A model generated the notes under the pieces. The model was given only the letters and a program-made list of their open reading frames with translations, did no database searches and had not been told where the DNA came from. DNA of 59,496 nucleotides from a virus. Taxonomy: Duplodnaviria > Caudoviricetes. Both the position numbers and the translations under genes were made by a program. This document shows, in pieces, positions 1 to 59,496 of this stretch. The stretch spans positions 1 through 59,496 of IMG/VR virus record IMGVR_UViG_3300035670_000232. The stretch is one strand, 5' to 3'. Within the stretch, counting starts at the first letter, position 1; each line of letters opens with the position of its first letter.

Positions 1-236
1 GGCGAGCCTAGTAGACTCCTCAATCGTCTCACCGGGCGCGCCCCGTTCAAGCCATCGGGCGTAGGCCTCGCTCGCGGAGTCTTGGGAGTCTACTGCCTTG
101 CCAGCCCTCGCCATGGATTCCAGACGCGCCCATACTTCGGCGTGATACTCGCTCGTTTTCATCGTTCTACCCTCACTAGGTTGGCCCCGGTTCCGAAGCG
201 GTTCCGATCGCCACTAGTAGGTATATCGGCCCGTCA
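1..236. repeat. Left copy of 236-bp terminal direct repeat (circularisation overlap)
   Basis: Matches 59261-59496 with 11 mismatches, all in 49-109; positions 110-236 (127 bp) are identical. Confidence 0.95.
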
Positions 237-264
237 TGCCGGTTTCAATAGCAGTATTGAAACC
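223..264 (-). promoter_or_regulatory. Perfect 10-bp inverted repeat (operator-like) overlapping a putative promoter for the leftward ECF-like gene
   Basis: GGTTTCAATA-GCAG-TATTGAAACC at 241-264; the - strand reads TTGAAA-17nt-TATACC upstream of the ATG at 162 (=59422). Confidence 0.5.
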
Positions 265-286
265 TTGCCAAATTGGAAGTTTTCGG

Positions 287-772
287 GTTTTCGGGGCCGT
301 TGCCCGTTGTCAGTGTCGGCGGGATGGTTTCCGGTTTTCCGGTTTTCGTTCCGCTTCCCCGGATTAGGTTTTCGGGGCCGTTGCCCGTTAGTGGTGGCGG
401 GATGGTCGCTTCCCCCCTCGCAGTGTGCGATGGAGTGTAGGGAGCGACGAAAACGTTCTCGGAGGGCAGCACTATGCCACCGCTCTTTGTCGGTCGATAC
501 CTTTTCGACGGCGAGCTAGATTCCGTTGAACCGGGCGATATTCGCTCGGCGCTGGCGGATTTTGAGACTGGCTACTACGCCAGAGTCGTCGTGCGAACCA
601 GAACCGGCGTCATTGTTGCCGAGTTCAACAATCCGGTCGTGTGATCCCGAGCGACCATACATGAGGACTGGCCTACCGCGACCTAGGAAGCGCGACTAGG
701 CAATCGGGACTACCGTACACTTTCGGCCTTGAAATTTAGTTTTCGGGGCCGTTGACCGTATATGTCGGCGGG
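287..772 (+). repeat. Three dispersed direct repeats GTTTTCGGGGCCGTTG(C/A)CCGT..GGCGGG, putative early promoters or operators
   Basis: Copies at 287-328, 368-406 and 739-772, all intergenic and upstream of the first + strand genes. Confidence 0.75.
474..644 (+). CDS. Small early hypothetical protein (56 aa, MPPLFVGRY...)
   Basis: Below the ORF-track cutoff; GGAGGG SD at 461; translated by hand. Confidence 0.6.
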   Translation: MPPLFVGRYLFDGELDSVEPGDIRSALADFETGYYARVVVRTRTGVIVAEFNNPVV

Positions 773-807
773 CAGTTTTGCTCGCCGGTTTCCCTGAGGG
801 TGTAACC

Positions 808-1104
808 ATGTTTCGGATTACGGACGGGAAGGGTTTTCAAATAACCCTCCCGAACGGCTACACAGTCTCCGTGCAATTCGGCAGGCATAACTACTGCGAC
901 AATCGGGACGTTCGGCCAGAAACCGACGAAGCCCGACTCAATACAGAATGTGCCAACGCCGAGACGGGCGTCTGGCATGAGGCCAGCGGGGAGTGGGTTT
1001 CTCCTCATCCGCAGAACAGCGGCGACGACGTTTGCGGGCATCAAAACTCTGGCGATGTGCTGGAGTTGCTCAATATCGTTGCTGCGTATCCTCCGAGGGT
1101 GTAA
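808..1104 (+). CDS. Phage hypothetical protein (GFQITLPNGYTVSVQFG..NYC motif)
   Basis: GAGGG SD plus ATG at 808; motif resembles a common small phage family. Confidence 0.8.
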   Translation: MFRITDGKGFQITLPNGYTVSVQFGRHNYCDNRDVRPETDEARLNTECANAETGVWHEASGEWVSPHPQNSGDDVCGHQNSGDVLELLNIVAAYPPRV

Positions 1105-1106
1105 CC

Positions 1107-1298
1107 ATGTTTCGCCTCAATACGCTCACCGAACGGGATTTTCGTCTCGGGCGGCGAGAGTTCACCGGACAAGTGGTAGTCGGATATTCCTCCGGTTTCC
1201 GCATGTATTTCGTGCGCCGCGATGGGCAGCGTATCGAATGGTTCAAGGGTATCCACGCTGCTCGCGCTGCGGCAGCTAGGAAGCAGGTGTACGCATGA
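1107..1298 (+). CDS. Small early hypothetical protein
   Basis: Same 20-bp initiation region as the 808 gene; stop overlaps next start. Confidence 0.7.
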   Translation: MFRLNTLTERDFRLGRREFTGQVVVGYSSGFRMYFVRRDGQRIEWFKGIHAARAAAARKQVYA

Positions 1299-1519
1299 GA
1301 CGCTTGACAGCAAAATCGAAGAACGGCAGGCATCCACGATGGAAGCATCTAATCCTCGTGGAGTGCGACCGGCACTACGGCATGTGGATCGTCACGACGC
1401 CAGCACTGCCGGGCAAGTCGATGCTGGTTTCCAGTGACGATCTCGCGCACATGAATCCAGACTTGGCCGAACACGAGTACGGCTACGTTCCCGATGACTA
1501 TTTGGAGTGCTTTGAATGA
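1295..1519 (+). CDS. Small early hypothetical protein
   Basis: ATGA overlaps on both sides. Confidence 0.65.
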   Translation: MRRLTAKSKNGRHPRWKHLILVECDRHYGMWIVTTPALPGKSMLVSSDDLAHMNPDLAEHEYGYVPDDYLECFE

Positions 1520-1902
1520 GCGAACCGATGCGGGAGTGTGCCGATGGGCGCATGATCCCAGAAAGCCAAGCCGTCCAGACCGCTGATGGTAGATGGTGGC
1601 CCGAGGACGAATGTGGCCGAGACGACGACGACAACCTCGTCTGGGACCATATCAAAGTCCTAGAGTCGAAAGCCCGCGAGGAATCGCGACTGAGCGACAT
1701 TCTTTACGACAAAGTGAAGCAACTCAGCGGCGACGTAGAGCGTCTTCTTGCCACAAACAAAAAGATCAACTACGAAAACGACGAGCTAGAGATGGCCGTC
1801 GCTATCAGCGAGGTGACGATTGCCACGCTCAAAAAGGAAATCTGCTGGCTCAAGCAGCTAGTGCGCCGCCTTGATCCCGAATTCGGGCAGGGAGGGTGCT
1901 AA
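1516..1902 (+). CDS. Hypothetical protein with N-terminal (C/T)ADG repeats and C-terminal coiled coil
   Basis: ECADGRMIP..VQTADGRWWP..C; heptad-like C-terminal half. Confidence 0.75.
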   Translation: MSEPMRECADGRMIPESQAVQTADGRWWPEDECGRDDDDNLVWDHIKVLESKAREESRLSDILYDKVKQLSGDVERLLATNKKINYENDELEMAVAISEVTIATLKKEICWLKQLVRRLDPEFGQGGC

Positions 1903-1946
1903 CCGCACAAGCAGCCTCGCGGTGAGGCTGCGATTCTGGAGGGTGT

Positions 1947-3281
1947 ATGAGTACAGAAACCGACGACGAAGAGACAGTTGTATGTGCGGACGGCGAAACC
2001 CGTCCGGCATCCCTTTGCGTGGAGATTGACGGCGATTTCTACCAGTCCGATAGCGAGGATATTATCCTCTGCGATGACGACGAGTGGCGATTGCTGGAGG
2101 ACTGCGTGGAGACTGTCAACCATGGTTGGCGTCACCGCGACGAGTGCCACAACATTCCTCGCAATTCGCGGGAACAGCGATGGTACTACGAAGACGACGA
2201 AGATATTGTCTGCTGTCACGACGGCGAATACCGTATGCGTGACGACTGTACCTACGTCGAATGCGAGGGCGAATACTACCACTACGACGAGGTGTTTCAC
2301 TGCGAACACTGTGAAAACAGTTATCCAGACAGCTACTCGTCTCATATGGTAACGAATCGCCGTGGTTATGAGCAGACATGGTGCGAAACCTGTTTCCATG
2401 AGGACGGGTTTTGCTGCGAGAGTTGTGGCGAATGCTTCCACAACGACCACTATAACGAGGGTTGCTACTGCAATGACTGTGCCGGTGATAGCGAGGAGGA
2501 GCCTGAGGATCAAGGCGGTATTGAGTGCTACTCATGCCGCAAGTCCGACCGACTCCAGCCCGAGTCCACCGACAAGCAGTTGCTGGGCTACGAGTTGGAG
2601 GTGGTCAGTCGCAACGGATCGGTGAGCGATGCGGTGAAGTTCGTCAGGCAGCACCTGGCTACCGACTACGTTACCCTCAAATCCGATGGCAGCATCTGCG
2701 GCCCCGGCTTTGAGATCGTGTCACGGCCAGACAGTCTGGCAGTCCACAAGAAAAAGACTGAGGCCTTCCTCGCAGAGGCCAAGGATCACCTCAAATCGTG
2801 GCCAGCGAACCTGGACTGCGGGATGCACGTTCACATAACACGATCAGCACTCTCGCCCCTGCAACTTGGCAAGATGCTAGTCTTCCTCAACGACCCCGGC
2901 AACGAGCGATTCGTTACCGATGTGGCCGGGCGGGGGCCGATTGAATGGTGCAAGCGTAGTCCGAAAAAGCTGACCGATGGCATCAAGCGTAGCGACGAAC
3001 GTCGGGCAGCACTGAATCTCACCAACGACCGCACCGTGGAAGTAAGAATCTTCCGTGGCAACGTGGCCCGCGATGGGTTCATCAAAAACTTGGAGTTTGT
3101 GCAGGCTCTCGTAGACTTCACTGCTCCAGCCGAACAGTCTATCGGCAACTCGTGCCGCCACGACGAGTTCTGCAAGTGGCTCAATCCAAAACAGTACCCA
3201 ACACTTCACGCCTTCCTCCTGCGTAAGGGCTATGGCGTGAAGAAAATCAATCTCAAGAAGGGAGAGGACGAATGTGCCTAG
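1947..3281 (+). CDS. Putative amidoligase (COOH-NH2 ligase type 2) with acidic Cys/His-rich N-terminal repeats
   Basis: GYELEV, KSDGSI, GFEIVS, CGMHVH, TVEVRIFRG motifs; multiple CxxC. Confidence 0.85.
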   Translation: MSTETDDEETVVCADGETRPASLCVEIDGDFYQSDSEDIILCDDDEWRLLEDCVETVNHGWRHRDECHNIPRNSREQRWYYEDDEDIVCCHDGEYRMRDDCTYVECEGEYYHYDEVFHCEHCENSYPDSYSSHMVTNRRGYEQTWCETCFHEDGFCCESCGECFHNDHYNEGCYCNDCAGDSEEEPEDQGGIECYSCRKSDRLQPESTDKQLLGYELEVVSRNGSVSDAVKFVRQHLATDYVTLKSDGSICGPGFEIVSRPDSLAVHKKKTEAFLAEAKDHLKSWPANLDCGMHVHITRSALSPLQLGKMLVFLNDPGNERFVTDVAGRGPIEWCKRSPKKLTDGIKRSDERRAALNLTNDRTVEVRIFRGNVARDGFIKNLEFVQALVDFTAPAEQSIGNSCRHDEFCKWLNPKQYPTLHAFLLRKGYGVKKINLKKGEDECA

Positions 3282-4072
3282 CAGTCTACAAGCCAGCGAA
3301 TGTGCTGCCCAACTGGGAAGCCTACGAGCATGGCTTTGACAACAACAAAGACGGTGCGGGTTTCGTGGCGGCAGTCAATGGCCGTATCGAAATCCACAAG
3401 GGTTTCTTCACATTCGATGAGTTCAAGGCAGCGTTTGAGCCATACGCTGCTGCTCAGGCGGCCATTCACTTCCGACTGGCTACGCATGGCAACACCGACC
3501 ACGGTAATTGCCATCCGTTCCGCGTGTCGGACGAGACGGCGATGGTTCACAATGGCATCTTGAACATCGACTGCAACGTGAACAAAGAGAAGTCCGACAC
3601 CTGGCACTACTGCGAGCTAGTCTTGGCCCCGATGGCGAAGCGTGATCGCGGTTTCTTCAGGCGAGGAGCGATCAAGTTCATGGGCGAGGCTGCGATCAAG
3701 GGCAGCAAGTTCATCTTCCTCCGGGCAGATGGAGCCCATTCAATCTGGAATGAGAACGACGGGCTATGGGAGAACGACCAGTGGTGGAGCAACACATCCT
3801 TCAGGGTGCCACGCTACACCGCTGGCTACTTCGCCAAGGCCTTCTCCTCTTCCAAGAAAAAGGAAAAGGCCAGCGACGACTGGGGCTGGGATGTGCGGGA
3901 CTACGGCAAGGCCAGCAGCGAGAGCGAATACTACGACTTCCTCACTGGCGAAGCCAAGTGGGCGTACGACGAACTCCGCGACGTAGGCTTTGACGACTAC
4001 GAGATTGACAGACTGTACCGCGAAGAGGGTATCGACGCGGTGATTGCAACTGCGGAAGAAACCTACGAGTGA
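3272..4072 (+). CDS. Class II (Ntn) glutamine amidotransferase
   Basis: N-terminal Cys2 (MCL), N.DGAG, HFRLATHG, NCHPF, HNG, SDT motifs. Confidence 0.9.
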   Translation: MCLAVYKPANVLPNWEAYEHGFDNNKDGAGFVAAVNGRIEIHKGFFTFDEFKAAFEPYAAAQAAIHFRLATHGNTDHGNCHPFRVSDETAMVHNGILNIDCNVNKEKSDTWHYCELVLAPMAKRDRGFFRRGAIKFMGEAAIKGSKFIFLRADGAHSIWNENDGLWENDQWWSNTSFRVPRYTAGYFAKAFSSSKKKEKASDDWGWDVRDYGKASSESEYYDFLTGEAKWAYDELRDVGFDDYEIDRLYREEGIDAVIATAEETYE

Positions 4073-4082
4073 AAGGGCAACG

Positions 4083-4301
4083 ATGGATAAACCGATAGCG
4101 ACACTGACAATCACACTGACTGCGGCACAGGTGGCTACGATCACCGACGTTCTCAAGACTGCATCACTGGCTGCCTCACTCTGGGAGAGCATAGGTGGAG
4201 AGCCGAACCCAGTATCGGGGATGGATGCACTGACCAGCGTGTCCAGGGTGCTGGCTGAGGCGGCTAGTGCGGATATGAAACGACGCGCGGAGATGAACTG
4301 A
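4083..4301 (+). CDS. Small hypothetical protein
   Basis: Tightly packed + strand operon. Confidence 0.65.
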   Translation: MDKPIATLTITLTAAQVATITDVLKTASLAASLWESIGGEPNPVSGMDALTSVSRVLAEAASADMKRRAEMN

Positions 4302-4498
4302 TGGACCCAGAAGCAAACATGAAGCGGCAGATTGACCTGGCTCGTGAGATCGTCGCCATCTACAGTGTCGGCTCCGAGAGCCACGACCTTGGCGAGGCGA
4401 TAGTCTGGCGGGCAGAGGAACTTGCTGAGTTGGTCTTGGCAATGCACTATTGGAAGACGAAGGGAGGGGGCAATGCGACGACTGATAGAGTGGGTTGA
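4301..4498 (+). CDS. Small hypothetical protein (MDPEAN..LAELVLAMHYW..GG)
   Basis: TGATG coupling; typical small phage protein pattern. Confidence 0.7.
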   Translation: MDPEANMKRQIDLAREIVAIYSVGSESHDLGEAIVWRAEELAELVLAMHYWKTKGGGNATTDRVG

Positions 4499-4688
4499 CA
4501 AGGCACTGAACCGCCAGGTCTATATCCGAAACGGTCGGAAAGAGGGGTGGGTTGATGTGTTCTTTGAGGATGAGGATGACACCACGATTCGGGTGGAGTT
4601 GAACACGAAGCACGACCAGAACTATGAGGAGGTTGCCATGCGGGAGTGGCAGCGAATGAAGGACGTTGACGCTGGAGGTGCCGGATGA
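4473..4688 (+). CDS. Small hypothetical protein
   Basis: GGAGG SD; operon packing. Confidence 0.65.
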   Translation: MRRLIEWVDKALNRQVYIRNGRKEGWVDVFFEDEDDTTIRVELNTKHDQNYEEVAMREWQRMKDVDAGGAG

Positions 4689-5065
4689 AGGAGGACATCG
4701 CAAACCTATGGACGCAAGCCCTTGAGTCTGGCAAGTACGATCAGTGCAGGGGTGCGTTGAAGCGAGTGGAGGAGAGCGGCTACGGCTGCGGTTACTGCTG
4801 CCTCGGCGTACTGTGCGAACTGTACCGCGAGGAGAATGAAGATGCAGTGTGGGTGCATGACGACTACGGCGATGGCGAGCGGTTCTTCGTTGAAGATGAG
4901 GCGGAAAGTGCAGTGCTACCTCATGTCGTTCGTGAATGGTCTGGCTTAGCCCTGCCTGACGGGTGGATTACGTCTGAGGGCCGCAGCCTGGCGAGCCTGA
5001 ACGATGAGGGCGCCAGCTTCTTGCAGATCGCAGAGTTGATTCGCAAACACCGGGAGGAATTGTAA
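4685..5065 (+). CDS. Phage protein with W..ALESG.Y.Q..G.L..CCLGVLC motif
   Basis: Motif; paralog at 6378-6731. Confidence 0.8.
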   Translation: MKEDIANLWTQALESGKYDQCRGALKRVEESGYGCGYCCLGVLCELYREENEDAVWVHDDYGDGERFFVEDEAESAVLPHVVREWSGLALPDGWITSEGRSLASLNDEGASFLQIAELIRKHREEL

Positions 5066-5436
5066 TGGGATACTACGTCATTATGGATTTGTATGCCGAG
5101 ATCGAAGGCAAGCACGATGAGGCCGCGCTCTCAGCCATCAACGGGCTGGGCTGCGGCGACTGGGTTGATGGCGGCGGCAAGTTCACCGACCTCGTTGATG
5201 CCATCGACAGTTGGCGGTACGCAGCCAAGCGATTGCGAGGCGGCATGGTGGAAATCAGCGAGTTCGTTGGCCAGAAGTGGGGCGATGACGAGAAGTTCTG
5301 GCAGGCACTCGCACCGTACATTACCGATGGCGGGTGCGTCACCTGCCACGGCGAGGACGGCGAGCAGTGGCAGTACGTCTTTGCCAATGGCAAGATGAAG
5401 ACCTATCGCCGCAGTGCGGAGTGGGTAGAGGAATGA
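5065..5436 (+). CDS. Hypothetical protein (LAPYI..G....GEDGEQW motif)
   Basis: TAATG coupling; GGAGG SD. Confidence 0.75.
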   Translation: MGYYVIMDLYAEIEGKHDEAALSAINGLGCGDWVDGGGKFTDLVDAIDSWRYAAKRLRGGMVEISEFVGQKWGDDEKFWQALAPYITDGGCVTCHGEDGEQWQYVFANGKMKTYRRSAEWVEE

Positions 5437-5438
5437 CC

Positions 5439-5467
5439 TTGACTCCACACCAGACTGTCGTTAGGAT
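5439..5467 (+). promoter_or_regulatory. Sigma70-type promoter
   Basis: TTGACT-17nt-TAGGAT in the intergenic gap. Confidence 0.65.
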
Positions 5468-5499
5468 TGCATAGCAGGATACACACCAGGAGGGATGGA

Positions 5500-5862
5500 A
5501 TGTTCACGCGATTCATGGATATGCACAGTGGCGGCGGTACTAAGGAGCCGCCGTACGAGTACATCTACATCGAAGCCCCTGAAGCGGAGGCCAAGGTGAT
5601 CTTCTACAATCGCTTCGGCCACAACCCGGAGCGGGTCACTTGCACCTGCTGCGGCGAGGACTATTCGATTGACTCGTACGAAACGCTGGAGGATGCGACT
5701 GCTTATGACTGCCGCCCGCCGTGGGGTGCCGTGGATTGCAGGGCGGTTTCCCTTGAGGACTACCTCGCCCGCAAGGATGTGCTTGTGATCCGGGCCAGTG
5801 AGATTACGGATGCCGACCGGGAGGGCAGCGTGCCAGCCCAAGGCTATGTGTGGGTAGGGTAG
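5500..5862 (+). CDS. Phage hypothetical protein (FMDMHSGGG...CTCCGEDY)
   Basis: AGGAGG SD; Zn-binding-like CxCC. Confidence 0.8.
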   Translation: MFTRFMDMHSGGGTKEPPYEYIYIEAPEAEAKVIFYNRFGHNPERVTCTCCGEDYSIDSYETLEDATAYDCRPPWGAVDCRAVSLEDYLARKDVLVIRASEITDADREGSVPAQGYVWVG

Positions 5863-5873
5863 TGGAGAAAGAC

Positions 5874-6239
5874 ATGGCAACGATAGAGTTCCGCCCGCAC
5901 CACACCACTAAGGGCAAGGCCAAGAAGCCCGAGCCTGCGTGGCTGATAGCACGAGGCGAGCGTATTGACCTGGTGTTCAGAGCAAGAGAAGCCGCCGATG
6001 CTGGTATTGACCTGGCTTCGCAGGTTATCGCTGGCTACAACGACGACCTGAAACAGTGGAGCCTGCTGCCCACGGGTGACGGCTATAGGGTCCACCAGTA
6101 CGGCAGGACAGGGGATATGCTGTACGTCCGCATCACAGTACCGCAGCAGTTCCGCGAGCGTTTCAAGATCAAGGACCGCATGGCCTTCACCGCTACCGGA
6201 GTGAAGCATGGTCGGTTCGTCATGGCAGGTGTGAAGTGA
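5874..6239 (+). CDS. Hypothetical protein
   Basis: GGAG SD; operon packing. Confidence 0.7.
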   Translation: MATIEFRPHHTTKGKAKKPEPAWLIARGERIDLVFRAREAADAGIDLASQVIAGYNDDLKQWSLLPTGDGYRVHQYGRTGDMLYVRITVPQQFRERFKIKDRMAFTATGVKHGRFVMAGVK

Positions 6240-6427
6240 AGATCGAACTGGACATCACGTTTGACCAAGCCGTTGAGCTTGAGGCGTTGCTGTACGGAGA
6301 GAGGGATGGTGAGTTCGCTGCCACCGTGGCAGTGATTCATGAGCAGGTTGAGCGGGCCTTAGACGAGGAGGAGCGGCATGGACAGAGCGATAGCATTGCG
6401 GTGGGCAGAAAATCTGGAGGCCGATGA
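6236..6427 (+). CDS. Small hypothetical protein
   Basis: GTGA overlap. Confidence 0.6.
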   Translation: MKIELDITFDQAVELEALLYGERDGEFAATVAVIHEQVERALDEEERHGQSDSIAVGRKSGGR

Positions 6428-6731
6428 GGACAAGCAGTGCCGCCGAGGGCTGAGGGTTGGCGATGAATACTGCGCACTGGGATTGTTGTGCGAGCTTCAC
6501 CGCAAGGAAACTGGCGAAGGCCAGTGGGTACACACACTTGAGGATGCGTGGGAATACCGGGCCGGGATCGTTACGAAGGCCATGTTCCCGCCAGTGATGG
6601 TATTCAAGTGGGCCGATTGCGGCAGCGACAAAGACCTGCATTTTCTGGAGGAAGTTGCCCAGCGAAACGACAATGGTGACGGGTTCGGTTTGATTGCCAA
6701 GAAGATCAAGGAGTATGTCAACGATGCCTAA
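6378..6731 (+). CDS. Paralog of 4685-5065
   Basis: IA.RW...LE.....QCR.GL....YCALGLLCEL.R.E; ND.G..F..IA..I. Confidence 0.75.
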   Translation: MDRAIALRWAENLEADEDKQCRRGLRVGDEYCALGLLCELHRKETGEGQWVHTLEDAWEYRAGIVTKAMFPPVMVFKWADCGSDKDLHFLEEVAQRNDNGDGFGLIAKKIKEYVNDA

Positions 6732-6933
6732 GTTTCTGTGCGTTGGTGGGCTGCATGACGGCCAATGGATGACAGTCAAGCAGGCCAAGGCTACCAAAGA
6801 GTATGCCCGCATGCCGATCCGTGCGTGCGGCAAGGGCTTCATGGTATTCCGCGCCAAGTATCTATCGGACCTTGAGACGGTGATGATTCTGCTGGACGGG
6901 TATCGTGCCGCGTCCACAGCCAGGAAAGATTGA
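6724..6933 (+). CDS. Small hypothetical protein (GG..DG motif)
   Basis: Operon packing. Confidence 0.6.
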   Translation: MPKFLCVGGLHDGQWMTVKQAKATKEYARMPIRACGKGFMVFRAKYLSDLETVMILLDGYRAASTARKD

Positions 6934-6952
6934 CCTATTCACGGAGGGTGAT

Positions 6953-7165
6953 ATGCAAGTAGAGATCAAGGTGACATACGAGGAGGCTGAGCTTCTCATG
7001 AGTCTCGTTCGCGGTGAGCTTGACTACCTGAACCAGGGCATGGCCTGCGGACTGGATCACCTGGCCGGTGAGGAGCAGCGAATGAGAAACCTGCAACGTC
7101 GCATCGGCGTAGCCATGATGGCGACCGAGATAGTAGAGGGGGTGGTTCATGGACCCGTGGCTTGA
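6953..7165 (+). CDS. Small hypothetical protein
   Basis: GGAGG SD. Confidence 0.65.
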   Translation: MQVEIKVTYEEAELLMSLVRGELDYLNQGMACGLDHLAGEEQRMRNLQRRIGVAMMATEIVEGVVHGPVA

Positions 7166-7219
7166 CTTTTGCTTGGCGTTGTTTTGTTTCTATGTTCTCA
7201 TGGGATGGGGGGAGTAGCT

Positions 7220-7429
7220 ATGTGGATTAGACGCAAGACCTACGACAAGATGCTGAACGACAACCTAGCTATGAAGATGGAGCGAGACGAGGAGCGAGGA
7301 AAGAGGGAGCGGGTTGAGGCGGAGATGCTTGAGGCACACCGCCAGAACGCTACCCTCATGGTTGCATTGCGTGCGTTGCGTGATGTGAACGCGGACCTGG
7401 ACAGGAAGCTACAGGATGCCAACAACTAG
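7220..7429 (+). CDS. Small coiled-coil protein
   Basis: GGAG SD; heptad pattern. Confidence 0.65.
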   Translation: MWIRRKTYDKMLNDNLAMKMERDEERGKRERVEAEMLEAHRQNATLMVALRALRDVNADLDRKLQDANN

Positions 7430-8228
7430 ATGCTACGTCCGTGTGTCTACCGACAAGCAGGAGAATTCCTTTGAGGTACAGCAAGCTCGCCTCATTGAGG
7501 CAGCTAAGAAGCTGGGCCTGCCGGTCAAGGTGTACGCAGACTTCGATGTGTCGGCACGGAAGATTGCCTTGCACAATCGGCCCGAGGGCAAGAGGATGTG
7601 CGAAGACTTGGAGCCGGGGGATCATGTGTTCTTCACCTCTATCTCCCGTGGTTTCCGCCGGGCAGCCGAGTGCATCCAGCGGTTCCAGACATGGTGGGAG
7701 ATGGGCATCACCGCCCACATGCTGGACATGAACGTGGACATGAGTACCCCCTATGGCCGTGCCATCCTGGGGTACATGGCAGTGGGTGCGGAGCTTGAGT
7801 CCGACCTGAACTCCGAGCGAAGGAAGGAGATAGTAGCCCACAAGCGGAAGACAGACCAGCCATACAACCAGATCCGACCGTGGGGATGGATCGCCACCAA
7901 GGATAAGCGTGGCAAGCTCAAGGGCTGGGCTATCTACGAGCCCGAGCGTCAGACCGTGAAGCTCATCCGCTCGCTGCGGGAAGCGGGTGCCTCATACCGG
8001 GACATCGTGTTCGATCTGTCCATCAAGTACAAGATCAAGAAGCCCCACGCGAAGGGCGGCGACACCTACTACCAGCTTGTGGATGTTGTCTCTCTTCTGA
8101 AGGCGGCGGCAAATGGGTATCCAAGGCTGCCGCGAGCCTTTTGGCAAGCTCGCGACTACGCACAGAAGCTAGACGAGTTGAGGTTGAATGGCGACCTGCG
8201 ATTGCGCGAAGAGTGCATCCATTCTTGA
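7416..8228 (+). CDS. Serine recombinase, resolvase/invertase family
   Basis: YVRVSTDKQ catalytic motif, S.R...RP, SISRGFR, AELE....SER. Confidence 0.9.
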   Translation: MPTTRCYVRVSTDKQENSFEVQQARLIEAAKKLGLPVKVYADFDVSARKIALHNRPEGKRMCEDLEPGDHVFFTSISRGFRRAAECIQRFQTWWEMGITAHMLDMNVDMSTPYGRAILGYMAVGAELESDLNSERRKEIVAHKRKTDQPYNQIRPWGWIATKDKRGKLKGWAIYEPERQTVKLIRSLREAGASYRDIVFDLSIKYKIKKPHAKGGDTYYQLVDVVSLLKAAANGYPRLPRAFWQARDYAQKLDELRLNGDLRLREECIHS

Positions 8229-8637
8229 ACCGATCCTCGGCCAACGCCCGGTCCTCCTCGTCCAGATCGCTGATGGCCAGGCCCAAGTAGTCGGGATGCT
8301 CAAAGATTGGGCATAGTTCCTCTGCCTCTGAGAGGGAAATCTTCCAGTCGCCAGGAGCTTTCTTCGCCTTGTTCATCCACTTGTACATGGCGTTCATGGT
8401 GGCCATGACGAAGTACGGCTTGGGCGTTGGCTTCCTGCCTGGAGGGGCGGCGCTTACTCGGTAGCGACGGGCAGCTTTGCATATGGCAAGGAACCCCTCG
8501 GCCTCAAGGTCTGGTATCAGTTGAGCCCGCTGCCATCTGGCCCGCTTGCTGACGAACCACTTCGCCATCATGGGCGCGAGCCAAGCCCAGTCGTTGGCCA
8601 GGTCACGCTGTCTCTTGTTCAATCGCTCGCTTGGCAT
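8035..8637 (-). CDS. Sigma70-family RNA polymerase sigma factor
   Basis: Region 2 DLEAEGFLAICKAARRY; region 4 AISDLDEEDR...TLRAIA HTH. Confidence 0.8.
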   Translation of the reverse strand: MPSERLNKRQRDLANDWAWLAPMMAKWFVSKRARWQRAQLIPDLEAEGFLAICKAARRYRVSAAPPGRKPTPKPYFVMATMNAMYKWMNKAKKAPGDWKISLSEAEELCPIFEHPDYLGLAISDLDEEDRALAEDRFKNGCTLRAIAGRHSTSTRLASVRSRELAKRLAAALDTHLPPPSEERQHPQAGSRCRRPSRGAS

Positions 8638-8639
8638 GG

Positions 8640-8864
8640 TCAAAGTGTAGCGTCTTGACACTGGCGAATGAGTCGAAAAAGTATCAGCCCCGCATACGGA
8701 TCACACTTGCCTAGCTCAACATCATCCTTGACATGCATCCTCGCAAGAGAGGACTGACTGCGGCGGTACTGGTAGATGTAGGTGTGTCCATCCATGGACA
8801 CATTCAATCGTATGAGCGGGTCTAATCCGCACCCCTTGAAGTGCTGGGCAATATCATCTCTCAC
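8640..8864 (-). CDS. Small hypothetical protein
   Basis: Operon packing. Confidence 0.6.
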   Translation of the reverse strand: MRDDIAQHFKGCGLDPLIRLNVSMDGHTYIYQYRRSQSSLARMHVKDDVELGKCDPYAGLILFRLIRQCQDATL

Positions 8865-9207
8865 CCTTTATTGCCCCGATGGATGGGTGTCCCTGCCTGA
8901 GCGTGTCCTTGATGTCTTCTTGGTTGTCAGCGATCTCGCTAAGGATCTCGGTCTGCTTCTTCTCTGCGTCGGCGTGTGTTTCTGCTGCGTCTGCCAATGT
9001 CTTCAGCGCCTCGGCCTGCTTGGTCTGGTTCTCAATCGACCGCTGCAAGTAGTCGGTGTGGCTCTTGACGGCAGGCACCAGCACGGAGTCGTGCAGCCCA
9101 GAAATCACCCACCACAAGCCGACGAACATCACGGCCAAGATGGCGCTCGGAACGCCTAGCTTTTCACCTACCCACTTCACGAGATCATTGCGTTCTGAGT
9201 CCGTCAC
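8854..9207 (-). CDS. Membrane protein with coiled coil (holin- or spanin-like)
   Basis: GTG start overlapping the upstream stop; TM GVPSAILAVMFVGLWWVI followed by coiled coil. Confidence 0.6.
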   Translation of the reverse strand: MTDSERNDLVKWVGEKLGVPSAILAVMFVGLWWVISGLHDSVLVPAVKSHTDYLQRSIENQTKQAEALKTLADAAETHADAEKKQTEILSEIADNQEDIKDTLRQGHPSIGAIKGER

Positions 9208-9554
9208 TTCGGCGTTCCTTTCATGCTGTGCCACCAGCGGCGTATGAGGTACTGGACGATGGCCGAGATGGCCCACGAAAGAATGAATGTAGTGAACGCG
9301 CTGCTGCACTTCTCGCCGTATATGGCAGCCACCCGCTCGTTCATAGACAGCCTGGCCTCGTCGCCATGGGCGTTGTCTTGACCGCCCAACATAAGCTCGT
9401 GACCGGCAGTGCAGTCATACGCTATGCGGACAAGCCGGTCGCAACGCTTGCGCCCTAGCATGAACCGACGAACGGGATTAGAGGCAAGGACTTCCCATGC
9501 CTCGTCTTGTAGACGGGATAGACTCAAGGCTTCCTGCACTTTCCATCTGGGCAA
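9204..9554 (-). CDS. Hypothetical protein with C-terminal hydrophobic helix
   Basis: FTTFILSWAISAIVQYLIRRWW. Confidence 0.65.
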   Translation of the reverse strand: MPRWKVQEALSLSRLQDEAWEVLASNPVRRFMLGRKRCDRLVRIAYDCTAGHELMLGGQDNAHGDEARLSMNERVAAIYGEKCSSAFTTFILSWAISAIVQYLIRRWWHSMKGTPK

Positions 9555-10294
9555 GCGTCCAAATTTTTTGGACCGTTCGCCATCGGCTTCTCCTCCAAGA
9601 ACTTGCGAAGCCGGTCGGTTCTCGTGGCCCTGGCGTGGCCGTCAAGCGACCCCCAGATAATGCCCGATAGCTCGCCCTTGGAGTTGAACACTGGCCCGCC
9701 AGAGTCACCATTCCTGGCCTCGGTGGATAGCACCATGAACTCAGGCTTGCGATGCCCTTTCGGCGTCGTCCAGTAGAGAACCCTGCCCTCAGCTTCCCTG
9801 AACTTGGAGGGGATTGGGCCGAACCCCATGACTGTCAGTGTCTCGCCGAGAAGGGCAGTCTCATCGGCCACTGGCACTGGCTGGGCGTGGGCAGACTCTA
9901 CCTCCAGGGCGGCAAGGTCAAACGGATCGCTGCTTGCCACCACCTTGGCCTTGCTCACCGACCCATCCTGCCAATGAACAGTGACCGGCCCGCCGTCTTC
10001 GATAACATGATGGGCAGTCAGCACCAAGCCGCCTTCAATCAGCACCCCAGACCCATGGTCTTTGTGGTCGCCGTTGTGCTGGGTGATTCGCACTACCGAC
10101 TTGCGAGGGTCTGGCTTGTGGGAAATATGATCCGTTTTTCCTACACCAAAAACTGTCGCATCCCGCCCACTCCCATCGCAAAGCGGGCAGGCGTAGGCAG
10201 CAGAGCCGACACGCACCAGGCCATCCTCGCAGTTGGCGCAGTCGCCAGCTAGGGCAGAGGCTGTGAGCAGAAGGGCAGCGATGAAGGCTTTCAT
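9524..10294 (-). CDS. Secreted trypsin-like serine protease
   Basis: Signal peptide MKAFIAALLLTASALA; triad LTAHH, DLAAL, GDSGGP; CxxC..CxxC; C-terminal CPDGKC. Confidence 0.9.
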   Translation of the reverse strand: MKAFIAALLLTASALAGDCANCEDGLVRVGSAAYACPLCDGSGRDATVFGVGKTDHISHKPDPRKSVVRITQHNGDHKDHGSGVLIEGGLVLTAHHVIEDGGPVTVHWQDGSVSKAKVVASSDPFDLAALEVESAHAQPVPVADETALLGETLTVMGFGPIPSKFREAEGRVLYWTTPKGHRKPEFMVLSTEARNGDSGGPVFNSKGELSGIIWGSLDGHARATRTDRLRKFLEEKPMANGPKNLDACPDGKCRKP

Positions 10295-11181
10295 GATGCG
10301 GGCTTGCTCCAGTCGTCGGGCTTCGTGGTGGTCACAATCGCAAACGATCCACGCCATGCGGACTTCATGGTCCGCTCGGAATCGTAGCGGAGTACGTCAT
10401 ACGAATCCGGGTAACACGCAAGCCTTTCGCCAGCCATGTACTTCGCCCACGGCACCGCATGGCCATCCCTGCCAACGCTCACGACCATGCCGCGCAGCAA
10501 GCAGCACACAGCCTCTTCGTAGCTGGCCGGGAAGATGATCTCTAACGGGCGGAACAGCTTGGCCGTCTCCTCCCAGCCATCGGGCAGGCGAGACTTGGAA
10601 ACCCACGGGCCACTGGCCTGGTTCAGTCCTCCCTTGCCGGTCGTTCCATGAATGGCGTGCTTGAACTGGTAGTCGTATGGCTGCACTGTCTCGGGCAGCA
10701 TCCCTCTGCGGACTGCAATCTCCAGCACGGCACGCACATTGGCACCACCCCACTGCCTCGGATTCGCCTCGCAGTAGACGCTCAAAGGGGACAGCCAAAC
10801 GGACCCGGCCTTGCCAGACTCGGGGTATCGGAACCCCTTCTTCGGACCCTCTGCGTACGACACCGCACGCTCTCGGTTGCGGGCCGCTTCAAAGTTTGCC
10901 CGAAGAGAATGACAGGTGCATTCATGGGTGGGCGTCTGGTTCGTGAACCTGTCTATGTAGTTCAGGCCCCATGTTCCGCACTTGTCGTTGTCTCTCGCGG
11001 CGTCGTCCCAATCCTTGGGGTCGATCATCCACGAGGCAGGCATCGAACGGGCGGCGTCACCGCACACATCTTGCAGGACATCGCGGGTATCCTCGGCAGC
11101 AAGATGTGCCGGGTAGCCGTCATGCTCGGGCAGGCGAACGTCGATGAGCGACGGGTCGATCTTGGAGAAGGAGTCAATCAT
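10291..11181 (-). CDS. Papain-like (C1-type) cysteine peptidase
   Basis: NQ....ECTCHS (Gln..Cys), LSPLSVY, GHAV, PDSY in place of NSW. Confidence 0.7.
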   Translation of the reverse strand: MIDSFSKIDPSLIDVRLPEHDGYPAHLAAEDTRDVLQDVCGDAARSMPASWMIDPKDWDDAARDNDKCGTWGLNYIDRFTNQTPTHECTCHSLRANFEAARNRERAVSYAEGPKKGFRYPESGKAGSVWLSPLSVYCEANPRQWGGANVRAVLEIAVRRGMLPETVQPYDYQFKHAIHGTTGKGGLNQASGPWVSKSRLPDGWEETAKLFRPLEIIFPASYEEAVCCLLRGMVVSVGRDGHAVPWAKYMAGERLACYPDSYDVLRYDSERTMKSAWRGSFAIVTTTKPDDWSKPAS

Positions 11182-11551
11182 TGGCCGCCTCCAAGACCTC
11201 AGCCTCGGTCTTCACCTTGACGACGCGAATAACCTTGCCGCCAGCCATCACAACCAGGGCGGGGACGCCAGCCTTCTCTGCCGCCGCCTCGGCAAGCTTG
11301 TATTGCTCGGGCGTTTCACCCGTGCCGTCCGTGCCGCCCATCTCGTGGGCCGACGCCTTGATGGTGGTGTTGAGCTTTGCCAATCCTGCCCGCACAGCAG
11401 GCGGGACAGGCTCACCATCCTTGTCCCACACATACACCACCCGGTCAGCCACCGTCACTGGCTGAACCACTGCCCACTTCGACAGGTCTGGCAGATCGGG
11501 AATCCCGAACGCCATAATCAGCCCGCCGAGAATGAACAGCCAGGGCTTCAT
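11174..11551 (-). CDS. Membrane-anchored or secreted protein, possibly a thioredoxin-like fold without CxxC
   Basis: Hydrophobic N-terminus; GVPALVV..GGKVI..TEAEVL pattern. Confidence 0.55.
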   Translation of the reverse strand: MKPWLFILGGLIMAFGIPDLPDLSKWAVVQPVTVADRVVYVWDKDGEPVPPAVRAGLAKLNTTIKASAHEMGGTDGTGETPEQYKLAEAAAEKAGVPALVVMAGGKVIRVVKVKTEAEVLEAAND

Positions 11552-11554
11552 CGC

Positions 11555-11812
11555 CTACTCCTTCACGGACTTCTCGGCCAGCATGGCCTGGAGCAGGGAC
11601 TGTGCAATGTCGGCAGCCTTGTTCTTGCCGTCCTTGCGCAGGCGGCGGGTAATATCCACCACCGTCTTCTCATCATCGACCGCACCCAGGGCCGGTTGCC
11701 CGGCACCGGGAGTCCGCTTGGGAACGTACTCCTGCCACAGCAGGTAGAGCCCGTACCCAGTGAGGCCCACGGCGATGCCAACCTGGATGGCGGTTTCGAT
11801 GATGTCTTTCAT
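11555..11812 (-). CDS. Single-TM membrane protein
   Basis: IQVGIAVGLTGYGLYLLW; AGGAG SD. Confidence 0.7.
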   Translation of the reverse strand: MKDIIETAIQVGIAVGLTGYGLYLLWQEYVPKRTPGAGQPALGAVDDEKTVVDITRRLRKDGKNKAADIAQSLLQAMLAEKSVKE

Positions 11813-12072
11813 TTCTTCTCCTGAACCAGAGTCGCAGCGTGTTCGACGCAATACCGCAGAAGATCCTCGCCCTGCGGAGTACGCAGCACTGCGTCAATCC
11901 GCGACACCAGCCCGTCGTCGAACGTGGTCTGGGTGCGATTGGCCAGGAATTCCAGGGCATCCATGACAGCCAGAGACTTGGAGTGAGAGTCTGGTTCCGA
12001 GATGATCTTCTGGCCGACGTTGATGAGCGGGAGCCACTCGTTGTAGAGGGCGATCTTCTGCCAAAGGTTCAT
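11809..12072 (-). CDS. Hypothetical protein (T.T.FDD motif, holin-like)
   Basis: First gene after the GGACAAT promoter; T.T..DD motif seen in some phage holins. Confidence 0.6.
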   Translation of the reverse strand: MNLWQKIALYNEWLPLINVGQKIISEPDSHSKSLAVMDALEFLANRTQTTFDDGLVSRIDAVLRTPQGEDLLRYCVEHAATLVQEKK

Positions 12073-12110
12073 GCGTTTCTCCGTACTTTGAGGGGGCGGG
12101 GCCTACAATA

Positions 12111-12119
12111 CCATTGTCC
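12111..12119 (-). promoter_or_regulatory. Putative phage late promoter, GGACAAT class
   Basis: GGACAATGG-N4-GTAG. Confidence 0.7.
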
Positions 12120-12136
12120 CGCAGCCCTGTCACAAG

Positions 12137-12475
12137 TTACGGATTGGGCAGATCCCCAGCTATTTCCCGCACGAAAGCAGGGGCGTCGTCAAGCTCAACA
12201 ACGAGCAGCCATTTCTTCTTGTTGCGCCTGTATAAAACCACGGGGATTTTCTCCCCGCATTCGGCCTTGGCCTGGGCCATGAACAGGTACGGGTTGCCGC
12301 TCTCGGTACGCTTGACCTCAACGTGGATGTTCTCGTGGCCGGTCACAATGTCCGGGGCTTCCGGCCCACCGTGATACTGTACCCCCCGCCGAGCCGGGAC
12401 GCAGAACAAACGGGACCATTCGCCCGCAGCCTCCCGCTCTCCGGCCTTACCCTTCTCACGCTGGCTTCGTCCCAT
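12137..12475 (-). CDS. Holliday junction resolvase, Hjc-like PD-(D/E)XK
   Basis: KGKAGEREAA, PDI, EVKR motifs. Confidence 0.8.
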   Translation of the reverse strand: MGRSQREKGKAGEREAAGEWSRLFCVPARRGVQYHGGPEAPDIVTGHENIHVEVKRTESGNPYLFMAQAKAECGEKIPVVLYRRNKKKWLLVVELDDAPAFVREIAGDLPNP

Positions 12476-12941
12476 CCCTGGACTCCTTTGCTTCGGATAC
12501 CGCCCGGTCAACGCAGGCAATGGCAACAATCGCATGGCCCGCTATGTCTTGGAGGGTCTTGCGAATCTCCCTCCACTCCGCAGCACTGGCCCGCAATCCA
12601 TCCAGTCTGCCGACCTTCTCTCCGATCCTGGCAAGCTGGTACACCCACGGCTCAATGCCCTGGTCGCGGACCCGCATTGCGTTCTCAAGCGGATCTTGCG
12701 AGCAGGAATAGTAACTACGCTTATGGTCCAGCAGCCGCTGCATCTCATTGCACAGAGGCGGCCACGGCGATGACGTTGCCGTGCGAACAAACTCCTCAAT
12801 GCCGCGAATCTTTCCGGTGGCGTTCACCTTGGCGTACCATTCCTCCAGTGTTACTGGAGTGGAGTACGGGTCGCCATCGTCTTTCGCTGCCATAACAAAC
12901 CGCACGTTAGCGGACACCTCATCATCGTCTTCTAGTGGCAT
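12456..12941 (-). CDS. Nucleotide-modification-associated domain 1 (DUF1599-like), degenerate
   Basis: K...Y....DP..N, R.GEK..RL..L, TLQDIAGHAI. Confidence 0.55.
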   Translation of the reverse strand: MPLEDDDEVSANVRFVMAAKDDGDPYSTPVTLEEWYAKVNATGKIRGIEEFVRTATSSPWPPLCNEMQRLLDHKRSYYSCSQDPLENAMRVRDQGIEPWVYQLARIGEKVGRLDGLRASAAEWREIRKTLQDIAGHAIVAIACVDRAVSEAKESRDGTKPA

Positions 12942-13597
12942 TACTTAATCCTATAGAGTGGTTCGATCCGGCCGCCATGCTCAGTCACCACCTTCTGCAA
13001 GGCGGCCTTGTCGAAGGACAGAGAGTGTACCTTGGTGTCCGAGGGGTCTGTCATGGCAATGCAGTAGGCGACTGGCTCGCCATTCAATGGACACATCTCA
13101 CGCAATCGCAATGTTGCGATAGTGTTCTCCTGCTCAGTAACTTTGTCATACGCATCACGCAGCTTGCGATCCAGGTATTCTAGCTGCGAGAAATCTCTGG
13201 CCTGTCTGTCCCTGAGAACCTTAAGGTCGGACTCCACGCTGTCCTGAGCCTTGTCCTTTTCTGCGATCTTCTCTAGCAGCCTTGATTTGTGGGCTCGGCA
13301 TTCATCCAACTCGGCCTTCAGCTTGTCGATGTCCTTCTTCAGCGACTTGTTGGTTGCCTGCTCAACCTTCAGTTCAAAGCTCGCCTGACCAAGTTGCTTT
13401 ACCAGATCAATCTCCGCGACTGGCTGGGATGGCTTTTCCTCAACGCGGTTCGTCTCGCTCCAGCACCCACAAGTTGCGTATGGCTCGGTGCGGTACTCAT
13501 TCCCTGGCACAGTCCATCGGTTGCACTTGCCGGTTGAACCAGGCTCCTTGCCAGCCTTCGGCCACCAGAACACGCATGTCTTGCACACCTGACTCAT
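12941..13597 (-). CDS. Zn-binding N-terminus plus long coiled coil
   Basis: CKTCVFW..C..CGCW; heptads. Confidence 0.7.
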   Translation of the reverse strand: MSQVCKTCVFWWPKAGKEPGSTGKCNRWTVPGNEYRTEPYATCGCWSETNRVEEKPSQPVAEIDLVKQLGQASFELKVEQATNKSLKKDIDKLKAELDECRAHKSRLLEKIAEKDKAQDSVESDLKVLRDRQARDFSQLEYLDRKLRDAYDKVTEQENTIATLRLREMCPLNGEPVAYCIAMTDPSDTKVHSLSFDKAALQKVVTEHGGRIEPLYRIK

Positions 13598-13953
13598 CGC
13601 ACCCTCCTCTGTATGTAGTAATCGGCCAGCGGCTCGGGATCATATCCTAGCCACTTCTTCCTGACAAGACTGGCAAGAAACTCGGGGTCATAGTTCTTTG
13701 GGTCTACCTCCTGCTTCACCGTAAGGAGCATACCCTTGGTGAGGTCTGGCACTCCGTTCGGTGGGCCGAAGTGCAGTGTGTCGTGGCAGTCACCACATAG
13801 ACGCAAGAGATTCCTGCGGTCATGCTTGCGGCCAGCCGCGCCAACAAGATGATGGAACTGCAACCCCCTCCATCCTCCTGGTGAATGGCACACGGCACAC
13901 TTCGGCCAGAGGATAGAGAGCTTGCCAAACAGGATGGCTTCGTTCGGCTTCAC
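13594..13953 (-). CDS. HNH-family endonuclease
   Basis: CAVC..HH...NL..LCGDCH..H. Confidence 0.8.
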   Translation of the reverse strand: MKPNEAILFGKLSILWPKCAVCHSPGGWRGLQFHHLVGAAGRKHDRRNLLRLCGDCHDTLHFGPPNGVPDLTKGMLLTVKQEVDPKNYDPEFLASLVRKKWLGYDPEPLADYYIQRRVR

Positions 13954-14450
13954 TCAGATACCCCTTGAACGTATTTCAGAAATGACTGAGGCAATAGCAC
14001 CGACGAGAGAGTCGAACAGGGTCGGAGGTGCGACTTCGGTGCGGTCAGGATCCCCATGGCGTGGCCTCGGGTATTGTCTCGCGTTTCCTCTTCTCGCCAT
14101 GTCTCGTCCCGGTCTAACGTGCAGAGCCACACCCATTGGCCGGTTGGCTTTGAAAGAAAGACGTAGGCGAACTTCGTGAATCCCTCTCGCCGCAGCCCCC
14201 GCAAATCGTCCACAAACACGCGGTCGTAGGGATAGTCTTCCGGGCAGGTGAACCGCAGCGACCGCTCCTTGATTTCGATAGCCACCAATGCCGCTGCGTC
14301 CGGGGCGTCGGTGTGGTCCCGGTACTTGCAGTGGTTTTCCGCAACGATCTTCACGCCATCGAACACGCATAGCCCGGCCTCCTGCTGATTATGAACCCAG
14401 CGGCTTTCAGTCTGATGGCCCGCAGTCAGGGATGATTGAAAAGAACGCAC
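13950..14450 (-). CDS. Putative PD-(D/E)XK-like nuclease
   Basis: G...E helix, PD...EIK motif; GTG start inferred. Confidence 0.55.
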   Translation of the reverse strand: MRSFQSSLTAGHQTESRWVHNQQEAGLCVFDGVKIVAENHCKYRDHTDAPDAAALVAIEIKERSLRFTCPEDYPYDRVFVDDLRGLRREGFTKFAYVFLSKPTGQWVWLCTLDRDETWREEETRDNTRGHAMGILTAPKSHLRPCSTLSSVLLPQSFLKYVQGVSE

Positions 14451-14943
14451 GGAACCTGCCGTCCCACGAGAACGAACGGATGGAACATAGCTCCCAGATG
14501 GTGCCGCAAAATCTTGGAGGGCCATCCCAGTTAGATCGGATACGCTCGCACTCATACTGGATCTCCAAGGGCGATGGGTCTTCGGGTGTGTGCCAGCCAC
14601 GCAGCTTCTCAAGGTAAAGCGGGATGGGCTCCTGGATGCGGAGCCGCCCTGCGTTCATCTTGATCTCAAACACCCAGTCCTCGGACTCACCGAACATCTC
14701 AGCGATGTCCTCGTTGTCCAGGCCAATGTCGATCATGGCGACAAGGGCAAGTCGCTCCTTAGATGGAACCCATCCGAGGGCAGACAACAGGGAAACTACG
14801 CCGCGAAGCTGGTCACGATCCAGCTTCATCTTCCTTGCGACGTTTCCGATCCCCTCCCTGTTCACAATGCAACGACGATGAATCTCGTCGGCGTGGGCCA
14901 AAGCATGACGCAATACGAAGCCACAGTCTTTTGAAGAATCCAT
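14407..14943 (-). CDS. HTH-containing putative regulator
   Basis: Two HTH-like segments (IGNVARKMKLDR, NEDIAEMFGESEDWV). Confidence 0.55.
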   Translation of the reverse strand: MDSSKDCGFVLRHALAHADEIHRRCIVNREGIGNVARKMKLDRDQLRGVVSLLSALGWVPSKERLALVAMIDIGLDNEDIAEMFGESEDWVFEIKMNAGRLRIQEPIPLYLEKLRGWHTPEDPSPLEIQYECERIRSNWDGPPRFCGTIWELCSIRSFSWDGRFRAFFSIIPDCGPSD

Positions 14944-15049
14944 TCTTCTTTTCTACTGGGAGGAAGGTTGTCGGGAATGCATGAGCCACATCGAACGTAA
15001 CGACTATCTCATCGACTGTCTCAGGCAAGAGCCCGTCTGTGTTTGGCAC
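14813..15049 (-). CDS. Possible small hypothetical protein
   Basis: Fills the gap after the helicase but overlaps the next ORF. Confidence 0.35.
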   Translation of the reverse strand: MPNTDGLLPETVDEIVVTFDVAHAFPTTFLPVEKKNGFFKRLWLRIASCFGPRRRDSSSLHCEQGGDRKRRKEDEAGS

Positions 15050-16550
15050 GACGATCCTGCTCCTTTCTAAAGGTGGATCTGATCCACGGTTTCAGGGTTG
15101 TGTTACCAGCCCCCCACTCCAGATACCAAGGAGGGAGCTTGGACATTTCCACGCCGCCGTACTTGCCGCGCAGTGGATTGCGGTATGTTCCTACACTCCG
15201 CTTGCCGTTGGCGTCAAGTTCAAAACTCTCGCTCGTGACGTTGCCCCTCGCCCGGCCCGTCATCATCTCGCGGCGACGTTGTATTTCCTCGGCAATCATT
15301 CGTCGCTCAAGCTCTTGCTGGGCGAGTGCGTCCATCTCGGCCTGCGTGAGAGGCTCACCGGCCTCGGCCATTTGCTTCTTCACTGCCTCTCGGATGCCAG
15401 GCTTAGTGTCGCTGACGAACATATCCACAGCGGTCACGAGCCGGTGATCCAAGGAGGCGTCAGTGCAGTCGATGATCTGGAAGTCTGGCTTCCCGCTGGC
15501 GGCGATGGCTGCGATGCGGGACTCTGGAGTGGACCCGTCGAAGTCCACTGTCCCGGCAAGCGGGCGGGTCGCACGGCCCACACACTGGAGCCAGAAGCTG
15601 CGAGAGCGAGTGGGCCTGGCAAGGATCATGGTGCGAATCTTCGGGTGATCGAACCCAACCGCCACCACAGCACAGTTCACAAGAACAGTAGACTCACCAG
15701 ACTTGAACTTCTGAATGGCTACCTGCCTCTCCTCCTCGGGCTGGGTTCCCCACACCACCTCGGCCTTGACCCCGTAGTTGTTGGCGAGGTAGTGGGCGAC
15801 CCCCTTGGCCGACGCTACCGATGGCGTGAACACCACAGTCGGACCCAGTGCCTCCTGGCTTGTGATGAGGGCAATGCGGTGGAGGTTGGCTTCCTTCTCA
15901 ATGGCAGCTTGGAGTTGCTGCTGGTTGAAGTCACCGCCCTGCACCTTCACCTCAGACAGATCAAGGCTTTCCACCCTGGCGAGCTTGCACTTCGGCGGCA
16001 CCGCCCAGCCGTTAGCGATGGCCCAGTGAATGTCAAGGTTGCACAGCGGCTCGTAGTAGTCCTTCATGGCGCGGCCATCCATGAGGAATGGCGTGGCGGT
16101 GAACCCTGCAACCATGGCCCCGTGGTCGTTGAACCAGCGAAACATCTCCATGCACGGCTCAGTGAACTGCATGTGTGCCTCGTCCACAATCACAAGCCGG
16201 ATGTCCTTGAACTTCTTGTACCGCCCGCGAATGAGGGTCTGCTTGGATGCAACCACAACGGACGGGCTAAACCATTCGTCGTGATGCACGCGGTACTCTG
16301 CCATCTCCACTCCTGGATCAAGGCCGATCACCTCCCGCACCTTGTCTACTGCCTGCCAGGTCAACTCCCGCAGCGGGGTCATAATGAGAGTGCGGCCCCC
16401 GGTCTGCTCAAGCACACGGCGAGCAAGCTCCGTGAAGATGACCGTCTTGCCAGCCCCAGTGAAGATGCCGGATAGTGTGGCCTTCGTGCCTAGCTCCATC
16501 TCCAAGAGGTGCTGGTCGATGTTCGATTCTTGGTAATCGCGTGGCTTCAT
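15021..16550 (-). CDS. Superfamily 2 DEAH helicase
   Basis: TGAGKT, DEAH, TATP, GFD.P, RPTRS..QCVGRATR. Confidence 0.95.
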   Translation of the reverse strand: MKPRDYQESNIDQHLLEMELGTKATLSGIFTGAGKTVIFTELARRVLEQTGGRTLIMTPLRELTWQAVDKVREVIGLDPGVEMAEYRVHHDEWFSPSVVVASKQTLIRGRYKKFKDIRLVIVDEAHMQFTEPCMEMFRWFNDHGAMVAGFTATPFLMDGRAMKDYYEPLCNLDIHWAIANGWAVPPKCKLARVESLDLSEVKVQGGDFNQQQLQAAIEKEANLHRIALITSQEALGPTVVFTPSVASAKGVAHYLANNYGVKAEVVWGTQPEEERQVAIQKFKSGESTVLVNCAVVAVGFDHPKIRTMILARPTRSRSFWLQCVGRATRPLAGTVDFDGSTPESRIAAIAASGKPDFQIIDCTDASLDHRLVTAVDMFVSDTKPGIREAVKKQMAEAGEPLTQAEMDALAQQELERRMIAEEIQRRREMMTGRARGNVTSESFELDANGKRSVGTYRNPLRGKYGGVEMSKLPPWYLEWGAGNTTLKPWIRSTFRKEQDRRAKHRRALA

Positions 16551-16569
16551 GTAGGTTCCGTAATCTGGG

Positions 16570-16661
16570 TGCTAAGTCGCTGCTAAGTGCCACCGCAACC
16601 CGGTGCTAAGTGGCCGAAAGCGGCTTATCGGCGGGCAACCGGGACTAATAGGTAGTTAGGC
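16570..16661 (+). mobile_element. attI-like integron recombination site with upstream direct repeats
   Basis: GACTAAT-5bp-GTTAGGC (16643-16661), same geometry as attI1; TGCTAAGT x3 at 16570, 16581, 16604. Confidence 0.55.
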
Positions 16662-16952
16662 GAAGGCCGGAAGGTCGGAATCATGAACCCACTCAAACAC
16701 ATGCCACACGAATGGATTGATGACGGCTGTTCCGATAAAACGCCGAGACGCCTCATGGTTTGGACTGATCGGATTGCCGGTCCCGATGATCTCAATGCAA
16801 CGCGTCTTTGTCGCGTTCGCTGTAGGCACCAAAGCCCACAGGCATAGCTCGCCGTTCTGGTTGGCAACGCTCAATATCCTGGCGCCCGACGGCATCTCAA
16901 TGTCCTGCGTGTCGGTGATTGCCAGAGTGTATTTCCATATCCGGTTGTCCAT
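16656..16952 (-). CDS. Phage hypothetical protein inside cassette 1 (IWKY.L..MP.GA.ILSV..Q..LWA.V)
   Basis: GGAGG SD; its TAA stop lies in the GTTAGGC core site. Confidence 0.85.
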   Translation of the reverse strand: MDNRIWKYTLAITDTQDIEMPSGARILSVANQNGELCLWALVPTANATKTRCIEIIGTGNPISPNHEASRRFIGTAVINPFVWHVFEWVHDSDLPAFA

Positions 16953-16973
16953 CGTCTACCTCCTATGTGAAAC

Positions 16974-17062
16974 GCCTAACAAAGCCTTGCAGCAGAATCG
17001 CGTCGGCGTCTTTTCTCATGGTTCGTCCTTTGGCTGCGATCTGCTGAAGGCAGCCGTTAGAA
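16974..17062 (+). mobile_element. Integron attC site 1 (89 bp)
   Basis: GCCTAAC-AAAGC-CTTGCAGC-AGAATCGC...GCGATCT-GCTGAAG-GCAGCC-GTTAGAA: R'', 5-bp spacer, 8-bp L'', 7-bp L', 6-bp spacer, R', two extrahelical bases. Confidence 0.85.
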
Positions 17063-17076
17063 AACAGGAAACCAAG

Positions 17077-17148
17077 CAGCCCCACGGGGAGTCGAACCCC
17101 GACTCTCGGAACGAAAATCCGATTTCCTAACCATTAGAAGATGGGGCC
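17077..17148 (-). tRNA. tRNA-Glu (UUC), no encoded CCA
   Basis: Acceptor GGCCCCA/TGGGGCT, anticodon stem TCGGA/TCCGA with loop TTTTCGT, T-arm CGGGG-TTCGACT-CCCCG. Confidence 0.9.
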
Positions 17149-17240
17149 GTGCATTCGCCGCAGACTTTGCGGCAATTAGCCGATGTATTCGCCGCCGTAG
17201 TATTTCAGCCCCGGCTCGCTCTCATACCATTCGTCGAAAG

Positions 17241-17507
17241 TCATTTGTCCTCCAGTTCTCGCAGCCTCGCAATCGCCTCAATCATCCGCAGGTGGCACTC
17301 CTCGGTCGCCGCCATTATCGCGGCATCTCTCTCCGCTCGTATCGCTCGCATGTCGCGATCAAAAACGTGAACGCTCCAGGCAACGCCAAAGCCGACCACA
17401 ACGACCAACACCCCGAAGAGCATCGCCTCGTCGTTCCAGAATTTACAGAGCCGCACAAAAGCCCTAACAAAGCCTTGCAGCCGACTCCTAGCAGCGTCTG
17501 TCATCAT
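17241..17507 (-). CDS. Single-TM membrane protein starting inside attC2
   Basis: GGAG SD and ATG in the attC2 central region; TM LFGVLVVVVGFGVAWSV. Confidence 0.7.
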   Translation of the reverse strand: MMTDAARSRLQGFVRAFVRLCKFWNDEAMLFGVLVVVVGFGVAWSVHVFDRDMRAIRAERDAAIMAATEECHLRMIEAIARLRELEDK

Positions 17508-17550
17508 TGATACTCCATTGGCTGCGATCTGCTGAAGGCAGCCGTTAGAA
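17462..17550 (+). mobile_element. Integron attC site 2 (89 bp)
   Basis: CCCTAAC-AAAGC-CTTGCAGC...GCTGAAG-GCAGCC-GTTAGAA; right ~35 bp identical to attC1. Confidence 0.8.
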
Positions 17551-17570
17551 AAACCCCCGTCTCTCCGGGG
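17549..17570 (-). terminator. Hairpin with U-tract after ssb
   Basis: CCCCG-GAGAGA-CGGGG-G-TTTTT on the - strand. Confidence 0.45.
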
Positions 17571-17621
17571 CGTCAAGCCTAATGTCGCTGGCTTTCGCGG
17601 ACTGGCGGGAGGGTGGACCGC

Positions 17622-17978
17622 TCAGTCAAAGTCACCAAAGTCGTCGTCGCGGGACGGTGCCTTCTTGGGCTTGTCACCGCCACCCTTGCCGCACAGCTTC
17701 ACGCATCGCGTGTTGACTACCGTGCGCCGGTGAGTGACACCATCCTTTTCCCACGACTGGTTCTCCAGTTCCCCTTCGATGAGGACGGGAGTTCCCTTGG
17801 AGATGTAGTCCAGGCCGCCCTTCGGCTCCCACCAGACCACATCCATAAACGTCACCTTGTCGTCGTAACCATTGATGGCAATGCTGAACTTCGCCAGCGT
17901 CTTGCCGCCCTTGGTTTCGTGAACCTCGGGATCCTTGGTCACGTTACCCATCGCAATGTACTTCTGATAACCCATCAC
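17622..17978 (-). CDS. ssb: Single-stranded DNA-binding protein
   Basis: GNVTKDPE, KG..V.IEG.L...SWEKDG, acidic tail DDDFGDFD. Confidence 0.92.
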   Translation of the reverse strand: MMGYQKYIAMGNVTKDPEVHETKGGKTLAKFSIAINGYDDKVTFMDVVWWEPKGGLDYISKGTPVLIEGELENQSWEKDGVTHRRTVVNTRCVKLCGKGGGDKPKKAPSRDDDFGDFD

Positions 17979-18133
17979 TCACCCTCCTTCTTTAGGGAAA
18001 CAAACTCTTTCAACGCTTCATCATACCGTCGCCTGCGGTCAATCTCCTCACGGACCATGACCGTGGCTATCTGAACAAACGAACGCAAGTCCTGGGCAAG
18101 CTCAACGAATGCTCTGTCTGCATTACCCTGCAT
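17975..18133 (-). CDS. Small hypothetical protein
   Basis: GAGG SD; stop overlaps the ssb start. Confidence 0.55.
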   Translation of the reverse strand: MQGNADRAFVELAQDLRSFVQIATVMVREEIDRRRRYDEALKEFVSLKKEGE

Positions 18134-18800
18134 CCTCGGCCTCCCACTTCTTCTTGTACTCGGCCTCGCACCGCTTGTAGACGCCAGGGGTAATGGCCTT
18201 CTCCTTGGCACGGAGCTTCACCTTAGCCAGGAACTTGGCCGCAGCCTCAGCATCCTCGGCACTGACAATAGCCTCCTTGGCCGCAGCCTCGTAGGCCAAC
18301 TCCTTTTCCATGTCTTCCGCAACCTGCATGGACTTGGAAGCAGGCTTCGGCTCCGGTTCCGCCCGGTCCTTGTGTTCGCCAAGCCCGTTGCCATCGTCGT
18401 CAGGTTCGCCGCTGAACGCACCAGTCAAGGCCATGAGGAGAGTACGCTTGGCATAGGTGCAAGCGGACCCGAACTCCTGCATATGCTTCTTGCCCATGTA
18501 CAGCGGGGCCATGGCCGAGATGTACTCCCCGCTCATGTGCCTCAGCGTACCGATCATCACCCAATCGCCATTCGGCAGCACGCCCGTCCGGTAGTCAGGC
18601 AGGGCCATGCCGTGCTTCACAAGAGCTTCACGAACCGCAAGGCAGCACGACTGGAATGAGGCGTACTTGCTGCGGAAGTGATCGTTCTTGCTATCAAAAC
18701 CGGCAGTCTTGAACTCAAGCTGTGCAGCACCCAAAGCTGCCGTCAGCTTTGCCGTTGTGCCAGTACCGCTCGGCCCAAGGACTTCGTTATGGTCATTCAT
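18123..18800 (-). CDS. ERF-family ssDNA annealing protein
   Basis: N.HF.SKYA, H.SGE, FGSA.TYAKR, DDDGN. Confidence 0.9.
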   Translation of the reverse strand: MNDHNEVLGPSGTGTTAKLTAALGAAQLEFKTAGFDSKNDHFRSKYASFQSCCLAVREALVKHGMALPDYRTGVLPNGDWVMIGTLRHMSGEYISAMAPLYMGKKHMQEFGSACTYAKRTLLMALTGAFSGEPDDDGNGLGEHKDRAEPEPKPASKSMQVAEDMEKELAYEAAAKEAIVSAEDAEAAAKFLAKVKLRAKEKAITPGVYKRCEAEYKKKWEAEDAG

Positions 18801-19662
18801 CACCCTCAAGGTCTACGACCCCCTCCAAGTTCAGAGCCCACTGCGGCAAGGCAAGCTCAGTGATAGTCTCCGATGCAGGCGGAAGGTACTCCCCCGTCTG
18901 CTGCCGCAAGACAACATCTTCGATCACGCTCATGAGTTGTGCGCCTACCCCCTGTACGAAATCTTGCGGGAGCGTGTGTACCCTGCAAGCGTACGGCGGC
19001 ATGGTCTGGACAAAGACGAATGGCATCGCAAAGTCCACAAGACCCTGCACCGCAGCAGCGGCGTGCTGGTAGATGAAGTCCTGCTCCGCATATCCATAAG
19101 ACAGGACTGACCTGGCTAGGTCACTGAATGACTTGCTCGTTGTCTTGAGATCCCACACAAGCTCCCTGGTCACGCCGTCCGGGCGGTACTTCATTCGCAA
19201 GCCGCCAAGCTCATACAAGCCTACGTCCTGTGTTGACACGGTATTGTCCAAGAGATAGCGGGCAGCGGGGTTCTCGTACATATGGTCAAGCATCGTCTCA
19301 AAAACTTCCTTCTCTGACTCACTGACGATGATGCCCTTCTGCTCTGCGGCCCATTCCTTGTAGGCGTTGCCCGACCTGGCCCCGTTCTTGGCCAACACAT
19401 CGACTGGCGGGACCACAACAGAGTCATCGAACGACTTCCCGGAGAGGATGTTCATAACAATGTCGTCAAACGCTGTGCCGATACTTGTGCTTTTTGTGTC
19501 AGCCCGGAGCCGCTTGCCAGCGTCCAGCCACCGCTGCACCTCACCGCCACCCATCTTCACAGCGGTCAGGTAAGACCGGGAAGGCAGGGGGATGTTGAGG
19601 TACTCGTACATCGACATCCCCGTGACCAGTCGGGGCAGTTCGCAGGTCGCGTAATCAATCAT
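18793..19662 (-). CDS. RecE/exonuclease VIII-like PD-(D/E)XK exonuclease
   Basis: GTAF, K.RPD, DLKTT, Y..Q..IY motifs. Confidence 0.85.
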   Translation of the reverse strand: MIDYATCELPRLVTGMSMYEYLNIPLPSRSYLTAVKMGGGEVQRWLDAGKRLRADTKSTSIGTAFDDIVMNILSGKSFDDSVVVPPVDVLAKNGARSGNAYKEWAAEQKGIIVSESEKEVFETMLDHMYENPAARYLLDNTVSTQDVGLYELGGLRMKYRPDGVTRELVWDLKTTSKSFSDLARSVLSYGYAEQDFIYQHAAAAVQGLVDFAMPFVFVQTMPPYACRVHTLPQDFVQGVGAQLMSVIEDVVLRQQTGEYLPPASETITELALPQWALNLEGVVDLEGDE

Positions 19663-19730
19663 CGCTTCACCCTCATAAAGAAGCCCCATCCGTGGGGCCA
19701 ACGCCATCCGTGACATGAATGACGAGGGAG

Positions 19731-19758
19731 ATAGTAGCGATGGCGGTCAGGGTGTCAA
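19731..19758 (-). promoter_or_regulatory. Sigma70-type promoter for the recombination/replication operon
   Basis: TTGACA-16nt-TACTAT. Confidence 0.7.
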
Positions 19759-22700
19759 GAGGGCTTTCCCAAAAAAAACTTCCAGCGGGTCACGCTCGGC
19801 TTTTTTGCGTTCCCTAGCCCGCTTAGATGCCTCAGCCTGCATGATCCGGTAGTGCATGTACTGCCTACGTTGATCTTCAGAGAGCCGTGCGAGAGCCTCT
19901 TCCGGCACGTTGAGCGTCTCGTAGCTTTGGACGCCAGGCACTGTGCGAAGAAGTTCTGCGTAGGTGTCACGGGCCGCATGCTCCATAGCCTTGTTGCGAT
20001 CAATCGTGCGTAGCCCAGCGCCCACGAGCTTGTTGGCGATGAGCTTCTGCGCTCGCTCCATCGGCGACAGTCGCTCGTCAATAGCAGTGCGAACGATACC
20101 GGCAGCCTGGCCACCCCCTGGAACGTTCACGAGCAGTTGCTCTATATGGCGGCCTAAGGTTCCGAGCCCCGCCTTGTCCTCAAGCATGGAGTAGGTGTCG
20201 CTGAGTTCACGGCCCGAGTAAAGCTGGCGGTCCAGCAGCAACTCAAGCGGCGCCTTGACTGCGGGGTTCAGCATCCCAGCAAAGTTCATCCCGGTCTTCT
20301 GGAGTGCGTCAGTGACCTTCTCGTACAGCGTGCCGCCGATGCCAGGAGAGATGAGATTCACTGGGTCATAGGGCATGGTGATGCCGCTGATGACGTTGGC
20401 AAGGTTCGGGTCACTCCCTGCCGCACCTGGGATTTGGATAGCCGCTGACTTGCGGAGATGCTCTGGAAGGAAGGTGTCCTCGTTCGGGCGTGATGCGTTG
20501 GAGATTGCCCGAATCGTCCGGCCCTGCAATGCACCAGGCCGCTCAAGGATGTTCTCTACCACCGAAGGAATGATGCCACGGGGGTAGGAGTAGAAGGGGA
20601 TGAACCGCTTCAGCTTCCGCTCAAACTCCGTGAATGCGGCTGGACTGTAGTCGATCTGCGTCTTGGCCACTTTGGCAGCAGCGGCATCTGGCACGGCACC
20701 ACGGCGAATCTCACCGAGGTAGGTGCCTACGCGATTGGCGTCTTCCACTCGCTTGCCAAGTCGCTCGTTCCATTGCAGCAGCGGGTTGAGGGTCTCCTTC
20801 GGGGCAGCGCGTTCTTTAGCGATGCCAGCAAAGTCAACTCCGCGAACGGTCAGCCAGTCCATCCACGAACGGTCTTTGTCGTAGAGCTTCGGCCTAGTCT
20901 GGTCGCCCTGCCCAACAATGAATGCTCTGGTGTCAGCCCCCTCATTGATGAAGCCCTGCCCAAGGTCGTGACGACCAGACTCCATGAGGAACTTGTCGAT
21001 CCGCTGCTTGGTGTCCAGGCCCTCATAGCCAGGGGCTTTGGCAAGCCGCTTGGCGATGGCGTTGTAGTTGCCGCTCCCGGCCCGCATGCCAGCCCACCAG
21101 TCGGCCACGCGACCAGGGAGAGCCTTGAGCCCACCCTCGTCCGTGTTCATCATCGTGGACAGCAGGCCTGAGTACAGGTTGCGGAAGTGGTACGCGGGAG
21201 ACGCAAGCGCACCGACCTTGAACGAGCTTGTGTAGCTGTCGTACAGCCTGGTCAGCGGGTTGTCCTTGTTCAGCGCTTGCTGTGGGGCAACCTTCTTGAG
21301 GGCGTTGAGTTCGGATTCCGAGATGGAGTGGCGAGCCACATCCATGCCAGTCAGTTCCTCAAAGCGATTCTTGTTGAAGCCAATGTCCTTGAGGGCTTGG
21401 TCCATCGGGACGTAGCCACCGCCCTCAATCATGTCGGCAAGCTGCGGCCGGGCAGCAGCGGCAAGCCTGTCGCGCAGCATATCGGCCGCACCAACAGACC
21501 TGGCCTCGCCAAGCATGGAGCGAGCCATGTCGCTAACCACGCTGTTGTCGAACAGGCCAATGCCTTCCTGGGCGTGCTGGAGGTCGGCCTGCCTGAGCAG
21601 GTCGCCAAGCTCCGTCTTGAGTTGGCGTTGCTTGCCCGTCAGGAGATCCAGTGCGGATTGAAGTTTGGCTGGCTCGTCAATGTCCGGCGTGGCAAGAGCC
21701 CCCATGAGGGAGTCAATGGTTTGGCCCTCGTGCCGGATGTTCTGATATGGGGCCTCAAGGCCGAGGCTTGCAAACGCCTGGTCGATGATCGCAGGAGTGT
21801 CTGCTGGTGCAGCTTCGATCAGCCTTTGTTGCAGCCCCTCCACCTGCGGGTCCGTGAGGAGGCGGCGGAAGGTTTCCCGTGGGCGAACGATGTCGGTGTA
21901 CTCGCGTCGGCCCTTGCCAACGAGATCGTCAAGAGAGAACAGCCGCTCGCCTCGTTCATACGGAATCTTCTTGCGAGGATCGCGGTTCGGAATGACAGGA
22001 GCTTCTTCAGTGGCAAACCTCTTCACCTGGCGGGCCAGGTAGCTCGTGCCTTCATTGCTACCAAAGGACGCGGCGTTGAGCCCTGCGGCCTCTCGGTTGC
22101 GGAGAGACTCAAGGTTGCGGCGGTGCGACCAGTCGGCGAAGTCACGCCATGCCGGGGTGTTCATCACCAGATCCACAGCACTCTGGTCTGTGATGTTGGC
22201 AATGTTGGCCGGATCCATCCCGGCTTCGATCATGTCGGCAATGGCGTTCTGCACACGCTGGCTGTTGAAGTTGACGGCCTCGCCGCCCAACTCTCCTGTC
22301 ACGCCATCCGATGCACGGTAGACCTCACGGGCCAGTTCCTCGCGGGCATCGCCCATTGCCTTCTTCTGATTGGCGAACGCCTCGCGGGCAAGCCACTGAT
22401 CTGCACGGTCGGTCTGCCCCATGACTGTGGGGTCAAATGCCGCAATAGCACGAGTCGCCAGCGGGCCGGTGTACCTATTGGAGGCAAGTCCTTCGCCGAG
22501 CTTGTCGAATGCTCGTGCAATCGGGCGGCCAGCCTCGCCCGTGAGGATCGGAAGCCCGGTCTTCATACCAGGAATGCGGGCCTCCATCACGGCACCCAGC
22601 GTCTGATCCAGGAGGGAGTCAGCATCTAGCCCGGAACCTTGGGCGGCGCGGGTGAAGTTGGACAGTGCATCTTCGCGAGCCTGGCTGATGAGATCCTGCG

Positions 22701-23463
22701 GCGTGTACTGCGACAGGAAATCAGCCTCGTCCATCTCCAGCTTGCGGGCGCGGGCCAGCGACGAACCAAAGGCTTGGTGACGAACCGACTCAGGCAGGGC
22801 GTCAAGTGTGACATCCTCCAGCGGCACCGACGAGAACGGAGATCCAGGTGGGGGTGTGGATTCAGGGATCGCAGACAGCCACTTGTCCTCTGCGTCTCTG
22901 GCGATGTCGTCAATAAGGTCGTTGGGCGTGCGAGTCAGGAACGCCTCGCGAGGCCCGACGCCTGCCTTCCTGGCCTTGAGGGCGAAGTCATCCAGCAGCC
23001 CGGCCTTCTGGGCAACGCGAGCGGGAGCCCGTGTCGCACCACGACCCAGGATGGCCAGCGGGTTGAGGTAGGTTAGGGGGTCTAGGGCAATCTCACCAGC
23101 CAGGCCGCCAATCCAGTTGCCCCAGTTGTTGTCGTCGCCTACGAGGCCGTATTGCCTCAGAAGCTCCCGCCCATCCACCCGTTCGTCTGCTGTCTCCACA
23201 AGCGACGAGAGGGCCTTTCCTGGGCCTCCTGACAGGAGCCCTCGCACCATCGCCCCTGGGGTGTCCAGAATCCACCCGAGCCCTGCCATACCAGAGGCCG
23301 AGGCCCCGGCAACCTGGGCAAGAAGGGACTTCCTTTCCTCCTCGGGCATGAGATCCGCAAGGCCGGGCTTCTTGCGAACACGCCTGCCGTACTCATCGAA
23401 CTCAGGGATCAATGAGTCAAGCGGATCTACCCCGCCGTAGTAGTCCATCAACGGGGAGGACAT
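19747..23463 (-). CDS. Large internal virion/ejection protein (1238 aa)
   Basis: Size, position at the end of the structural operon, DPLTYL motif, helical C-terminal domain (DYS..T.FE...IPFY). Confidence 0.7.
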   Translation of the reverse strand: MSSPLMDYYGGVDPLDSLIPEFDEYGRRVRKKPGLADLMPEEERKSLLAQVAGASASGMAGLGWILDTPGAMVRGLLSGGPGKALSSLVETADERVDGRELLRQYGLVGDDNNWGNWIGGLAGEIALDPLTYLNPLAILGRGATRAPARVAQKAGLLDDFALKARKAGVGPREAFLTRTPNDLIDDIARDAEDKWLSAIPESTPPPGSPFSSVPLEDVTLDALPESVRHQAFGSSLARARKLEMDEADFLSQYTPQDLISQAREDALSNFTRAAQGSGLDADSLLDQTLGAVMEARIPGMKTGLPILTGEAGRPIARAFDKLGEGLASNRYTGPLATRAIAAFDPTVMGQTDRADQWLAREAFANQKKAMGDAREELAREVYRASDGVTGELGGEAVNFNSQRVQNAIADMIEAGMDPANIANITDQSAVDLVMNTPAWRDFADWSHRRNLESLRNREAAGLNAASFGSNEGTSYLARQVKRFATEEAPVIPNRDPRKKIPYERGERLFSLDDLVGKGRREYTDIVRPRETFRRLLTDPQVEGLQQRLIEAAPADTPAIIDQAFASLGLEAPYQNIRHEGQTIDSLMGALATPDIDEPAKLQSALDLLTGKQRQLKTELGDLLRQADLQHAQEGIGLFDNSVVSDMARSMLGEARSVGAADMLRDRLAAAARPQLADMIEGGGYVPMDQALKDIGFNKNRFEELTGMDVARHSISESELNALKKVAPQQALNKDNPLTRLYDSYTSSFKVGALASPAYHFRNLYSGLLSTMMNTDEGGLKALPGRVADWWAGMRAGSGNYNAIAKRLAKAPGYEGLDTKQRIDKFLMESGRHDLGQGFINEGADTRAFIVGQGDQTRPKLYDKDRSWMDWLTVRGVDFAGIAKERAAPKETLNPLLQWNERLGKRVEDANRVGTYLGEIRRGAVPDAAAAKVAKTQIDYSPAAFTEFERKLKRFIPFYSYPRGIIPSVVENILERPGALQGRTIRAISNASRPNEDTFLPEHLRKSAAIQIPGAAGSDPNLANVISGITMPYDPVNLISPGIGGTLYEKVTDALQKTGMNFAGMLNPAVKAPLELLLDRQLYSGRELSDTYSMLEDKAGLGTLGRHIEQLLVNVPGGGQAAGIVRTAIDERLSPMERAQKLIANKLVGAGLRTIDRNKAMEHAARDTYAELLRTVPGVQSYETLNVPEEALARLSEDQRRQYMHYRIMQAEASKRARERKKAERDPLEVFFGKALLTP

Positions 23464-23466
23464 GGA

Positions 23467-25617
23467 TCAGACTCCGAGCGCGGAGCGAATGGCATTGCCG
23501 TCTACGTCTGGATAGCGACCGAGAACCTCGTCAACGGCCGCTTTCTTTTCCTCTGGGCTCAGCCCAAAACCCCAGCTTGTCTTATCGCGAGCGTCCTTGG
23601 CAGCATCATACGCCTCGGCATATCTTGCCATGCGAGTTGCCTCATCCCTTTGCCCGAGAGCAATGGACTCAGGAGTTGGCTGACCAGCAGCGACACCAGC
23701 AGCCTCATGCCTTGCACGCTCGGCGTTGGCGGCGGCAATCCTGGCTTCGCTTTCAGCCTGGAGCCTAGCCTGTTCTCGGCCAAAGCCAGCCAATCGCAAC
23801 TCAATAGCACGAGCGTTCGTCCTTGCTTCCATCAGCTTTGCTTCGCGGTCAAGCTGAACAAGTTGATTCTGGGCATCGAACTGACGGCGTGATTCCCCTA
23901 GGAGAGCGCTCGCTTCCGACTCCCTGGCTCCAGCATTGATCTCAGCCACGCGGATATTGCCAGCGGAGGGATCAACGGGGGCATGGGACGGACGGCTGGT
24001 CATGCGATAGCCATGCCGCGTCTGCTCCTGCGACCACTCACGGGGAGTGAAGTGCTGCTCGGCAACCCGCTGCCGCTGCTCAGGAGACAGCTTGCTGTAC
24101 ATGTCGTAGTCCGCGCGGCTCATGCCAAGACCGCGAGCCATGCCATATTCCTTCACTCGCTGCTTGCGTGCAGCAAGGTCTTGGTCCTTGGCCTGATTGA
24201 TCATGGACATAAGCCCAGCACGATTATTCCGAATCATGTCCTGGTTGTACTGGCCACCATCGCTTTGGCCATTCTCGGTCAACAGGCGAAACACTTCCTG
24301 CTCGGAGAGTTGCCCCCCAAGCTCGCGAGCCTTTCGTCGGGCTTCTCTTCGCAGGTAGCCGTAGTTGGTGTTCATCAACTCGCCGCCCTGGTGCGGGAGC
24401 GAGCCCTTCATGTCGGCAGTGAGGTCTGCTGCGGAGATGGGTTCTTCAACACTGGCCTGGCCAGCCATATCCTCCATGGCGTCCATCTCGCCGATGTCCA
24501 GCGGGGTGTCGCCAACCCCTGCAAGAGCAGCACTCATGGGGTCGCGAGTGGTGTCGTATGGGACCGGGAATGGATCCATGTCCACGGGATCTTCGCCTGG
24601 TCGTGGAGCCGAGTCGATGGCCGCCAGGTTCCCTTCATCGAACATGGCGTTCGGATGGGAGGCAGTGAACGAGTCCATGATAGCCTGTCCGGCGAGGCTC
24701 AAGGCTCCAAGCCCAGCAGCGCCAGCGGCCACCCGACCTGGGTTGCCGTAGATAGCGTCACGGAAGTCCGCGACACGGCTGGCGATAGTCGGCCCTTCAG
24801 GAAGAGTTGAGGCTCGCGGAAGTGCGTCCTCAAGCCACGGCGCACTCTCTCGGATAGAGTTCTGCACAAGGTCTGGATCGTCGGCGGCACTGACCGGAGT
24901 CGGCTGCGCCATCGGATCGCGAGGAGGCATCGCAAGGTCTGCATTGAGGGACGGGTCGTAGCCAAGCCTCGGAAGGTCTGGCTGGCCTGCCGCAGTGGTG
25001 CCGATCCTTCGCTGGCCGGGGCCGGGAAGGTTCAGTGTTTCGCCAAACTCATCAACCTCATCCACGAGAGACGGGGCAGAAGTTCCAAGGCGGCGAGGGT
25101 CACGGAATGGGGGACCGGCAGGAATGAGGTCGCCGCTATCCATGAGGCCGGGGCCGATTGGACCCTTGTACTCAATGGCCGGGAGAGAGCCGGTCGCGGC
25201 GGCAACGTCCACCTTCATGGCGTCAAGCTGATCCGGGCTCAGGTACACGCCAGGCCACTCCCTCCACGAGCGGTCGATACCTGCGTCTGGGCCGGGGGGG
25301 ATCTCAGGGCCGTACTTCTGGGTGAGCTTGCTGGCAATCGCGATGGCCCTGGGGTTTGAGTCGAAGACCTGAGCCCCCAGTAGTGGCCGCTCCCAGTTGA
25401 GCGTCCGCATCGTGTCTTCGTTGGCGATCAAGCCCTCTTGTACCTGCGGCAAAGATGCACGCACAGCCGGATTGGCGAGAGCCCTGTCCAACGCAGCGAC
25501 TCGCTCCAACTGCCTGGCCATGGCCGGATCGGCCATCAATGCGTCAAGAACGCTGGCACCTTTCTTGGCAGCCCGCCCTACGCGACCGAGATTGTTGAGC
25601 CCATCGGGGGTTGCCAT
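23467..25617 (-). CDS. Putative internal virion protein (716 aa)
   Basis: P/D/A-rich with a central hydrophobic helix and coiled coil; position. Confidence 0.6.
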   Translation of the reverse strand: MATPDGLNNLGRVGRAAKKGASVLDALMADPAMARQLERVAALDRALANPAVRASLPQVQEGLIANEDTMRTLNWERPLLGAQVFDSNPRAIAIASKLTQKYGPEIPPGPDAGIDRSWREWPGVYLSPDQLDAMKVDVAAATGSLPAIEYKGPIGPGLMDSGDLIPAGPPFRDPRRLGTSAPSLVDEVDEFGETLNLPGPGQRRIGTTAAGQPDLPRLGYDPSLNADLAMPPRDPMAQPTPVSAADDPDLVQNSIRESAPWLEDALPRASTLPEGPTIASRVADFRDAIYGNPGRVAAGAAGLGALSLAGQAIMDSFTASHPNAMFDEGNLAAIDSAPRPGEDPVDMDPFPVPYDTTRDPMSAALAGVGDTPLDIGEMDAMEDMAGQASVEEPISAADLTADMKGSLPHQGGELMNTNYGYLRREARRKARELGGQLSEQEVFRLLTENGQSDGGQYNQDMIRNNRAGLMSMINQAKDQDLAARKQRVKEYGMARGLGMSRADYDMYSKLSPEQRQRVAEQHFTPREWSQEQTRHGYRMTSRPSHAPVDPSAGNIRVAEINAGARESEASALLGESRRQFDAQNQLVQLDREAKLMEARTNARAIELRLAGFGREQARLQAESEARIAAANAERARHEAAGVAAGQPTPESIALGQRDEATRMARYAEAYDAAKDARDKTSWGFGLSPEEKKAAVDEVLGRYPDVDGNAIRSALGV

Positions 25618-25844
25618 TACTTCTTACCCTTCTTCTTTGGGAGATCGCACTCAGTAACCTCTACTTCGCGAGGCTTGCCATGCCCCTCTTCGTGGAGGTC
25701 GGCCAGGTCATTCTTCTCGCCTTTGAGAATCTTGTCCACCAAAGCCTGCTCGCCGTCATCGTCTGCCTGGAGAAGCTGCTTCACCAGTTTACGAAGGGCT
25801 TTGGGCGAAAGGTCTTCAAGATCAAGAGCGACTGACTTAGCCAT
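25617..25844 (-). CDS. Small hypothetical virion-associated protein
   Basis: TAATG coupling on both sides. Confidence 0.65.
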   Translation of the reverse strand: MAKSVALDLEDLSPKALRKLVKQLLQADDDGEQALVDKILKGEKNDLADLHEEGHGKPREVEVTECDLPKKKGKK

Positions 25845-26209
25845 TAGAGAAGTCCTGAGAGTAGTCCGAGGTATTGGTTCTGCTGCTGAAACTGAAGGGA
25901 CGCCAAAGCCTGAGCCATACGTTCCTGGTCTGCCTGTGACTGCATCGCCATGCCCGCAATGCCAGCGTCATCCTGAGTCTGCTGGCTATACGCTTGAGCA
26001 ATGCCCTTGGCAGTAGCGTCAGCACCCTGGATCGCAGCCTGCTGTTTCTGAGCGCCGCCACGAGACATGCCCGGACGATCAAGTTGCTTTTCCTGCCATC
26101 GCTGATCGCCAGCGGCTTTGCCTTGGGCCATGTTCTGATTGAAGATGGCCGGGCCGTACTGATAGTCGTACGTCGGAACTTCTGGCTTGTAGAACGTGAT
26201 GCCATTCAT
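25844..26209 (-). CDS. Small Q/A-rich putative ejection protein
   Basis: Composition; C-terminal LGLLSGLL like its neighbour. Confidence 0.65.
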   Translation of the reverse strand: MNGITFYKPEVPTYDYQYGPAIFNQNMAQGKAAGDQRWQEKQLDRPGMSRGGAQKQQAAIQGADATAKGIAQAYSQQTQDDAGIAGMAMQSQADQERMAQALASLQFQQQNQYLGLLSGLL

Positions 26210-26505
26210 CGCAGCAGCCCCCCAAGCAGAGAGCCAACCGTGTTCATGTACGCCGAGTTCTGGCTGCCAACCGTCTGCAACCCAGACAACGCCAAGCCAC
26301 GCTGAAGACCCTGGTTCTGCATCTGATAGTTGAGGTTCGCGTTCTCAGCCTCGCGCTGATAAACAGGAAGATTCAGGCTGACATTGAACACATCGGACGC
26401 AGCATCGTTTTCAGGGGCATACGACTGCATCGCAGCCATACGCTGCCTTTGCGTGTACGGCGAGACTGGCGGCCGGTTAGCGAGTTCTGTCTGGTAGTTG
26501 AGCAT
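26206..26505 (-). CDS. Small Q/N-rich putative ejection protein
   Basis: Composition; C-terminal SLLGGLLR. Confidence 0.65.
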   Translation of the reverse strand: MLNYQTELANRPPVSPYTQRQRMAAMQSYAPENDAASDVFNVSLNLPVYQREAENANLNYQMQNQGLQRGLALSGLQTVGSQNSAYMNTVGSLLGGLLR

Positions 26506-26514
26506 GGACTACTT

Positions 26515-29178
26515 TTACGCTGCGTAAGATGGACCCGCTGGCCGCATGCCGACACGAATGATTTGAGAAGAAGGCTTGGGCTTACCGACCCAGTGGGAGA
26601 TGTCAGCGTTCGGGCCAAAGAGGCCAGTCTGACGAATCGTGCTATCAAACAGCCCGCCAATCTGGCCAGCAGTCTTGTCCCCCTGCCGGAAAATATCTCC
26701 AACCAGGCCAGACACTGGCGACAGCATCCCGCCCACTTGGTCGTAGAAGTTCTGGTTCCCAAGGCTGGAGTTCCAGAGCGAGTTGAGTTGACCGTAAGCC
26801 TGGCTTGGATCAGACGACGAGCCGCCCTGAATGGAACCAGCCAGAGCGTTCAGTGCCTCTCGGTCACGGTCGAAGTTGGCCCAGTTCTGCGGGTTCAGCT
26901 GCGCGCTGTAGAACTGATTCATGCCATCATCCATGGCACTGCGTCCGCTGGACAGCATCCCATTGAGGCCGGTCAGCGTCTGACCGAGCATCGACTGCGG
27001 GACACCGGCTTGCGACTGGAATCCTCGCTCAAGCTGGCCCCGAGCCGTGGCGTCTTGGTCATTCAACTGCGAGAGCAGTGAGGAAGTCTGCAACCCGATG
27101 CGATCCATGTCGCCGCGAGTGGTGTTGCCTACATCCGCAAGGGACGAGTCAAGTCGGCTGCCGACGTTGTTCATGAGCCCGGTGGTCTGGGATTCGATGG
27201 CAGCACGCTTGGCGTCAGCGGAACTTCCAATCTGAGACACAAGCCCCCGACCAGAAGATGCAAGCTCCCCGGTCTGCCTCGCCATGCTGTCGTCAATGCC
27301 GCCGAGAAGGCCCTGGCCGATTGATCCAATGCGGTCCATCGCGCTGCCCATCTTACTGCCGATGGAGCCCATTCCGGTGGAGGCTTGATTGGCAATGGCG
27401 CCCATGCCGCTCGTCATGGAGCCGCCGATGCTGCCCATGTCTCGGTCGGCGTCAGCGGAAAGCATACCGAGAAGCCCGCGAGTGCTGCCGTCGATTGAGC
27501 CAAGAGTGCTGCCAAGGCGGCTGTCAATCGCACTAGTGCCAAGGCCAGTCTGATTGGCGATGTCGCCCATGCGGCCAGCCATCGAACTTTCAATCTGGCC
27601 AAGGTTCCCAGAGTTCATCCCGCCAAGCTGGCCGAGGGTCTGCCCGAGAGTAGCAGTGTTGTTGCCGTACCCCGAGTTCGCATGACCGGCCACACGATCC
27701 ATGGCGTTGTTCGCCATTGCGGCAAGGTCAGCGCCGTATTGGCCATAGTTGGTGCCGCCGTTGAAGTTGAAGTTGAGCCCGCCGCCACCCAGTCCCCAGC
27801 CGCTTGCAATCGGACCATTGACGCCAGTTGCATTGAATGCGCCGCTGCCGCCCATGCCGCTCAAGGCACCAGAAACCATGCCAGCACGGCCGAGATTCCC
27901 GGAGGCACCAATAGCTGCCTGTCCAAGGAGGGCGTTGGAGTCAAGGGCTCCACGGGCGATTTGGCCCACGTTCGCAAGACCAGCCTGGTTAGTAAGGCCA
28001 GCAGCCTGAAGGCCAGCCTGGGACGATCCGCCCATCGCAGAAAGCCCGGCCTGAGATGCGCCGTTCATGGCGTTGAGGCCAGCCTGCTGCGTAGCCCCCA
28101 TTGCATTCATGCCAGCGTTCGCAGCCCCGCCCATGGCGCTAAGACCGGCCTGCGATGTTCCGCTCATGCCAGCTTGGCGAGCCTGGGCTGCTGCACCCTT
28201 CGCCGTAAGACCAGCCTGGCCGAGCATGCCTGAAGCCTGGAGCCCATTGGACCCCATATTCCCCATGGCCTGGAGCCCGGCCTGCGATGTTGCCCCAAGC
28301 GAATTGGTGACGCCTTGGCCTACAATGCCTTGCGACTGAAGGCCAGCGACATTGGTGTTGCCCATCGCGTCCATCATTGCGCGTGAGGCTTCACTCATGC
28401 CCTGAAGTCCAGCCGTGTTGGTCAGCCCAGCCGACTGAAGCCCGGACTGGCCAATACCGCCCATCGCACCAAAAGCCGACGAGCCAAGCTGGCCCTTTGC
28501 CTGAAGGCCAGCGTTACTCGCAAGCCCCTGAGCATTGAGCCCCGATTGACCGAGAGAGCTTCCGGCCGCCTGGTTTGCAGCCTGCATGTCCGACAGGGCC
28601 TTCATGTAGCCAGCAGTCTGCATGGCTTGAGCCTGCTGCGCTGCACTAGAGGCGCTTCCGAAAGAGGCAAGGCCCTGCCCATACATCTGCGAAGCGCCGT
28701 GCTGACGGGCGGCCTCGGCCATGGCGTTGGCGCCGTAGAGATTGCCTCGCTCGTTTGCTTGAGCCTGAGCGAGATCGCTGTAAGCACCACCAAGCTGCGC
28801 GAGACTTGATCCTCGCATAGCATCTGAGGTCGTGCTTGAACGATAAATGTCAGCGAGCGACTGAGCAAAGCCAACGGGAGCCTGAGCAAAAGAGTTCATT
28901 GCCCCGCCCATGGCATTGGCCATCGCCCCGCCAATCTGGCCAGCCGCCTGGTACTGCCCAGCCGCGTTGCCGCCAATGGCATTGGCAAACATTCCAGGCT
29001 GCTTGTAGAGCGTATCCAGAATCCCGGCCTGTCCCTGGAGTCGCGACTGCTGGGTGGCCTGGTTGGCGTTATTGATGCCGACGAGCCCGGCCACATGCGA
29101 ACTGTAGGCGTCCATCGCTGGACCCCAAGCCGCTGGATTGCCACTAAGCCACGACGGGTAAGCTGGGATTTGAGTCAT
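26515..29178 (-). CDS. G/A/S/Q/M-rich DNA pilot/ejection protein with 11-residue repeats
   Basis: Two blocks of about 20 hendecads (e.g. SQAGLSAMGGA). Confidence 0.75.
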   Translation of the reverse strand: MTQIPAYPSWLSGNPAAWGPAMDAYSSHVAGLVGINNANQATQQSRLQGQAGILDTLYKQPGMFANAIGGNAAGQYQAAGQIGGAMANAMGGAMNSFAQAPVGFAQSLADIYRSSTTSDAMRGSSLAQLGGAYSDLAQAQANERGNLYGANAMAEAARQHGASQMYGQGLASFGSASSAAQQAQAMQTAGYMKALSDMQAANQAAGSSLGQSGLNAQGLASNAGLQAKGQLGSSAFGAMGGIGQSGLQSAGLTNTAGLQGMSEASRAMMDAMGNTNVAGLQSQGIVGQGVTNSLGATSQAGLQAMGNMGSNGLQASGMLGQAGLTAKGAAAQARQAGMSGTSQAGLSAMGGAANAGMNAMGATQQAGLNAMNGASQAGLSAMGGSSQAGLQAAGLTNQAGLANVGQIARGALDSNALLGQAAIGASGNLGRAGMVSGALSGMGGSGAFNATGVNGPIASGWGLGGGGLNFNFNGGTNYGQYGADLAAMANNAMDRVAGHANSGYGNNTATLGQTLGQLGGMNSGNLGQIESSMAGRMGDIANQTGLGTSAIDSRLGSTLGSIDGSTRGLLGMLSADADRDMGSIGGSMTSGMGAIANQASTGMGSIGSKMGSAMDRIGSIGQGLLGGIDDSMARQTGELASSGRGLVSQIGSSADAKRAAIESQTTGLMNNVGSRLDSSLADVGNTTRGDMDRIGLQTSSLLSQLNDQDATARGQLERGFQSQAGVPQSMLGQTLTGLNGMLSSGRSAMDDGMNQFYSAQLNPQNWANFDRDREALNALAGSIQGGSSSDPSQAYGQLNSLWNSSLGNQNFYDQVGGMLSPVSGLVGDIFRQGDKTAGQIGGLFDSTIRQTGLFGPNADISHWVGKPKPSSQIIRVGMRPAGPSYAA

Positions 29179-29195
29179 GCAATGCTCCTACAGGA

Positions 29196-29204
29196 CTATT
29201 GTCC
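29196..29204 (-). promoter_or_regulatory. Putative phage late promoter, GGACAAT class
   Basis: GGACAATAG-N4-GTAG. Confidence 0.75.
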
Positions 29205-29235
29205 CAAACTGGGCCTGGTGGAAACTGGCGAATTT

Positions 29236-30426
29236 TCAGGCCGTTGCTGGCAAATCCGGGACAATGGCCGCCATGTTGTGGACAATCTTCTCGGTCGTGG
29301 TGGTCAAGGCGCATGTGTTCGGGTCAAACGTAGCGCTCGTCACAACATCCGGCGTGAGCTTCAGATTCTTGAGGGCCAGAGAAAGCCTCCTAAGCCCCTG
29401 GTACGCCAGCCCTGCCACCCGCCTGGCCACAGGGTCCATGCCGCCTTGATTTCCGGGGTTGTTGTTAAAAACGCGATTGTCGATGTGCTGGTTGATGACA
29501 GGGCCAAAGTTTGCAGGAAACCAGAAGATTCCACCCGGAGGCCCCTGGGCTCCCGGAATGCCATTCTCGCCATCCTTGCCAGCGGCCCCAGGAGAGCCAT
29601 CAAGCCCTCGGCTTCCCTGGCGACCGGAAGGTCCATTAATGATCGTGTCACCGTTGAACACACGGGCGTCAATGTTGCTCGTGTGCATGTGGTTCGTGTA
29701 GGTGTCGCCAGCAAACAGATTCGTCGTGCTGGTGTTGCCTTCAATGTTGAAGGTATTCCCGGCGTAGTGATTGTTGGCGAAATACTGGTTGAGGTTCTGC
29801 GTCAACTCAGTCCGCATATCGAAGTTCGGCCCGCCGTAGTAGGTGCTGTTCCAGTCGCCGCCACGAAAACCGCCGCCACCAGGCATGTCAATGAACGTGT
29901 CATTGTCGTAGTTCTGAGGGAACAGGTAGTGATTGAACGTCGGGTTCCAGCCTGGTCCGCCGTTGCCATGCGGTGAAGTGAATTCTGGACTCTGCCCATT
30001 TGTCCACGGCGTGTATCCTCCACCCCATGAATCGCCAGGATTGGGATTGGCTGGTATCGGCGGCAGATTGATCGTCGGCCCGCCAGAGATGTAGTCGCCG
30101 TTGTTGTAGATGCTATCGCCAGTGAATGGGCCGATGTTGTTGGTGATGCTTGGCCCAGGACCGTAAGACGGCGGTGGTGTCGAATTGAACGGAAGCCCGC
30201 CAGGCCCGCTGCCGTCTCCGTATCCATCACTCCCCTGATAGCGACCGCCGCCAGGAATAGACTCAGGTGACAGGCCGGACATCCTGCTTGGCGCAACCGT
30301 CATTGGGCCACGATGCTCAAGGGCCTGCCCGCACTGACCAACCGTTGAGAGGAGTGCTGAAATCTGGTTTTGGTTTAGGATGCCCTGGAGTGACCTGCCA
30401 ATCCCTGGGGCGGCGCGTGTAAGCAT
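29236..30426 (-). CDS. Collagen-repeat virion protein (tail needle/fibre-like)
   Basis: 11 Gly-X-Y triplets GPSGRQ...GPPG; G/N/P-rich. Confidence 0.7.
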   Translation of the reverse strand: MLTRAAPGIGRSLQGILNQNQISALLSTVGQCGQALEHRGPMTVAPSRMSGLSPESIPGGGRYQGSDGYGDGSGPGGLPFNSTPPPSYGPGPSITNNIGPFTGDSIYNNGDYISGGPTINLPPIPANPNPGDSWGGGYTPWTNGQSPEFTSPHGNGGPGWNPTFNHYLFPQNYDNDTFIDMPGGGGFRGGDWNSTYYGGPNFDMRTELTQNLNQYFANNHYAGNTFNIEGNTSTTNLFAGDTYTNHMHTSNIDARVFNGDTIINGPSGRQGSRGLDGSPGAAGKDGENGIPGAQGPPGGIFWFPANFGPVINQHIDNRVFNNNPGNQGGMDPVARRVAGLAYQGLRRLSLALKNLKLTPDVVTSATFDPNTCALTTTTEKIVHNMAAIVPDLPATA

Positions 30427-32885
30427 TAGGCAACTCCCTCAACGGTGAGTGCGTGAATTTTCGCCTGTGCCGCCTGCGTGCCAGAGAAGGCAATGGCCAC
30501 ATGCCTATCGGCCCCCACCGAGCGGTCGTCGGCCCGGCCCGAGATGTAGAGTGTTGCCTTGCCGTTCGCGTCACCAAGAGAGCTTCGGGTTGCCGCCATG
30601 TCCAGGGTAGCCGCCGTGGAGTTCATGGCAGTCACAAAGCCACCACCGCGATTTGACGCCACGGCGTTGGCGCGGGCGGTCGGCGAGTTGTTGTAGTGCA
30701 ACCCAACACTGATTGGGCAGGACGCGGTTGTTGGCGTGTACAGGATCGAAACGCAGCGAGAAATCGGATCAATTGCAGACGGCGGCTGGCCAGGAGGACC
30801 GGCCTTGCTGTTCACGAGAGTCAAGGGAGGAGTCCGGTATTGGTACGCAACAGCCGTGGTTCCTGCTGACGTAGCATCAACGAGCCCCGACTGCTTCAGG
30901 AAACCGCCAGCCGCATTCCCGTAGATCACATCCTGCCGCCCGTTAATCGCAGATACCACGCCGCACGGCATCTCCTGGGCATACTCCTCTTCCCACCACG
31001 CCTTCGTCACGAGCGAGAAGCACAAGGCTCGCTTGGGGTACGTCCCATCCCCGGACTTGCAGAAATAGAACCGGACCACGCGGTCTTGCGGATTGACCTG
31101 GACGTAGAAGTTCGCACTCTTGGAGAAGTCGATGATCCCGTCTCGCCAGTAGTTATCCACTGCCTGCGAGATCGACTCTTCCTGAGAGCCGTCAAATGCA
31201 TACATGCCATAGTCGTCGGCGATGAACACGCCGCCAGCAAACATATCCCAGCATCTGGAGTTAATGATTCCGCGATACGCCACAAGCTGAATGGACGCAT
31301 CAAAGACAGGCTGGGCAACGTAGGTCAGCCGGTAAGTGTGCCTCCGCTGTGGGATCAAGAGCATCGATCCAAACGGAATCAAGGCGACGATGGCATCGCT
31401 GTCGGCGACGTTCTCTTGGATAATGAGTTCGTTGGATTCGTGAACACTCTCGGGCTCGTCAATCTCAGAGAAGTAGAGCGAGTTTGGCTTCGTGCCGTCC
31501 GTGTTGGCAGAGTACCACGCACGATCCTGAAACATGCAGCCGACAGCCATGTTCGTCGGCGGGACGCCAAACCGGCGAGCGTTGATTTGTCCAGATGGAA
31601 GGACGATTGGCAAGAATCCGTACTTGCTCTCGTGGCCACCGAGCGTGGTGTTGCGGGATGGCTCCAGTAATTCGCGATCTGAAAGCGTGTCCACAAAAGC
31701 AGTCGTCGGAAGGACGCCAGCAACAGCATCGATTCTGGCCACGCGATACAACGCAACAGCCTGGTCTGCCGTGGTGCGCCAAAGCTCAAACGCAACAGCC
31801 CTAGCGTCGGCGCCAGTGTGGTCGAATGTCCAGGTGATCGAAGTCTTGCCGTTGTCGCCGCAGTCCACTTCTTTCAGGTCGCTAATAGACGAAGGGATCG
31901 GCCCGCCCTGAGCAACCGAAGTGTCGTCAATGTACCGAATGGCGCAGCGATACTTGCCCTTGAGGTTGGCCTGAGTGGAAGCAACCGCAATCGCCGGGCT
32001 ATTTACGATTCGGCCAGTGGGAGGAAACTTGTATTCACCACCAGCCAAGACAGTTGCACTCGTCAAGTTTCCTGCCGTACTTGCTTCTGCCCGGACAAGC
32101 GCACCGCCAGAGCCAAAGTCCGCAGCGTTCGGAACAATGGTCACGATTGGCGAGGCGAAGTAGTTCTGCCCAGAGTGAGCGATGGACACCGAATCAACAC
32201 GATACGACATGATCGGCAAGAGCGAGCCTTGCGTCGTCGCGCCGCCACCAGTCAGCGACACAGTGACATTCGACGTTGCCCCTGTGCCGCCGTACAGCAA
32301 ATCGACGCCAGTGAGCTTGCCGGTATCAAGATCAACAATCGGGACGGCATTTAGGCCAGTCAGCCCATAAGAACCTCCGACCACAATGGACGGGGTGCCG
32401 GTGTAACCAGTGCCAGAGTTGACGACCACGAGCCTGGCAACCTGGCCAATTGAGTTGACCGTAAATGCGGCGCTCGTTCCCTGCCCTCCAGAAAACTGAA
32501 TCGTGGGGTTCGCAACGTACCCAACGCCGCCATTTGTCAGCCGAATGCCAGCAACCTGGCCGTTCTGAATAATGGCAACACCAGCAGCCTGCGTCGTCGC
32601 GCCGCCACCAGTAAACGTCACGGTCGGGGGCGCAAAGTACCCAGCCCCGCCGTCAAGAATCTGCACGGCTGCAACAAAGCCTTGGGAGGCTGTGCTTGCT
32701 GTTGGAGCGGTAAGTTGCTGGGGCTTAGCCATGCCGAGCGCATCAACATAGGTCTTTGCCCCATCCCAGCGAAAGCCGCGACCGTAGCCATTGACGCCAT
32801 AGAGAGCATTGAACCGACCCTTGAACATGGAGATCGGTGCGGTCCCGCCCAGGATTGTGACGCCAGTTCCGGCAGAGAGTTGCAT
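30426..32885 (-). CDS. Podovirus tail hub/nozzle-like protein with GxGY..P.V beta-repeat insertion
   Basis: LYFSEIDEPES, propeller-like C-terminal half; several GG.GY..PTV repeats; position after the adaptor. Confidence 0.65.
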   Translation of the reverse strand: MQLSAGTGVTILGGTAPISMFKGRFNALYGVNGYGRGFRWDGAKTYVDALGMAKPQQLTAPTASTASQGFVAAVQILDGGAGYFAPPTVTFTGGGATTQAAGVAIIQNGQVAGIRLTNGGVGYVANPTIQFSGGQGTSAAFTVNSIGQVARLVVVNSGTGYTGTPSIVVGGSYGLTGLNAVPIVDLDTGKLTGVDLLYGGTGATSNVTVSLTGGGATTQGSLLPIMSYRVDSVSIAHSGQNYFASPIVTIVPNAADFGSGGALVRAEASTAGNLTSATVLAGGEYKFPPTGRIVNSPAIAVASTQANLKGKYRCAIRYIDDTSVAQGGPIPSSISDLKEVDCGDNGKTSITWTFDHTGADARAVAFELWRTTADQAVALYRVARIDAVAGVLPTTAFVDTLSDRELLEPSRNTTLGGHESKYGFLPIVLPSGQINARRFGVPPTNMAVGCMFQDRAWYSANTDGTKPNSLYFSEIDEPESVHESNELIIQENVADSDAIVALIPFGSMLLIPQRRHTYRLTYVAQPVFDASIQLVAYRGIINSRCWDMFAGGVFIADDYGMYAFDGSQEESISQAVDNYWRDGIIDFSKSANFYVQVNPQDRVVRFYFCKSGDGTYPKRALCFSLVTKAWWEEEYAQEMPCGVVSAINGRQDVIYGNAAGGFLKQSGLVDATSAGTTAVAYQYRTPPLTLVNSKAGPPGQPPSAIDPISRCVSILYTPTTASCPISVGLHYNNSPTARANAVASNRGGGFVTAMNSTAATLDMAATRSSLGDANGKATLYISGRADDRSVGADRHVAIAFSGTQAAQAKIHALTVEGVA

Positions 32886-33154
32886 TACGATGGCCCTTTA
32901 GCAACAAACAACTGCCCAAGAGCGTTGTGGTAGACGATGTTCGGGGCAGTCCCGTTTTGGTAGTGTACGGCACGAATCACTGGGCTCGTGGTTCCGGTGT
33001 GGGTGGCGAAAGAAACACTCGTAAGCCCCTGCCTTGTGCGAAGCTCGCCAGGGATTAGACACTGAAGATTGACCTGGGTAACAGCAGCAGAAGGCGGAAC
33101 CGAGTAGGGAGAAGCGTTTGTAATCAGGCCATCCCATTTGCCTATGACGATCAT
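32885..33154 (-). CDS. Small protein resembling the N-terminus of tail hub proteins
   Basis: W.GL.....P..P..A....N.....GEL..R.G. Confidence 0.6.
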   Translation of the reverse strand: MIVIGKWDGLITNASPYSVPPSAAVTQVNLQCLIPGELRTRQGLTSVSFATHTGTTSPVIRAVHYQNGTAPNIVYHNALGQLFVAKGPS

Positions 33155-34278
33155 TACACACCCCTATCTGATTCAAGGGGGATCGTCCATCCGCCGTCAG
33201 CCCAGAGGTAGCGAGCCCGGCCCGACAGTGGGGCGAGTTGCTCCTGCTCAAACGCCAGCCGCATGTCACGCTGGTAGAGCGAATACGCCTCCTCGGTCTT
33301 GCCGCCACGAATCCTAGCAAGCCAATACTCAGAGGCGCTACGCACAACCTGGTGCATGTGTGGCGCAACGTCAATCGGATCAGTGACGAGGTAGTATGTG
33401 CCAGACGCAATGGTCCCGGACGGCGCAGTGATCGCTGTCGTGGAATCGCGATCCGTAATAAGCGACTCAGAAACCCATGGGTTCAGGGACTCCATTGGCC
33501 CCGGAACGGCAGACGTATCGCCAACACGAAGAATCGACCCAACCATCGCGTCCGTGAATAGAGTACTGGTTCCAGTAACCGCACTGCCGGTACGGGCAAT
33601 CGTTCCCGTGCGAGCCACTGCTTCGTGGCCTGAGTACCGCAAGGTTCGCGGAGTGCGGCGATAGGTGAAGTCCAGAGTCTGCACTGTGGACGGGTAGCCA
33701 TAGACCTTGATCGCCCAGCCATTGGAGTCCGGGTCTTTGATGATCGTCCAGTGAAATGGATCGCCAGAGGTCGGCGAGATGCGATCCAGCTTCATGGCTT
33801 CATCTGGCGAGATGTAGCAGCCCATACTAGAGTTGTTCTCGTCGCTCGGAACATCTAGGTTGCGGAAGTCTGAAGGCAATGCGTAGACGCTGCGGTACAG
33901 CGTGTACGACTCGTCAGTCACATCGGCCTTGAGCGTCAGCACGGAGTCCAGGACAATCACCGAGCCGGATGTGCGAGATGCAACGCGGCAGATTTCATCG
34001 TTGACTTTGAGGTACGCACCAGTCGCAGCCCACGAAGGCCAGGTTCCGCCCGTGAGCGTGACCGTCACCCCAGACGAAGTGATGGTTCCCGTGGAATACG
34101 GAGCCGATGTGATGATTCGGCAATGCGTGCTAAACCACCACCAGTCTCGCAGCGTGCAGACTTCCTGGTAGCCGCGAAGAACGGCCTGGCGAACATCTCT
34201 TTGCTCGGCGTCTTGCGCTCCACCAAAGGAGGCAATGACCAGATTCTCTACGGCGTCAAAAAAGGTGAAGTACGGCAT
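33154..34278 (-). CDS. Head-tail adaptor / tail tubular protein A-like
   Basis: WWWF, YALPSDF, YP motifs with beta inserts; position. Confidence 0.7.
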   Translation of the reverse strand: MPYFTFFDAVENLVIASFGGAQDAEQRDVRQAVLRGYQEVCTLRDWWWFSTHCRIITSAPYSTGTITSSGVTVTLTGGTWPSWAATGAYLKVNDEICRVASRTSGSVIVLDSVLTLKADVTDESYTLYRSVYALPSDFRNLDVPSDENNSSMGCYISPDEAMKLDRISPTSGDPFHWTIIKDPDSNGWAIKVYGYPSTVQTLDFTYRRTPRTLRYSGHEAVARTGTIARTGSAVTGTSTLFTDAMVGSILRVGDTSAVPGPMESLNPWVSESLITDRDSTTAITAPSGTIASGTYYLVTDPIDVAPHMHQVVRSASEYWLARIRGGKTEEAYSLYQRDMRLAFEQEQLAPLSGRARYLWADGGWTIPLESDRGV

Positions 34279-34284
34279 ACTAGG

Positions 34285-34293
34285 CTATTGTCC
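34285..34293 (-). promoter_or_regulatory. Putative late promoter, leaderless start
   Basis: GGACAATAG-6nt-ATG(34278). Confidence 0.75.
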
Positions 34294-34392
34294 CGTAGCC
34301 ACAAATCATACCAGCAATAACGCGATTTACGCGGCTTTTCGCCTACGCCGTAGGCGAGACAACGACGACCGCATCGACCGCAGCGATGGCGG

Positions 34393-34563
34393 TCACAGCT
34401 CGCCTTGCGGCAACGCCGCACTGGTCGCTGGCAACAGGTCGGCAGGCACTGCCGCCAGCACCCGCTGGGCAAGGTGCGTGACGTACTCGCACGGATCGCC
34501 GTGGGTGGCAAGCGGGTAGCACTCCGCCGCAATCCGCCTCAGTGCCTGTTCGTGTTCGCTCAC
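34393..34563 (-). CDS. Small hypothetical protein
   Basis: GGAGG SD; GTGA overlap. Confidence 0.45.
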   Translation of the reverse strand: MSEHEQALRRIAAECYPLATHGDPCEYVTHLAQRVLAAVPADLLPATSAALPQGEL

Positions 34564-34871
34564 GGCGTCACCTCCACCGGGATCATCGCCACGGCGTCGG
34601 CCCATGGCATCACCTCGGTGCCAGCCGCGATCGCCTGCAAGTCCGATGCGGCCCACATGGCGTGGAGCAAGCCGCCGGGATGCACCTCGCTGAGAACGTC
34701 AGCACTGAGCATGTAGCGGCCATCCGTGAGCGTGACCGGCATCGGCACGCAGTTTGTGTTGCCGTGCTGCTGCCACTTGGCGGCGAGGGCTCCGGCAAGC
34801 GAGGCGTCGAACACCAGGGCATACTGGCGTAGCGTAGCGAGGTCGGCGGATAGAAGTTGAGGGAGTGTCAT
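34560..34871 (-). CDS. Hypothetical tail-associated protein
   Basis: ATGA overlap; P..LTDGR..L.AD.L.E motif. Confidence 0.7.
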   Translation of the reverse strand: MTLPQLLSADLATLRQYALVFDASLAGALAAKWQQHGNTNCVPMPVTLTDGRYMLSADVLSEVHPGGLLHAMWAASDLQAIAAGTEVMPWADAVAMIPVEVTP

Positions 34872-35713
34872 GAGCCAGCCCTACCGATAGATGTCAGGAA
34901 CGGCCTTATGATTGCCTGGTAAGTGTTCACCTGCGCCGCAGTAAGGCCGACGCCGATGGAATATGATGAAAGCCTTGAGGTGGTTGCAGTCAATGCCCCT
35001 GCGGCTGTTCTTGCGGAAAACACGGCAATTTCTCTAGTGGACGCTGGGTCGCTTACCGTCGTGGCGTTGGCTGTCGCTGATGCGTTCGCGTAAAAAGTCG
35101 CCGTGGTTCCCACAACCGAAAGTGCCAATAAGTCACCTGCGGCAGAGGCGTAGTTGGTAACAGCTCCAGTGTTGCGAAGGGCAGCAGCATCGGCCGCAAG
35201 GCCGTAGAACGTCCCCGCCGGGCTGCTACCGGTAATACTGAAAATATCGAAGAAATTAGACGGGTCTGGCTCAATGCCGATAACGCGCCTGAACACATCT
35301 GCCGAATTCTGCTGAACCGTCACAGACAGATGCCTCTTTGCGACGAAGTTGGCCGCCAGTCCTGTGCCGAGCCATTTTGTAGCGCCGCCGCCGAGTGCCG
35401 TTGCTTCGGTGTAATCACCGCTCACAAACGGACCGTTGTTTGTGTCCGTTGCATTCCCAAACGTCGCCCCGCCAAACACCGGCCCCCTATAAAGCGGCAC
35501 CAATGCCGCAGTGAGCCCCGAGCCAGCAAATAGGTTAAGCCGGTAGAAGCGATCCCGAATCCCTGCCGCATCAATGCTCCGGCAGAACCGCGAAACCGCA
35601 TTCATTGTCGCGCCGCTCACCGTCCCGCCATTCGCAATGACAGCCGCACGCCAAGCCACCGCCTCCGGGTGGAGCGTCTGGCGAGGCACCAGCAAGCGGT
35701 TGTTCATCGGCAT
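34868..35713 (-). CDS. Putative receptor-binding protein, LamG/ConA-like C-terminus
   Basis: ANGGTVS N-terminus; FYAN..EIAVF..GLTAAQV beta-sandwich pattern. Confidence 0.6.
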   Translation of the reverse strand: MPMNNRLLVPRQTLHPEAVAWRAAVIANGGTVSGATMNAVSRFCRSIDAAGIRDRFYRLNLFAGSGLTAALVPLYRGPVFGGATFGNATDTNNGPFVSGDYTEATALGGGATKWLGTGLAANFVAKRHLSVTVQQNSADVFRRVIGIEPDPSNFFDIFSITGSSPAGTFYGLAADAAALRNTGAVTNYASAAGDLLALSVVGTTATFYANASATANATTVSDPASTREIAVFSARTAAGALTATTSRLSSYSIGVGLTAAQVNTYQAIIRPFLTSIGRAGS

Positions 35714-35880
35714 GATGGCGACTCCTTGAAATGCCGATGCGAGGCCTCTGCTGTCTCCAGATACTCACCGCAGTTGTGGCAGCGGTCGCAGAAGGTGGGT
35801 TGCTCAATACACCCAGCCACCAGCACGGCGACACCGGCTGCGAAGAGCAGGCAGCAGAGAGTGTCGGTGATGGGGGTCAT
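35704..35880 (-). CDS. Small lipoprotein-like protein with CxxCH (58 aa)
   Basis: Hand-translated MTPITDTLCCLLFAAGVAVLVAG-CIEQPTFCDRCHNC...; ATGA overlap. Confidence 0.5.
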   Translation of the reverse strand: MTPITDTLCCLLFAAGVAVLVAGCIEQPTFCDRCHNCGEYLETAEASHRHFKESPSCR

Positions 35881-36542
35881 GGCAGGCCGAGGATGGATGA
35901 GCCGTTGATGCCTTGCGGGATGATGACACCACTAGGGTCGCTAACGCCCAGGAACGTGTCGGCAACCGTGAGTCTCGCATTGAGCACGCCCATTCTCACG
36001 GAGTTCGCCCCGTTGAGGTTGGCACTGGCGGTAGCAAACGAAGAATCGTTGAACACGACATCACCAGACGTGACGGCGCCGGAGTGGTATGACGTATCAT
36101 TGAATACCGCGCCGCCGTTCACGGTGCCTTGGTTGTATGACGTATCATTGAACACTGCGCCGACGTCCACGGTGCCTTGGTTGTATGACGTATCATTGAA
36201 TACCGCGCCGCCGTTCACGGTGCCTTGGTTGTATGACGTATCATTGAATACCGCGCCGCCGTTCACGGCTGTGGCGTTATAAGCAGAGCCGCCAAACGTC
36301 GCCCCATTCGTTGCGGTTACTTCGATTGCAATGTAGCCACCGACATTGCCAGCATCTGGCATTGCCAGTGTATTGCACACCGCCGGATCGCCAGAATTTG
36401 TCGACACGCTCGCCAGCAAAACAGCATCATCACTGGCCGTCGGGATCGTCGTCGCCCCAGTGCCATCGTCATTCAGCCACCAGTTGCCAGCGTCATTCCA
36501 GTCGCCGTTGGCTTCAGCGTCGTTGAAGTATTTGGTTGCCAT
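35877..36542 (-). CDS. Beta-helix-like repeat tail protein
   Basis: W...GNW N-terminus; VNGGAVFNDTSYNQGT repeats. Confidence 0.75.
   Translation of the reverse strand: MATKYFNDAEANGDWNDAGNWWLNDDGTGATTIPTASDDAVLLASVSTNSGDPAVCNTLAMPDAGNVGGYIAIEVTATNGATFGGSAYNATAVNGGAVFNDTSYNQGTVNGGAVFNDTSYNQGTVDVGAVFNDTSYNQGTVNGGAVFNDTSYHSGAVTSGDVVFNDSSFATASANLNGANSVRMGVLNARLTVADTFLGVSDPSGVIIPQGINGSSILGLP
36087..36268. repeat. 48-bp tandem repeat, about 3.8 copies, in frame
   Basis: GTATGACGTATCATTGAATACCGCGCCGCCGTTCACGGTGCCTTGGTT; copy 2 has 4 substitutions. Confidence 0.95.
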
Positions 36543-36545
36543 TGA

Positions 36546-37046
36546 TTAGTACCCCGGTACGAAGGCTACGATGTCCCACTTGGTGTCAGTGGCGTTGTAG
36601 GTTGCCGCCAGAACGTCCATGGCCGAGGCAGTGGTACTCCACGCCAGCGGCGATGTGCCAGACGAAGGAATACGGAAGACCCCGTTGAGGGTCACGGTGC
36701 GGCTGCCGACGCCATCCTGCCGAACTCGCCAGCGAACGGTCATGCCGTCAACTGGATTCGTCGGGGCGGCGAACGTGACGTTGCCTGTGAGCGTCACATC
36801 GAAGATGGTCCCGAGTGAGCAGTCGGTGTTGACCGTGGTGTCCTCTTCACCGAGGGCGGTGACGGTGGGAACATCCTCGGTGCTTTGAACTTCACCCGAC
36901 GGGTTCTTGAAGAACACGCGGCCGTCTGCGGAATTGAGGGCAATTTCCCCCTCCTCAAGCTCAGCGGCGACAGGAACGTCGCCCGACGAAATTGAGGTGC
37001 GGACGCGCACGGGAGTCGCGTTGGGATTCGGAAGACGAAAAGCCAT
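36546..37046 (-). CDS. Tail fibre-associated protein
   Basis: G.VP...L.EGEIALN.ADG..F.K motif; QDG.GSRT motif. Confidence 0.7.
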   Translation of the reverse strand: MAFRLPNPNATPVRVRTSISSGDVPVAAELEEGEIALNSADGRVFFKNPSGEVQSTEDVPTVTALGEEDTTVNTDCSLGTIFDVTLTGNVTFAAPTNPVDGMTVRWRVRQDGVGSRTVTLNGVFRIPSSGTSPLAWSTTASAMDVLAATYNATDTKWDIVAFVPGY

Positions 37047-37048
37047 GT

Positions 37049-37384
37049 TCAACCCTTTCCTACAAATGTTGCTGCCATTGTCGTGCCGCCCGCAATTACC
37101 GGAACCACAAACGGCGCCGCAAAACAGGCGTCAGGGATCGGGTGATACCCAACCACTACTGAAGTCGTGACCGCAGCGCCAGACTCGTAAACAGGGCGAG
37201 GAGTCTGGTCCTCACGCCATTTCGTGTGCCAGGCAATCTGGGTTGCACTGCCAGTGTTGCCGATAAAGATGCCCCCGCCAGCGTATGGCCCGTAGGCGAT
37301 ATGCCCCGCCGTTGACTGGGCAGACGAGTTAGCCGTGATGGAAACCGGTTGAGGCGGCTCGCGGCGAATGACGATCATGCTCAT
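37049..37384 (-). CDS. Hypothetical virion protein
   Basis: Operon packing. Confidence 0.65.
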   Translation of the reverse strand: MSMIVIRREPPQPVSITANSSAQSTAGHIAYGPYAGGGIFIGNTGSATQIAWHTKWREDQTPRPVYESGAAVTTSVVVGYHPIPDACFAAPFVVPVIAGGTTMAATFVGKG

Positions 37385-37923
37385 GCTGACTTTTCCTTGG
37401 GCTTCCAGGCGTGCTTCTCAATGACCATCTCACGAAGCTCGCCAGCCTTCTTGCCTGGGAACTTCTTCTTGTATTCCTTCACCCGGTCGCGGACGAGATC
37501 CTCTGCCATCACTGTCCGCTTCGGTGGCGGTGCGGATTCTGGGGAGTAGTCCACAGCCCCCTGAACATGGAGCCGACGCTTCTGGGCGACCTTCTTGATG
37601 TCGTCAACGCCGCTAACCCACGCCTCCGGGTCACGCCAACGCCGCTTGTCGGCCAGGCCGCCACAGTAGAACTTGCCCTCAATGGAGATCCCCGCCGCCC
37701 TGGCCTCTTTGGCGAGCCATTTAGCCTGGACGGGGGGCAATGCGTCAAGCTGCTGGTTGTTCATCCGGCCCTGCATGAAAGCACGGTCCAGACCCTTTAC
37801 GCCAGGAGGAGCCTGAAGCGCCAGCATCTCTGCGAAGCGGGGCGAATTGCCAGCCTCTACGAGCTTCCGGTAGCGGGCCTGGATTTCGGGCCTGGCGTCT
37901 TGGATGTCAAACGGGAGTTCCAT
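37381..37923 (-). CDS. Hypothetical protein downstream of portal
   Basis: Leaderless start after the GGACAAT motif. Confidence 0.75.
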   Translation of the reverse strand: MELPFDIQDARPEIQARYRKLVEAGNSPRFAEMLALQAPPGVKGLDRAFMQGRMNNQQLDALPPVQAKWLAKEARAAGISIEGKFYCGGLADKRRWRDPEAWVSGVDDIKKVAQKRRLHVQGAVDYSPESAPPPKRTVMAEDLVRDRVKEYKKKFPGKKAGELREMVIEKHAWKPKEKSA

Positions 37924-37929
37924 ACTAAG

Positions 37930-37938
37930 CTATTGTCC
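37930..37938 (-). promoter_or_regulatory. Putative late promoter, leaderless start; also the portal's last codons
   Basis: GGA CAA TAG-6nt-ATG(37923). Confidence 0.75.
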
Positions 37939-39918
37939 CTGGGGGGGAGGGGGCGGTGCTTCTTGACCTGGCGGCGGGCCAGGAGGTGGCGGTGGGGGCG
38001 GAGGGATGACGTACTTGGAAACGTCCATCTCCATCGCCTTGCCCCAGTCGGCCATGAGGGAGTTGAAGAGTTGTGGCTGCCCGGCCTGCATAAGACCCTG
38101 AGCAACCGGCATGAGGATCTGCATGGCCTGGTTGAGGTGGTCAATCCTCGTGGCAGCGTTTGGCTTGCGGGTAGAGCCAGCCTCAACGCGGTAGTCGAAC
38201 TCCCGAGCCACTGATTCGATGTCCGCACTCTTGACATGCATTGCCCACGCCTGAGCGCCCAATGGCCCAAGAATGGGAGCTACGTCTTCCGGGTTGATTG
38301 CCCACCTCGCCAGGAGCGCTTCCTTCCTGGCGCACTCAGACATGGCCGTTTCCAGAATGTTGGCGTAGTCGTCGGGCCGGATGGAGACTTGATCCCCCTT
38401 GACCTGAGCCTCCGTGGCAGACCGCATCGAAGCCGATGTCATTCCGTAGATGAGTTCGGTCAAGCCAACGCGACGGTCGAACATGGCCGTCACTTCCGCA
38501 ATGATGTTGAACATCTCTTGCGAAACCTGCGGCTGATCGAACACCTGGATCAACTGCCGGATGTCCAGCCCAATGGATTCAGTCAACTCAACGATCTTGA
38601 GGCCACCTTCACTTGGGGCCTCAAGCTGCTCCTTGAGCGACTTCTCCGCGCTCTTTGCCACACCAATGATCGTGTCGGCAGTCTTCTGGATTCGCGTGAT
38701 GAGATAGCTCATGGCCCAGTTGATGAACCGAAGCTCGCCCATGCCAGCCGAGACGACCGTAAGCGGCCAGGTGTAGTTCGGCTTGCCGTGCCACATCAGC
38801 GGCGTGAAGGGCCAGCCGTTCGGCTCAACCCAAAACGGAACAGGCCACTGAGCCGACATGAACAGATCGTCAGGAACCTGGCCCTCGTCAACTTCCTGCT
38901 TGAGGAGGTCGGGGTGGATGTTCAGCGGGAAGTCGATCCCCTTGGAGACGACGATATAGCAGTTCTGGCCCAGCGAGTCGAATGCACCACGGAGATGCTC
39001 GGGCATGTCCTTGAGCCGGTCGCCGAATCCGGTCTTGGAGTAAATCTCCCAGTATTCCAGAAGGTCGTTCGTCTGCCCGCGAGCCTTGCGGTACTTGTAG
39101 TCGGCACGCTTGGAGTCGGCCTGGGACGAATAGCTTTCCGCATGGCCCTTGAGCCACTCTCGGTCAAGCGAGAAGTCCGCTGCCACATCATCAATCGGAC
39201 GCACCCGGCGACGAGCAACCCAGCGAATGTCATCGAACTTGTCGGCGTCTGGATCCCAGACCAGGTTGTCGATGGAGTCGAAGAACGATCCCGCCAGCCG
39301 GACGTTGCTGCCGGGCGGGGCATACAACTCGTGCCACCAAACGCCAGCACCCTTTATGAATGCTTCTTCCACCACCTCGCGAGACTGACGCTGCAAGCCC
39401 AGTTCGTTCGGGGTGTAGTTGAGGTACATCTCCAATAGCGACGATACAAGCGTGCGATGGTCCATGAGCATCTGTTGATGCCCGGCCATTTGCTGGTACT
39501 GCATCATCTCGGGTGATGGCATCATCACCATCTGCCCATCTGGACCGACCACAGGCTGGCCGTCTGGCCCCATTTGCGGAACCGGCTGATCGACAATGCC
39601 AAGCTGCTGCGGAAGGATCGTCGGCAACGGCTTGGGCGTGGCAACGCGATTCGGGTTCCGGTGGTGGATGACAGCCGCGAAAATGCGGACTGCTTCCCAC
39701 AGACGATTCACCACCATGCGGAATGGCGGAAGACCAACGCCCTTGGCGAACTTATTCTTGGCAATGTCACCCCACACCGCGTCGGCATCGCTGCTGAAGA
39801 ATGTCATTGCCTCGGCAGCATCGTCGGTGAAGGGCTTCTTGTACTCTTCTGCCTTCTTGATGCAGTCAAGCCATCGCTTACAGATTGGCGCAAGTGGTCC
39901 GGTGTCTTTTGGCATCAT
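37930..39918 (-). CDS. Portal protein (P22/T7-like)
   Basis: 662 aa; VN..., G.GVW, WDPDA, G......SATEA, D..VEAGS motifs; Pro-rich tail. Confidence 0.8.
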   Translation of the reverse strand: MMPKDTGPLAPICKRWLDCIKKAEEYKKPFTDDAAEAMTFFSSDADAVWGDIAKNKFAKGVGLPPFRMVVNRLWEAVRIFAAVIHHRNPNRVATPKPLPTILPQQLGIVDQPVPQMGPDGQPVVGPDGQMVMMPSPEMMQYQQMAGHQQMLMDHRTLVSSLLEMYLNYTPNELGLQRQSREVVEEAFIKGAGVWWHELYAPPGSNVRLAGSFFDSIDNLVWDPDADKFDDIRWVARRRVRPIDDVAADFSLDREWLKGHAESYSSQADSKRADYKYRKARGQTNDLLEYWEIYSKTGFGDRLKDMPEHLRGAFDSLGQNCYIVVSKGIDFPLNIHPDLLKQEVDEGQVPDDLFMSAQWPVPFWVEPNGWPFTPLMWHGKPNYTWPLTVVSAGMGELRFINWAMSYLITRIQKTADTIIGVAKSAEKSLKEQLEAPSEGGLKIVELTESIGLDIRQLIQVFDQPQVSQEMFNIIAEVTAMFDRRVGLTELIYGMTSASMRSATEAQVKGDQVSIRPDDYANILETAMSECARKEALLARWAINPEDVAPILGPLGAQAWAMHVKSADIESVAREFDYRVEAGSTRKPNAATRIDHLNQAMQILMPVAQGLMQAGQPQLFNSLMADWGKAMEMDVSKYVIPPPPPPPPGPPPGQEAPPPPPQGQ

Positions 39919-41348
39919 TGATCCTGCATTGCGGAGGCGGCAATCGGGGCAGCAATGGCAGCGCCAATGCCGTTCTGGAGAATGTTTCGACGCATGGCAT
40001 CCGACATGATGTAGCGCCGTCCAGGGGCGGGGAGCGGCGGGTCGCCCGTAAAGAAGTTACCGGCATAAAGCCACGCATCCTCCATGGCGTCCTGCCGCCT
40101 TGGGGCAACAGAAGCCAAATGAACCATAGCTGAGTTAATCTCGCTTTCGGACTTCCCTAGCTGGCGAAGGCTGTTCCGAATGCGCTCGCCTTCTCGCACA
40201 GCAAGCCCTGGAATCCCACTCCGTATCGCTTCGCCAAGGTCTATAACGGACATGCGACCAATGCGCGGATCATACGAAGAGTCATAGGCACTTACCTCGT
40301 CCATAAGCCTTGCGTAGTCGGGGTCGGCAGTTGTCCCGGCAACAGGCTTGCCACCGCGAGGGTTCGCAGTGCCTTCCGTAAGCCCGCCCATTTTGCGGCC
40401 TAGCCGCTCTAGCGACCCAGGGATAACCTTGCCATAAAAGTGTTCGTAGTTGTCGATGTTGCCGCCAACCTTATCTGCTATAGACCTTGGGCTGGCAACT
40501 TCAATAGCACGGTGTCCACCTCGTGCGGCCTCTAGGGCAAGCCGCTTGATGAGCATGTCAGCCCATGCGTCCTCAAGCGGGAACGGGGCCGGGCGATTAC
40601 CAACAGGCACGCCAGAAGCTATGTATGGAGCTATCTTTTCGCGAATCTTTCGGTTGTGGATGCCGAGGTCAGACTGAAGCTCATTGATTCGCAGCGCATC
40701 GCCGTGAGTGTCGTACCTTGCATGAGCAACGGCATTGGGCTGATTAGACCAATGATTGCCGAACGATCCTGGGCTGTCTGGTTGCGTCAACAAAAGCTCA
40801 GTGTAGTCTTGGCCGCCCTGCCCGTACTGGTCATACCGCGCCGGACCAGATGGCGTTCCTCGTCCTATCGGCTGTGGCGTGCCGTCAAGGCCCAGGCCCT
40901 GCCTGGAAGCGTCTTGCCCGTGAATCCAAAAGGCGTTGTCGTCACCAAGCGTCGGCCTGCCCCATTCGTCAGGGTGCGGCTCAGTGCGAAGCATGACCTC
41001 CTTGTGCGTGTACACAGGGCTACGCTCTCGCACGGCATCCAGCAAGTCCTGTCGCGGAACCTTCTTGGAGTCACCAACCACACCAGGCAAATTGACGGCG
41101 TTCAACTCCCAGCCAGGGACGCCTTCCTTGTGTCGCTTAAGGAGTCCTGGGATGTCCTGCACTGGGACTGTCGGCGGCATTGCTTCGACGGCACGCTCAA
41201 GCCTGGAGTAGATTCCTGGGCCTGGGTTGTACCCAATACGAAGCGGGACCGTTTCCTCTAGCCGCTTTGCTAGCGCCTCGGCCCTGGCAATCTGCGATGC
41301 AAGGTCGCCAGCGGCAGCAAGACCGGCTATAGCTTTAGGGCTAGGCAT
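39915..41348 (-). CDS. Hypothetical protein with Y.ELLL..HW..N...H.R..ELQSD domain
   Basis: Motif pattern typical of large ejected phage proteins; function unknown. Confidence 0.6.
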   Translation of the reverse strand: MPSPKAIAGLAAAGDLASQIARAEALAKRLEETVPLRIGYNPGPGIYSRLERAVEAMPPTVPVQDIPGLLKRHKEGVPGWELNAVNLPGVVGDSKKVPRQDLLDAVRERSPVYTHKEVMLRTEPHPDEWGRPTLGDDNAFWIHGQDASRQGLGLDGTPQPIGRGTPSGPARYDQYGQGGQDYTELLLTQPDSPGSFGNHWSNQPNAVAHARYDTHGDALRINELQSDLGIHNRKIREKIAPYIASGVPVGNRPAPFPLEDAWADMLIKRLALEAARGGHRAIEVASPRSIADKVGGNIDNYEHFYGKVIPGSLERLGRKMGGLTEGTANPRGGKPVAGTTADPDYARLMDEVSAYDSSYDPRIGRMSVIDLGEAIRSGIPGLAVREGERIRNSLRQLGKSESEINSAMVHLASVAPRRQDAMEDAWLYAGNFFTGDPPLPAPGRRYIMSDAMRRNILQNGIGAAIAAPIAASAMQDQ

Positions 41349-41354
41349 ATAGGA

Positions 41355-41363
41355 CTATTGTCC
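41355..41363 (-). promoter_or_regulatory. Putative late promoter, leaderless start
   Basis: GGACAATAG-6nt-ATG(41348). Confidence 0.75.
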
Positions 41364-41366
41364 GGC

Positions 41367-41684
41367 TCAGCCCTTTTTGCCACCCAGGCTCTCTAGCTTC
41401 TTCTCCAGCAAAGCCACCTTTTCCGCGAGAATTGCGTACTTCGGGTCGGCTGGAGCCTTCTTCCAGATGCCCGACTTCTTCCACTCTGGGAAGTTCTCAA
41501 GGTCGGGGTCTGATTCGTGGTGAACCCCCACCTTCATGACGCCACCTGCTGCACCGCCAAGAGCGTACATTTCCAGAGTGCGGGATCCGAGTCGGGTCAC
41601 GATGGCCGGGACACACGGAGCCCCTTCATGCTGGGCAAAGAGGACGGTTTCGGACAGGACGACTGAAGGCGGAACGTAGCTCAT
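41367..41684 (-). CDS. Hypothetical protein
   Basis: ATGA overlap with the terL stop. Confidence 0.7.
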   Translation of the reverse strand: MSYVPPSVVLSETVLFAQHEGAPCVPAIVTRLGSRTLEMYALGGAAGGVMKVGVHHESDPDLENFPEWKKSGIWKKAPADPKYAILAEKVALLEKKLESLGGKKG

Positions 41685-43384
41685 GACTTTCTCCGGGCTG
41701 GCCCAAGGAGGATGCAAGGATCCTGAAGTTCCTTCTTGCGAGCAAGGGACTTCTCTCTCCAGGTTTTCCACCACGGCTTCGGGCCGATGATCCGTGGAGG
41801 CGGGTGGTATTTCGGTTCGTAGGCAATCGCGTACTCGGCAGCCTGACACGCATGGACTTCTCCACGGGTCTGCGGCTCGTCCGTAACATACACGACGCCG
41901 TTGATTCTTGTGGTCTTTTTCCGGTACTTTTTCATTTCCCGGATCAGATTCGGGCAGCCACCCTCCAGAATCTTGATCTTCGTGGATCCATCGGGCCGGA
42001 TGTAGAGCTTCTCGCGAAAGATGTTCGCCCGGTTCTTCGGGTCGTCGCAGCCGGGGATGAAGCTCGTGCCGCCAAATCGAAACGAGAAGCCCCCCTTTTT
42101 CAGGGCCTCAGAGTACATTTCATGGGGAAGGCGACCGCTGCCTATGTCTCGCAACCTGCCGCCGTGCATGTCGAAGATGCCAGCGTATATCGGCTTCCCA
42201 AGAGCCTTCGCCAAGAATTGGTCGGCCCAGATTTGAGCATTGCAGTCACGGATGTAGAGTTCGTCGTAAAACAGCACGAGGCTTTCGTCGGGCGGGACCG
42301 CAAAGAACAACGTCGCCGCCACGCTCCAGCCAGGGTCAATGGAAACGTATGGCGTCCAGTCGTTCGGGATGTGGCCATTCTCAAACGTGCTGCGCGGCAG
42401 AATGTGGACCGAGGTGTTGAACGTGGGGTACATGAGCGTGGAGCCGGTGTTGAACTCACCCTCCGCTCGCTTCATCAACTCTTCCTGAGAGATGGCAGCC
42501 CAGCGTTCGATGTTCTTCTTCTTCTCTTCCTCGTCTATGTAAGGGTTGTCTAGGTGCCTGAGAATGAACATTCGGATGATTGGGTTAGGATCGCCACTTT
42601 CCTCAGCAGCTATTGCACGATCCTTGAGGCCGATGAGGGCGTCGTTCTCAGAGTGCGGCATTGCAGACCAGACAAAACGACCCTTCCTGTCGCCGAGCCT
42701 GGCCTGCATTTCGCCTACCCACCGCTCGTCGTTGATGTCTTCGTCAATCACAACCAGGTCTGCCTGGAACCCCTGCGGAGGATCGCCCTCGCTGGAGAAG
42801 AAGTGAAGCACCGTCCCGTTGATTAGCTCCACCTTCTGGATGTGGTTCTGGCGACGGTTGAGCCAGGACTTGCCCTTGGGCTTCACAAAGCGATTCGGGA
42901 TCAATGGGGCGGCGGGCTTGGCAAGGTGCTTTCGGGCTTCGTCAGTACTGGGGTTGTACGCCCTCCACTCATTCGTCACCTCATCGCGGATCATCTTGAT
43001 CGCACCGGCACGAAACAACATCGGGTAGCACACGAGCCCGATGTGCCGCCAGTCCTTGCCAACTATCGCAATAATGAGATTTTCTTTCGGGAACTTCTCG
43101 TATGGATCCTGGCCAGTTGCGGCGCGTGCAATTTCCACCATAGATGCAACTGATTTGCCGCTACGATTGCCCCCAATTACAAGGCGTTCGCTCGCCATGC
43201 AGGCGTGAAACGCATCCTGGAGAGGCTGTGGCCTATAGAGCTTGAGAGCCTCCATCTTGCGAAGGAGAATCTCAGCCTGGAGGTCGCGCAGTTCGCCGCG
43301 CTGATGCTGCGACATCCCGAGAGCGGGAGGCAGATTAGCTGGGATCTGGGGCGGCGGTACTGGAGGGTGCTTCTTCTTTGCCAT
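41681..43384 (-). CDS. terL: Terminase large subunit
   Basis: Q..FH, GGNRSGKS Walker A, VIDE Walker B, DNPY, SIDPG nuclease. Confidence 0.92.
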   Translation of the reverse strand: MAKKKHPPVPPPQIPANLPPALGMSQHQRGELRDLQAEILLRKMEALKLYRPQPLQDAFHACMASERLVIGGNRSGKSVASMVEIARAATGQDPYEKFPKENLIIAIVGKDWRHIGLVCYPMLFRAGAIKMIRDEVTNEWRAYNPSTDEARKHLAKPAAPLIPNRFVKPKGKSWLNRRQNHIQKVELINGTVLHFFSSEGDPPQGFQADLVVIDEDINDERWVGEMQARLGDRKGRFVWSAMPHSENDALIGLKDRAIAAEESGDPNPIIRMFILRHLDNPYIDEEEKKKNIERWAAISQEELMKRAEGEFNTGSTLMYPTFNTSVHILPRSTFENGHIPNDWTPYVSIDPGWSVAATLFFAVPPDESLVLFYDELYIRDCNAQIWADQFLAKALGKPIYAGIFDMHGGRLRDIGSGRLPHEMYSEALKKGGFSFRFGGTSFIPGCDDPKNRANIFREKLYIRPDGSTKIKILEGGCPNLIREMKKYRKKTTRINGVVYVTDEPQTRGEVHACQAAEYAIAYEPKYHPPPRIIGPKPWWKTWREKSLARKKELQDPCILLGPARRKS

Positions 43385-43988
43385 CCTTGGCCTTCCTTAC
43401 CACTTCAAACTCCGCAGGGTCCGGGATGGAGATGGCATCCGGGTCGCTAGACGTAATCATCTTCACTGGCTGGCCGTTGACGTTCATTGCCTGCGCCATC
43501 TGGGCGGCCTCAAGCATGATCCTTCGACGGTACTCGGCCTCAAGCTCTTCCTCAGTCATCGCCTCCAAGGGCTTCACCGCACCGCCCATTGAGGTATTTG
43601 CTGTCACCAGTCCGAGTGCCGCCAAGAGCATCTTCGTCCTCGTGGCACCGCCGCTCGGGGTGTCGTAGAGGTTCTTCATGAAGACGTTCATGTAGCCACG
43701 CACGCCCCCGAAGTACTCCATCATCACTTCCAGGAGTTCCCTGGAGTGAGGAATGTTCCCGCCCCCGATGCGAGCAGAAGCAGTGAAGATGTCTACTGCG
43801 CCTCTCTCTATCTCCTCCAGCTTGGCGTCTCGCTTTTTCTTTACCCTTTCCTCGCGGGTCAGTTTGCGACATAGACGACACTCCGAACGAAGCCCATCGG
43901 GCGCATGGGAGTTGATATTGAAGAACTCCTCCGTGGCCGGTTTGATCTTCCGGCACAGAGTACACGCCTTGGTCTTCTCTTCAGACAT
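43335..43988 (-). CDS. Putative terminase small subunit with N-terminal Zn finger
   Basis: CxxC...KP..EF...DGL.SECxxC; MTEEEL motif; directly upstream of terL. Confidence 0.6.
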   Translation of the reverse strand: MSEEKTKACTLCRKIKPATEEFFNINSHAPDGLRSECRLCRKLTREERVKKKRDAKLEEIERGAVDIFTASARIGGGNIPHSRELLEVMMEYFGGVRGYMNVFMKNLYDTPSGGATRTKMLLAALGLVTANTSMGGAVKPLEAMTEEELEAEYRRRIMLEAAQMAQAMNVNGQPVKMITSSDPDAISIPDPAEFEVVRKAKDGKEEAPSSTAAPDPS

Positions 43989-45396
43989 AAGTCTTCCAGA
44001 CAGTGCCTTCGGTCTGATAGAGCTTGAACTTCTCCTTGACCGTTTCTGTCACGCCGGGGAAATGCCCATAGTCATGCCCGGCCAGGATGTACCGCGTCTT
44101 CGGCAGCCATGCGTCGATGTCAGCCTTGAGCGAGTCCGCATCATGCTCAGCGTCCAGATACACAATGTCGAACGACTTATCCTCAAACATCTTGGCCGCC
44201 TTGAGCGAGTCCATAATGAGAGGCTTGATCTTGGGCTGATGGTGCGTGTTTCGCAGGAACACCTCAAACGGAGTTCCTCGCGATTTATCGTACACCTTGC
44301 AGCCATCGTCGTTCTTGTTGCCTTCCCAGTGATCAACGCAGGTCACTTCGGCACCGGCGTTCGCCATGGCAAGAGCAGAAGCACCGGCCCACGAGCCGAC
44401 CTCGCAAACCTTCGGCTCGCGGCCGTACTTCTCTTTGAACCGCTCAACCATTGTGGCGAGTGCATAGAGATCCCCGGCCGGTGTCTGTAGGCCCATGTCG
44501 TCAAATGCTGGCTGATCTTTCTTGGCATCCAAGATCCGCTGGAGTTTTGGATTGGCAGTGATGTTGATGATCTTCGTTGAGGAGTCGTGGCCTGACTTGG
44601 CGGCGTCAGCGAGCTTCTTGCTCACACCGGCAGCATCAATGACCTGAGGCTTCGTGACTACCTTCGGCTTCCAGTGGCCAGCCCACGCATCCCAGTTCAC
44701 CATCACTGGGTTGTACCCGAGCTTCTGGATGCCAACGAGCGAGATGTCACGGGTGTTTGTCACATCTTCTGTGGACTGCTTCTCGGCACCGTAGAGATCA
44801 AACTCGTAGTAGAACCACGGCTTGTCGCCTTCTTCCTTTGGCTCAGTAAGCTCAAAGGCTCTCATGTCATACATGATGAGCCCTGTCGGCAAAGCAGCGC
44901 ACTCCTGAATGCCAGCCATCTTGCTTGCCGTGTGGCGATCAAACATCTCTAGCTGGTAGTCCGGGCCGACCCCGCCAGTCTCGCGATTCTGCCAGCGGAA
45001 GATGTATGGAAGCTCGTGCGGTGGCGGCCCACAGTATGGAGCCCCAATCACAAAAGGCCCCTTGTGGTAGTTCTGGACTATGAAGTCAAAGGACGACTCA
45101 AAGAACGGCTTGGCGCCGGGATCGTTGATGTGGATGTCAGGCCACATATCCGAGTCAACCATAACCAAGATGTCGGCGTTCATCGCCCTGGCTTGCAGCA
45201 CGGCGCGATTACGGGTCATCGTGATCGGCGTGTCGCTGAGCTTGTCGAAGTGGATCCGCTCAATACGCGGGTCGCGAGAAGCATTCACCGCAAGAGGAAT
45301 CATCCACTCGCGAACATCGGGAACCTCTGATGAAGTGCCGCCGTTGCCCCCGTACGGAAAGCTGTAGACAACAACAACAAACTTCTGCTGAGCCAT
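43981..45396 (-). CDS. GT-A glycosyltransferase-like fused to class I SAM methyltransferase
   Basis: RN..V, VDSD (DxD), ED motif; EVGSWAG.S, VDHW.G, D..YLDA.H, AGHDY. Confidence 0.85.
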   Translation of the reverse strand: MAQQKFVVVVYSFPYGGNGGTSSEVPDVREWMIPLAVNASRDPRIERIHFDKLSDTPITMTRNRAVLQARAMNADILVMVDSDMWPDIHINDPGAKPFFESSFDFIVQNYHKGPFVIGAPYCGPPPHELPYIFRWQNRETGGVGPDYQLEMFDRHTASKMAGIQECAALPTGLIMYDMRAFELTEPKEEGDKPWFYYEFDLYGAEKQSTEDVTNTRDISLVGIQKLGYNPVMVNWDAWAGHWKPKVVTKPQVIDAAGVSKKLADAAKSGHDSSTKIINITANPKLQRILDAKKDQPAFDDMGLQTPAGDLYALATMVERFKEKYGREPKVCEVGSWAGASALAMANAGAEVTCVDHWEGNKNDDGCKVYDKSRGTPFEVFLRNTHHQPKIKPLIMDSLKAAKMFEDKSFDIVYLDAEHDADSLKADIDAWLPKTRYILAGHDYGHFPGVTETVKEKFKLYQTEGTVWKTYV

Positions 45397-45469
45397 TCTC
45401 AAATCCTCGGGGGTTGGATCGGAAACTGTGCCGAAATCCTACCCGCCGAGCGCAGTAGCGTCCAATGGT

Positions 45470-46333
45470 CTAGCTGGCGTTTTCCCACCTTTGAGTGCGA
45501 GGATTGAACTTCCTCGGGCCTGGCTGCGGAGTGCCTGGGACTTCCCATCGCTGAGTACGCTGATTAAAACGCTGTTTTTGAGACTGCGAAGGGCGAGGCA
45601 AGGGCGACCTTGGTAACTGGTCGGCGCGGACAGCAAAAGCTGGATCAATGCCAGAAGGCGGCAAAACCTCACGCACGCTATCGCCAGCACCGCCGTCCGG
45701 GCTCAGCCACGACGGGCGAGATGGCGCAGGCGTCGGCCTTTGCATGAGCCCACTGTCCCAGCCCTGCTCAAGCCAGTTCTTTGCCATCACGGGCTGACGA
45801 TCTTTCCAGCCCTGGACGGTTTGCCTGGCAGTCTGCTGAGCCTGCTGTTGCATTCGGTCGGCGCTTTGCGGATTGCGGATTCTGTCGGCAAGGTCACGCC
45901 TTGGGTCTGGCATCACAGACTGAGAAGGAACTGCTGGCAACGACCTAGCCAACGGCGGTGGCGGCTGAAACCCGCCCTGGTAGATGTCCTGCTGGAAATT
46001 CATCCCAGGAAGAGTGACCTGCTGCGGCTGCGTTTGCTGAACAGGGGCCATCGGCGTGTACTGCGGCGGCGGCTGGTAAGAGTTCGGCTGCTGCGGCCAA
46101 TACGACTGTGGCTGCTGCCACTGAGGAGCCCCGCCCTGCTGAATGTTCTGTCCATGCCGGTTGAAGACACTGTTGATAAAATCAACCTGCTGACTCTGGT
46201 ACTGGCCTGGGTCCATCTGCCCAAACTGGGTTTTGACAGACTGCTCAAAAGGCGCAGGCCGCTGAGACGGGGCCATGTTGGCAAAGTTGCCCTTGTCGGA
46301 CCTCGTTGCAAACGGCTGAGAACCAAAAGCCAT
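45470..46333 (-). CDS. Q/P-rich low-complexity protein
   Basis: Composition; C-terminal duplicated FN.RTQRWE. Confidence 0.65.
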   Translation of the reverse strand: MAFGSQPFATRSDKGNFANMAPSQRPAPFEQSVKTQFGQMDPGQYQSQQVDFINSVFNRHGQNIQQGGAPQWQQPQSYWPQQPNSYQPPPQYTPMAPVQQTQPQQVTLPGMNFQQDIYQGGFQPPPPLARSLPAVPSQSVMPDPRRDLADRIRNPQSADRMQQQAQQTARQTVQGWKDRQPVMAKNWLEQGWDSGLMQRPTPAPSRPSWLSPDGGAGDSVREVLPPSGIDPAFAVRADQLPRSPLPRPSQSQKQRFNQRTQRWEVPGTPQPGPRKFNPRTQRWENAS

Positions 46334-46348
46334 GAGAACACCCTTGCG

Positions 46349-46906
46349 TCAGTAGAACCCGCGCTGCATGGCCATGAGGTTGACGCCAGGAGAAGGCGCT
46401 GGAGCGGCGGGGCGACGTTGTGGCATTGGCGCCATTCGCTGAGGCTGCTGCTGCGCCGACTGGATCGCCCTGTTGGCGTTCGGACTGCCACGGAACTTTG
46501 CAAGCTCGGCGGGAGTCGGAGCCCGGCCGGTCTTGCTCTGGTAATACTGCGACAAGATTTGATCGTTACCAGACTGCATGGCCTTCCAGTCAGCAGCAGT
46601 CCCGCCCATGCGGACAAACTCCTGGCCTGTTGGAGCCCGACCCATCTGCTGCGACAACTGGCTGTAGTCAGCCTGGACTTGATCCATCGGGCGAGCCTGG
46701 CTCCACTGAGCCCGCTGCCGCGCCGTGGGATTGCCGCCCATGGCCTGAACGTCTTGCCCGATCTGCTGGCGATAAGCAGTCATTGGAGCGCCAGCATAGG
46801 TCGCCTTGGCGGCACCGCCGGATCGCTTCGGAAGCACGCTGCGAACTTGCTGGCCATAGGGATCACCGCCGCCAGCCAGGCCAGAAACACCGAGCGCACC
46901 AAACAT
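46349..46906 (-). CDS. Q/A/G-rich low-complexity protein
   Basis: AGGAGG SD; internal GRAPT..E duplication. Confidence 0.7.
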   Translation of the reverse strand: MFGALGVSGLAGGGDPYGQQVRSVLPKRSGGAAKATYAGAPMTAYRQQIGQDVQAMGGNPTARQRAQWSQARPMDQVQADYSQLSQQMGRAPTGQEFVRMGGTAADWKAMQSGNDQILSQYYQSKTGRAPTPAELAKFRGSPNANRAIQSAQQQPQRMAPMPQRRPAAPAPSPGVNLMAMQRGFY

Positions 46907-46923
46907 GATTCACCTCCTAGTAT

Positions 46924-46961
46924 AGAAAAGGGCGCCCAGCCTTATCCAGACTGAGCGCCCT
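46924..46961 (-). terminator. Intrinsic terminator after the capsid genes
   Basis: AGGGCGCTCAGTC/GGCTGGGCGCCCT stem followed by TTTCT. Confidence 0.75.
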
Positions 46962-46992
46962 CCCCCGATTCCCCCGCGACAAGGGAAATTTC

Positions 46993-47541
46993 TTAGATGC
47001 CACCGACGAGAACAACAGGAGTGCCAGTCGTGCCTGAGATGACCTTGCCGACACGGCCACGCTGCGGAGCCACGGTCACGCTGACCGTCGCGCCATAGCC
47101 ACCCGTACCAGCCGAGTCCGTGCCGTTCGTGGTGTGGGCGGTCACGGCCGCAACCACATCACCAACAGCAACCGTCTGGCTGACGTAGTATTCGCTCGGG
47201 CCGTCCACCGTGATCCAGAACAGATCGTTGGCAGCAACGCCCGTCGAAGGAAGCCACTCGTCTACAACGCCCGCACAGTCGTCATTGGTGATCCGGGTAA
47301 ACCCGGCCACCGTCTTGTAGCTGCCGCTCGTCCACGCCACAGCACGCTTGGCCTTCAGAGTCTGGCCAGACGAGTTGCGAACGCAGATGCACTTCTTCAC
47401 GCGATTGCTGCGGACTGCACCCGTGACTGGGTTGACGTCAGGGAAATCCTTGACGCAGCCTTCCCAGTTGAGCCCTTCCGTAGCCGAAGTCGTGCCGAAC
47501 GTCTTGCCAAGACCGAACGGCGGATCACTCATCAAACTCAT
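46993..47541 (-). CDS. Capsid decoration/cement protein
   Basis: Follows MCP; GV..FWI...GP beta-rich pattern. Confidence 0.65.
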   Translation of the reverse strand: MSLMSDPPFGLGKTFGTTSATEGLNWEGCVKDFPDVNPVTGAVRSNRVKKCICVRNSSGQTLKAKRAVAWTSGSYKTVAGFTRITNDDCAGVVDEWLPSTGVAANDLFWITVDGPSEYYVSQTVAVGDVVAAVTAHTTNGTDSAGTGGYGATVSVTVAPQRGRVGKVISGTTGTPVVLVGGI

Positions 47542-47562
47542 TTCATCTCTCCTTGGTTGAAC

Positions 47563-48678
47563 TTAGGCCGTACGGATCTTGAAGAAGTTGCGCGGGCTCT
47601 TGAAGCAGAGGTTCCCGAGCATCGTCACTGCGTAGCGGAACTGTTGCGTTTCCTCGTCGTAGAACGGTCCTTCAACTTCCAGGAGGTTGTCCTGGAGGCT
47701 CTTGAACGAGATGTTCCCGGTGCTGAGGCCGTAAGCCGTATCAGCAGGAACCGCTTCGTCCTTGGTGCATTCCACGCCGTCGAACTCAAACACGTCCTTG
47801 AAGCCGTAGCTTCGGAGGCCGTTGTCACGAGTCACAACAACCCGCTCCTTGCTGTCAAGCGAGTTGAGAGCTTCGATGTAGAGTCGGCGGTTCATGATGC
47901 ACATGTCCACCTGGTCTTCCATCGTGTCGTTCCGTTGGGTCTGGTGAATCGCTTCACGCAGAGCCTTCATGCAGTTGTCCTTCCAGGTCGAAGCCCCGAA
48001 GTACGAACTGACGCCGTTGACGATCACCGGAGTCCAGAAGTCAGTCTCTGGATCGCTGGAGCCGTTCGGCCAGAAGGTCGCACTCGTCAGGCTGCCACCG
48101 TAGTTGGCCAGCACAGTGCTGAGGCCAGCGTAGGTGTCGTTCGGGTAGTAGAACGGGTCGGCCGAGTTGGCAGTCCGAGCCGTTGCACCAGTACCCGTAA
48201 CGTCAATCGTCTGGGTCGCACCGAACATCGTTTCGATGCCAACCAGCCGGTCTTCGTTCCCAGTGGCCTCGCCGTCGATAACCCACTCGGCGCCGAGCTT
48301 CTGGTTCATCGACTTGATGAGCCGGTCCTTCATGCCGCTGGCCACCTTCACGAGAGCCTGAGCGCCACGATTGGCGAGTTGCTCACGGTTGTAGATGGCA
48401 TCCGTGGCCTGCAAGCCTCTCCACCCGAGGGTGGCGTTCTTCCACAGGTTCTCACGAGCGAACGAACGCATCGTTTCGCCAGTGTTGCCGGACACCAGGT
48501 GGTTCCGGTACTGGATCTGCCACTGGAAGGTTTCGCCCGACATGCCGGTTTCAGTCCGGCCATTGTTGACGATCATGCTCCAGAACTTGAAGTTCCTAAA
48601 GCACGCCAGCTCCTCTTCCTTGAGGTAGTTGGTGATGGTCGTTGCGAGACTACGAGCCCAGTTCACGTTCTGCGGCAT
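47563..48678 (-). CDS. Major capsid protein
   Basis: 371 aa after the scaffold; GF....FDG, GNL..PR C-terminal pattern. Confidence 0.85.
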   Translation of the reverse strand: MPQNVNWARSLATTITNYLKEEELACFRNFKFWSMIVNNGRTETGMSGETFQWQIQYRNHLVSGNTGETMRSFARENLWKNATLGWRGLQATDAIYNREQLANRGAQALVKVASGMKDRLIKSMNQKLGAEWVIDGEATGNEDRLVGIETMFGATQTIDVTGTGATARTANSADPFYYPNDTYAGLSTVLANYGGSLTSATFWPNGSSDPETDFWTPVIVNGVSSYFGASTWKDNCMKALREAIHQTQRNDTMEDQVDMCIMNRRLYIEALNSLDSKERVVVTRDNGLRSYGFKDVFEFDGVECTKDEAVPADTAYGLSTGNISFKSLQDNLLEVEGPFYDEETQQFRYAVTMLGNLCFKSPRNFFKIRTA

Positions 48679-48679
48679 T

Positions 48680-49732
48680 TCAGATTACTCCATCTTTTTC
48701 AAACTGTCGGGCCAAATGCTCCTCAAAACTCATGCGACCTTTCGGCGCACGAGGCTCGCCAGCACCCGCTGAACGATTGGTCTTGCGTGTCGCTCGTTCC
48801 CGAAGGAACTGGGCCTCAGCACTCATTGGCCGGGCCACTGGAATCGGCTCTTGCACAGGCGGCTGATACATTGGCTGCATCGGAGCCTGGGCCATCATCT
48901 GCCGCTGCATGTTGATGAGGTCGGCACGAAGCATCGAAGTGGCGTATCGCCAACGAGCATTCGGGTCCGTTACGCCCATCTCCGCAGCGTCGGCGATGTA
49001 CCGCTGAATCGCCACACCTTCTTGCGAAGGAACTCCAGGAGCAGCGTAAAGCCAATCGGCATTTTGCTGCTCAAGGTCTTTGACGAAGTTCTGGGTCTGG
49101 TACTGGCTGAGTTGCTCGCGAACAAGCTCTTGGGCAATCCGCTTTGCCTCGCCTTCAACGAAAGGCTTCAGCGTGTTCTCGGGATCAGTGACCAGCTTGC
49201 GAGCAAAGTTCGCCGTGTAGTCCTGGTATCGCTGAATCGCTTCCTTCGCGTGAAGAGGAGCGTTCGGGTCAATCATCTCCCGGCCCGTCTCCGGGTTGCG
49301 GATGATGTACGACTTGAACGTCTCGTCAAGCTGCGGAGGGTTCCACCACTTGGGCTGCTCAGGCTGCGGGGCAGGAGCCTGGGCTTGAGCCTGCGAAGCC
49401 TGCCATCGCTGGAATGCTTCTTGGTTCTCGTAGAATTTCCGGCCGTATTCGGCGTACGGCACCAGTTGTTGATACTGGGCCAGTTGCCGCTGGGCTTCCT
49501 GGTATCCAACGCGACTGGAGTACAGTTCGCGAGCGATGTCCAGGTCTGATCGGCCTTGGAACTCAGGAAGTTCCCGGAATGCTTCGTATGGCGACTGATA
49601 GCCACCGGACTGCGCGGGGGACGAATCGCCAACTGGAGCTTGACTGTCTACAGGCGAGTCGCTAACTGGGTGCGCATCGGCAACCGCAGTCGTGTCAGGA
49701 GAGCCGGAATTGAAGTCTTGTTCGTCGTCCAT
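48680..49732 (-). CDS. Scaffolding protein
   Basis: Acidic disordered N-terminus, helical body, directly before MCP. Confidence 0.7.
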   Translation of the reverse strand: MDDEQDFNSGSPDTTAVADAHPVSDSPVDSQAPVGDSSPAQSGGYQSPYEAFRELPEFQGRSDLDIARELYSSRVGYQEAQRQLAQYQQLVPYAEYGRKFYENQEAFQRWQASQAQAQAPAPQPEQPKWWNPPQLDETFKSYIIRNPETGREMIDPNAPLHAKEAIQRYQDYTANFARKLVTDPENTLKPFVEGEAKRIAQELVREQLSQYQTQNFVKDLEQQNADWLYAAPGVPSQEGVAIQRYIADAAEMGVTDPNARWRYATSMLRADLINMQRQMMAQAPMQPMYQPPVQEPIPVARPMSAEAQFLRERATRKTNRSAGAGEPRAPKGRMSFEEHLARQFEKDGVI

Positions 49733-49770
49733 TGTTCTTGCCTCGGGGGGTGGCAATTCCTCTACAAAGA

Positions 49771-49779
49771 CTTTTGTCC
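49771..49779 (-). promoter_or_regulatory. Putative late promoter variant
   Basis: GGACAAAAG-N5-GTAG upstream of scaffold/MCP. Confidence 0.55.
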
Positions 49780-49807
49780 ATATACCCCTAGTTTTGTTAC
49801 AGCACGG

Positions 49808-50971
49808 TCAACGATTGCCTTGCCAGGCGTTGTACGCAGCGAGCGCTGTGTCGATTCCGTACTCGCCGCCAGCCCACTTAGCGAGCGGAAGTTTTGCCCC
49901 AGCCTTCCACATTGCGTTCGCATTTTTCAGGCCGCTTACCGAGAAAAGAGGGTTCATGGTTGCGTCCATTAACGCACCCAAGACCGGCGCGCCAGGGACT
50001 CCCTCTCGCTCCAAGAACTCGCTGCCAGTCGTGAGGCTGCTCTTGTCTATTGCGTCCGTGATGCCGCCGCGATATTTCAGGCGACCCGCAATTGAAGGAG
50101 CTTCTCCGCCCCAAGCGCCGCCGTCTTTCGGCAGATAGCCATGCATCTCAGAGTCCCACGGCATATCTCCAAACTGCTTGTCGATTGCCTTGAGTGCCGC
50201 ACCGCCACGCGAGAAGGCACTCTCTGGCGAATAGCCTGGGGCGTAGAGGTCAGTGACCGGCTTCACTGCGGCGCTGAATGGGGCAAGTGCTGTGTTGGCG
50301 GCGTCATTGAAGTTGGTGTCGTAGACATCATCTCGCCCGCCAAACGCAGCAGAAGCCTGGTTGCCAAGCACCCGCCCGCCCTCATATGCCATTGAGGGAA
50401 GAGACTGCAACCATGTCAGCCCAGTGCCTACAGCCGACTCAGGCCCGATGATCCCAGTGGACTCGTACCCGCTGCTGATCTTGTCGCGAAAGCCGTCAAG
50501 GTTGTAGGCATATGCCTCTAGGTTCTTGCGGACATGCGGCGGGAGCTTTGACCACGACTCGGGCGGGCGGCCAGAACTATCTGGCGTGCCGTACATCCTC
50601 AGTAAGTTCTGATAAAATGCCTCTTGCTTGGACGACTGAAGCTGGCCCTCGGCAGATTTTTGTCGGCTTGTGGCCCAGCGAAACTCGGGGTCAGTTGACC
50701 AGTTCGCACGAGCAGTCGGTGCAGTGATTCGTTGGTCGATTGAGCTTTTCAATGACCGAATGTCGCTAACTGGATCGTCGGTCGCAACGTACCCAGCAAT
50801 CGGAGCGTTGCCACGACCGGCGACAGGAGCATCCCCTGCATACCTCGCGTAGGCATCCTCGCGGGCCTTGAATTGCCGAAACTCTTCGTCCGACATTTCA
50901 TCTGCCCGCGATGCCCCCATCCATCGCTGGCCTTGCTCAAGCCACTGAAGTTCCTCTTCGGAGAGTGGCAT
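49808..50971 (-). CDS. Hypothetical, possible internal virion protein
   Basis: 387-aa ORF with TAATG coupling. Confidence 0.65.
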   Translation of the reverse strand: MPLSEEELQWLEQGQRWMGASRADEMSDEEFRQFKAREDAYARYAGDAPVAGRGNAPIAGYVATDDPVSDIRSLKSSIDQRITAPTARANWSTDPEFRWATSRQKSAEGQLQSSKQEAFYQNLLRMYGTPDSSGRPPESWSKLPPHVRKNLEAYAYNLDGFRDKISSGYESTGIIGPESAVGTGLTWLQSLPSMAYEGGRVLGNQASAAFGGRDDVYDTNFNDAANTALAPFSAAVKPVTDLYAPGYSPESAFSRGGAALKAIDKQFGDMPWDSEMHGYLPKDGGAWGGEAPSIAGRLKYRGGITDAIDKSSLTTGSEFLEREGVPGAPVLGALMDATMNPLFSVSGLKNANAMWKAGAKLPLAKWAGGEYGIDTALAAYNAWQGNR

Positions 50972-51270
50972 TAGCGCAAAACCCCGCCGCCCATCGGGTA
51001 GCTGGCCTCGCCAAGTCGCTCAATCAAGCGAGCGAGCCTGGTCTGGTCGTCCTCTCGCCGAAGAAGCTCGCTCTCTGGATCTACGGGTTCTATTGCGGTC
51101 GGGCGAACAGGCTTCTGTCTAGCCTTAATCTCTTCCAGCTTTCGCAGGTGATCGGCATGTGACTGAGTGGCCTTGTTCACATCACTGACCATTTGGCCAA
51201 GCTGGCCGCCTTGCGCTGACGGGCCAAATTGGGCCGCAAACGGGGCCTGAATCTGGTGAATGCCTAGCAT
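50971..51270 (-). CDS. Small hypothetical protein
   Basis: AGGAG SD. Confidence 0.65.
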   Translation of the reverse strand: MLGIHQIQAPFAAQFGPSAQGGQLGQMVSDVNKATQSHADHLRKLEEIKARQKPVRPTAIEPVDPESELLRREDDQTRLARLIERLGEASYPMGGGVLR

Positions 51271-51278
51271 GAGAACTC

Positions 51279-51554
51279 CTAGTTGAAGCCGGGCTGTCCG
51301 AGAGGCAGCGTGCCAAGAATGTCGCGAATGTCGTCTTCGTTTGTTCGCTGGCCGTACGGATTGACCGGCATATTGCGGCCAAAAGGAACTCCAGAGCGAG
51401 TCCGCACTCTGGCGGCCTCAAGCCTGGCCTTGCGGGCTTCCTCGGCCTGCCGCATTCGCATGTCGTAGGCGATTCTGCGAGACTCTTGCTCAGTCAAGCC
51501 CTGCGGAGCAGTGGGTGCTGGCCATGGGTCAAGCAGCGGGTCAAAACCTGGCAT
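51279..51554 (-). CDS. Small hypothetical protein
   Basis: AGGAG SD after the late promoter. Confidence 0.65.
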   Translation of the reverse strand: MPGFDPLLDPWPAPTAPQGLTEQESRRIAYDMRMRQAEEARKARLEAARVRTRSGVPFGRNMPVNPYGQRTNEDDIRDILGTLPLGQPGFN

Positions 51555-51580
51555 CGAATAGCTCCTGAATGTCTACAGGG

Positions 51581-51589
51581 CTATTGTCC
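51581..51589 (-). promoter_or_regulatory. Putative late promoter; also the last codons of the phosphoesterase
   Basis: GGA CAA TAG-N4-GTAG. Confidence 0.75.
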
Positions 51590-52654
51590 CTTCCCCCTGA
51601 GATCGCGGTCGCAGAACAGCGGGAATGCCCGAGTCACCTCGTTTCGCCCGTGGTCGATCACGAACGCAGCCTGGCAAGGGGGCTCGTAAGTGGCCTTGAT
51701 CCTGACTGCGTAGGCAGAGTGGCCAATCACGGATCCGTTGGTCACATACCGACCAGACCGGCTCCACGAGAACTGGTGCCAGTGGCCGATGCACGTTAGG
51801 TCAGCCTTGTGGGAAACATCCCACGCCGCGATGGCTTTGTGAAGCGGGACATGGATTCCGCCAATGCCCCCCTGGTAGCGGATAGCGTGTCCATGACAGA
51901 AGCGGATGTTGTACCCGTCCAGATCGACGTAGTTTAGATGGCCTTCGCCAATCTTCCACTCCACGTTGTTGTGACGCTCGGCAGCGCGCATCGTGAGGTA
52001 CAGGTGCTGTTCGTAGCTTGTGGCCGCTTCATTGGTGCGCTGCTTCTCAGTTGTCCTTCCGTGGTTGCCGCATGATGTCGCCACAACAACTTCGCTTGCA
52101 TTCTCTGCTGCCAGATCAACGAACGCACGCATCCGTTCCCCGATCCACCTCAAAGCCGGTAACGGATGGAGAGCGTTTTCTTCTTGGAGTTCGGGGTGGA
52201 TCATGCCCGTGATGAGATCGCCTCCGAGCCACATGCACACGCGGTCAATGCGGCAAAGGGATCGCTCATGCTCCAACACCCGCAAGAACCGCTCTTGCAG
52301 TTCGGTGATCCTGCGGTCGCAGATGTCAAGGTTGTACTCGTTGAGTCCGTTCACGCTTTCCGGCTTGACCGTTTCTTCGCAGTGAATGTCAGACAAGAGA
52401 ACGACAAGCGTTGCTGGGTTGCGGCTGTCGGACTTTGTGGCCTTGACCTTGCCCTTCTTGGGCTTGATGTCTTGTAGGGCCAAGAGGGAGGCAGCCTTTT
52501 CCTTCTCCCGATCCACCTGTCCGAGAGCGACCTTGTACTGCCCTCTCAGTCCAGCAATCTCTGCCTTGAGGCGCGCGATCTCTGCGTCCTTGACGAGATG
52601 CTTCTCAAGCTCAACGGCATTGGCGATGTCATTTACAATGTCCTGTCGTACCAT
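51581..52654 (-). CDS. Calcineurin-like metallophosphoesterase
   Basis: SDIH, GGD, GNHGR, HGH, GHWH. Confidence 0.9.
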   Translation of the reverse strand: MVRQDIVNDIANAVELEKHLVKDAEIARLKAEIAGLRGQYKVALGQVDREKEKAASLLALQDIKPKKGKVKATKSDSRNPATLVVLLSDIHCEETVKPESVNGLNEYNLDICDRRITELQERFLRVLEHERSLCRIDRVCMWLGGDLITGMIHPELQEENALHPLPALRWIGERMRAFVDLAAENASEVVVATSCGNHGRTTEKQRTNEAATSYEQHLYLTMRAAERHNNVEWKIGEGHLNYVDLDGYNIRFCHGHAIRYQGGIGGIHVPLHKAIAAWDVSHKADLTCIGHWHQFSWSRSGRYVTNGSVIGHSAYAVRIKATYEPPCQAAFVIDHGRNEVTRAFPLFCDRDLRGKGQ

Positions 52655-52899
52655 CGCTTGACTCCTGTTTCACTGATGTCGGCAATCCCAAGTTCAGAGA
52701 GCATTGCGGCGACAGCACGAGCGGCCGGGCGGACGAGCGGCCCAAACTTTCCTTCGCGCCAGGCCGTGCGAATCGTTTCAAGAACCTTCGCCTGCTCGGG
52801 AGTCACTCGCTTCCACCACGGATACGCTGCGGTGCTGGTGACACGGATGCTGCTTGCAATGCGATCAACGATGTCGGACGGGCTTGGCTTGCTCGGCAT
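52633..52899 (-). CDS. Small hypothetical protein, possible HTH
   Basis: GGAG SD; ISETGVKRW. Confidence 0.6.
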   Translation of the reverse strand: MPSKPSPSDIVDRIASSIRVTSTAAYPWWKRVTPEQAKVLETIRTAWREGKFGPLVRPAARAVAAMLSELGIADISETGVKRWYDRTL

Positions 52900-53170
52900 G
52901 TGTTGGCTCCCGATACTTGAGGATTCGATGAAACACGGACCCGATGATTCTGCCAGCCTCCAGAATCGACTCTTCCGCGATATGCTCACCAACCGCCGCA
53001 TGACACAGTTCGTGGGCGATGGTGTCCATCTTGGCCTGTCCCTTGAGGCGGCTGTCGATGTGGATCATCCTGCGATCCCAGTCGCACCATCCAGCGGCAC
53101 TGCCACGGAGTTGCGTGAACCGAATGGTCCATCGCTTGCCGTAAATCGTAACGTGGTGATCTCGCGGCAT
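52865..53170 (-). CDS. Small zincin-like HExxH metallopeptidase
   Basis: GWC...I.ID..L, TIAHELCHA, E. Confidence 0.75.
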   Translation of the reverse strand: MPRDHHVTIYGKRWTIRFTQLRGSAAGWCDWDRRMIHIDSRLKGQAKMDTIAHELCHAAVGEHIAEESILEAGRIIGSVFHRILKYREPTHAEQAKPVRHR

Positions 53171-53202
53171 GAGTTCTTCGGGGGAGGTAGAGAACCGAAG
53201 GG

Positions 53203-53649
53203 CTACGAGATTATTGTCCGGCCCGCCAGATTAGTGGCGTGTTTTCCCGCGTTTTCTGCAAAAGCCCATTTAGAGGCTAAGGAAAGAGCAACGGCAGAAC
53301 AGATCAAAACCCTGCCTTTCCAGCGAGAAAACGCCAGTTTCCTCTTTTCGGCCTCGGCTGCCATGACGCCAAGAATCTCGGGCATATTGCGGAGGCACCA
53401 CCACTCCCCCATCTCGTCCATCTTCTTGGCCATCTTGTTGCACTTGCAGCCGTGCTTGGCCACGATGCGGAACCACGAGAGAAGCCACTTTGTCCACGAG
53501 CCTGGTCCGGTCCCGGATACTGGAGGCTCAAGGGCACAGTGAGAGCGAGCCCGGCCATGAGGGGCGCGGAACTCCTTCTTGCATCGGCGGCACTTGGCCC
53601 AGCCGTCGCGAAAGATGAGATCGCATTCAAGTCGTTGTGATGTCTGCAC
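53203..53649 (-). CDS. Cys-rich hypothetical protein (GPG..CKC..MD..G..WC)
   Basis: Motif pattern; start codon uncertain. Confidence 0.6.
   Translation of the reverse strand: MQTSQRLECDLIFRDGWAKCRRCKKEFRAPHGRARSHCALEPPVSGTGPGSWTKWLLSWFRIVAKHGCKCNKMAKKMDEMGEWWCLRNMPEILGVMAAEAEKRKLAFSRWKGRVLICSAVALSLASKWAFAENAGKHATNLAGRTIIS
53211..53219 (-). promoter_or_regulatory. Putative late promoter
   Basis: GGACAATAA-N4-GTAG. Confidence 0.65.
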
Positions 53650-54349
53650 CGGAAACGTCCAGCCCAAGAGATGATGAGGTTGGAATCCCGCTTGCTGCTT
53701 CGTCGCAGTCATAGACAGTCACAGAGCAAAGTGCCGCCGACGATGAATACGGGCCGTCAGTCCTCGTGGCAGTGACAGAGAATGCCGGTGCTGGCATGAA
53801 TCGAAGCTGTATGGTTGCTTGTCGCCCGGCAAGAATCGACGGGAATGTCACCCAGGCTTCGTAGTCCGAGTTTGATGTAGACCACTTGCCGACGTAGTCG
53901 CACGTCGAACCATCCCAGCTACCACCATTACAGCAGTCTCGCGTCAGGTTGTAGGTGTTGTTGAAAACCTCTTCCTGGAGAGCATCGAAAGTCGGGTCGC
54001 CTGTAACGCCAACAAACCCCGATCCGGTCACGGTAGAGTGAAGCGCCGTCCCGTCCTCGCACTGAGGCACATCGTCGGCTGGATTCGGCGTACCGGGAGT
54101 GCAGCTACCCCCAGGACACTCGCTCGCGAAGTAGCCAAACTCGCACTTCGTGTAGGCCGTGTCGCCAGAGTCGTCGATACACGTCTTGCCCTCGCAGCAA
54201 CCATCCGTGCAGTCGTAGTCACCGCAGTCAGTTTGCGGACCCTTCCATGTCCCGCCAGCCCCCTCGCAATCCGCGCACGTCTCCTGAGAACACGAGCCCG
54301 CATTGCAGCACGCACCCTTGCAGCACGAGCATGGTTGAGTGCAGGCCAT
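53627..54349 (-). CDS. Cys-rich protein with GACC-type repeat
   Basis: CSCCKGACC..G.C...T..C...GG.W.G..T.C. Confidence 0.75.
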   Translation of the reverse strand: MACTQPCSCCKGACCNAGSCSQETCADCEGAGGTWKGPQTDCGDYDCTDGCCEGKTCIDDSGDTAYTKCEFGYFASECPGGSCTPGTPNPADDVPQCEDGTALHSTVTGSGFVGVTGDPTFDALQEEVFNNTYNLTRDCCNGGSWDGSTCDYVGKWSTSNSDYEAWVTFPSILAGRQATIQLRFMPAPAFSVTATRTDGPYSSSAALCSVTVYDCDEAASGIPTSSSLGLDVSGADITTT

Positions 54350-54352
54350 GGA

Positions 54353-54766
54353 TCACCTCGGCCAGTTCTGCGCGGCCCACGCACCCATATTGGCAGCCTG
54401 CTGCATGGCGCCTGGGAAGTTTTGAATGATCCAGTCAAGCCTCTGGATGAGTTGCTGCTGCGGATCAGTCTCGGGCTGTTGAGGCGGTGCTGGAGGCTGA
54501 GGAGCTTCCCAGTCGTTCCATCGGTGATTGCCTTGTGCGCCCCATGAACGCAACGATTGACGGGCTCGCTCTTGAATCAAATCTTTCTGGGCCTGGCTGC
54601 CGGGAGTCACGGCTGCCGGATCTACCCCGGCACGCTCGGCCGAGAAGGTGTCGATGTTCTTTGCCAAACGCTCTCGGCGAATTCGCTCTTGCTGCTCGGC
54701 GCGGGCCTGTTGGTCTTGATACCGCTCTCGCTGAATGTCCTCAGCGGTTTTGCGCATGAATGCCAT
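54353..54766 (-). CDS. Q/R-rich hypothetical protein
   Basis: AGGAGG SD after the late promoter. Confidence 0.7.
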   Translation of the reverse strand: MAFMRKTAEDIQRERYQDQQARAEQQERIRRERLAKNIDTFSAERAGVDPAAVTPGSQAQKDLIQERARQSLRSWGAQGNHRWNDWEAPQPPAPPQQPETDPQQQLIQRLDWIIQNFPGAMQQAANMGAWAAQNWPR

Positions 54767-54783
54767 TGATTCCTCCTACGGAA

Positions 54784-54792
54784 TCATTGTCC
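54784..54792 (-). promoter_or_regulatory. Putative late promoter; also the last codons of the upstream ORF
   Basis: GGA CAA TGA-N4-GTAG. Confidence 0.7.
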
Positions 54793-55194
54793 AGTGAGAG
54801 GTTCCCAGTACTCAAAAGTCCCTGGGTAATGGCAAATCCCGCGTTCATCCACGACTACCCCTTCAGAGGTCATCATGCCGCGAAACACCAGCTTGTCGTC
54901 TGCCAGCCAGTTGGCCCTCTCGCCAACGCCGGGAAGACGGTCACGCGTCGAAACCTGTACTCCACCCTTGGCCTGCTTGAGTTCGTACTCCGACTCGTAC
55001 TCCTCGGCGGCCCGCTGAGCTTCGCAAAGCTGGTCGTACTCGTTCCCAATCTCATCCTCGGGGAGAATCTCATCGTCCGTGGCCGCCAGGTCAAAAGCGC
55101 CAAGCTCGTTGACGCTCACGCCCCATAGGTGTCCATGGCGAGCTTTCGATTCCGCAAGCCAGGCATGGTCTTCGGCGTCGTATTCCCAGTGCAT
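54784..55194 (-). CDS. Acidic hypothetical protein
   Basis: ORF ending in GQ-stop. Confidence 0.65.
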   Translation of the reverse strand: MHWEYDAEDHAWLAESKARHGHLWGVSVNELGAFDLAATDDEILPEDEIGNEYDQLCEAQRAAEEYESEYELKQAKGGVQVSTRDRLPGVGERANWLADDKLVFRGMMTSEGVVVDERGICHYPGTFEYWEPLTGQ

Positions 55195-55243
55195 GATCGG
55201 GTTCCGTGGGGGTGTGTGGAGATCGTATCGTAGCGCGGCGGGT

Positions 55244-55592
55244 GAAGCAAGCGATGCTTCTCACTTAGCGGCACACCTGTTCGGATGGTGAGTGCAGACC
55301 GACTCCCTGGCAAAACCAGGAAATCGGCCAAATGGCCTGTTCGGACGGAGCCGCGCTGGACCATGACCCCTGGGCTGGTTTTGATTTCGCAGTCGCCCAG
55401 GTTCAACCCTGCACTGCGTCATGGGGAGCTATCCTTCTCGGCATCACTCGGAACCCGCCCGGACAGTCGTACAACCGGCGGCACCATGAAACTACCTGCC
55501 CACCAATGGCTTCGGGGGGGCGTACCCTACTCTCCCGTTTCGGTCGCAACCGTGGCTGGGCAGAACACCACACGCCCCTCCCTGAATGGGGC
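55244..55592 (-). ncRNA. Candidate structured non-coding RNA
   Basis: At least 8 stems in a ~350-nt gap; G-U wobbles favour the - strand. Confidence 0.4.
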
Positions 55593-55608
55593 TATGCACG
55601 CTTCGTCG

Positions 55609-55812
55609 TCAGAACCGCGCGAACATTTCGGATTCTTGCAGTCGTTCCTTCAACTCCACGATCAAGAGATCGCGAGCATTGACTTGCCCACGGAGGCTCT
55701 TGATTTCGGCCAGCAATCGCTGGATGTATCCATTGTTTTGTGCGTGGGCGAGCTTGAGTGCTGAAATCAGCGACTCTCTGCTCGCCCCCTCTAGTCGGCG
55801 TCGTTTTGGCAT
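55609..55812 (-). CDS. Small coiled-coil protein
   Basis: GAGGG SD. Confidence 0.6.
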   Translation of the reverse strand: MPKRRRLEGASRESLISALKLAHAQNNGYIQRLLAEIKSLRGQVNARDLLIVELKERLQESEMFARF

Positions 55813-55910
55813 CGCGTCACCCTCTGTGCGGTGGGTGAGTATTGCGTCGTCTCGCAGGGCCGTCAAGTCTGGGCTTCCATTTTTTCTGGCGCCCCATAGA
55901 ATGCCACGCC

Positions 55911-56141
55911 ATGAACATCGAATCGGTGCGAGACTTGATCTGTTCTCTTGAGGCGCTTTCGGCCGCAAGCCAAGATGTGTCCCGCGAGCTTTGGAGGATC
56001 ACAGAACCTCCAAAGCCACCTCTAAAGCCGAGGCAGCGGGAGCTTCCGCTTGACATAGAAAAGGGCGTAGGCGAAAACTTCCATCGCCTTCGCGAGGAGT
56101 TTGTATCCTCGGGCGGAAACCTTAGCGAGTGTCCATTTTGA
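55911..56141 (+). CDS. Small hypothetical protein
   Basis: First gene of the + strand block. Confidence 0.55.
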   Translation: MNIESVRDLICSLEALSAASQDVSRELWRITEPPKPPLKPRQRELPLDIEKGVGENFHRLREEFVSSGGNLSECPF

Positions 56142-56350
56142 GCAGCGACCGGCGATGGATCCCAGTTTCTAAAAGCCTGCCAGACTGGGAGGTTCCTGTG
56201 CTTGCATGGGAGAAAACCGATGGCCCGCTCGTGCTGTACCGGTGGGCAATCTCTGGCGGCTGGACGCACTCCATCCTTGACGACAATGCGTTTCCGTTGA
56301 TCGTCACTCACTGGATGCCCCTCCCGGAGCCGCCCAATGCCAAAGGGTGA
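56138..56350 (+). CDS. DUF551-like phage protein
   Basis: WIPVS..LP...VL...VTHWMPLPEPP. Confidence 0.85.
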   Translation: MSSDRRWIPVSKSLPDWEVPVLAWEKTDGPLVLYRWAISGGWTHSILDDNAFPLIVTHWMPLPEPPNAKG

Positions 56351-56481
56351 ACGCTGGAGGGAAATCTGCAAGAAGACCGGCAAGTGCGACCGATGCCCTC
56401 CACACGACGGCGAGAACCGGGGCCGACGAGCCAAGAAGGCCAAGCCCAAACCTCCCAGGGAAACCATAAGGAAAAGCAAGG

Positions 56482-56733
56482 ATGGATAACAACGATCCTG
56501 AAGGCACCGAGGTTTACCGCGCCATCGGCTTTGTGCCGGGAAAGCTGGTCGATGAGCGAGAGGCATCTGTGTGCGGCAACTGCCGGTTCTGGTGCCAGGA
56601 TCAGCAGACAAGAGTTGACAGCGGCGACTGCCGAAAGCTACCTCCAACCCGTTTCGGCAATGGGGACAGCGGATTCCCCCAGTCCCACAAGAACTGCTGG
56701 TGCGGGGAGTTCAGGCACAAGGACCGACTATGA
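56482..56733 (+). CDS. Small Cys-rich protein
   Basis: CGNCRFW..G.CR..PP..FP.....WCGEF. Confidence 0.75.
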   Translation: MDNNDPEGTEVYRAIGFVPGKLVDEREASVCGNCRFWCQDQQTRVDSGDCRKLPPTRFGNGDSGFPQSHKNCWCGEFRHKDRL

Positions 56734-57035
56734 ACGAGACATCCAGAGCCACCCTTGAACTGTACCGCAAGGCCCGAGAAGAGATCCGCGCGTATCGCGT
56801 CAAGGCCATGGAAGCCGTAGACGCCTGGGTGTTTGGCCTCGGCCCCCGCCCGCCGGCCAGCGACATCCTGGAACGAGCCAGCCAAAGCCTGTCCGAACTC
56901 TACTGCAAGGTCAACCACCATCCCCAGGAAATGGCCGAATCCGAAAGAGTCATCCTCCGATCCATCCTCATCAAGATCGACCCCGAGGGAGGGTGGAAGA
57001 AAGAGATCAAAATCTCCAATGGATATGCTGACTGA
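56730..57035 (+). CDS. Hypothetical protein
   Basis: ATGA overlap. Confidence 0.65.
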   Translation: MNETSRATLELYRKAREEIRAYRVKAMEAVDAWVFGLGPRPPASDILERASQSLSELYCKVNHHPQEMAESERVILRSILIKIDPEGGWKKEIKISNGYAD

Positions 57036-57342
57036 CGTTCACGAACTCCTATCCCGGTTGTGTAAGTCAACTGGGAAGTGGGGCATGTACCTTTCCTGGT
57101 ACGCTGAAGACTATGACGCTGGCGAGGAAGTCCCCTTGGCCTGCCCGCTCATAAGCCGAGAAACAGCCATCATCAGCGACTGGGCCTACGTCTTTTTCGA
57201 CACCGAAGCCGAGCTAGACGACGCTTTCGACCTGACCGTTGGAGACGATGGCCCAACGCCATCAAACCGCTACGACGGAGAAGCCCGTGTCTACGCCCTG
57301 ACATGCAGCAACACCGGGCAAATCCTCACTGAGAACACATGA
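57025..57342 (+). CDS. Phage hypothetical protein (TVGDDGPT..N.Y.G..RVYALTC..G...ENT)
   Basis: Conserved-looking C-terminal motif. Confidence 0.7.
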   Translation: MLTDVHELLSRLCKSTGKWGMYLSWYAEDYDAGEEVPLACPLISRETAIISDWAYVFFDTEAELDDAFDLTVGDDGPTPSNRYDGEARVYALTCSNTGQILTENT

Positions 57343-57530
57343 GCGAACCATCCAAAAATCCGAGAGAGTTCATCTGCCCGCACTGCGGATCCAAGGTAGA
57401 CCCCGATGACAGGGAGGAGGCAACCGTAGGCAGTTGGGGAAACCGCTGGCCGCACGTTACCTGTCAAAACTGCAAGGAATGCTGTGGGTGCATCGCCTGG
57501 CGGGAGCCGGTGACAAAAACCCCTGCATAA
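57339..57530 (+). CDS. Small Zn-ribbon protein
   Basis: CPHCG...CQNC. Confidence 0.65.
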   Translation: MSEPSKNPREFICPHCGSKVDPDDREEATVGSWGNRWPHVTCQNCKECCGCIAWREPVTKTPA

Positions 57531-57613
57531 AGCAGCAAGTGCATGGGTTTCGTAACAGGACACCCGAATACACCCAGGGTGTACCAGGGAGCCGGGAACC
57601 AAAGCATCGGGAG

Positions 57614-58303
57614 CTACCAAGAGTTCTTGGTGCCAGCCTGGGATGCCTTGTATTCCTCCCAAGACATGGGTTGCGCGTCTGGAATAGCCTGGGACATCCA
57701 CGGATTCGGCCGTGCTTCTGCGGCCCTGCGGTGTTCCTCAGCCTGCGCGGCGCGTTGCTTGCGGATCTCCTCGTCGCGCTTCCTGGCCTGGGCGACAGCT
57801 TCGTCCTCGGCCTGCCGGTACTTCTGCTTCCGGTACGACCGCGACGAAGTTGGCTCGTCCATCTTCGCCCCACTAGCCGACGCTGGAGCCTGCGGCCACG
57901 CCGGGAGCGGTGCGTTCTTCTCTGGCTTCCCCCAGTTTCCTCCGAACTGATGGCCTAAGTCCTCAAGGAACTCGCCCCTCGTCGGAGGCCGCCAGTTTCT
58001 GGCAACCACACCGCGAGCGTAGGTATCAAGAGCCGCCTGCTTCTCAGGGTTCAATGGCCGATTGTCAGCCAATCTCTCCCTGGCTGCCCGACTCGCGGCA
58101 CTCTCGGAAGGCTGATTGCCCCAACCACCCCAAGAAGACCCACTCCAAGGAGAAGGAACCCCAACCATCTCTGGCATAGGCCCAGCCTCTGGAGCCACCT
58201 CAATCGACTCCGGGGAGTACGGCACCCCACCAACAGTCGAAACAGGGGGAAGCTGGGCATCCAGCCGTGACAGCAACCAAGCAACGTAGTGACGAGCGTC
58301 CAT
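57614..58303 (-). CDS. Low-complexity hypothetical protein, leaderless start
   Basis: ATG exactly 6 nt after GGACAATGG. Confidence 0.6.
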   Translation of the reverse strand: MDARHYVAWLLSRLDAQLPPVSTVGGVPYSPESIEVAPEAGPMPEMVGVPSPWSGSSWGGWGNQPSESAASRAARERLADNRPLNPEKQAALDTYARGVVARNWRPPTRGEFLEDLGHQFGGNWGKPEKNAPLPAWPQAPASASGAKMDEPTSSRSYRKQKYRQAEDEAVAQARKRDEEIRKQRAAQAEEHRRAAEARPNPWMSQAIPDAQPMSWEEYKASQAGTKNSW

Positions 58304-58309
58304 GAAAGA

Positions 58310-58318
58310 CCATTGTCC
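58310..58318 (-). promoter_or_regulatory. Putative late promoter, leaderless start
   Basis: GGACAATGG-6nt-ATG(58303). Confidence 0.6.
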
Positions 58319-58669
58319 AACCAAAGCATCGGGGGCTACCCGCCGTTGACGGCCAACGCTATGTGAAAATTTCCGGCAAAAACCAAATCAGACAATCGTG
58401 TCCAGTTAGGCCTTCGATAAGGCCCCTAGCGTGCGATATGAGGGCAGAAGTCCTGGGCTCTATGGGGGGTCGGAAAATACGGGAAGGGGATTGACAGCTA
58501 ACGTGAAACGACTTGGGGGCCATGCCGGGGGTCTGTTGTGGGTCCGCGAGTCCCCCCCGCAAGCCAAGCGTTGGCCGGGGATTGGCTGTGAGTTGCAGTA
58601 TCCCTAGCAAAAAACCCCCAAAAACGCGGGGAAAACGCATACTTTACCAGTTTGGTAAGGATTGAATCT

Positions 58670-58700
58670 CCCCCCCTCCCCTCCCCTCCCCTCCCATCCC
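58670..58700 (-). repeat. (GGGGA)n purine tract with G-quadruplex potential
   Basis: GGG-AT-GGG-A-GGGG-A-GGGG-A-GGGG-A-GGGGGGG. Confidence 0.8.
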
Positions 58701-58764
58701 GTATCGTGAATCCCCCTTCGTGAATCCAAATTCCCGACAAAATTGTCGCATATTGTCTATAAGG

Positions 58765-58796
58765 GCGGCCCGCCACTGGCAACAATGGCGGGCCGC
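58765..58796 (-). terminator. Perfect 11-bp GC hairpin after the ECF-like gene
   Basis: GCGGCCCGCCA/TGGCGGGCCGC; weak U tail. Confidence 0.5.
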
Positions 58797-58822
58797 GTGT
58801 CGTTCGGGAGTCTATCGGCGGC

Positions 58823-59422
58823 CTACTGTGCCGCGTGCGCCTTGCTTGCTTCCCTCGCCATCCGCGCCGCTACCCTTGCCGCGCGCTTCCGATCAATGGA
58901 CCGCTGCCGGTTTATGGCCCTTCGCTCCGGGCATTCCCCCCGTGGCCTCCCCCCCTTCGCGCTCCGGGGCGTCTGGACGATAGTAGGCTCCGCCGGACCG
59001 CTGACGCCGCACGCCGCCAGCCACGTTTCGACAATACCGATACCTTCCATGGCCCCTATTGTCGCCAACTCCCGCCGCCGCTCTCCCGATAGGCTTTCCA
59101 GTCCGGTCCAGACTTCCGGCGGTTGGGGAAATCGGCCAAGCGCATGCCGACGGTCCGGCCCGGTGAAGCCTTCCGTAGTCATATCCAAGAATTGAACCCC
59201 CCTGCGCTTATCGGCACGATCCTGGACCGTCGCCAATCGTTTCCCTGCGCTTCCCTGCGCGGCGAGCCTAGTAGACTCCTCAATCGTCTCACCGGGCGCG
59301 CCCCGTTCCAGCCATCGGGCATAGGCTTCGCTCGCGCTGTCCTGACTGTCTACTGCCTTGCCAGCCCGTGCCATGGATTCCAGACGCGCCCATACTTCGG
59401 CGTGATACTCGCTCGTTTTCAT
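58823..59422 (-). CDS. Divergent ECF sigma factor-like protein
   Basis: DSQDSASEAYARWL resembles DAEDxxQEAF; GLESLSGERRRE...EG resembles the start of region 4; terminal-repeat variants are all synonymous. Confidence 0.45.
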   Translation of the reverse strand: MKTSEYHAEVWARLESMARAGKAVDSQDSASEAYARWLERGAPGETIEESTRLAAQGSAGKRLATVQDRADKRRGVQFLDMTTEGFTGPDRRHALGRFPQPPEVWTGLESLSGERRRELATIGAMEGIGIVETWLAACGVSGPAEPTIVQTPRSAKGGRPRGECPERRAINRQRSIDRKRAARVAARMAREASKAHAAQ

Positions 59423-59496
59423 CGTTCTACCCTCACTAGGTTGGCCCCGGTTCCGAAGCGGTTCCGATCGCCACTAGTAGGTATATCGGCCCGTCA
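59261..59496. repeat. Right copy of terminal direct repeat
   Basis: Matches 1-236. Confidence 0.95.

Follow-up and report, generated by a model that had tools for sequence, protein, structure and literature searches.

The window, i.e., the whole analysed stretch of 59,496 nucleotides, is a complete phage genome in which a protease-based gene block probably stands in for the usual enzyme that cuts the cell wall at lysis. The block comprises seven open reading frames (ORFs) in a row on the minus strand (8854..12072), including a papain-type cysteine peptidase of the C1 family (pap296) and a membrane-anchored protein with a predicted thioredoxin fold (anch125). It is somewhat probable that this block represents a portable lysis cassette, in which the C1 peptidase is the equivalent of an endolysin. 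Gene order, coupling, protein families, folds, conservation, a natural fusion and the lack of known muralytic families were observed directly; the role in lysis, the course of events and the substrates are inferred.

Tailed phages are held to depend on a peptidoglycan hydrolase for lysis. In the widespread metagenomic family described here, this role appears to be held by a C1 protease together with a thioredoxin-fold partner, and a protease-based cassette, if lytic, would add a new mode of host lysis by phages. Should pap296 act on peptidoglycan peptides, it would found a new class of endolysins that carry their own latency device. Should it act on proteins instead, the load-bearing envelope in the host group would consist partly of protein; such an outcome bears on the long-standing planctomycete wall debate, and a defined enzyme would make the question testable.

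Organization of the operon and its small proteins

Coupling, mostly by overlapping stop and start codons, is seen at each of the six junctions between the seven minus-strand genes (in order: ATGA, 3-nt gap, 8-nt overlap, ATGA, TTGA and GTGA). The coupled operon reported in the preliminary description is thereby confirmed. The likely starts of four genes lie inside the longest ORFs (tm98, 11812; trypsin, 10294; TA116, 9527; Rz151, 9207). Export or membrane signals are present in five of the seven products. Hydrophobic segments were found in tm98, anch125, TA116 and Rz151, in agreement with the transmembrane (TM) protein, the membrane-anchored protein and the two further membrane proteins recognised earlier.

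A sigma-70-like promoter match (GTGACA-17-TATTGT with TG before the -10 element; 12105..12133, minus strand) is located upstream of the cassette, in the sole intergenic gap (64 nt). The late promoter proposed previously would correspond to this match at 12133-12105; the number of matches is at chance level (1 observed versus 1.4 expected in shuffles) and therefore not significant by count, and the designation "late" is unsupported.

The first gene encodes o87 (11809..12072, minus strand), a soluble protein of 87 aa. Its earlier assignment as holin-like has to be abandoned, since no hydrophobic segment was found in the window protein (best 19-residue window, KD 0.66) or in nine homologues. A homologue of o87 is present in 15 of 19 viral loci, and its PHROGs matches are weak (E 0.01) and belong to families of unknown function. 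The next product, tm98 (11555..11812, minus strand; about 85 aa from ATG 11812, in an ATGA overlap with the o87 stop), has a single N-terminal hydrophobic helix followed by a charged tail (best window, KD 1.43). Judged by this layout, tm98 is the best candidate for the holin of the cassette; neither tm98 nor o87 matches any holin family of Pfam, PHROGs or NCBIfam.

Two more membrane proteins are encoded at the end of the operon. TA116 (9204..9527, minus strand, ORF open to 9554; about 107 aa from TTG 9527, in a TTGA overlap with the trypsin stop) consists of a soluble N-domain with the conserved motif R-R-x-M-L-G-R-x-R-C and a C-terminal membrane helix, i.e., it is tail-anchored. Rz151 (8854..9207, minus strand, ORF open to 9309; about 117 aa from GTG 9207, in a GTGA overlap with the TA116 stop) has an N-terminal membrane helix (47-78 of the ORF), followed by an external domain that is charged and probably helical. 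It could be called i-spanin-like by layout only; its PHROGs matches to Rz-like spanins are weak (E 0.024-0.037), and none of the small cassette proteins could be assigned to a holin or spanin family. When all frames were scanned for a lipobox, no o-spanin-like lipoprotein was found on the cassette strand of the window. In the variant of locus L021, a 95-aa candidate lipoprotein follows the peptidase.

Two peptidases and a thioredoxin-fold partner

The papain-like peptidase recognised earlier is confirmed as a 296-aa protein, pap296 (10291..11181, minus strand), with the Gln-Cys-His-Asp/Asn set of the C1 family (Q82, C88, H241, D259), a confident papain fold and no signal peptide. Alignment of 40 sequences showed Q82, C88, H241 and S260 to be invariant; position 259 is Asp in the close clade and Asn (NSWG) in distant members, compared with papains, the close clade has Asp for the catalytic Asn and SY for SW. 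Profile matches include xylellain (8.5e-6) and cathepsins B and K, and pap296 aligns to GH...NSWG of xylellain. In Pfam, pap296 has no match, its score being below the PF00112 gathering score. Among 37 relatives, only P0182 approaches this family (17.5 bits versus the 20.7 cut-off); in Atlas neighbour clusters, PF00112 is carried by 33-95% of members.

The AF2 model of pap296 (pLDDT 93.2) is a two-lobed papain fold. Foldseek returned 68 matches at E<=0.001, those listed being xylellain, cathepsins, papain and other C1-family peptidases. In the VIA comparison, pap296 aligns to xylellain 3ois with Z 18.8 and rmsd 2.8 over 211 residues; mature papains align to residues ~58-287 and zymogens from residue 1. 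On this model, the N-terminal ~57 residues appear zymogen-like.

A wall-binding domain was recognised in no member of the pap296 family, and no member of at least 519 aa was found. The identity of pap296 to its relatives (~72%) exceeds that of its cassette neighbours (35-40%), and some family members contain inteins. Endolysins evolve fast, so both features are unusual for this class and speak against a lysis role. In the relative P0125, the peptidase is naturally joined in one chain with a TM anchor and a domain resembling anch125 (hhalign 98.9%, E 2.9e-17); two others, P0148 and P0168, carry hydrophobic signals at the N-terminus. The anchored chain and these hydrophobic N-termini indicate that the enzyme works outside the cytoplasm.

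The gene of anch125 (11174..11551, minus strand) is found with that of the peptidase in all 23 contexts read. The "membrane-anchored protein" of the preliminary description is newly recognised here, by AF2 and Foldseek, as a predicted thioredoxin-fold protein without CxxC, preceded by an N-terminal signal-anchor. Its AF2 model follows the order beta-alpha-beta-alpha-beta-beta-alpha (10-residue blocks with pLDDT 79-95 from residue 31), and the Foldseek matches listed are all thioredoxins, their variants or fusions, or complexes with one (best E 7.6e-4, TM ~0.5). The thioredoxin-fold domain of the window protein contains no Cys, and CxxC is not an invariant column in 11 homologues.

The serine peptidase (9524..10294, minus strand, ORF open to 10357) is a trypsin-like S1 enzyme matching Pfam Trypsin_2 (PF13365; 6.6e-23, 82.5 bits versus the 27.6 cut-off). 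Its triad H116-D147-S219 lies in the motifs TAHH, DLAAL and GDSGG and is conserved in relatives. A signal peptide is present if the protein is read from Met22, giving 256 aa, which is also the start of the record's own 256-aa product. A Cys4 knuckle (C40/C43/C57/C60; CxxC...CxxCxGxG) follows the signal peptide, and the C-terminal CPDGKC is kept as Cx(D/G)G[KR]C in the nine relatives whose C-terminus was read. The signal-peptide trypsin with a CPDGKC tail therefore stands as first described, except that the Cys-rich element taken for an insert is an N-terminal module. Among NCBIfam families, MarP scores best (2.3e-18, 66 bits versus the 250-bit cut-off); this sub-cut-off match reflects the common S1 domain.

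Distribution of the block and possible routes of lysis

The earlier failure to recognise an endolysin was reproduced by HMM searches. Searches of all 83 window ORFs, pap296 included (Pfam, PHROGs, NCBIfam), gave no lysozyme, amidase, M15/M23 peptidase or other muralytic family, and six-frame searches for PF00959, PF01510, PF01464, PF13539 and PF01551 found none; control genomes gave the expected matches. Muralytic families are likewise missing from the 148 ORFs of three near-complete phages unrelated to the window (Pfam, PHROGs). This absence is bounded by HMM sensitivity, as about half of the ORFs in the four genomes match nothing; structure prediction covered two proteins, pap296 and anch125.

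The peptidase family comprises 857 proteins at E<=1e-3 among 1808 metagenomic candidates and was not found in 50,697 GenBank phage records. As to synteny in related phages, suggested earlier as a check, the block recurs in all 19 viral loci. No other block is common to the window and all three unrelated phages, which are lambda-like and 98, 90 and 100% complete. Homologues of anch125 were detected in 18 of the 19 loci by tblastn and in the 19th by reading L020. Of the 17 loci of sufficient length for a decision, 16 have the trypsin. According to blastp, the trypsin, pap296 and anch125 are the only proteins common to the podo-like window phage and all three lambda-like phages. The position of the block differs between genomes. 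Integrases are encoded by three of the four genomes with the block, and the window phage encodes a serine recombinase.

A distant version of the block is located directly upstream of TerL, portal and capsid genes in the Planctomycetota prophage G372, in the order TM protein, anchored protein, peptidase, CxxC thioredoxin (PF13098, 1.3e-9), tail-anchored protein and TM protein with a charged C-terminal region. In another Planctomycetota prophage, G299 (L053), the slot upstream of the terminase gene is occupied by a lysozyme together with a membrane-anchored trypsin, a multi-TM protein and small membrane proteins; this one prophage is the basis of the positional analogy to a lysozyme cassette. 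Trypsin-type proteases in two unrelated planctomycete-linked cassettes point towards protein in the load-bearing envelope. The structural operon of G403 encloses the block, which is flanked by head-tail joining genes and the gene of the major tail protein; its first gene begins 2 nt past a structural-operon gene. This location would also fit a virion-related role, contrary to the lysis reading.

Its occurrence in unrelated phages, none with a recognisable peptidoglycan hydrolase, and its position in G372 support, at the level of sequence, the view that the block behaves like a lysis cassette. The conserved core comprises the candidate holin tm98, anch125, pap296 and, in addition, between one and three other small membrane proteins (TA116, Rz151), to which the window clade adds an exported HtrA/MarP-like S1 serine protease. 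In the proposed course of events, pap296 would build up in the cytoplasm as a latent enzyme, while anch125 and the serine protease would be placed outside the membrane. The small membrane proteins could then open a membrane lesion and release pap296, which would meet anch125 and be activated via loss or displacement of its N-terminal segment. Finally, the peptidases would cleave load-bearing peptide bonds of the envelope, with pap296 in the endolysin's place. The papain-type enzyme may itself cut peptidoglycan peptides, an outcome that the preliminary description named as contrary to its proposal; its substrate could be the stem peptides or cross-links, or else wall or tethering proteins.

We know of no C1-family enzyme that cuts peptidoglycan, and in every characterised precedent known to us the C1 and S1 families are protein peptidases. 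These precedents favour purely proteolytic lysis, the proposal of the preliminary description, in which both proteases would dissolve a mainly protein host wall, as would suit a planctomycete host, and peptidoglycan would not be cleaved. Such lysis, which is considered unlikely, agrees with the lack of muralytic families in the four genomes searched, with the relatives in prophage G372 and with the trypsin in the lysozyme cassette of G299; the thioredoxin-fold partner and the CxxC thioredoxin of G372 would suit a disulfide-cross-linked protein layer, although anch125 itself lacks redox cysteines. Planctomycete envelopes are reported as protein-dominated in PMC12673574, but the same source mentions peptidoglycan components detected in several planctomycetes, and the presence of peptidoglycan in this group is now accepted there. 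Lysozymes of PF00959 are encoded in 9 of 401 Planctomycetota genomes, and one belongs to a classical prophage lysis cassette, so phages of Planctomycetota do cut peptidoglycan. For the window phage itself, a planctomycete is at most a candidate host; the only close-clade genome matches are two near-identical contigs binned to two different phyla. A broader proposition concerns phages of planctomycetes and perhaps of other PVC bacteria. Lysis would proceed without glycosidase or amidase: a latent papain-family protease, freed via a membrane lesion, activated by an exported thioredoxin-fold partner and helped by a secreted serine protease, would dissolve a load-bearing layer built of protein and possibly cross-linked by disulfides. 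No lysis driven by proteases would have preceded it among tailed phages; this is a doubtful speculation.

The block could instead be an accessory module, comparable with LysB or spanins, that strips an outer protein layer or tethers, with an unrecognised true endolysin elsewhere in each genome. The G299 trypsin beside a lysozyme shows that proteases can be accessories, accessory lysis enzymes for extra envelope layers are known (PMC6116114; bioRxiv 10.1101/2025.06.24.661397), and many ORFs of all four genomes match no family. However, the hidden endolysin must differ in each genome or escape detection, blastp revealed no other protein common to the window and all three phages, and in G372 the peptidase block alone occupies the slot upstream of the terminase gene; this arrangement is quite unlikely. 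A non-lysis envelope module (superinfection exclusion by receptor destruction, host takeover or a prophage-expressed moron) could account for the integrases and serine recombinase, the variable position, and the conservation and inteins of pap296, atypical for lysins. Such a module is improbable given the tight coupling to several small membrane proteins with a holin/spanin-like layout, the 2-nt junction in G403 and the position in G372, and it would leave these genomes without any lysis function. Virion maturation by the proteases, named in the preliminary description as an outcome contrary to lysis, finds a point in its favour in the location of the G403 block and is extremely improbable: the trypsin carries an export signal, membrane anchors are fused to relatives of the peptidase, G403 and G405 own a separate capsid-protease fusion (phrog_4523 at 3.8e-68 and 1.4e-51), and the block is common to podo-like and lambda-like phages with unrelated capsids. 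The role of a prohead maturation protease was rejected on the export of the trypsin, this fusion and the distance of the window block from the capsid genes (47563-48678).

Comparison with known lysis systems

As a proposed lysis cassette with the C1 peptidase in the endolysin's place, the block can be compared with lambda S-R-Rz/Rz1, the canonical holin-endolysin-spanin cassette. In both, a cytoplasmic enzyme lacking a signal peptide is encoded in a coupled block among small membrane proteins; the window block is likewise mobile between phages, and its G372 version lies upstream of the terminase gene. Unlike in lambda, the enzyme is a C1 peptidase instead of a glycosidase, amidase or M15/M23 peptidase, an exported thioredoxin-fold partner is obligatory, a secreted S1 protease is added in the window clade, holin and spanin family matches are lacking and the o-spanin is absent. 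The G299 cassette resembles the window block in its membrane-anchored trypsin among small membrane proteins and lipoproteins, and differs by a PF00959 lysozyme where the window has anch125 and pap296. The G299 trypsin belongs to S1A (PF00089, 1.5e-54), that of the window to Trypsin_2.

Papain-superfamily enzymes serving as phage wall cutters include CHAP, NlpC/P60, the mycobacteriophage LysA N5 "papain family" and PeiW/PeiP, as stated in PMC3314691 and PMC10318531. These belong to the C51, C40 and C39-like families, whereas pap296 best matches papain proper and cathepsins, with the C1 order Q...C...H...N/D and without a wall-binding domain. C71 is a further family among such cysteine-peptidase endolysin domains. 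Xylellain 3ois, procathepsins and pro-Der p 1 share with pap296 the fold, the catalytic residues and an N-terminus aligned to the pro-region (VIA Z 17-19); in contrast to these zymogens, pap296 has a segment of only ~57 residues and no signal peptide, and the identity is ~10-18%.

Baculovirus V-CATH is a C1A cathepsin made as a proenzyme, which liquefies the host together with a partner chitinase. Like V-CATH, pap296 is virus-encoded and of the papain family, a putative proenzyme that, in its proposed role, would break host structure for release at the end of infection. The likeness is at the family level; V-CATH comes from a eukaryotic virus, uses the secretory pathway and has a chitinase partner. 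The SAR endolysin P1 Lyz is activated by disulfide isomerisation, and in the MarP-RipA pair a serine protease activates a cysteine-type wall hydrolase. The pap296 cassette has no homology to P1 Lyz. P1 Lyz and MarP-RipA are precedents for lytic enzymes that are switched on outside the membrane under the control of thiols or of a protease, as hypothesised here for pap296.

Gene order and surroundings of the cassette

Seven minus-strand ORFs (o87, tm98, anch125, pap296, trypsin, TA116 and Rz151) fill the region 8854–12072. With the probable starts, o87/tm98 and pap296/trypsin overlap in ATGA, trypsin/TA116 in TTGA and TA116/Rz151 in GTGA; tm98 and anch125 are separated by 3 nt, and anch125 overlaps pap296 by 8 nt. 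A GGAG-type ribosome-binding motif precedes the starts of tm98, anch125, pap296 and trypsin. The trypsin start (Met22) is that of the record's own 256-aa product, and the internal starts of tm98, TA116 and Rz151 are backed by homologue alignments. The junctions and motifs therefore confirm the coupled operon proposed in the preliminary description. The late promoter proposed with it was not borne out: the only intergenic gap holds a single sigma-70-like site (GTGACA-17-TATTGT, 12133–12105), against 1.4 matches in shuffled sequences. The first ORF, o87, had been called holin-like; it lacks a hydrophobic helix (KD 0.66), as do nine homologues, and is therefore a soluble protein. According to hydropathy, pap296 has no such helix either, and one each is found in tm98 (KD 1.43), anch125 (1.60, N-terminal), TA116 (1.69, C-terminal), Rz151 (2.13) and trypsin (1.66, the signal peptide).

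The window is an entire IMG/VR record of 59,496 bp, put at 100% completeness by CheckV, and carries 83 ORFs, 74 from a codon-usage gene call and 9 from gaps and overlaps, mostly on the minus strand. The major capsid protein is of the podovirus type (NCBIfam capsid_maj_Podo, 1.1e-18); other genes encode a portal, a terminase, large tail proteins and a recombination block (exonuclease, Erf, SSB, helicase), inside which lies a tRNA-Glu gene (anticodon TTC, 17076–17148, minus strand). The cassette occupies the downstream end of the minus-strand genes, after a RusA-like resolvase gene (12137–12535; phrog_244, 1.2e-12). It is followed by an ECF-type sigma factor gene (8035–8661, minus strand; TIGR02937, 6.7e-6, below the cut-off), which is convergent with a serine recombinase gene (7416–8228, plus strand); their 194-nt overlap falls in the domain-free tails of both. 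A second, weak sigma-70-like protein is encoded near the capsid genes (46349–46906, minus strand; Sigma70_r3, E 0.0015, below the cut-off), and the phage may possess two sigma-like factors. Two overlapping genes occupy 1947–4072 on the plus strand. The first is amidoligase-like (phrog_16683, 1.2e-18; phrog_2443 amidoligase, 2.5e-4) and runs into the start of the second, which resembles a class-II glutamine amidotransferase (GATase_6, 1.3e-4; phrog_25883, 1.5e-17). Taken together, the two resemble a phage pair for peptide or metabolite modification.

The papain-type peptidase and the trypsin

The peptidase pap296 (10291–11181) has no match in Pfam, PHROG or NCBIfam, and phmmer of the single sequence against PDB returned none; a profile was needed. 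Among 1808 candidates, 857 are relatives at E ≤ 1e-3; identity is 65–90% in the 120 listed, all of them unnamed or "hypothetical". A 50%-clustered library contains 76 representatives at E ≤ 1e-3, 23 of them at ≤ 1e-30. No family member of at least 519 aa was found, which is weak evidence, and the relative P0190 as sole query retrieved no related viral locus. In an alignment of 40 members, Q82, C88, H241 and S260 are among 11 invariant columns. Papain has the same Q-x5-C spacing and the same GH and D/N-S-[YW] motifs, the last being NSWG in distant members versus DSYD in the window's clade.

The profile matches xylellain (3ois, 8.5e-6) and cathepsin B-like and K chains. The AF2 model (pLDDT 93.2, pTM 0.92) gave 68 PDB matches at E ≤ 0.001 in Foldseek, those shown being xylellain, cathepsins, papain and other C1-family peptidases. 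VIA-align superimposed it on xylellain over 211 residues (Z 18.8, rmsd 2.8) and on pro-Der p 1, pro-cathepsin H and pro-papain with Z 17–18. Mature papains align with model residues ~58–287 and zymogens from residue 1, via the last part of their pro-regions; on this model, the first ~57 residues are read as a pro-region-like segment. In three diverged subfamilies (P0132, P0170, P0180) an intein lies exactly before the catalytic Cys, which serves as its +1 residue. This classic active-site insertion marks the active site as essential.

Neighbours of pap296 in the ESM Atlas are almost all viral clusters (93–100% viruses), with PF00112 in 33–95% of the members of some. The bacterial neighbours include C1 clusters, one with PG_binding_1 in 33% of members and another with SLH in 100%; these co-occurrences are leads only. 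C1-family enzymes are not known to cut peptidoglycan. No description of a C1-peptidase lysis cassette was found in the literature on planctomycete phage endolysins and C1-peptidase endolysins; endolysin domains from other families of the papain superfamily have been described (PMC3314691, PMC10318531).

The serine protease proved to be a signal-peptide trypsin, as had been described: Trypsin_2 of Pfam is matched above its cut-off (6.6e-23), the signal peptide ends in ALA before GD, and the protein has a conserved H116-D147-S219 triad. The nearest NCBIfam models, MarP, DegP and DegS, remain far below their cut-offs. After the signal peptide stands C40-x2-C43...C57-x2-C60-x-G-x-G, presumably a DnaJ-type knuckle; this element has no Pfam match and reaches phrog_3931 at E 0.0012. 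The C-terminal motif Cx(D/G)G[KR]C is kept in the nine relatives with the C-terminus read, locus L018 having a second, looser copy (CPNGRC). Of the 17 viral loci that extend far enough to judge, 16 encode a trypsin. It is missing from L020, from the near-twin MAG contigs L021 and L022 and from the prophage of the Planctomycetota genome G372; it is thus an accessory confined to one clade and lies outside the cassette core.

The thioredoxin-fold partner

In anch125 an N-terminal anchor precedes a domain with the AF2-predicted fold beta-alpha-beta-alpha-beta-beta-alpha (pLDDT of 10-residue blocks 79–95 from residue 31). The rows that Foldseek lists for it are all thioredoxins, variants or fusions of thioredoxin, or complexes that include one (best E 7.6e-4). 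CxxC is absent from anch125. Of 19 viral loci, 18 have by tblastn a homologue just upstream of the peptidase gene, and in the 19th, L020, it was recognised by reading the locus; the same layout is found in L021 and, by a matching hit pattern, in L022. The junction of the two genes is an insertion hot spot. Four loci (L002, L003, L005, L014) carry there a 1.3-kb insert with a gene for a 430–448-aa DNA-methyltransferase-like protein, the DPPY motif of which we take to mark a DNA methyltransferase; it was accordingly rejected as a lysin. An HNH-like ORF occupies this position in L020 (L020:2956–3330).

P0125, a natural protein of 484 aa, combines three parts in one chain: a membrane helix at the N-terminus, a domain resembling anch125 (residues 153–245; hhalign 98.9%, E 2.9e-17) and a peptidase domain (residues 250–484, 53% identical by phmmer). 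The anch125 profile gave no significant hhalign match to P0168 (E 0.65), to the anchored 133-aa protein upstream of the G372 peptidase (E 0.24), the homology of which to anch125 is unproven, or to the true membrane-anchored CxxC thioredoxin right after that peptidase (PF13098, 1.3e-9; E 0.13), so a fusion is claimed for P0125 only. Hydrophobic signals occur at the N-termini of P0148 and P0168. Co-occurrence, the P0125 fusion and these N-termini indicate that the peptidase and its partner act together, and do so outside the cytoplasmic membrane.

Proposed lysis role, host and comparison with a canonical cassette

The same block occurs in three other phage records, G403 (98% complete), G404 (90%) and G405 (100%), of a type different from the window, with lambda-type portal, gpA-type terminase, capsid-protease fusion, tape measure and integrases. 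According to blastp, only trypsin, pap296 and anch125 are common to the window and all three, tm98 and o87 to two of them, and a small tail-fibre-like pair to one or two. Lysis cassettes and fibre genes are classical host-specific exchangeable modules. The pair (34868–35713 and 34560–34871, minus strand) adjoins the cassette in L007, L018 and L019. Its 103-aa protein has counterparts of 63–80% identity in G404 and G405, and its 281-aa protein likewise has its N-terminal 120 residues in common with the lambda-like phages; these are the only other common parts. Considered as a hidden endolysin, the pair was rejected, being Ala/Gly/Thr-rich, fibre-like and matching no family; it is probably a tail-fibre and chaperone module and hints at a common host. 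CsrA-like regulators are encoded in G403 (L025:619–846; PF02599, 3.2e-13) and G404 (L027:11361–11648; 2.1e-6).

The statement that no endolysin is recognisable stands: no muralytic family was found among the 83 window ORFs (Pfam, PHROGs, NCBIfam) or among 148 ORFs of G403, G404 and G405 (Pfam E ≤ 1e-3, PHROGs E ≤ 1e-5), where about half of the ORFs in the four genomes match no family and structure prediction covered two proteins. Six-frame searches for PF00959, PF01510, PF01464, PF13539 and PF01551 found none, and control genomes did match; unannotated gaps of the window are small, and ORFs inside them were scanned. In G403 the first cassette gene begins 2 nt after a structural-operon gene, and in L021 the block comes after a large tail protein gene. 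On a 447-kb contig of G372 the genes for TerL, portal, capsid and tail tube follow it immediately downstream, which is the position of lysis genes in lambda-type phages; a DUF1559/N-methyl gene is 10 kb away.

From this genomic context, the block is somewhat more probably than otherwise a portable non-canonical lysis cassette, in which a latent C1 peptidase with its thioredoxin-fold partner would be the endolysin-equivalent and may cut either peptidoglycan peptides or wall proteins. The support for this reading is context, not function. The small proteins of the cassette match no holin or spanin family, no o-spanin candidate was found in the window, pap296 is unusually conserved (~72% versus 35–40% for its neighbours), and inteins are not typical of lysins. 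The preliminary observation was largely right and its interpretation, exit by proteolysis of a planctomycete envelope, partly right.

A planctomycete host is plausible, not shown. It is favoured by the prophage variant in G372 and by a MAG contig labelled Pirellulaceae; however, the near-twin of this contig sits in a Puniceicoccaceae bin, and such labels are poor host evidence, since matching hit patterns fell into bins of different phyla. The family proper also occurs in just 2 of 401 genomes, a sample of Planctomycetota alone. The terminase relatives among isolated phages are only ~24% identical, and therefore indicate no host. Planctomycete envelopes are protein-dominated, yet peptidoglycan is also detected, according to PMC12673574; given this, and PF00959 in 9 of the 401 genomes, the premise of peptidoglycan-free hosts is outdated.

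Among four PF00959 loci fetched from these genomes, two (L051 and L054) have cellular genes around them, a third (L052) is a contig of just 3 kb, and only L053, from genome G299, belongs to a prophage. There (L053:1263–6388) TerL is preceded by a T4-type lysozyme, a multi-TM protein resembling a lipoprotein, a lipoprotein, an S1A trypsin with a membrane anchor (1.5e-54), and small membrane proteins together with lipoproteins; a protease thus stands inside an otherwise canonical prophage lysis cassette, directly upstream of the terminase gene. A trypsin recurs in G299 and the window, and the lysozyme slot of G299 is occupied in the window by anch125 and pap296.

Follow-up and report, generated by a model that had tools for sequence, protein, structure and literature searches.

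A probable integron-type cassette platform without an integrase gene in a tailed phage, with attC sites resembling those of Pirellulales

The window, by which we mean the whole stretch of DNA analysed, is a complete tailed-phage record of 59,496 bases in which a cassette platform at 16551-17550 lies between the terminator of ssb and the start of a helicase gene. The helicase gene (15021-16550, minus strand; Pfam Helicase_C, DEAD and ResIII) is the backbone flank on the side of an attI-like module, which occupies 16551-16657 of the plus strand and consists of three 13-nt direct repeats (16568-16580, 16579-16591 and 16602-16614) and a core with the crossover point G16655/T16656 at its end. Cassette 1 (16656-17056, plus strand) follows and has attC1 (16973-17062, plus or top strand) at its end. 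It carries a 98-aa gene of the DUF7352/phrog_3848 family (16656-16952, minus strand; Pfam E=8.9e-27, PHROG E=1e-23) that runs antisense to attC1 and whose stop codon is the first three letters of the cassette, together with an 18-codon upstream ORF (16963-17019, minus strand) that runs from a start codon in the attC1 loop to a stop 10 nt short of the DUF7352 start. Cassette 2 (17057-17544, plus strand), which has attC2 (17461-17550, plus strand) at its end, encodes on the minus strand a tRNA-Glu with anticodon UUC (17076-17148; found by ARAGORN and matched by the Rfam tRNA model at 57.2 bits) and a 95-aa ORF with a hydrophobic stretch (17241-17528), the first ATG of which lies in the attC2 loop and to which Pfam and PHROG searches assigned no family. 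A terminator-like hairpin of ssb (17555-17570, minus strand) directly abuts the right box of attC2 and marks the backbone boundary, the right end of the platform falling in the T-run of this terminator. The distal flank is ssb itself (17622-17978, minus strand; assigned from Pfam SSB and synteny), and genes for Erf and a PD-(D/E)XK nuclease are, like ssb, found beside the array. The tRNA was the single match in an Rfam search of the window, and seven bacterial loci gave none; a GenBank phage collection held no relative of 15000-19800, the one match being of tRNA size (59 nt).

The two attC elements lie within 95-nt repeats (16970-17064 and 17458-17552) that are 82% identical in an ungapped alignment. 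A 24-nt core of these repeats occurs twice in the window against an expectation of 0, and identical cores of 24 nt or longer were found in many phages. The predicted fold of both repeats comprises an R box, an L stem in which one arm has two bulged bases, and an unpaired spacer; both have the stem pattern of 5 pairs, bulge, 6 pairs, bulge and 6 pairs with spacers of 3 nt and 4 nt. This layout of stem, bulges and spacers is identical to that of 29 host sites, namely attC sites of Pirellulales chromosomal arrays, and the bulged letters of both elements are unlike those of classic attC sites. Outer core sites of the form RYYYAAC ... GTTRRRY (consensus from PMC9892861) are present, with left triplets at 16978 and 17466, right triplets at 17056 and 17544, and the crossover G at 17056 in attC1 and 17544 in attC2; the last letter of the right box is off this consensus.

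A clade-specific covariance model (R1), built from the 29 host sites with phage-type copies left out, matched the window at 16972-17066 (75.1 bits, E=3.3e-20) and 17460-17554 (52.1 bits, E=2.9e-13), on the plus strand only; the next best match in the window reached 12.3 bits (E=0.33) and the reverse strand of attC1 scored 7.6 bits. There was no non-standard pair in attC1, and three non-standard pairs in the inner stem of attC2, which is partly decayed. Among the 29 host sites themselves the two-bulge stem is 96.2% paired, compared with 26-40% when it is slid, and compensatory change was seen at seven pairs; two measures of covariation did not exceed shuffles of these sites (73/500 and 23/500). 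Folding energies of the bottom strands gave z values of -1.65 for attC1 and -0.94 for attC2, with 15/200 and 30/200 shuffles, respectively, folding at least as well, and were therefore not counted as support. The attC anatomy that the sequence-only reading had described for the two repeats was borne out by the predicted fold and the model matches, and the host-lineage model found exactly the two elements it had named; for attC2 the layout held, while the three inner-stem pairs are broken and the cassette ends match over just 5 letters.

The first seven letters of cassette 1 form, with the preceding G, an 8-letter stretch (16655-16662) whose exact reverse complement precedes the attC1 stem, at the end of its left box (16973-16980); this confirms as a run of 8 the complementarity that had been put forward as the signature of an integrated cassette. 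Complementary end runs of at least 8 letters were found in 16/18 cassettes from seven viral loci, compared with 22/557 non-cognate pairs of ends, and the observed sum of end matches was reached by 0/100000 shuffles of partners. The cassettes of these phages follow the integron boundary rule. The cassette of attC2 has an end run of 5 letters, compared with 8 for that of attC1, and the letters at its start are similar to those of the backbone after attC2; with this short match and the three broken pairs, the cassette 2/attC2 part, at least, may be fixed in place.

In two other phage lineages (G007/G009 and L058), the end of the array has a module homologous to the attI-like site in both core and repeats, which upholds the claim that an attI-like site preceded by three direct repeats is present at the locus. 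The first cassettes differ in the window, G007/G009 and L058 and all begin right after the same G, with end runs of 8 letters at the two of these junctions that were scored: the same attI-like junction carries different cassettes in different phages. This junction has only the crossover triplet in common with the 95-nt repeats. The direct repeats are a putative integrase-binding part of the site. The module has no adjoining cognate intI in the window, G009 or L058, and its flanking gene is the helicase in the window and an unrelated gene in each of the other two; the position of the helicase is uninformative because the site abuts unrelated genes there, and we give no weight to the suggestion that the helicase sits where intI would be. 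The likeness of the phage core to bacterial attI junctions is loose, in a comparison of 44 upstream cognate starts in 86 arrays, many of which represent undetected attC sites, so that only the few adjoining intI were used. The module was found by nhmmer in 0/80 metagenome loci carrying the element, and the core as an exact pattern had 0 matches in the metagenome contigs. A shorter core pattern occurred in 14 stretches of viral contigs, of which three, from two lineages, are true relatives (L006, L059 and L058); the other 11 were rejected as chance matches in AT-rich DNA.

Comparison of the helicase-ssb interval across related phages, which the sequence-only reading had suggested as a check, revealed phages without the whole insert. 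In relatives at 39-55% identity the helicase follows directly after ssb; in three of them (L011, L014 and L016) the two genes are separated by a spacer of about 135-150 nt that is unlike the module, and the ssb-helicase spacer of relatives contains a hairpin and a T-run. The platform is an insert relative to these phages. The attC arrays of L015 and L016 sit elsewhere, between homologues of orf220 and HNH. Two further array-bearing records, G006 and G009, differ in that G006 has exactly one extra cassette with its attC.

Metagenome contigs from 4 runs of one study, three of which are possibly the source of the window, lose their match to it at 16657-16661 and within the attC sites. They give seven joints (16657-16978, 16658-16977, 16659-16976, 16660-16974, 16660-16975, 16661-16974 and 16657-17466), and two other continuations were read directly behind 16660. 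Such symmetry in the joints would be expected of other cassettes whose ends are complementary. Since the sides span just 21-30 letters and the sequence between them is not displayed, the joints may derive from related phages having the roughly 30-nt core in common. The predicted excision joint of 16655 to 17057 was not among them, in a set of assembled contigs, which drop rare forms.

Cassette genes of the viral arrays are from phage families and all run in the direction of phage transcription. All family-supported genes in the viral cassettes are antisense to the attC top strand (DUF7352, N6_N4 methylase, DUF4326, HNH and DUF6527), as is the tRNA; cassettes of the bacterial arrays read sense (ParE_toxin, DUF2442 and DUF4160). 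On the antisense strand the attC loop presents a ribosome-binding stretch and an ATG, so that every cassette comes with a translation start of its own, which is either fused to the gene or carried by a short coupled ORF upstream, and short ORFs of the viral arrays end at or beside the start of the next gene. A loop ATG on this strand was present in 16/17 viral attC matches, compared with 8/41 bacterial and 60/198 metagenomic matches. Together, the co-orientation and the loop starts in 16/17 indicate long selection inside phages. Conservation of the repeat does not stem from protein coding, because its copies read the same DNA in two frames. The idea that the repeats are duplications of a gene start encoding a conserved N-terminal peptide was rejected: the frames differ among copies, and the bacterial copies have no start codon at this place.

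A six-frame search with PF00589 and TIGR02249 gave no match to a tyrosine recombinase in the complete 59,496-base record (G000), as had been claimed from the letters, and none in G009; both records are rated 100% complete. The window has two attC sites on one strand with no intI nearby, as CALINs do, and no intI beside attI, the arrangement of a complete integron. In L058 the array is directly adjoined by a small tyrosine recombinase that is not IntI, of which G006 has a fragment next to its array. That of L058 matches PF00589 and the phrog_1 integrase family, is located at the opposite end of the array from the attI-like site, and resembles host IntI in the catalytic motif region only; the idea that it is a hidden IntI was rejected, since the integron-integrase model does not match it.

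The conserved boxes of the element were found in 7 genome contigs, with one occurrence apiece; 6 of the contigs are labelled Pirellulales, Pirellula or Bythopirellula, and there the element lies within arrays of attC-like repeats adjoining intI. An integron integrase above the curated cut-off was found in 3/5 MAGs searched, all five of which carry this attC type; intI has previously been reported in Planctomycetota (PMC2426708). No cassette bodies were common to the phage and bacterial loci fetched, where matches were of attC size only. The two window elements are members of the attC family found in chromosomal integrons of Pirellulales, and on attC likeness, the sole basis of the assignment, the host of the phage is likely a member of the Pirellulales (Planctomycetota). 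The proposal that the phage borrows the host IntI is better founded because the same attC type occurs in Pirellulales arrays next to intI; the borrowing itself is still what we infer.

We consider it probable that the locus is a cassette platform of integron type, lacking an integrase and carried by a tailed phage of Pirellulales, that is served in trans by the host IntI. Its parts would be the attI-like site, cassette 1 with the DUF7352 gene and attC1, and cassette 2 with tRNA-Glu, small ORFs and an attC2 in decay. During infection the host integron integrase would act in trans on the bottom strand of attC, here the minus strand of the window, which it would fold and recombine with the phage attI or with another attC, and phages could in this way gain, lose and exchange cassettes from a phage-adapted pool. 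The cassette genes lie antisense to the attC top strand, in the direction of the phage operon. A fuller proposition is that of a phage-adapted integron, in which a group of planctomycete phages would retain an attI platform without an integrase and trade phage-specific cassettes by means of host IntI. These cassettes would be built 'backwards', the gene being antisense and the ribosome-binding site and start codon lying in the attC loop, so that any insertion would be expressed at once from the phage operon, and turnover would be ongoing in natural populations. We hold this proposition to be about evenly poised.

It is unlikely, in our estimation, that the platform is instead a fossil, that is, a fragment of a host integron array, or an old insertion of a cassette at a secondary site, taken up once by illegitimate recombination and since spread as inert cargo by ordinary phage mosaicism only. 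Such an origin would suit a phage that has no integrase, the decay of attC2 with its non-matching cassette ends and the position of the right end in the ssb terminator T-run; phage arrays have been discussed in like terms (PMC9892861), and IntI is able to insert cassettes at non-att sites (Loot et al., 10.1101/2022.09.11.507474). Inert cargo does not account for an intact attC1 with zero non-standard pairs or for the matching ends kept in 16/18 cassettes, and it is at odds with the signs of variation, namely three different cassettes at the same junction in three phages, the one-cassette difference between G006 and G009 and the contig branching at the crossover, as well as with phage-family genes that are co-oriented with transcription and have starts in 16/17 viral loops.

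The starts in the viral loops, and the short ORFs that end at or near the next gene start, can also be read another way, with the repeats acting mainly as 5′ leader elements, each made up of a hairpin, a ribosome-binding stretch, an ATG and a short ORF, that double as about 90 nt of portable homology for exchange by the phage Erf, exonuclease and SSB, their attC shape being ancestral. Genes for Erf, PD-(D/E)XK nuclease and ssb do adjoin the array, and cores identical over at least 24 nt occur in many phages. We nevertheless judge this account very unlikely: homology cannot explain insertion at the attI-like site, where the crossover triplet alone is in common with the repeats, the mutual complementarity of the two ends of each cassette is left unexplained, and the stem is kept with both bulged bases, as in the host sites. 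Direct repeats beside a core are typical of phage attP arms, and one might suppose that the module is the arm-type site of a phage-borne recombinase of the L058/G006 type, supplied by co-infecting or resident relatives, a gene with PF00589 and phrog_1 integrase matches that directly adjoins the array in 2 viral contigs; we give this hardly any credence, for the gene is absent from both complete array-bearing records, lies at the far array end, has no integron-integrase model match and only the catalytic motif region in common with host IntI, and the sites are of a family that serves host integrons equipped with an IntI of their own.

In the usual view integrons are bacterial and attC clusters in phages are stray pieces. 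The sites in the window look maintained and adapted in phages, because the insertion site is conserved without an integrase and cassette ends still match, because cassette content varies among close relatives and within samples, and because genes running the 'wrong' way have their translation starts within the recombination sites. If the host integrase does serve in trans, the integron would offer phages site-specific, modular gene exchange beside homologous mosaicism; its activity would join the conflict between phage and host, with cassettes that include a DNA methylase and an HNH nuclease; and attC families could be used for assigning hosts to uncultured phages.

The sequence-only reading had proposed a new system, which is too strong because integrase-less attC arrays in phages, described as CALINs, were published in 2023 (Qi et al., PMC9892861). 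Like the window, these have at least two attC sites and no intI; there are DNA methylases among their cassettes, a terminator is found just upstream of one array, and the sites are thought to be usable by bacterial IntI, as 5/6 of those tested were. The window differs from the arrays as described there in having an attI-like site conserved across phage lineages, an attC family tied to the chromosomal integrons of a host order, antisense genes with translation starts in the attC loops, and population data with different cassettes at one junction. The text of that paper, its supplements apart, makes no mention of an antisense or opposite gene direction or of Planctomycetota, and the 17 phage arrays in the supplements may include closer cases. 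Insertion at 'attG' sites, as outlined by Loot et al. (10.1101/2022.09.11.507474), would likewise place attC cassettes outside an integron, free of an integrase and under the promoters of neighbours; those sites are scattered, whereas three phages here have one and the same receiving site, with direct repeats. The sedentary integrons of Planctomycetota have the attC architecture, boundary rule and crossover triplet in common with the window, their copies of the element being near-identical to it (79-96%). Unlike in the window, intI precedes the array and points the same way (4/4 loci), the cassettes read sense, the attI core is different and an antisense start occurs in few of the loops (8/41). 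In class 1 integrons, attI1 contains a ribosome-binding site and a short ORF that aid translation of the cassette gene; in the window, by contrast, it is the attC loop that supplies the start, on the strand that runs against the usual cassette direction. What is new here is the attI site, the link to a host attC family and the antisense cassettes with start codons in their attC loops.

Two repeats of 95 nt each lie between the ssb gene and the helicase gene of the window (attC1, 16970-17064, and attC2, 17458-17552; ungapped identity 82%), with a tRNA-Glu gene between them. A 24-nt core common to the two has exactly two occurrences in the window, where none would be expected, and turned up in eight more stretches from six viral contigs, frequently in several copies per contig. 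The element is widespread, with at least 117 metagenome stretches carrying it; 80 of the listed metagenome loci gave 212 attC-like matches, never on both strands within a locus. A search of the species-representative genomes for the two inner boxes, written as a gapped pattern, gave seven contigs with one copy each, of which six carry a Pirellulales, Pirellula or Bythopirellula label and one a Cyanobium label. The Cyanobium-labelled contig is 2.6 kb long, consists almost entirely of six Pirellulales-type attC sites (L028), and was probably binned wrongly. An integron integrase scoring above the curated TIGR02249 cut-off was identified in three of the five genomes searched, and a fourth contained two adjacent pieces below that cut-off. 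The element is the repeat closest to a truncated intI in the bacterial genome G002, among at least eight similar repeats, and the third repeat after an IntI scoring 371 bits in the bacterial genome G004. Using nhmmer, we found 46 such repeats across 12 bacterial loci, on one strand only within each locus, in arrays whose cassettes encode ParE_toxin, DUF2442 and DUF4160 proteins in the sense direction.

We aligned 29 host attC sites from the bacterial arrays, excluding all copies of the phage-type element, and fitted a stem model in which a spacer separates three outer pairs from a 17-pair stem with two bulged bases. The model left 96.2% of positions paired versus 26-40% with slid partners, and seven stem pairs varied on both sides across the 29 sites. 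The paired percentage and the covariation score were above all 500 shuffles; the count of double-change pairs (73/500 shuffles) and that of further pair types (23/500) were not beyond them. The sequence-only reading had proposed a covariance-model search as a check on its attC sites, and the model built from the 29 host sites, run on the whole window with filters off, recovered both on the plus strand, at 16972-17066 (75.1 bits, E = 3.3e-20) and 17460-17554 (52.1 bits, E = 2.9e-13). No other match in the window exceeded 12.3 bits (E = 0.33), and attC1 on its reverse strand scored 7.6 bits. Judged by this comparison of sequences, the two repeats are attC sites of a host family of Pirellulales type.

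The integron crossover sits inside the right core site, so the opening letters of an integrated cassette are the complement of the left core site in the attC that the cassette carries. Across seven viral loci we measured this complementarity for every neighbouring pair of sites, and two attI junctions brought the total to 18 cassettes, leaving out a duplicate locus (L045, of L044), a locus with a single site (L046) and truncated matches (L015 3487-3541, L016 9471-9524 and L009). The complementary runs were 5, 7, 8 (thirteen cassettes), 9 (two cassettes) and 10 letters long; a run of at least 8 was seen in 22 of 557 non-cognate pairs, and the observed sum of runs was reached in none of 100,000 partner shuffles. 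The right and left flanks of one and the same site matched over 3-7 letters only. Cassette 1 of the window has a run of 8, which bears out the cassette signature earlier claimed for attC1 and position 16655. Cassette 2 is atypical: it has the lowest run of the 18 (5 letters) and opens with letters similar to those of the backbone after attC2; attC2 itself has three non-standard inner pairs in the covariance alignment and is decaying. In the viral loci L047 and L048 the two outermost flanks, left of the first site and right of the last, match each other over 8 letters, as would be expected if cassettes had been inserted into one self-complementary site.

Cassette 1 starts directly after G16655, with a core and three 13-nt direct repeats to its left, as the sequence-only reading had described. 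The same core and repeats terminate the arrays of two other viral records, G007 and G009, and of a further viral lineage, L058, and a different first cassette follows the same G in the window, in G007/G009 and in L058. The neighbours of this attI-like site also vary, being the helicase in the window and convergent unrelated genes in G009 and L058. A 15-nt direct repeat flanks the module in G009, crossover region included (L045 1957-1971 and 2065-2079). Bacterial junctions beside intI show a looser likeness, with an A-rich box about 10 letters before the crossover.

The window record (59,496 bases, rated 100% complete) encodes a portal and a large terminase. It is linear according to IMG/VR, and its ends (1-236 and 59261-59496) are 236-nt direct repeats, 95% identical, a pattern that could reflect either a terminal repeat or variants overlapped in the assembly. 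A 39-nt repeat occurs in three copies near the left end (282-772), and 48-nt tandem and 33-nt periodic repeats lie within large minus-strand ORFs (36073-36312 and 27973-28468, respectively) that probably encode tail or fibre proteins. All genes from 13.5 to 23.5 kb are on the minus strand, in the order PD-(D/E)XK nuclease, Erf, ssb (17622-17978), platform region and helicase (15021-16550), and the attI module is situated between the ssb terminator and the helicase start. In three relatives (L011, with a helicase 55% identical to that of the window, L014 and L016) a spacer of about 135-150 nt separates ssb from the helicase that follows it; this spacer contains a hairpin and does not resemble the module. 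Compared with these relatives, the window carries the platform as an insert of about 1 kb, and the content of the interval, which the earlier reading had proposed comparing, is not invariant. The covariance model found no attC in L011-L014, and five and three matches in L015 and L016, respectively, phages with a helicase 39% identical. Their arrays (L015 3487-4844 and L016 9471-10531) occupy a second variable spot, between homologues of the window's 220-aa ORF (13950-14612) and HNH gene (13594-13953). Of the viral records G006 and G009, the former has exactly one cassette with its attC more than the latter.

Four metagenome runs of a single study, available as assembled contigs, contain the stretch, three of these being possible sources of the window record. 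Contig ends fall at 16657-16661 and within the attC sites, and the deepest run has an 8138-nt backbone contig that ends at 16659, with cassette 1 on a contig of its own (373 nt). Seven mirror-like joints, known only from sides of 21-30 letters, connect the final letters preceding the crossover with the opening letters of an attC (16657 with 16978, 16658 with 16977, 16659 with 16976, 16660 with 16974 or 16975, 16661 with 16974, and 16657 with 17466). This pattern would be expected if the contigs carried other cassettes whose ends are complementary, since such cassettes would match the reference over equally many letters at both ends. Two other continuations behind 16660 were read directly, and other backbones join before 16630. 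The cassettes together have a greater depth than the backbone, so some of the contigs surely come from related phages. The two attC sites share 39 identical letters, longer than the contig word length, so it is the original assembly, together with equal depths, that supports the order of the parts.

Six-frame searches with PF00589 and TIGR02249 gave no match in the window record or G009, both rated 100% complete, in agreement with the earlier claim that the phage encodes no tyrosine recombinase; none was found in G007, nor in the viral records G008 (PF00589) and G010 (TIGR02249). A small tyrosine recombinase directly adjoins the distal end of the array as a full gene in L058 (4594-5502) and as a fragment in G006 (L003 7891-8298); it is recognised by generic integrase families and not by the IntI model. 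The intI of G002 (L040 9830-10360) covers model positions 140-315 only and is followed by a 319-aa ORF (10785-11744), transposase-like by eye. In class 1 integrons intI is divergent, whereas in all four bacterial loci with intI (L040, L041, L043 and L137) it lies upstream and runs in the same direction as the attC top strands.

Phage cassettes also differ from Pirellulales-type bacterial cassettes in direction, the latter being sense and the former antisense. All phage cassette genes with family support (DUF7352, N6_N4 methylase, DUF4326, HNH and DUF6527), and likewise the tRNA, are antisense to the attC top strand. A backbone gene at 43981-45402, outside the array, matches a DNA methyltransferase PHROG. 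An ATG in the loop of the antisense strand was present in 16 of 17 full-length viral attC matches, 8 of 41 bacterial ones and, among the loci listed, 60 of 198 metagenomic ones. Six viral loop ATGs open an ORF of at least 50 aa running into the cassette (e.g. the methylase, L003 10466-11275) and nine open ORFs of 15-49 aa; in the window such a short ORF ends 10 nt before the DUF7352 start. The conserved attC arm is read in different frames from copy to copy, and its conservation is therefore at the DNA level. In most phage cassettes a short stretch immediately beyond the left core site is conserved and includes a stop codon on the gene strand; in the window, cassette 1 opens with three letters that form the DUF7352 stop codon.

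Literature searches found no further paper on attC sites in phage genomes, and none treating phages among those on integrons with attC in Planctomycetes, most matches being judged by entry alone. Qi et al. 2023 (PMC9892861) describe 17 integrase-less attC clusters in phages and report that five of six tested sites recombine with attI1 under IntI1. The general kind is therefore already known from that paper, and of the new system claimed by the sequence-only reading what stands is a new variant of integrase-less phage attC clusters.

Follow-up and report, generated by a model that had tools for sequence, protein, structure and literature searches.

The stretch of DNA analysed here (the window, a complete virus record of 59,496 nt) carries two attC sites inside a phage operon, and the loops of these sites probably act as translation starts. 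In the reading that we consider probable, integron cassette DNA has entered the early (recombination/replication) operon of the phage with its genes on the bottom strand, and a Shine-Dalgarno (SD) motif plus an ATG in the attC loop serve as translation start. The feature itself is confirmed as real and well supported. The analysis establishes what the sites are, their polarity and where their cassettes begin and end, as well as the association of loop starts with phages. In a related cassette, the pattern of codon changes attests translation from the edge of attC, and we infer that the loop starts are also used in the phage of the window.

Two attC sites in a phage operon

The insert lies between the phage ssb and helicase genes and comprises 1071 nt (16551-17621), including both attC sites of 81 nt each (16978-17058 and 17466-17546). 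In three relatives (L150, L155 and L153, with helicases 39-55% identical) the gap between ssb and helicase is 78-90 nt and free of attC, and the gap of 1071 nt in the window is therefore attributed to an insertion. Nearly all phage genes flanking the insert are on the minus strand, like the cassette genes, and the phage encodes Erf and an exonuclease adjoining the insert. The features of the region, with window coordinates, are:

15021..16550, minus strand: phage helicase; downstream neighbour of the insert
16655..16662, plus strand: GTTAGGCG, the core site at the left boundary, simple and lacking an attached attC; crossover G/TT between 16655 and 16656 (here and below the slash marks the crossover point)
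16656..16952, minus strand: cassette 1 gene, 98 aa, DUF7352 / phrog_3848; own SD and ATG; PF24043, 93.6 bits
16656..17056, plus strand: cassette 1, 401 nt, beginning with the TT that follows the left core site and ending with the G of GTT in attC1; 8/8 flank match; insert absent from relatives
16963..17019, minus strand: 18-codon leader ORF MRKDADAILLQGFVRRFT, starting in the attC1 loop
16978..17058, plus (top) strand: attC1, 81 nt, AAC...GTT; R box, 3/4-nt unpaired spacer, 5-bp L box, loop of about 34 nt; 99.0 bits
17057..17544, plus strand: cassette-like unit 2, 488 nt; starts TTAGAAAA, pairing with the attC2 left flank at 2/5 positions only
17076..17148, minus strand: tRNA-Glu, anticodon TTC, within unit 2; ARAGORN, and Rfam RF00005 with 57.2 bits
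17176..17244, minus strand: 22-codon ORF, its ATG overlapping the TGA of the 88-aa ORF (ATGA); GGAGGA upstream; no homologue found
17241..17507, minus strand: 88-aa ORF, starting at the attC2 loop ATG; orphan
17466..17546, plus (top) strand: attC2, 81 nt; stem partly mismatched; 82.3 bits
17555..17570, minus strand: terminator-like hairpin after ssb, its T run adjoining the right end of attC2
17622..17978, minus strand: phage ssb; adjoins the insert on its upstream side with respect to transcription

The sites were recognised as a pair of 95-nt repeats (16970-17064 and 17458-17552) with 82% identity. The right arm of the repeat, 35 nt long, has exactly two copies in the window, where shuffles predict none. 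Read along the plus strand, each repeat opens with AAC and a 3-nt spacer, followed by a box of 5 bp, a bulged G, a stem of 7 bp, a bulged A and a further 4 bp of stem; next come the loop (about 34 nt), the complementary arm, a spacer of 4 nt and finally GTT. When a covariance model made from 111 members of the family was run over the window, it returned these two sites and no further one at E<=1. The bulged bases of attC1 are at 16989 and 16997. In attC2, 4 complementary bp follow the first bulged base, and beyond them complementarity is only partial. Predicted folds were not clearly more stable than those of shuffled sequences (z -0.4 to -2.2); in centroid folds of the minus-strand RNA, SD and ATG lie unpaired in the loop.

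Criteria for an attC site include an unpaired spacer, extrahelical bases opposite the bottom-strand 5'-AAC arm and a variable terminal loop (PMC5027507). The R boxes of the window read GCCTAAC/CCCTAAC and GTTAGAA, with a final A and not Y (consensus RYYYAAC / GTTRRRY), and the spacer is 3/4 nt instead of the usual 5-6. The 3' arm of the minus strand carries two bulged bases, C (usually G) and T, spaced 7 bp apart, the optimum for IntI1 being 6.

Judged from sequence comparison, the two repeats are attC sites of a chromosomal-integron family of Pirellulales, and Pirellulales are the likely hosts of the phage. An exact 27-mer of the family was found in 8 viral-contig stretches, in at least 117 metagenome stretches and in 9 genome contigs, six of which are titled Pirellulales, Pirellula or Bythopirellula. 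Three of five such metagenome-assembled genomes (MAGs) encode an integron integrase above the TIGR02249 cut-off (405-466 bits, cut-off 265 bits), and in these three Pirellulales MAGs the covariance model places arrays of 16, 9, 3, 4 and 5 family sites directly beside intI. In the family, 98.7% of the stem (helix 2) is paired. Of its 16 pairs, 6 have changed on either side, for example GCCTT/AAGGC to GCGAT/ATCGC, and none of 500 shuffles reached the observed covariation score. AAC and GTT are invariant or almost so in the 111 family members, and the right arm is nearly invariant.

The flanks tell the same story. Contiguous complementarity of at least 5 nt between the flank after GTT and the flank before the AAC of the next site occurs in 101 of 181 neighbour pairs, and in 10 of 328 cases when the same test is applied to the two flanks of a single site. 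Such hybrid R-box flanks are what a G/TT crossover between cassettes produces, and we take this signature of cassette recombination as the decisive feature. One cassette was found in two contexts (loci L012 and L101), 88% identical from GTT to GTT, right-hand attC included, and with different left neighbours. Since this homology block spans the right-hand attC whereas the left attC differs, the right attC belongs to the cassette. The earlier note had named the repeats attC from the letters alone, and the intI-linked arrays, the paired stem and the hybrid R-box signature bear it out.

The polarity of the sites could be fixed in two ways. In all five integrase-linked arrays the strand equivalent to the plus strand of the window reads away from intI, and in the window the bulged bases are on the plus-strand 5'-AAC arm, which marks the attC top strand (PMC5027507). 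The plus strand of the window is therefore the top strand, and the cassette genes are on the bottom strand. This agrees with the claim of the earlier note that they are inverted with respect to the usual cassette orientation and run in line with the phage operon. The latter is not a general rule, since genes flanking the sites in three other loci (L003, L005 and L006) are mostly on the top strand.

With two sites 488 nt apart and no integrase, the element falls under the definition of a CALIN (at least two attC sites, no intI nearby). A complete integron has intI, attI and a promoter on one replicon, a combination that the window does not hold. The element is thus a CALIN-type cluster and not an integron.

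Cassette 1 and unit 2

The boundaries of cassette 1 are clear. All 8 positions of its left core site GTTAGGCG match the reverse complement of CGCCTAAC, which sits at the left end of attC1 (16973-16980), and the TAA of the 98-aa gene (16658-16656) falls inside the core site, as the earlier note had observed. The array begins with this bare G/TT and ends with the full attC2 beside the terminator-like hairpin of ssb. A bare G/TT at the start and a full attC at the end are the layout expected for insertion at a GWT genome site, and the empty insertion site would read ...GGTAG/TTAGAAAAA....

Residues 1-88 of the 98-aa protein align with positions 1-89 of the PF24043 profile. On the minus strand of attC1, AAGGA (17030-17026) is followed after 6 nt by ATG (17019-17017), which opens the 18-codon leader. 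The TAG of the leader (16965-16963) overlaps AGGAGG (16964-16959), located 6 nt before the ATG of the 98-aa gene (16952-16950), so that 10 nt separate the leader stop from this ATG. Because the 98-aa gene has its own SD and ATG, the only role left for the ORF of the attC1 loop is that of a coupling leader. In attC2, GGAG (17516-17513) is followed after 5 nt by ATG (17507-17505), the first codon of the 88-aa ORF. Both arrangements had been described in the earlier note, and all their elements were found where it placed them. It had also noticed that the two ORFs share LQGFVR, a string which proved to be encoded by the conserved left arm in each.

The 88-aa ORF begins with 14 attC-encoded residues, followed by a hydrophobic stretch. 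A search of 5.8 billion proteins returned the ORF itself alone, and profile searches assigned no family. An in-frame ATG at codon 29 could give a 60-aa product. Its leader is identical to the leader MMTDAARSRLQGFV of a 211-aa ORF in L012. The DUF7352 gene, the 22-aa ORF and the tRNA segment have no match in any of the loci compared.

Whether unit 2 is a true cassette is uncertain. The left arm and loop of attC2 (52 nt) are identical to an attC in L012, and its right arm and flank are identical to attC1; attC2 thus reads as a chimera of an L012-like left half and an attC1-like right half. The flank AGAAAA, common to attC1 and attC2, speaks more for a rearrangement than for a second, clean insertion. 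It is quite possible, although not the reading we favor, that the tRNA-Glu and the 22-aa and 88-aa ORFs are DNA trapped or rearranged between attC1 and the chimeric attC2 by homologous recombination of attC copies, in which case cassette 1 would be the sole clean product of IntI. The poor flank complementarity (2/5) is in line with such an event, as are the chimeric attC2, the Erf and exonuclease genes beside the insert and the lack of a tRNA in 22 other loci with this attC family. Against it, the entire insert, unit 2 included, is missing from the three relatives, and complementarity of 2 nt or less is also seen in 47 of the 181 neighbour pairs of the family. The reading of the loop as a translation start is left untouched by the origin of unit 2.

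Contigs of four DNA runs from one study, possibly the source of the record, cover 15800-18400, with branch points of the assembly at each attC site and at 16630-16660. The joints between these contigs (e.g., 16657 to 16978) have short sides of only 21-30 letters and are compatible with cassette variants or with attC sites of other organisms. By composition the insert is not distinguishable from the rest of the phage, and megablast of positions 15000-20000 against 50,697 phage records gave no match.

Probable translation starts in the attC loop

The attC loop exists in two classes across the family. The majority has no SD and ATG on the bottom strand, and a minority gains both by few substitutions. 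By scripted scoring, loop SD and ATG occur in 11 of 13 viral-contig sites (window included), in none of 26 sites in integrase-linked arrays, in 2 of 21 sites in other MAG contigs and in 24 of 268 metagenome-contig sites. Five of the metagenome cases are of a separate "MP..." type and were set aside. The remaining ones concentrate in few loci that carry phage genes, such as L070 (6 of 6 sites) and L012 (3 of 4). Loop ATGs were also read by eye in the viral contigs L164, L165 and L007. The start signal is thus absent from most chromosomal sites and conserved in phage-borne ones, in keeping with the phage adaptation that the earlier note had proposed, with the reservation that several of the loop-start phage contigs share genes and are not independent.

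Gene orientation follows the same division. The longest ORF is on the top strand in 95 cassettes of the majority class and on the bottom strand in 9, with 42 unclear; in the integrase-linked arrays the corresponding figures are 9, 0 and 6. In the loop-start class there are 10 bottom-strand and 5 top-strand calls, compared to 9 and 95 in the rest (Fisher p=1.8e-6, a value based on ORF length alone and ignoring relatedness). The strand was called by length only, 51 of 170 cassettes were unclear, and five loop-start cassettes are among those called top-strand.

Of 35 loop-start sites listed, 4 run off the contig and 5 are of the "MP..." type, leaving 26. Eleven open in-frame fusions of 75-269 aa that fill the cassette. 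They include fusions to N6_N4_Mtase (domain from residue 48) and Dam (from residue 27), with no other ATG before either domain. Fourteen open leaders of 13-37 codons, and in 11 of these the stop codon falls between -8 and +15 nt relative to the start of an ORF that is 68 aa or longer, compared to 0 of 14 when the same test is made in each of the two other frames. The last one opens a 61-codon ORF and was left unclassed.

An indication that a loop start is used comes from the cassette shared by L012 and L101. Between the two copies of its 211-aa gene, codons 15-58 differ by 16 synonymous and 2 non-synonymous codon changes, whereas the attC-encoded codons 1-14 differ by 0 synonymous and 5 non-synonymous ones. 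Purifying selection thus starts at the edge of attC, and translation must enter from within attC. By the same comparison the amino acid sequence of the loop leader is not conserved itself.

It is unlikely, in our view, that the sites are real attC sites whose loop SD and ATG are idle, with translation beginning at 16952 for DUF7352 and, in the 88-aa ORF, at codon 29, and with the motifs reflecting shared descent of one phage-borne attC lineage. This would accommodate the in-frame ATG and the missing homologues of the 88-aa ORF, the own SD and ATG of the DUF7352 gene together with its Pfam match from residue 1, and the partial relatedness of the phage contigs. It is hard to reconcile with the selection observed in L012/L101, where the leader is identical to that of attC2, with the methyltransferase fusions, in which no alternative ATG precedes the domain, or with the leaders that stop at a real start in one frame only. 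In addition, the 28 proteins linked to loop-start sites fall into 25 unrelated clusters. The earlier note had staked its proposal on the use and conservation of the internal starts, and with starts kept across these 25 clusters and selection from the attC edge in one cassette pair, the proposal survives.

For the favored reading, the following sequence of events can be envisaged. The cassette DNA would have entered at a G/TT site immediately behind the ssb terminator. Each attC, folded as a hairpin in the minus-sense mRNA, would then lie directly 5' of the gene of its own cassette, and the ~34-nt loop of the phage-associated attC subfamily would supply SD and ATG. Ribosomes would initiate in the loop and traverse the 3' arm, whose codons always read ...LQGFV or, in a different frame, ...AARLC, and they may unwind the hairpin on their way. 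They could then either run on in frame into the gene, as suggested for attC2 with its 88-aa ORF, or terminate at the real start and pass to the gene by coupling, as suggested for attC1 and the DUF7352 gene. Since the crossover point leaves attC on the side of the gene, the start signal moves with the cassette. The terminator-like hairpin, which has a comparable counterpart between ssb and helicase in the relative L150, sits just upstream of attC2 in the transcription sense and counts against this reading. A promoter scan gave nothing exceeding the level of shuffles.

The record has no match to PF00589 (tyrosine recombinase/integrase) at E<=1 over its 59,496 nt. As the phage has no integrase of its own, any recombination would need a host IntI, and the phage sites may be recombined by such an enzyme at present. 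A tyrosine integrase beside the L012 array was considered as a phage-borne IntI and ruled out (TIGR02249 20 bits, cut-off 265).

The sites might instead serve mainly as homology patches with which phage recombinases (Erf, RecE, Sak4) shuffle modules, IntI no longer acting on them. We regard this as improbable. The attC arrays do adjoin recombination genes in the window, in L003 and in L012, the right arm is almost invariant, and attC2 resembles the product of recombination within a site. However, the hybrid R-box signature is kept: the 5-nt flank match is present in 15 of 24 loop-start cassettes and in 84 of 146 others, and flank complementarity would not be maintained by homologous exchange. 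Moreover, GTT marks the exact limit of the L012/L101 homology block at either end. Finally, that the repeats are phage RNA elements unrelated to integrons (processing or terminator hairpins, or a repeated promoter or leader) would suit hairpins that lie on either side of a tRNA within the transcript of an operon, one of them adjoining a terminator-like site, but this very improbable idea is already contradicted by the occurrence of the same family beside intI in MAGs, always pointing away from it, and by the hybrid flank signature, and the Rfam search of the region matched the tRNA alone.

Relation to known systems and possible origin

Integron cassettes are usually pictured as a promoterless gene followed by attC, expressed from the top strand, with the attC hairpin hindering translation. 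The sublineage described here would reverse this picture: attC precedes the gene, its protein-free loop would be the ribosome entry, and recombination site and start would form one portable unit, much as the earlier note had imagined. Sedentary chromosomal integrons, such as those with the VCRs of Vibrio, have homogeneous attC sites, and integrons with an inverted integrase are known in Treponema and Planctomycetes. Our family resembles them in that attC sites are highly similar within a lineage and intI is co-directional with the array in four of the five MAG arrays. The element of the window differs in having two sites only, no intI and no attI, and in being located in a virus. Bottom-strand genes also occur in the inverted toxin-antitoxin cassettes of chromosomal integrons, which have their own promoters and have start signals in the cassette body. 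Here, in contrast, the start is inside attC itself and no promoter is evident.

The closest precedent is the set of 17 CALINs found in 10,705 phage genomes, often with methyltransferases (Qi et al., 2023; PMC9892861). Those elements likewise have at least two attC sites with cassettes in phages without intI, with recurrent DNA methyltransferase cassettes, and one of them is reported just after a terminator that holds GTTRRRY motifs; phage attC sites from that work were recombined by IntI1 (PMC9892861). They had been found by generic attC models, and the portion of the report available to us describes no link to a host attC family and mentions no start codon or ribosome site (PMC9892861). The TJE1 and PH101 cassettes have the typical orientation (PMC9892861), whereas the window has bottom-strand genes with a start in the loop.

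Translation signals in recombination sites also have precedents, namely ORF-11, ORF-17 and ORF-18 in attI1 and a short ORF inside an attC (Hanau-Bercot, 2002; Jacquier, 2009; both via PMC8876359), and attC hairpins in mRNA are known to impede ribosomes unless they are translated (PMC8876359). ORFs of the ORF-11 type combine SD and ATG in the recombination site with coupling to the next gene and a stop often provided by the core site (PMC8876359), and the attC1 leader has the same layout, with SD and ATG in the recombination site and a stop near the start of the next gene. ORF-11-type ORFs are on the top-strand transcript, in attI or in the attC of the preceding cassette, and are not fused to the cassette protein (PMC8876359). 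In contrast, starts of the kind found in the window are in the loop of the cassette's own attC and on the bottom-strand transcript, move with the gene, and open an in-frame fusion in 11 cases.

Insertion of cassettes at genome (attG) sites with the consensus GWT has been described for bacterial chromosomes (Loot et al., bioRxiv 10.1101/2022.09.11.507474). Those insertions also give an array that runs from a bare G/TT to a full attC and need a resident promoter for expression, but they involve canonical cassettes (10.1101/2022.09.11.507474), while in the window a phage operon is the recipient and the gene faces the other way.

In the literature covered, which is incomplete and excludes supplements, no description was found of an attC loop carrying the start of its own bottom-strand gene or of a phage-linked attC sublineage. 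Phage attC clusters, coupling ORFs in attI and attC, and GWT insertion are already known, and this comparison suggests that the bottom-strand attC-loop start is new. If confirmed, one DNA element would be both a single-stranded recombination substrate and an initiation region of mRNA. The finding would explain how cassettes can be expressed inside phage operons. It would also connect a particular group of phages with one host integron family, aiding host assignment, and provide material for the question of cassette origin.

In this regard, a more speculative scenario, which we put forward tentatively and would not bet on, is that a separate pool of "reverse" cassettes is maintained by Pirellulales phages. 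In these, attC would come first and its loop would have evolved into the start, and in many cases the N-terminal leader, of the gene behind it. Such cassettes would be born in phage genomes, with all genes there facing one way relative to an inserted attC, then traded by host IntI among unrelated phages and occasionally passed back to bacterial arrays. The cargo would comprise methyltransferases, small proteins and even a tRNA. Were this scenario true, the phages would offer a tractable case of an attC becoming attached to a new gene.

A probably composite attC2 and the contents of the second unit

The insert between the phage ssb and helicase genes holds two integron recombination sites, attC1 (16978-17058) and attC2 (17466-17546). 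From AAC through the loop, 52 nt of attC2 are identical to a site at 1533-1612 of L012, a metagenome locus that carries phage genes and the same attC family (compared over 17466-17552 of the window). In the L012 site the right arm is compensated. The right arm and flank of attC2 are the same as those of attC1, and the attC2 stem is therefore mismatched. Judged from these identities, attC2 looks like a chimera.

The cassette-like second unit contains two further features, both between attC1 and attC2:
17076-17148, minus strand: tRNA-Glu (TTC)
17176-17244, minus strand: 22-codon ORF, MTFDEWYESEPGLKYYGGEYIG

An ARAGORN search of 22 further loci with the same attC family gave no tRNA. The 22-codon ORF is preceded by GGAGGA, and its start overlaps the stop of the 88-aa ORF (17241-17507, minus strand) as ATGA. 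A homologue of it was not found among the fetched loci.

Assembly branching and repeats before the helicase gene

In contigs of four runs from one study, branch points fall at 16630-16660 and at both attC sites, and beyond 16660 the contigs carry on into other sequences. A possible cause of this branching is that co-occurring strains carry different cassettes at one and the same site of the phage. A short repeat lies between the left core site (16655-16662) and the helicase start:
16569-16611, plus strand: three copies of GTGCTAAGT within 43 nt, one of them with a mismatch

The motif is absent from the rest of the window. A possible role for the repeats is as a regulator site or promoter of the helicase operon.

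The attC family and its neighbors in other loci

Most attC loops in the family alignment belong to a class without a bottom-strand SD and ATG. The consensus of this class has a top-strand ATG in the loop that opens a 14-codon ORF, without an obvious SD and with its TGA stop in the right arm. Five Pirellulales MAG arrays of the family lie beside intI, the integron integrase gene, which is co-directional with the array in four (L143, L144, L146, and L147), where the array is placed after the intI 3′ end, and divergent from it in the fifth (L145). An internal TAG occurs in one intI, and two copies are partial.

L155, a phage relative lacking the insert, gave two weak attC-like matches (8045-8141 and 8436-8533, minus strand; about 30 bits), situated about 2.5-3 kb past the 3′ end of the helicase gene. 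Directly upstream of the four-site array in L012 there is an integrase gene:
L012 3119-4192, minus strand: generic phage tyrosine integrase, not IntI

It runs in the same direction as the bottom-strand genes of the adjoining array.
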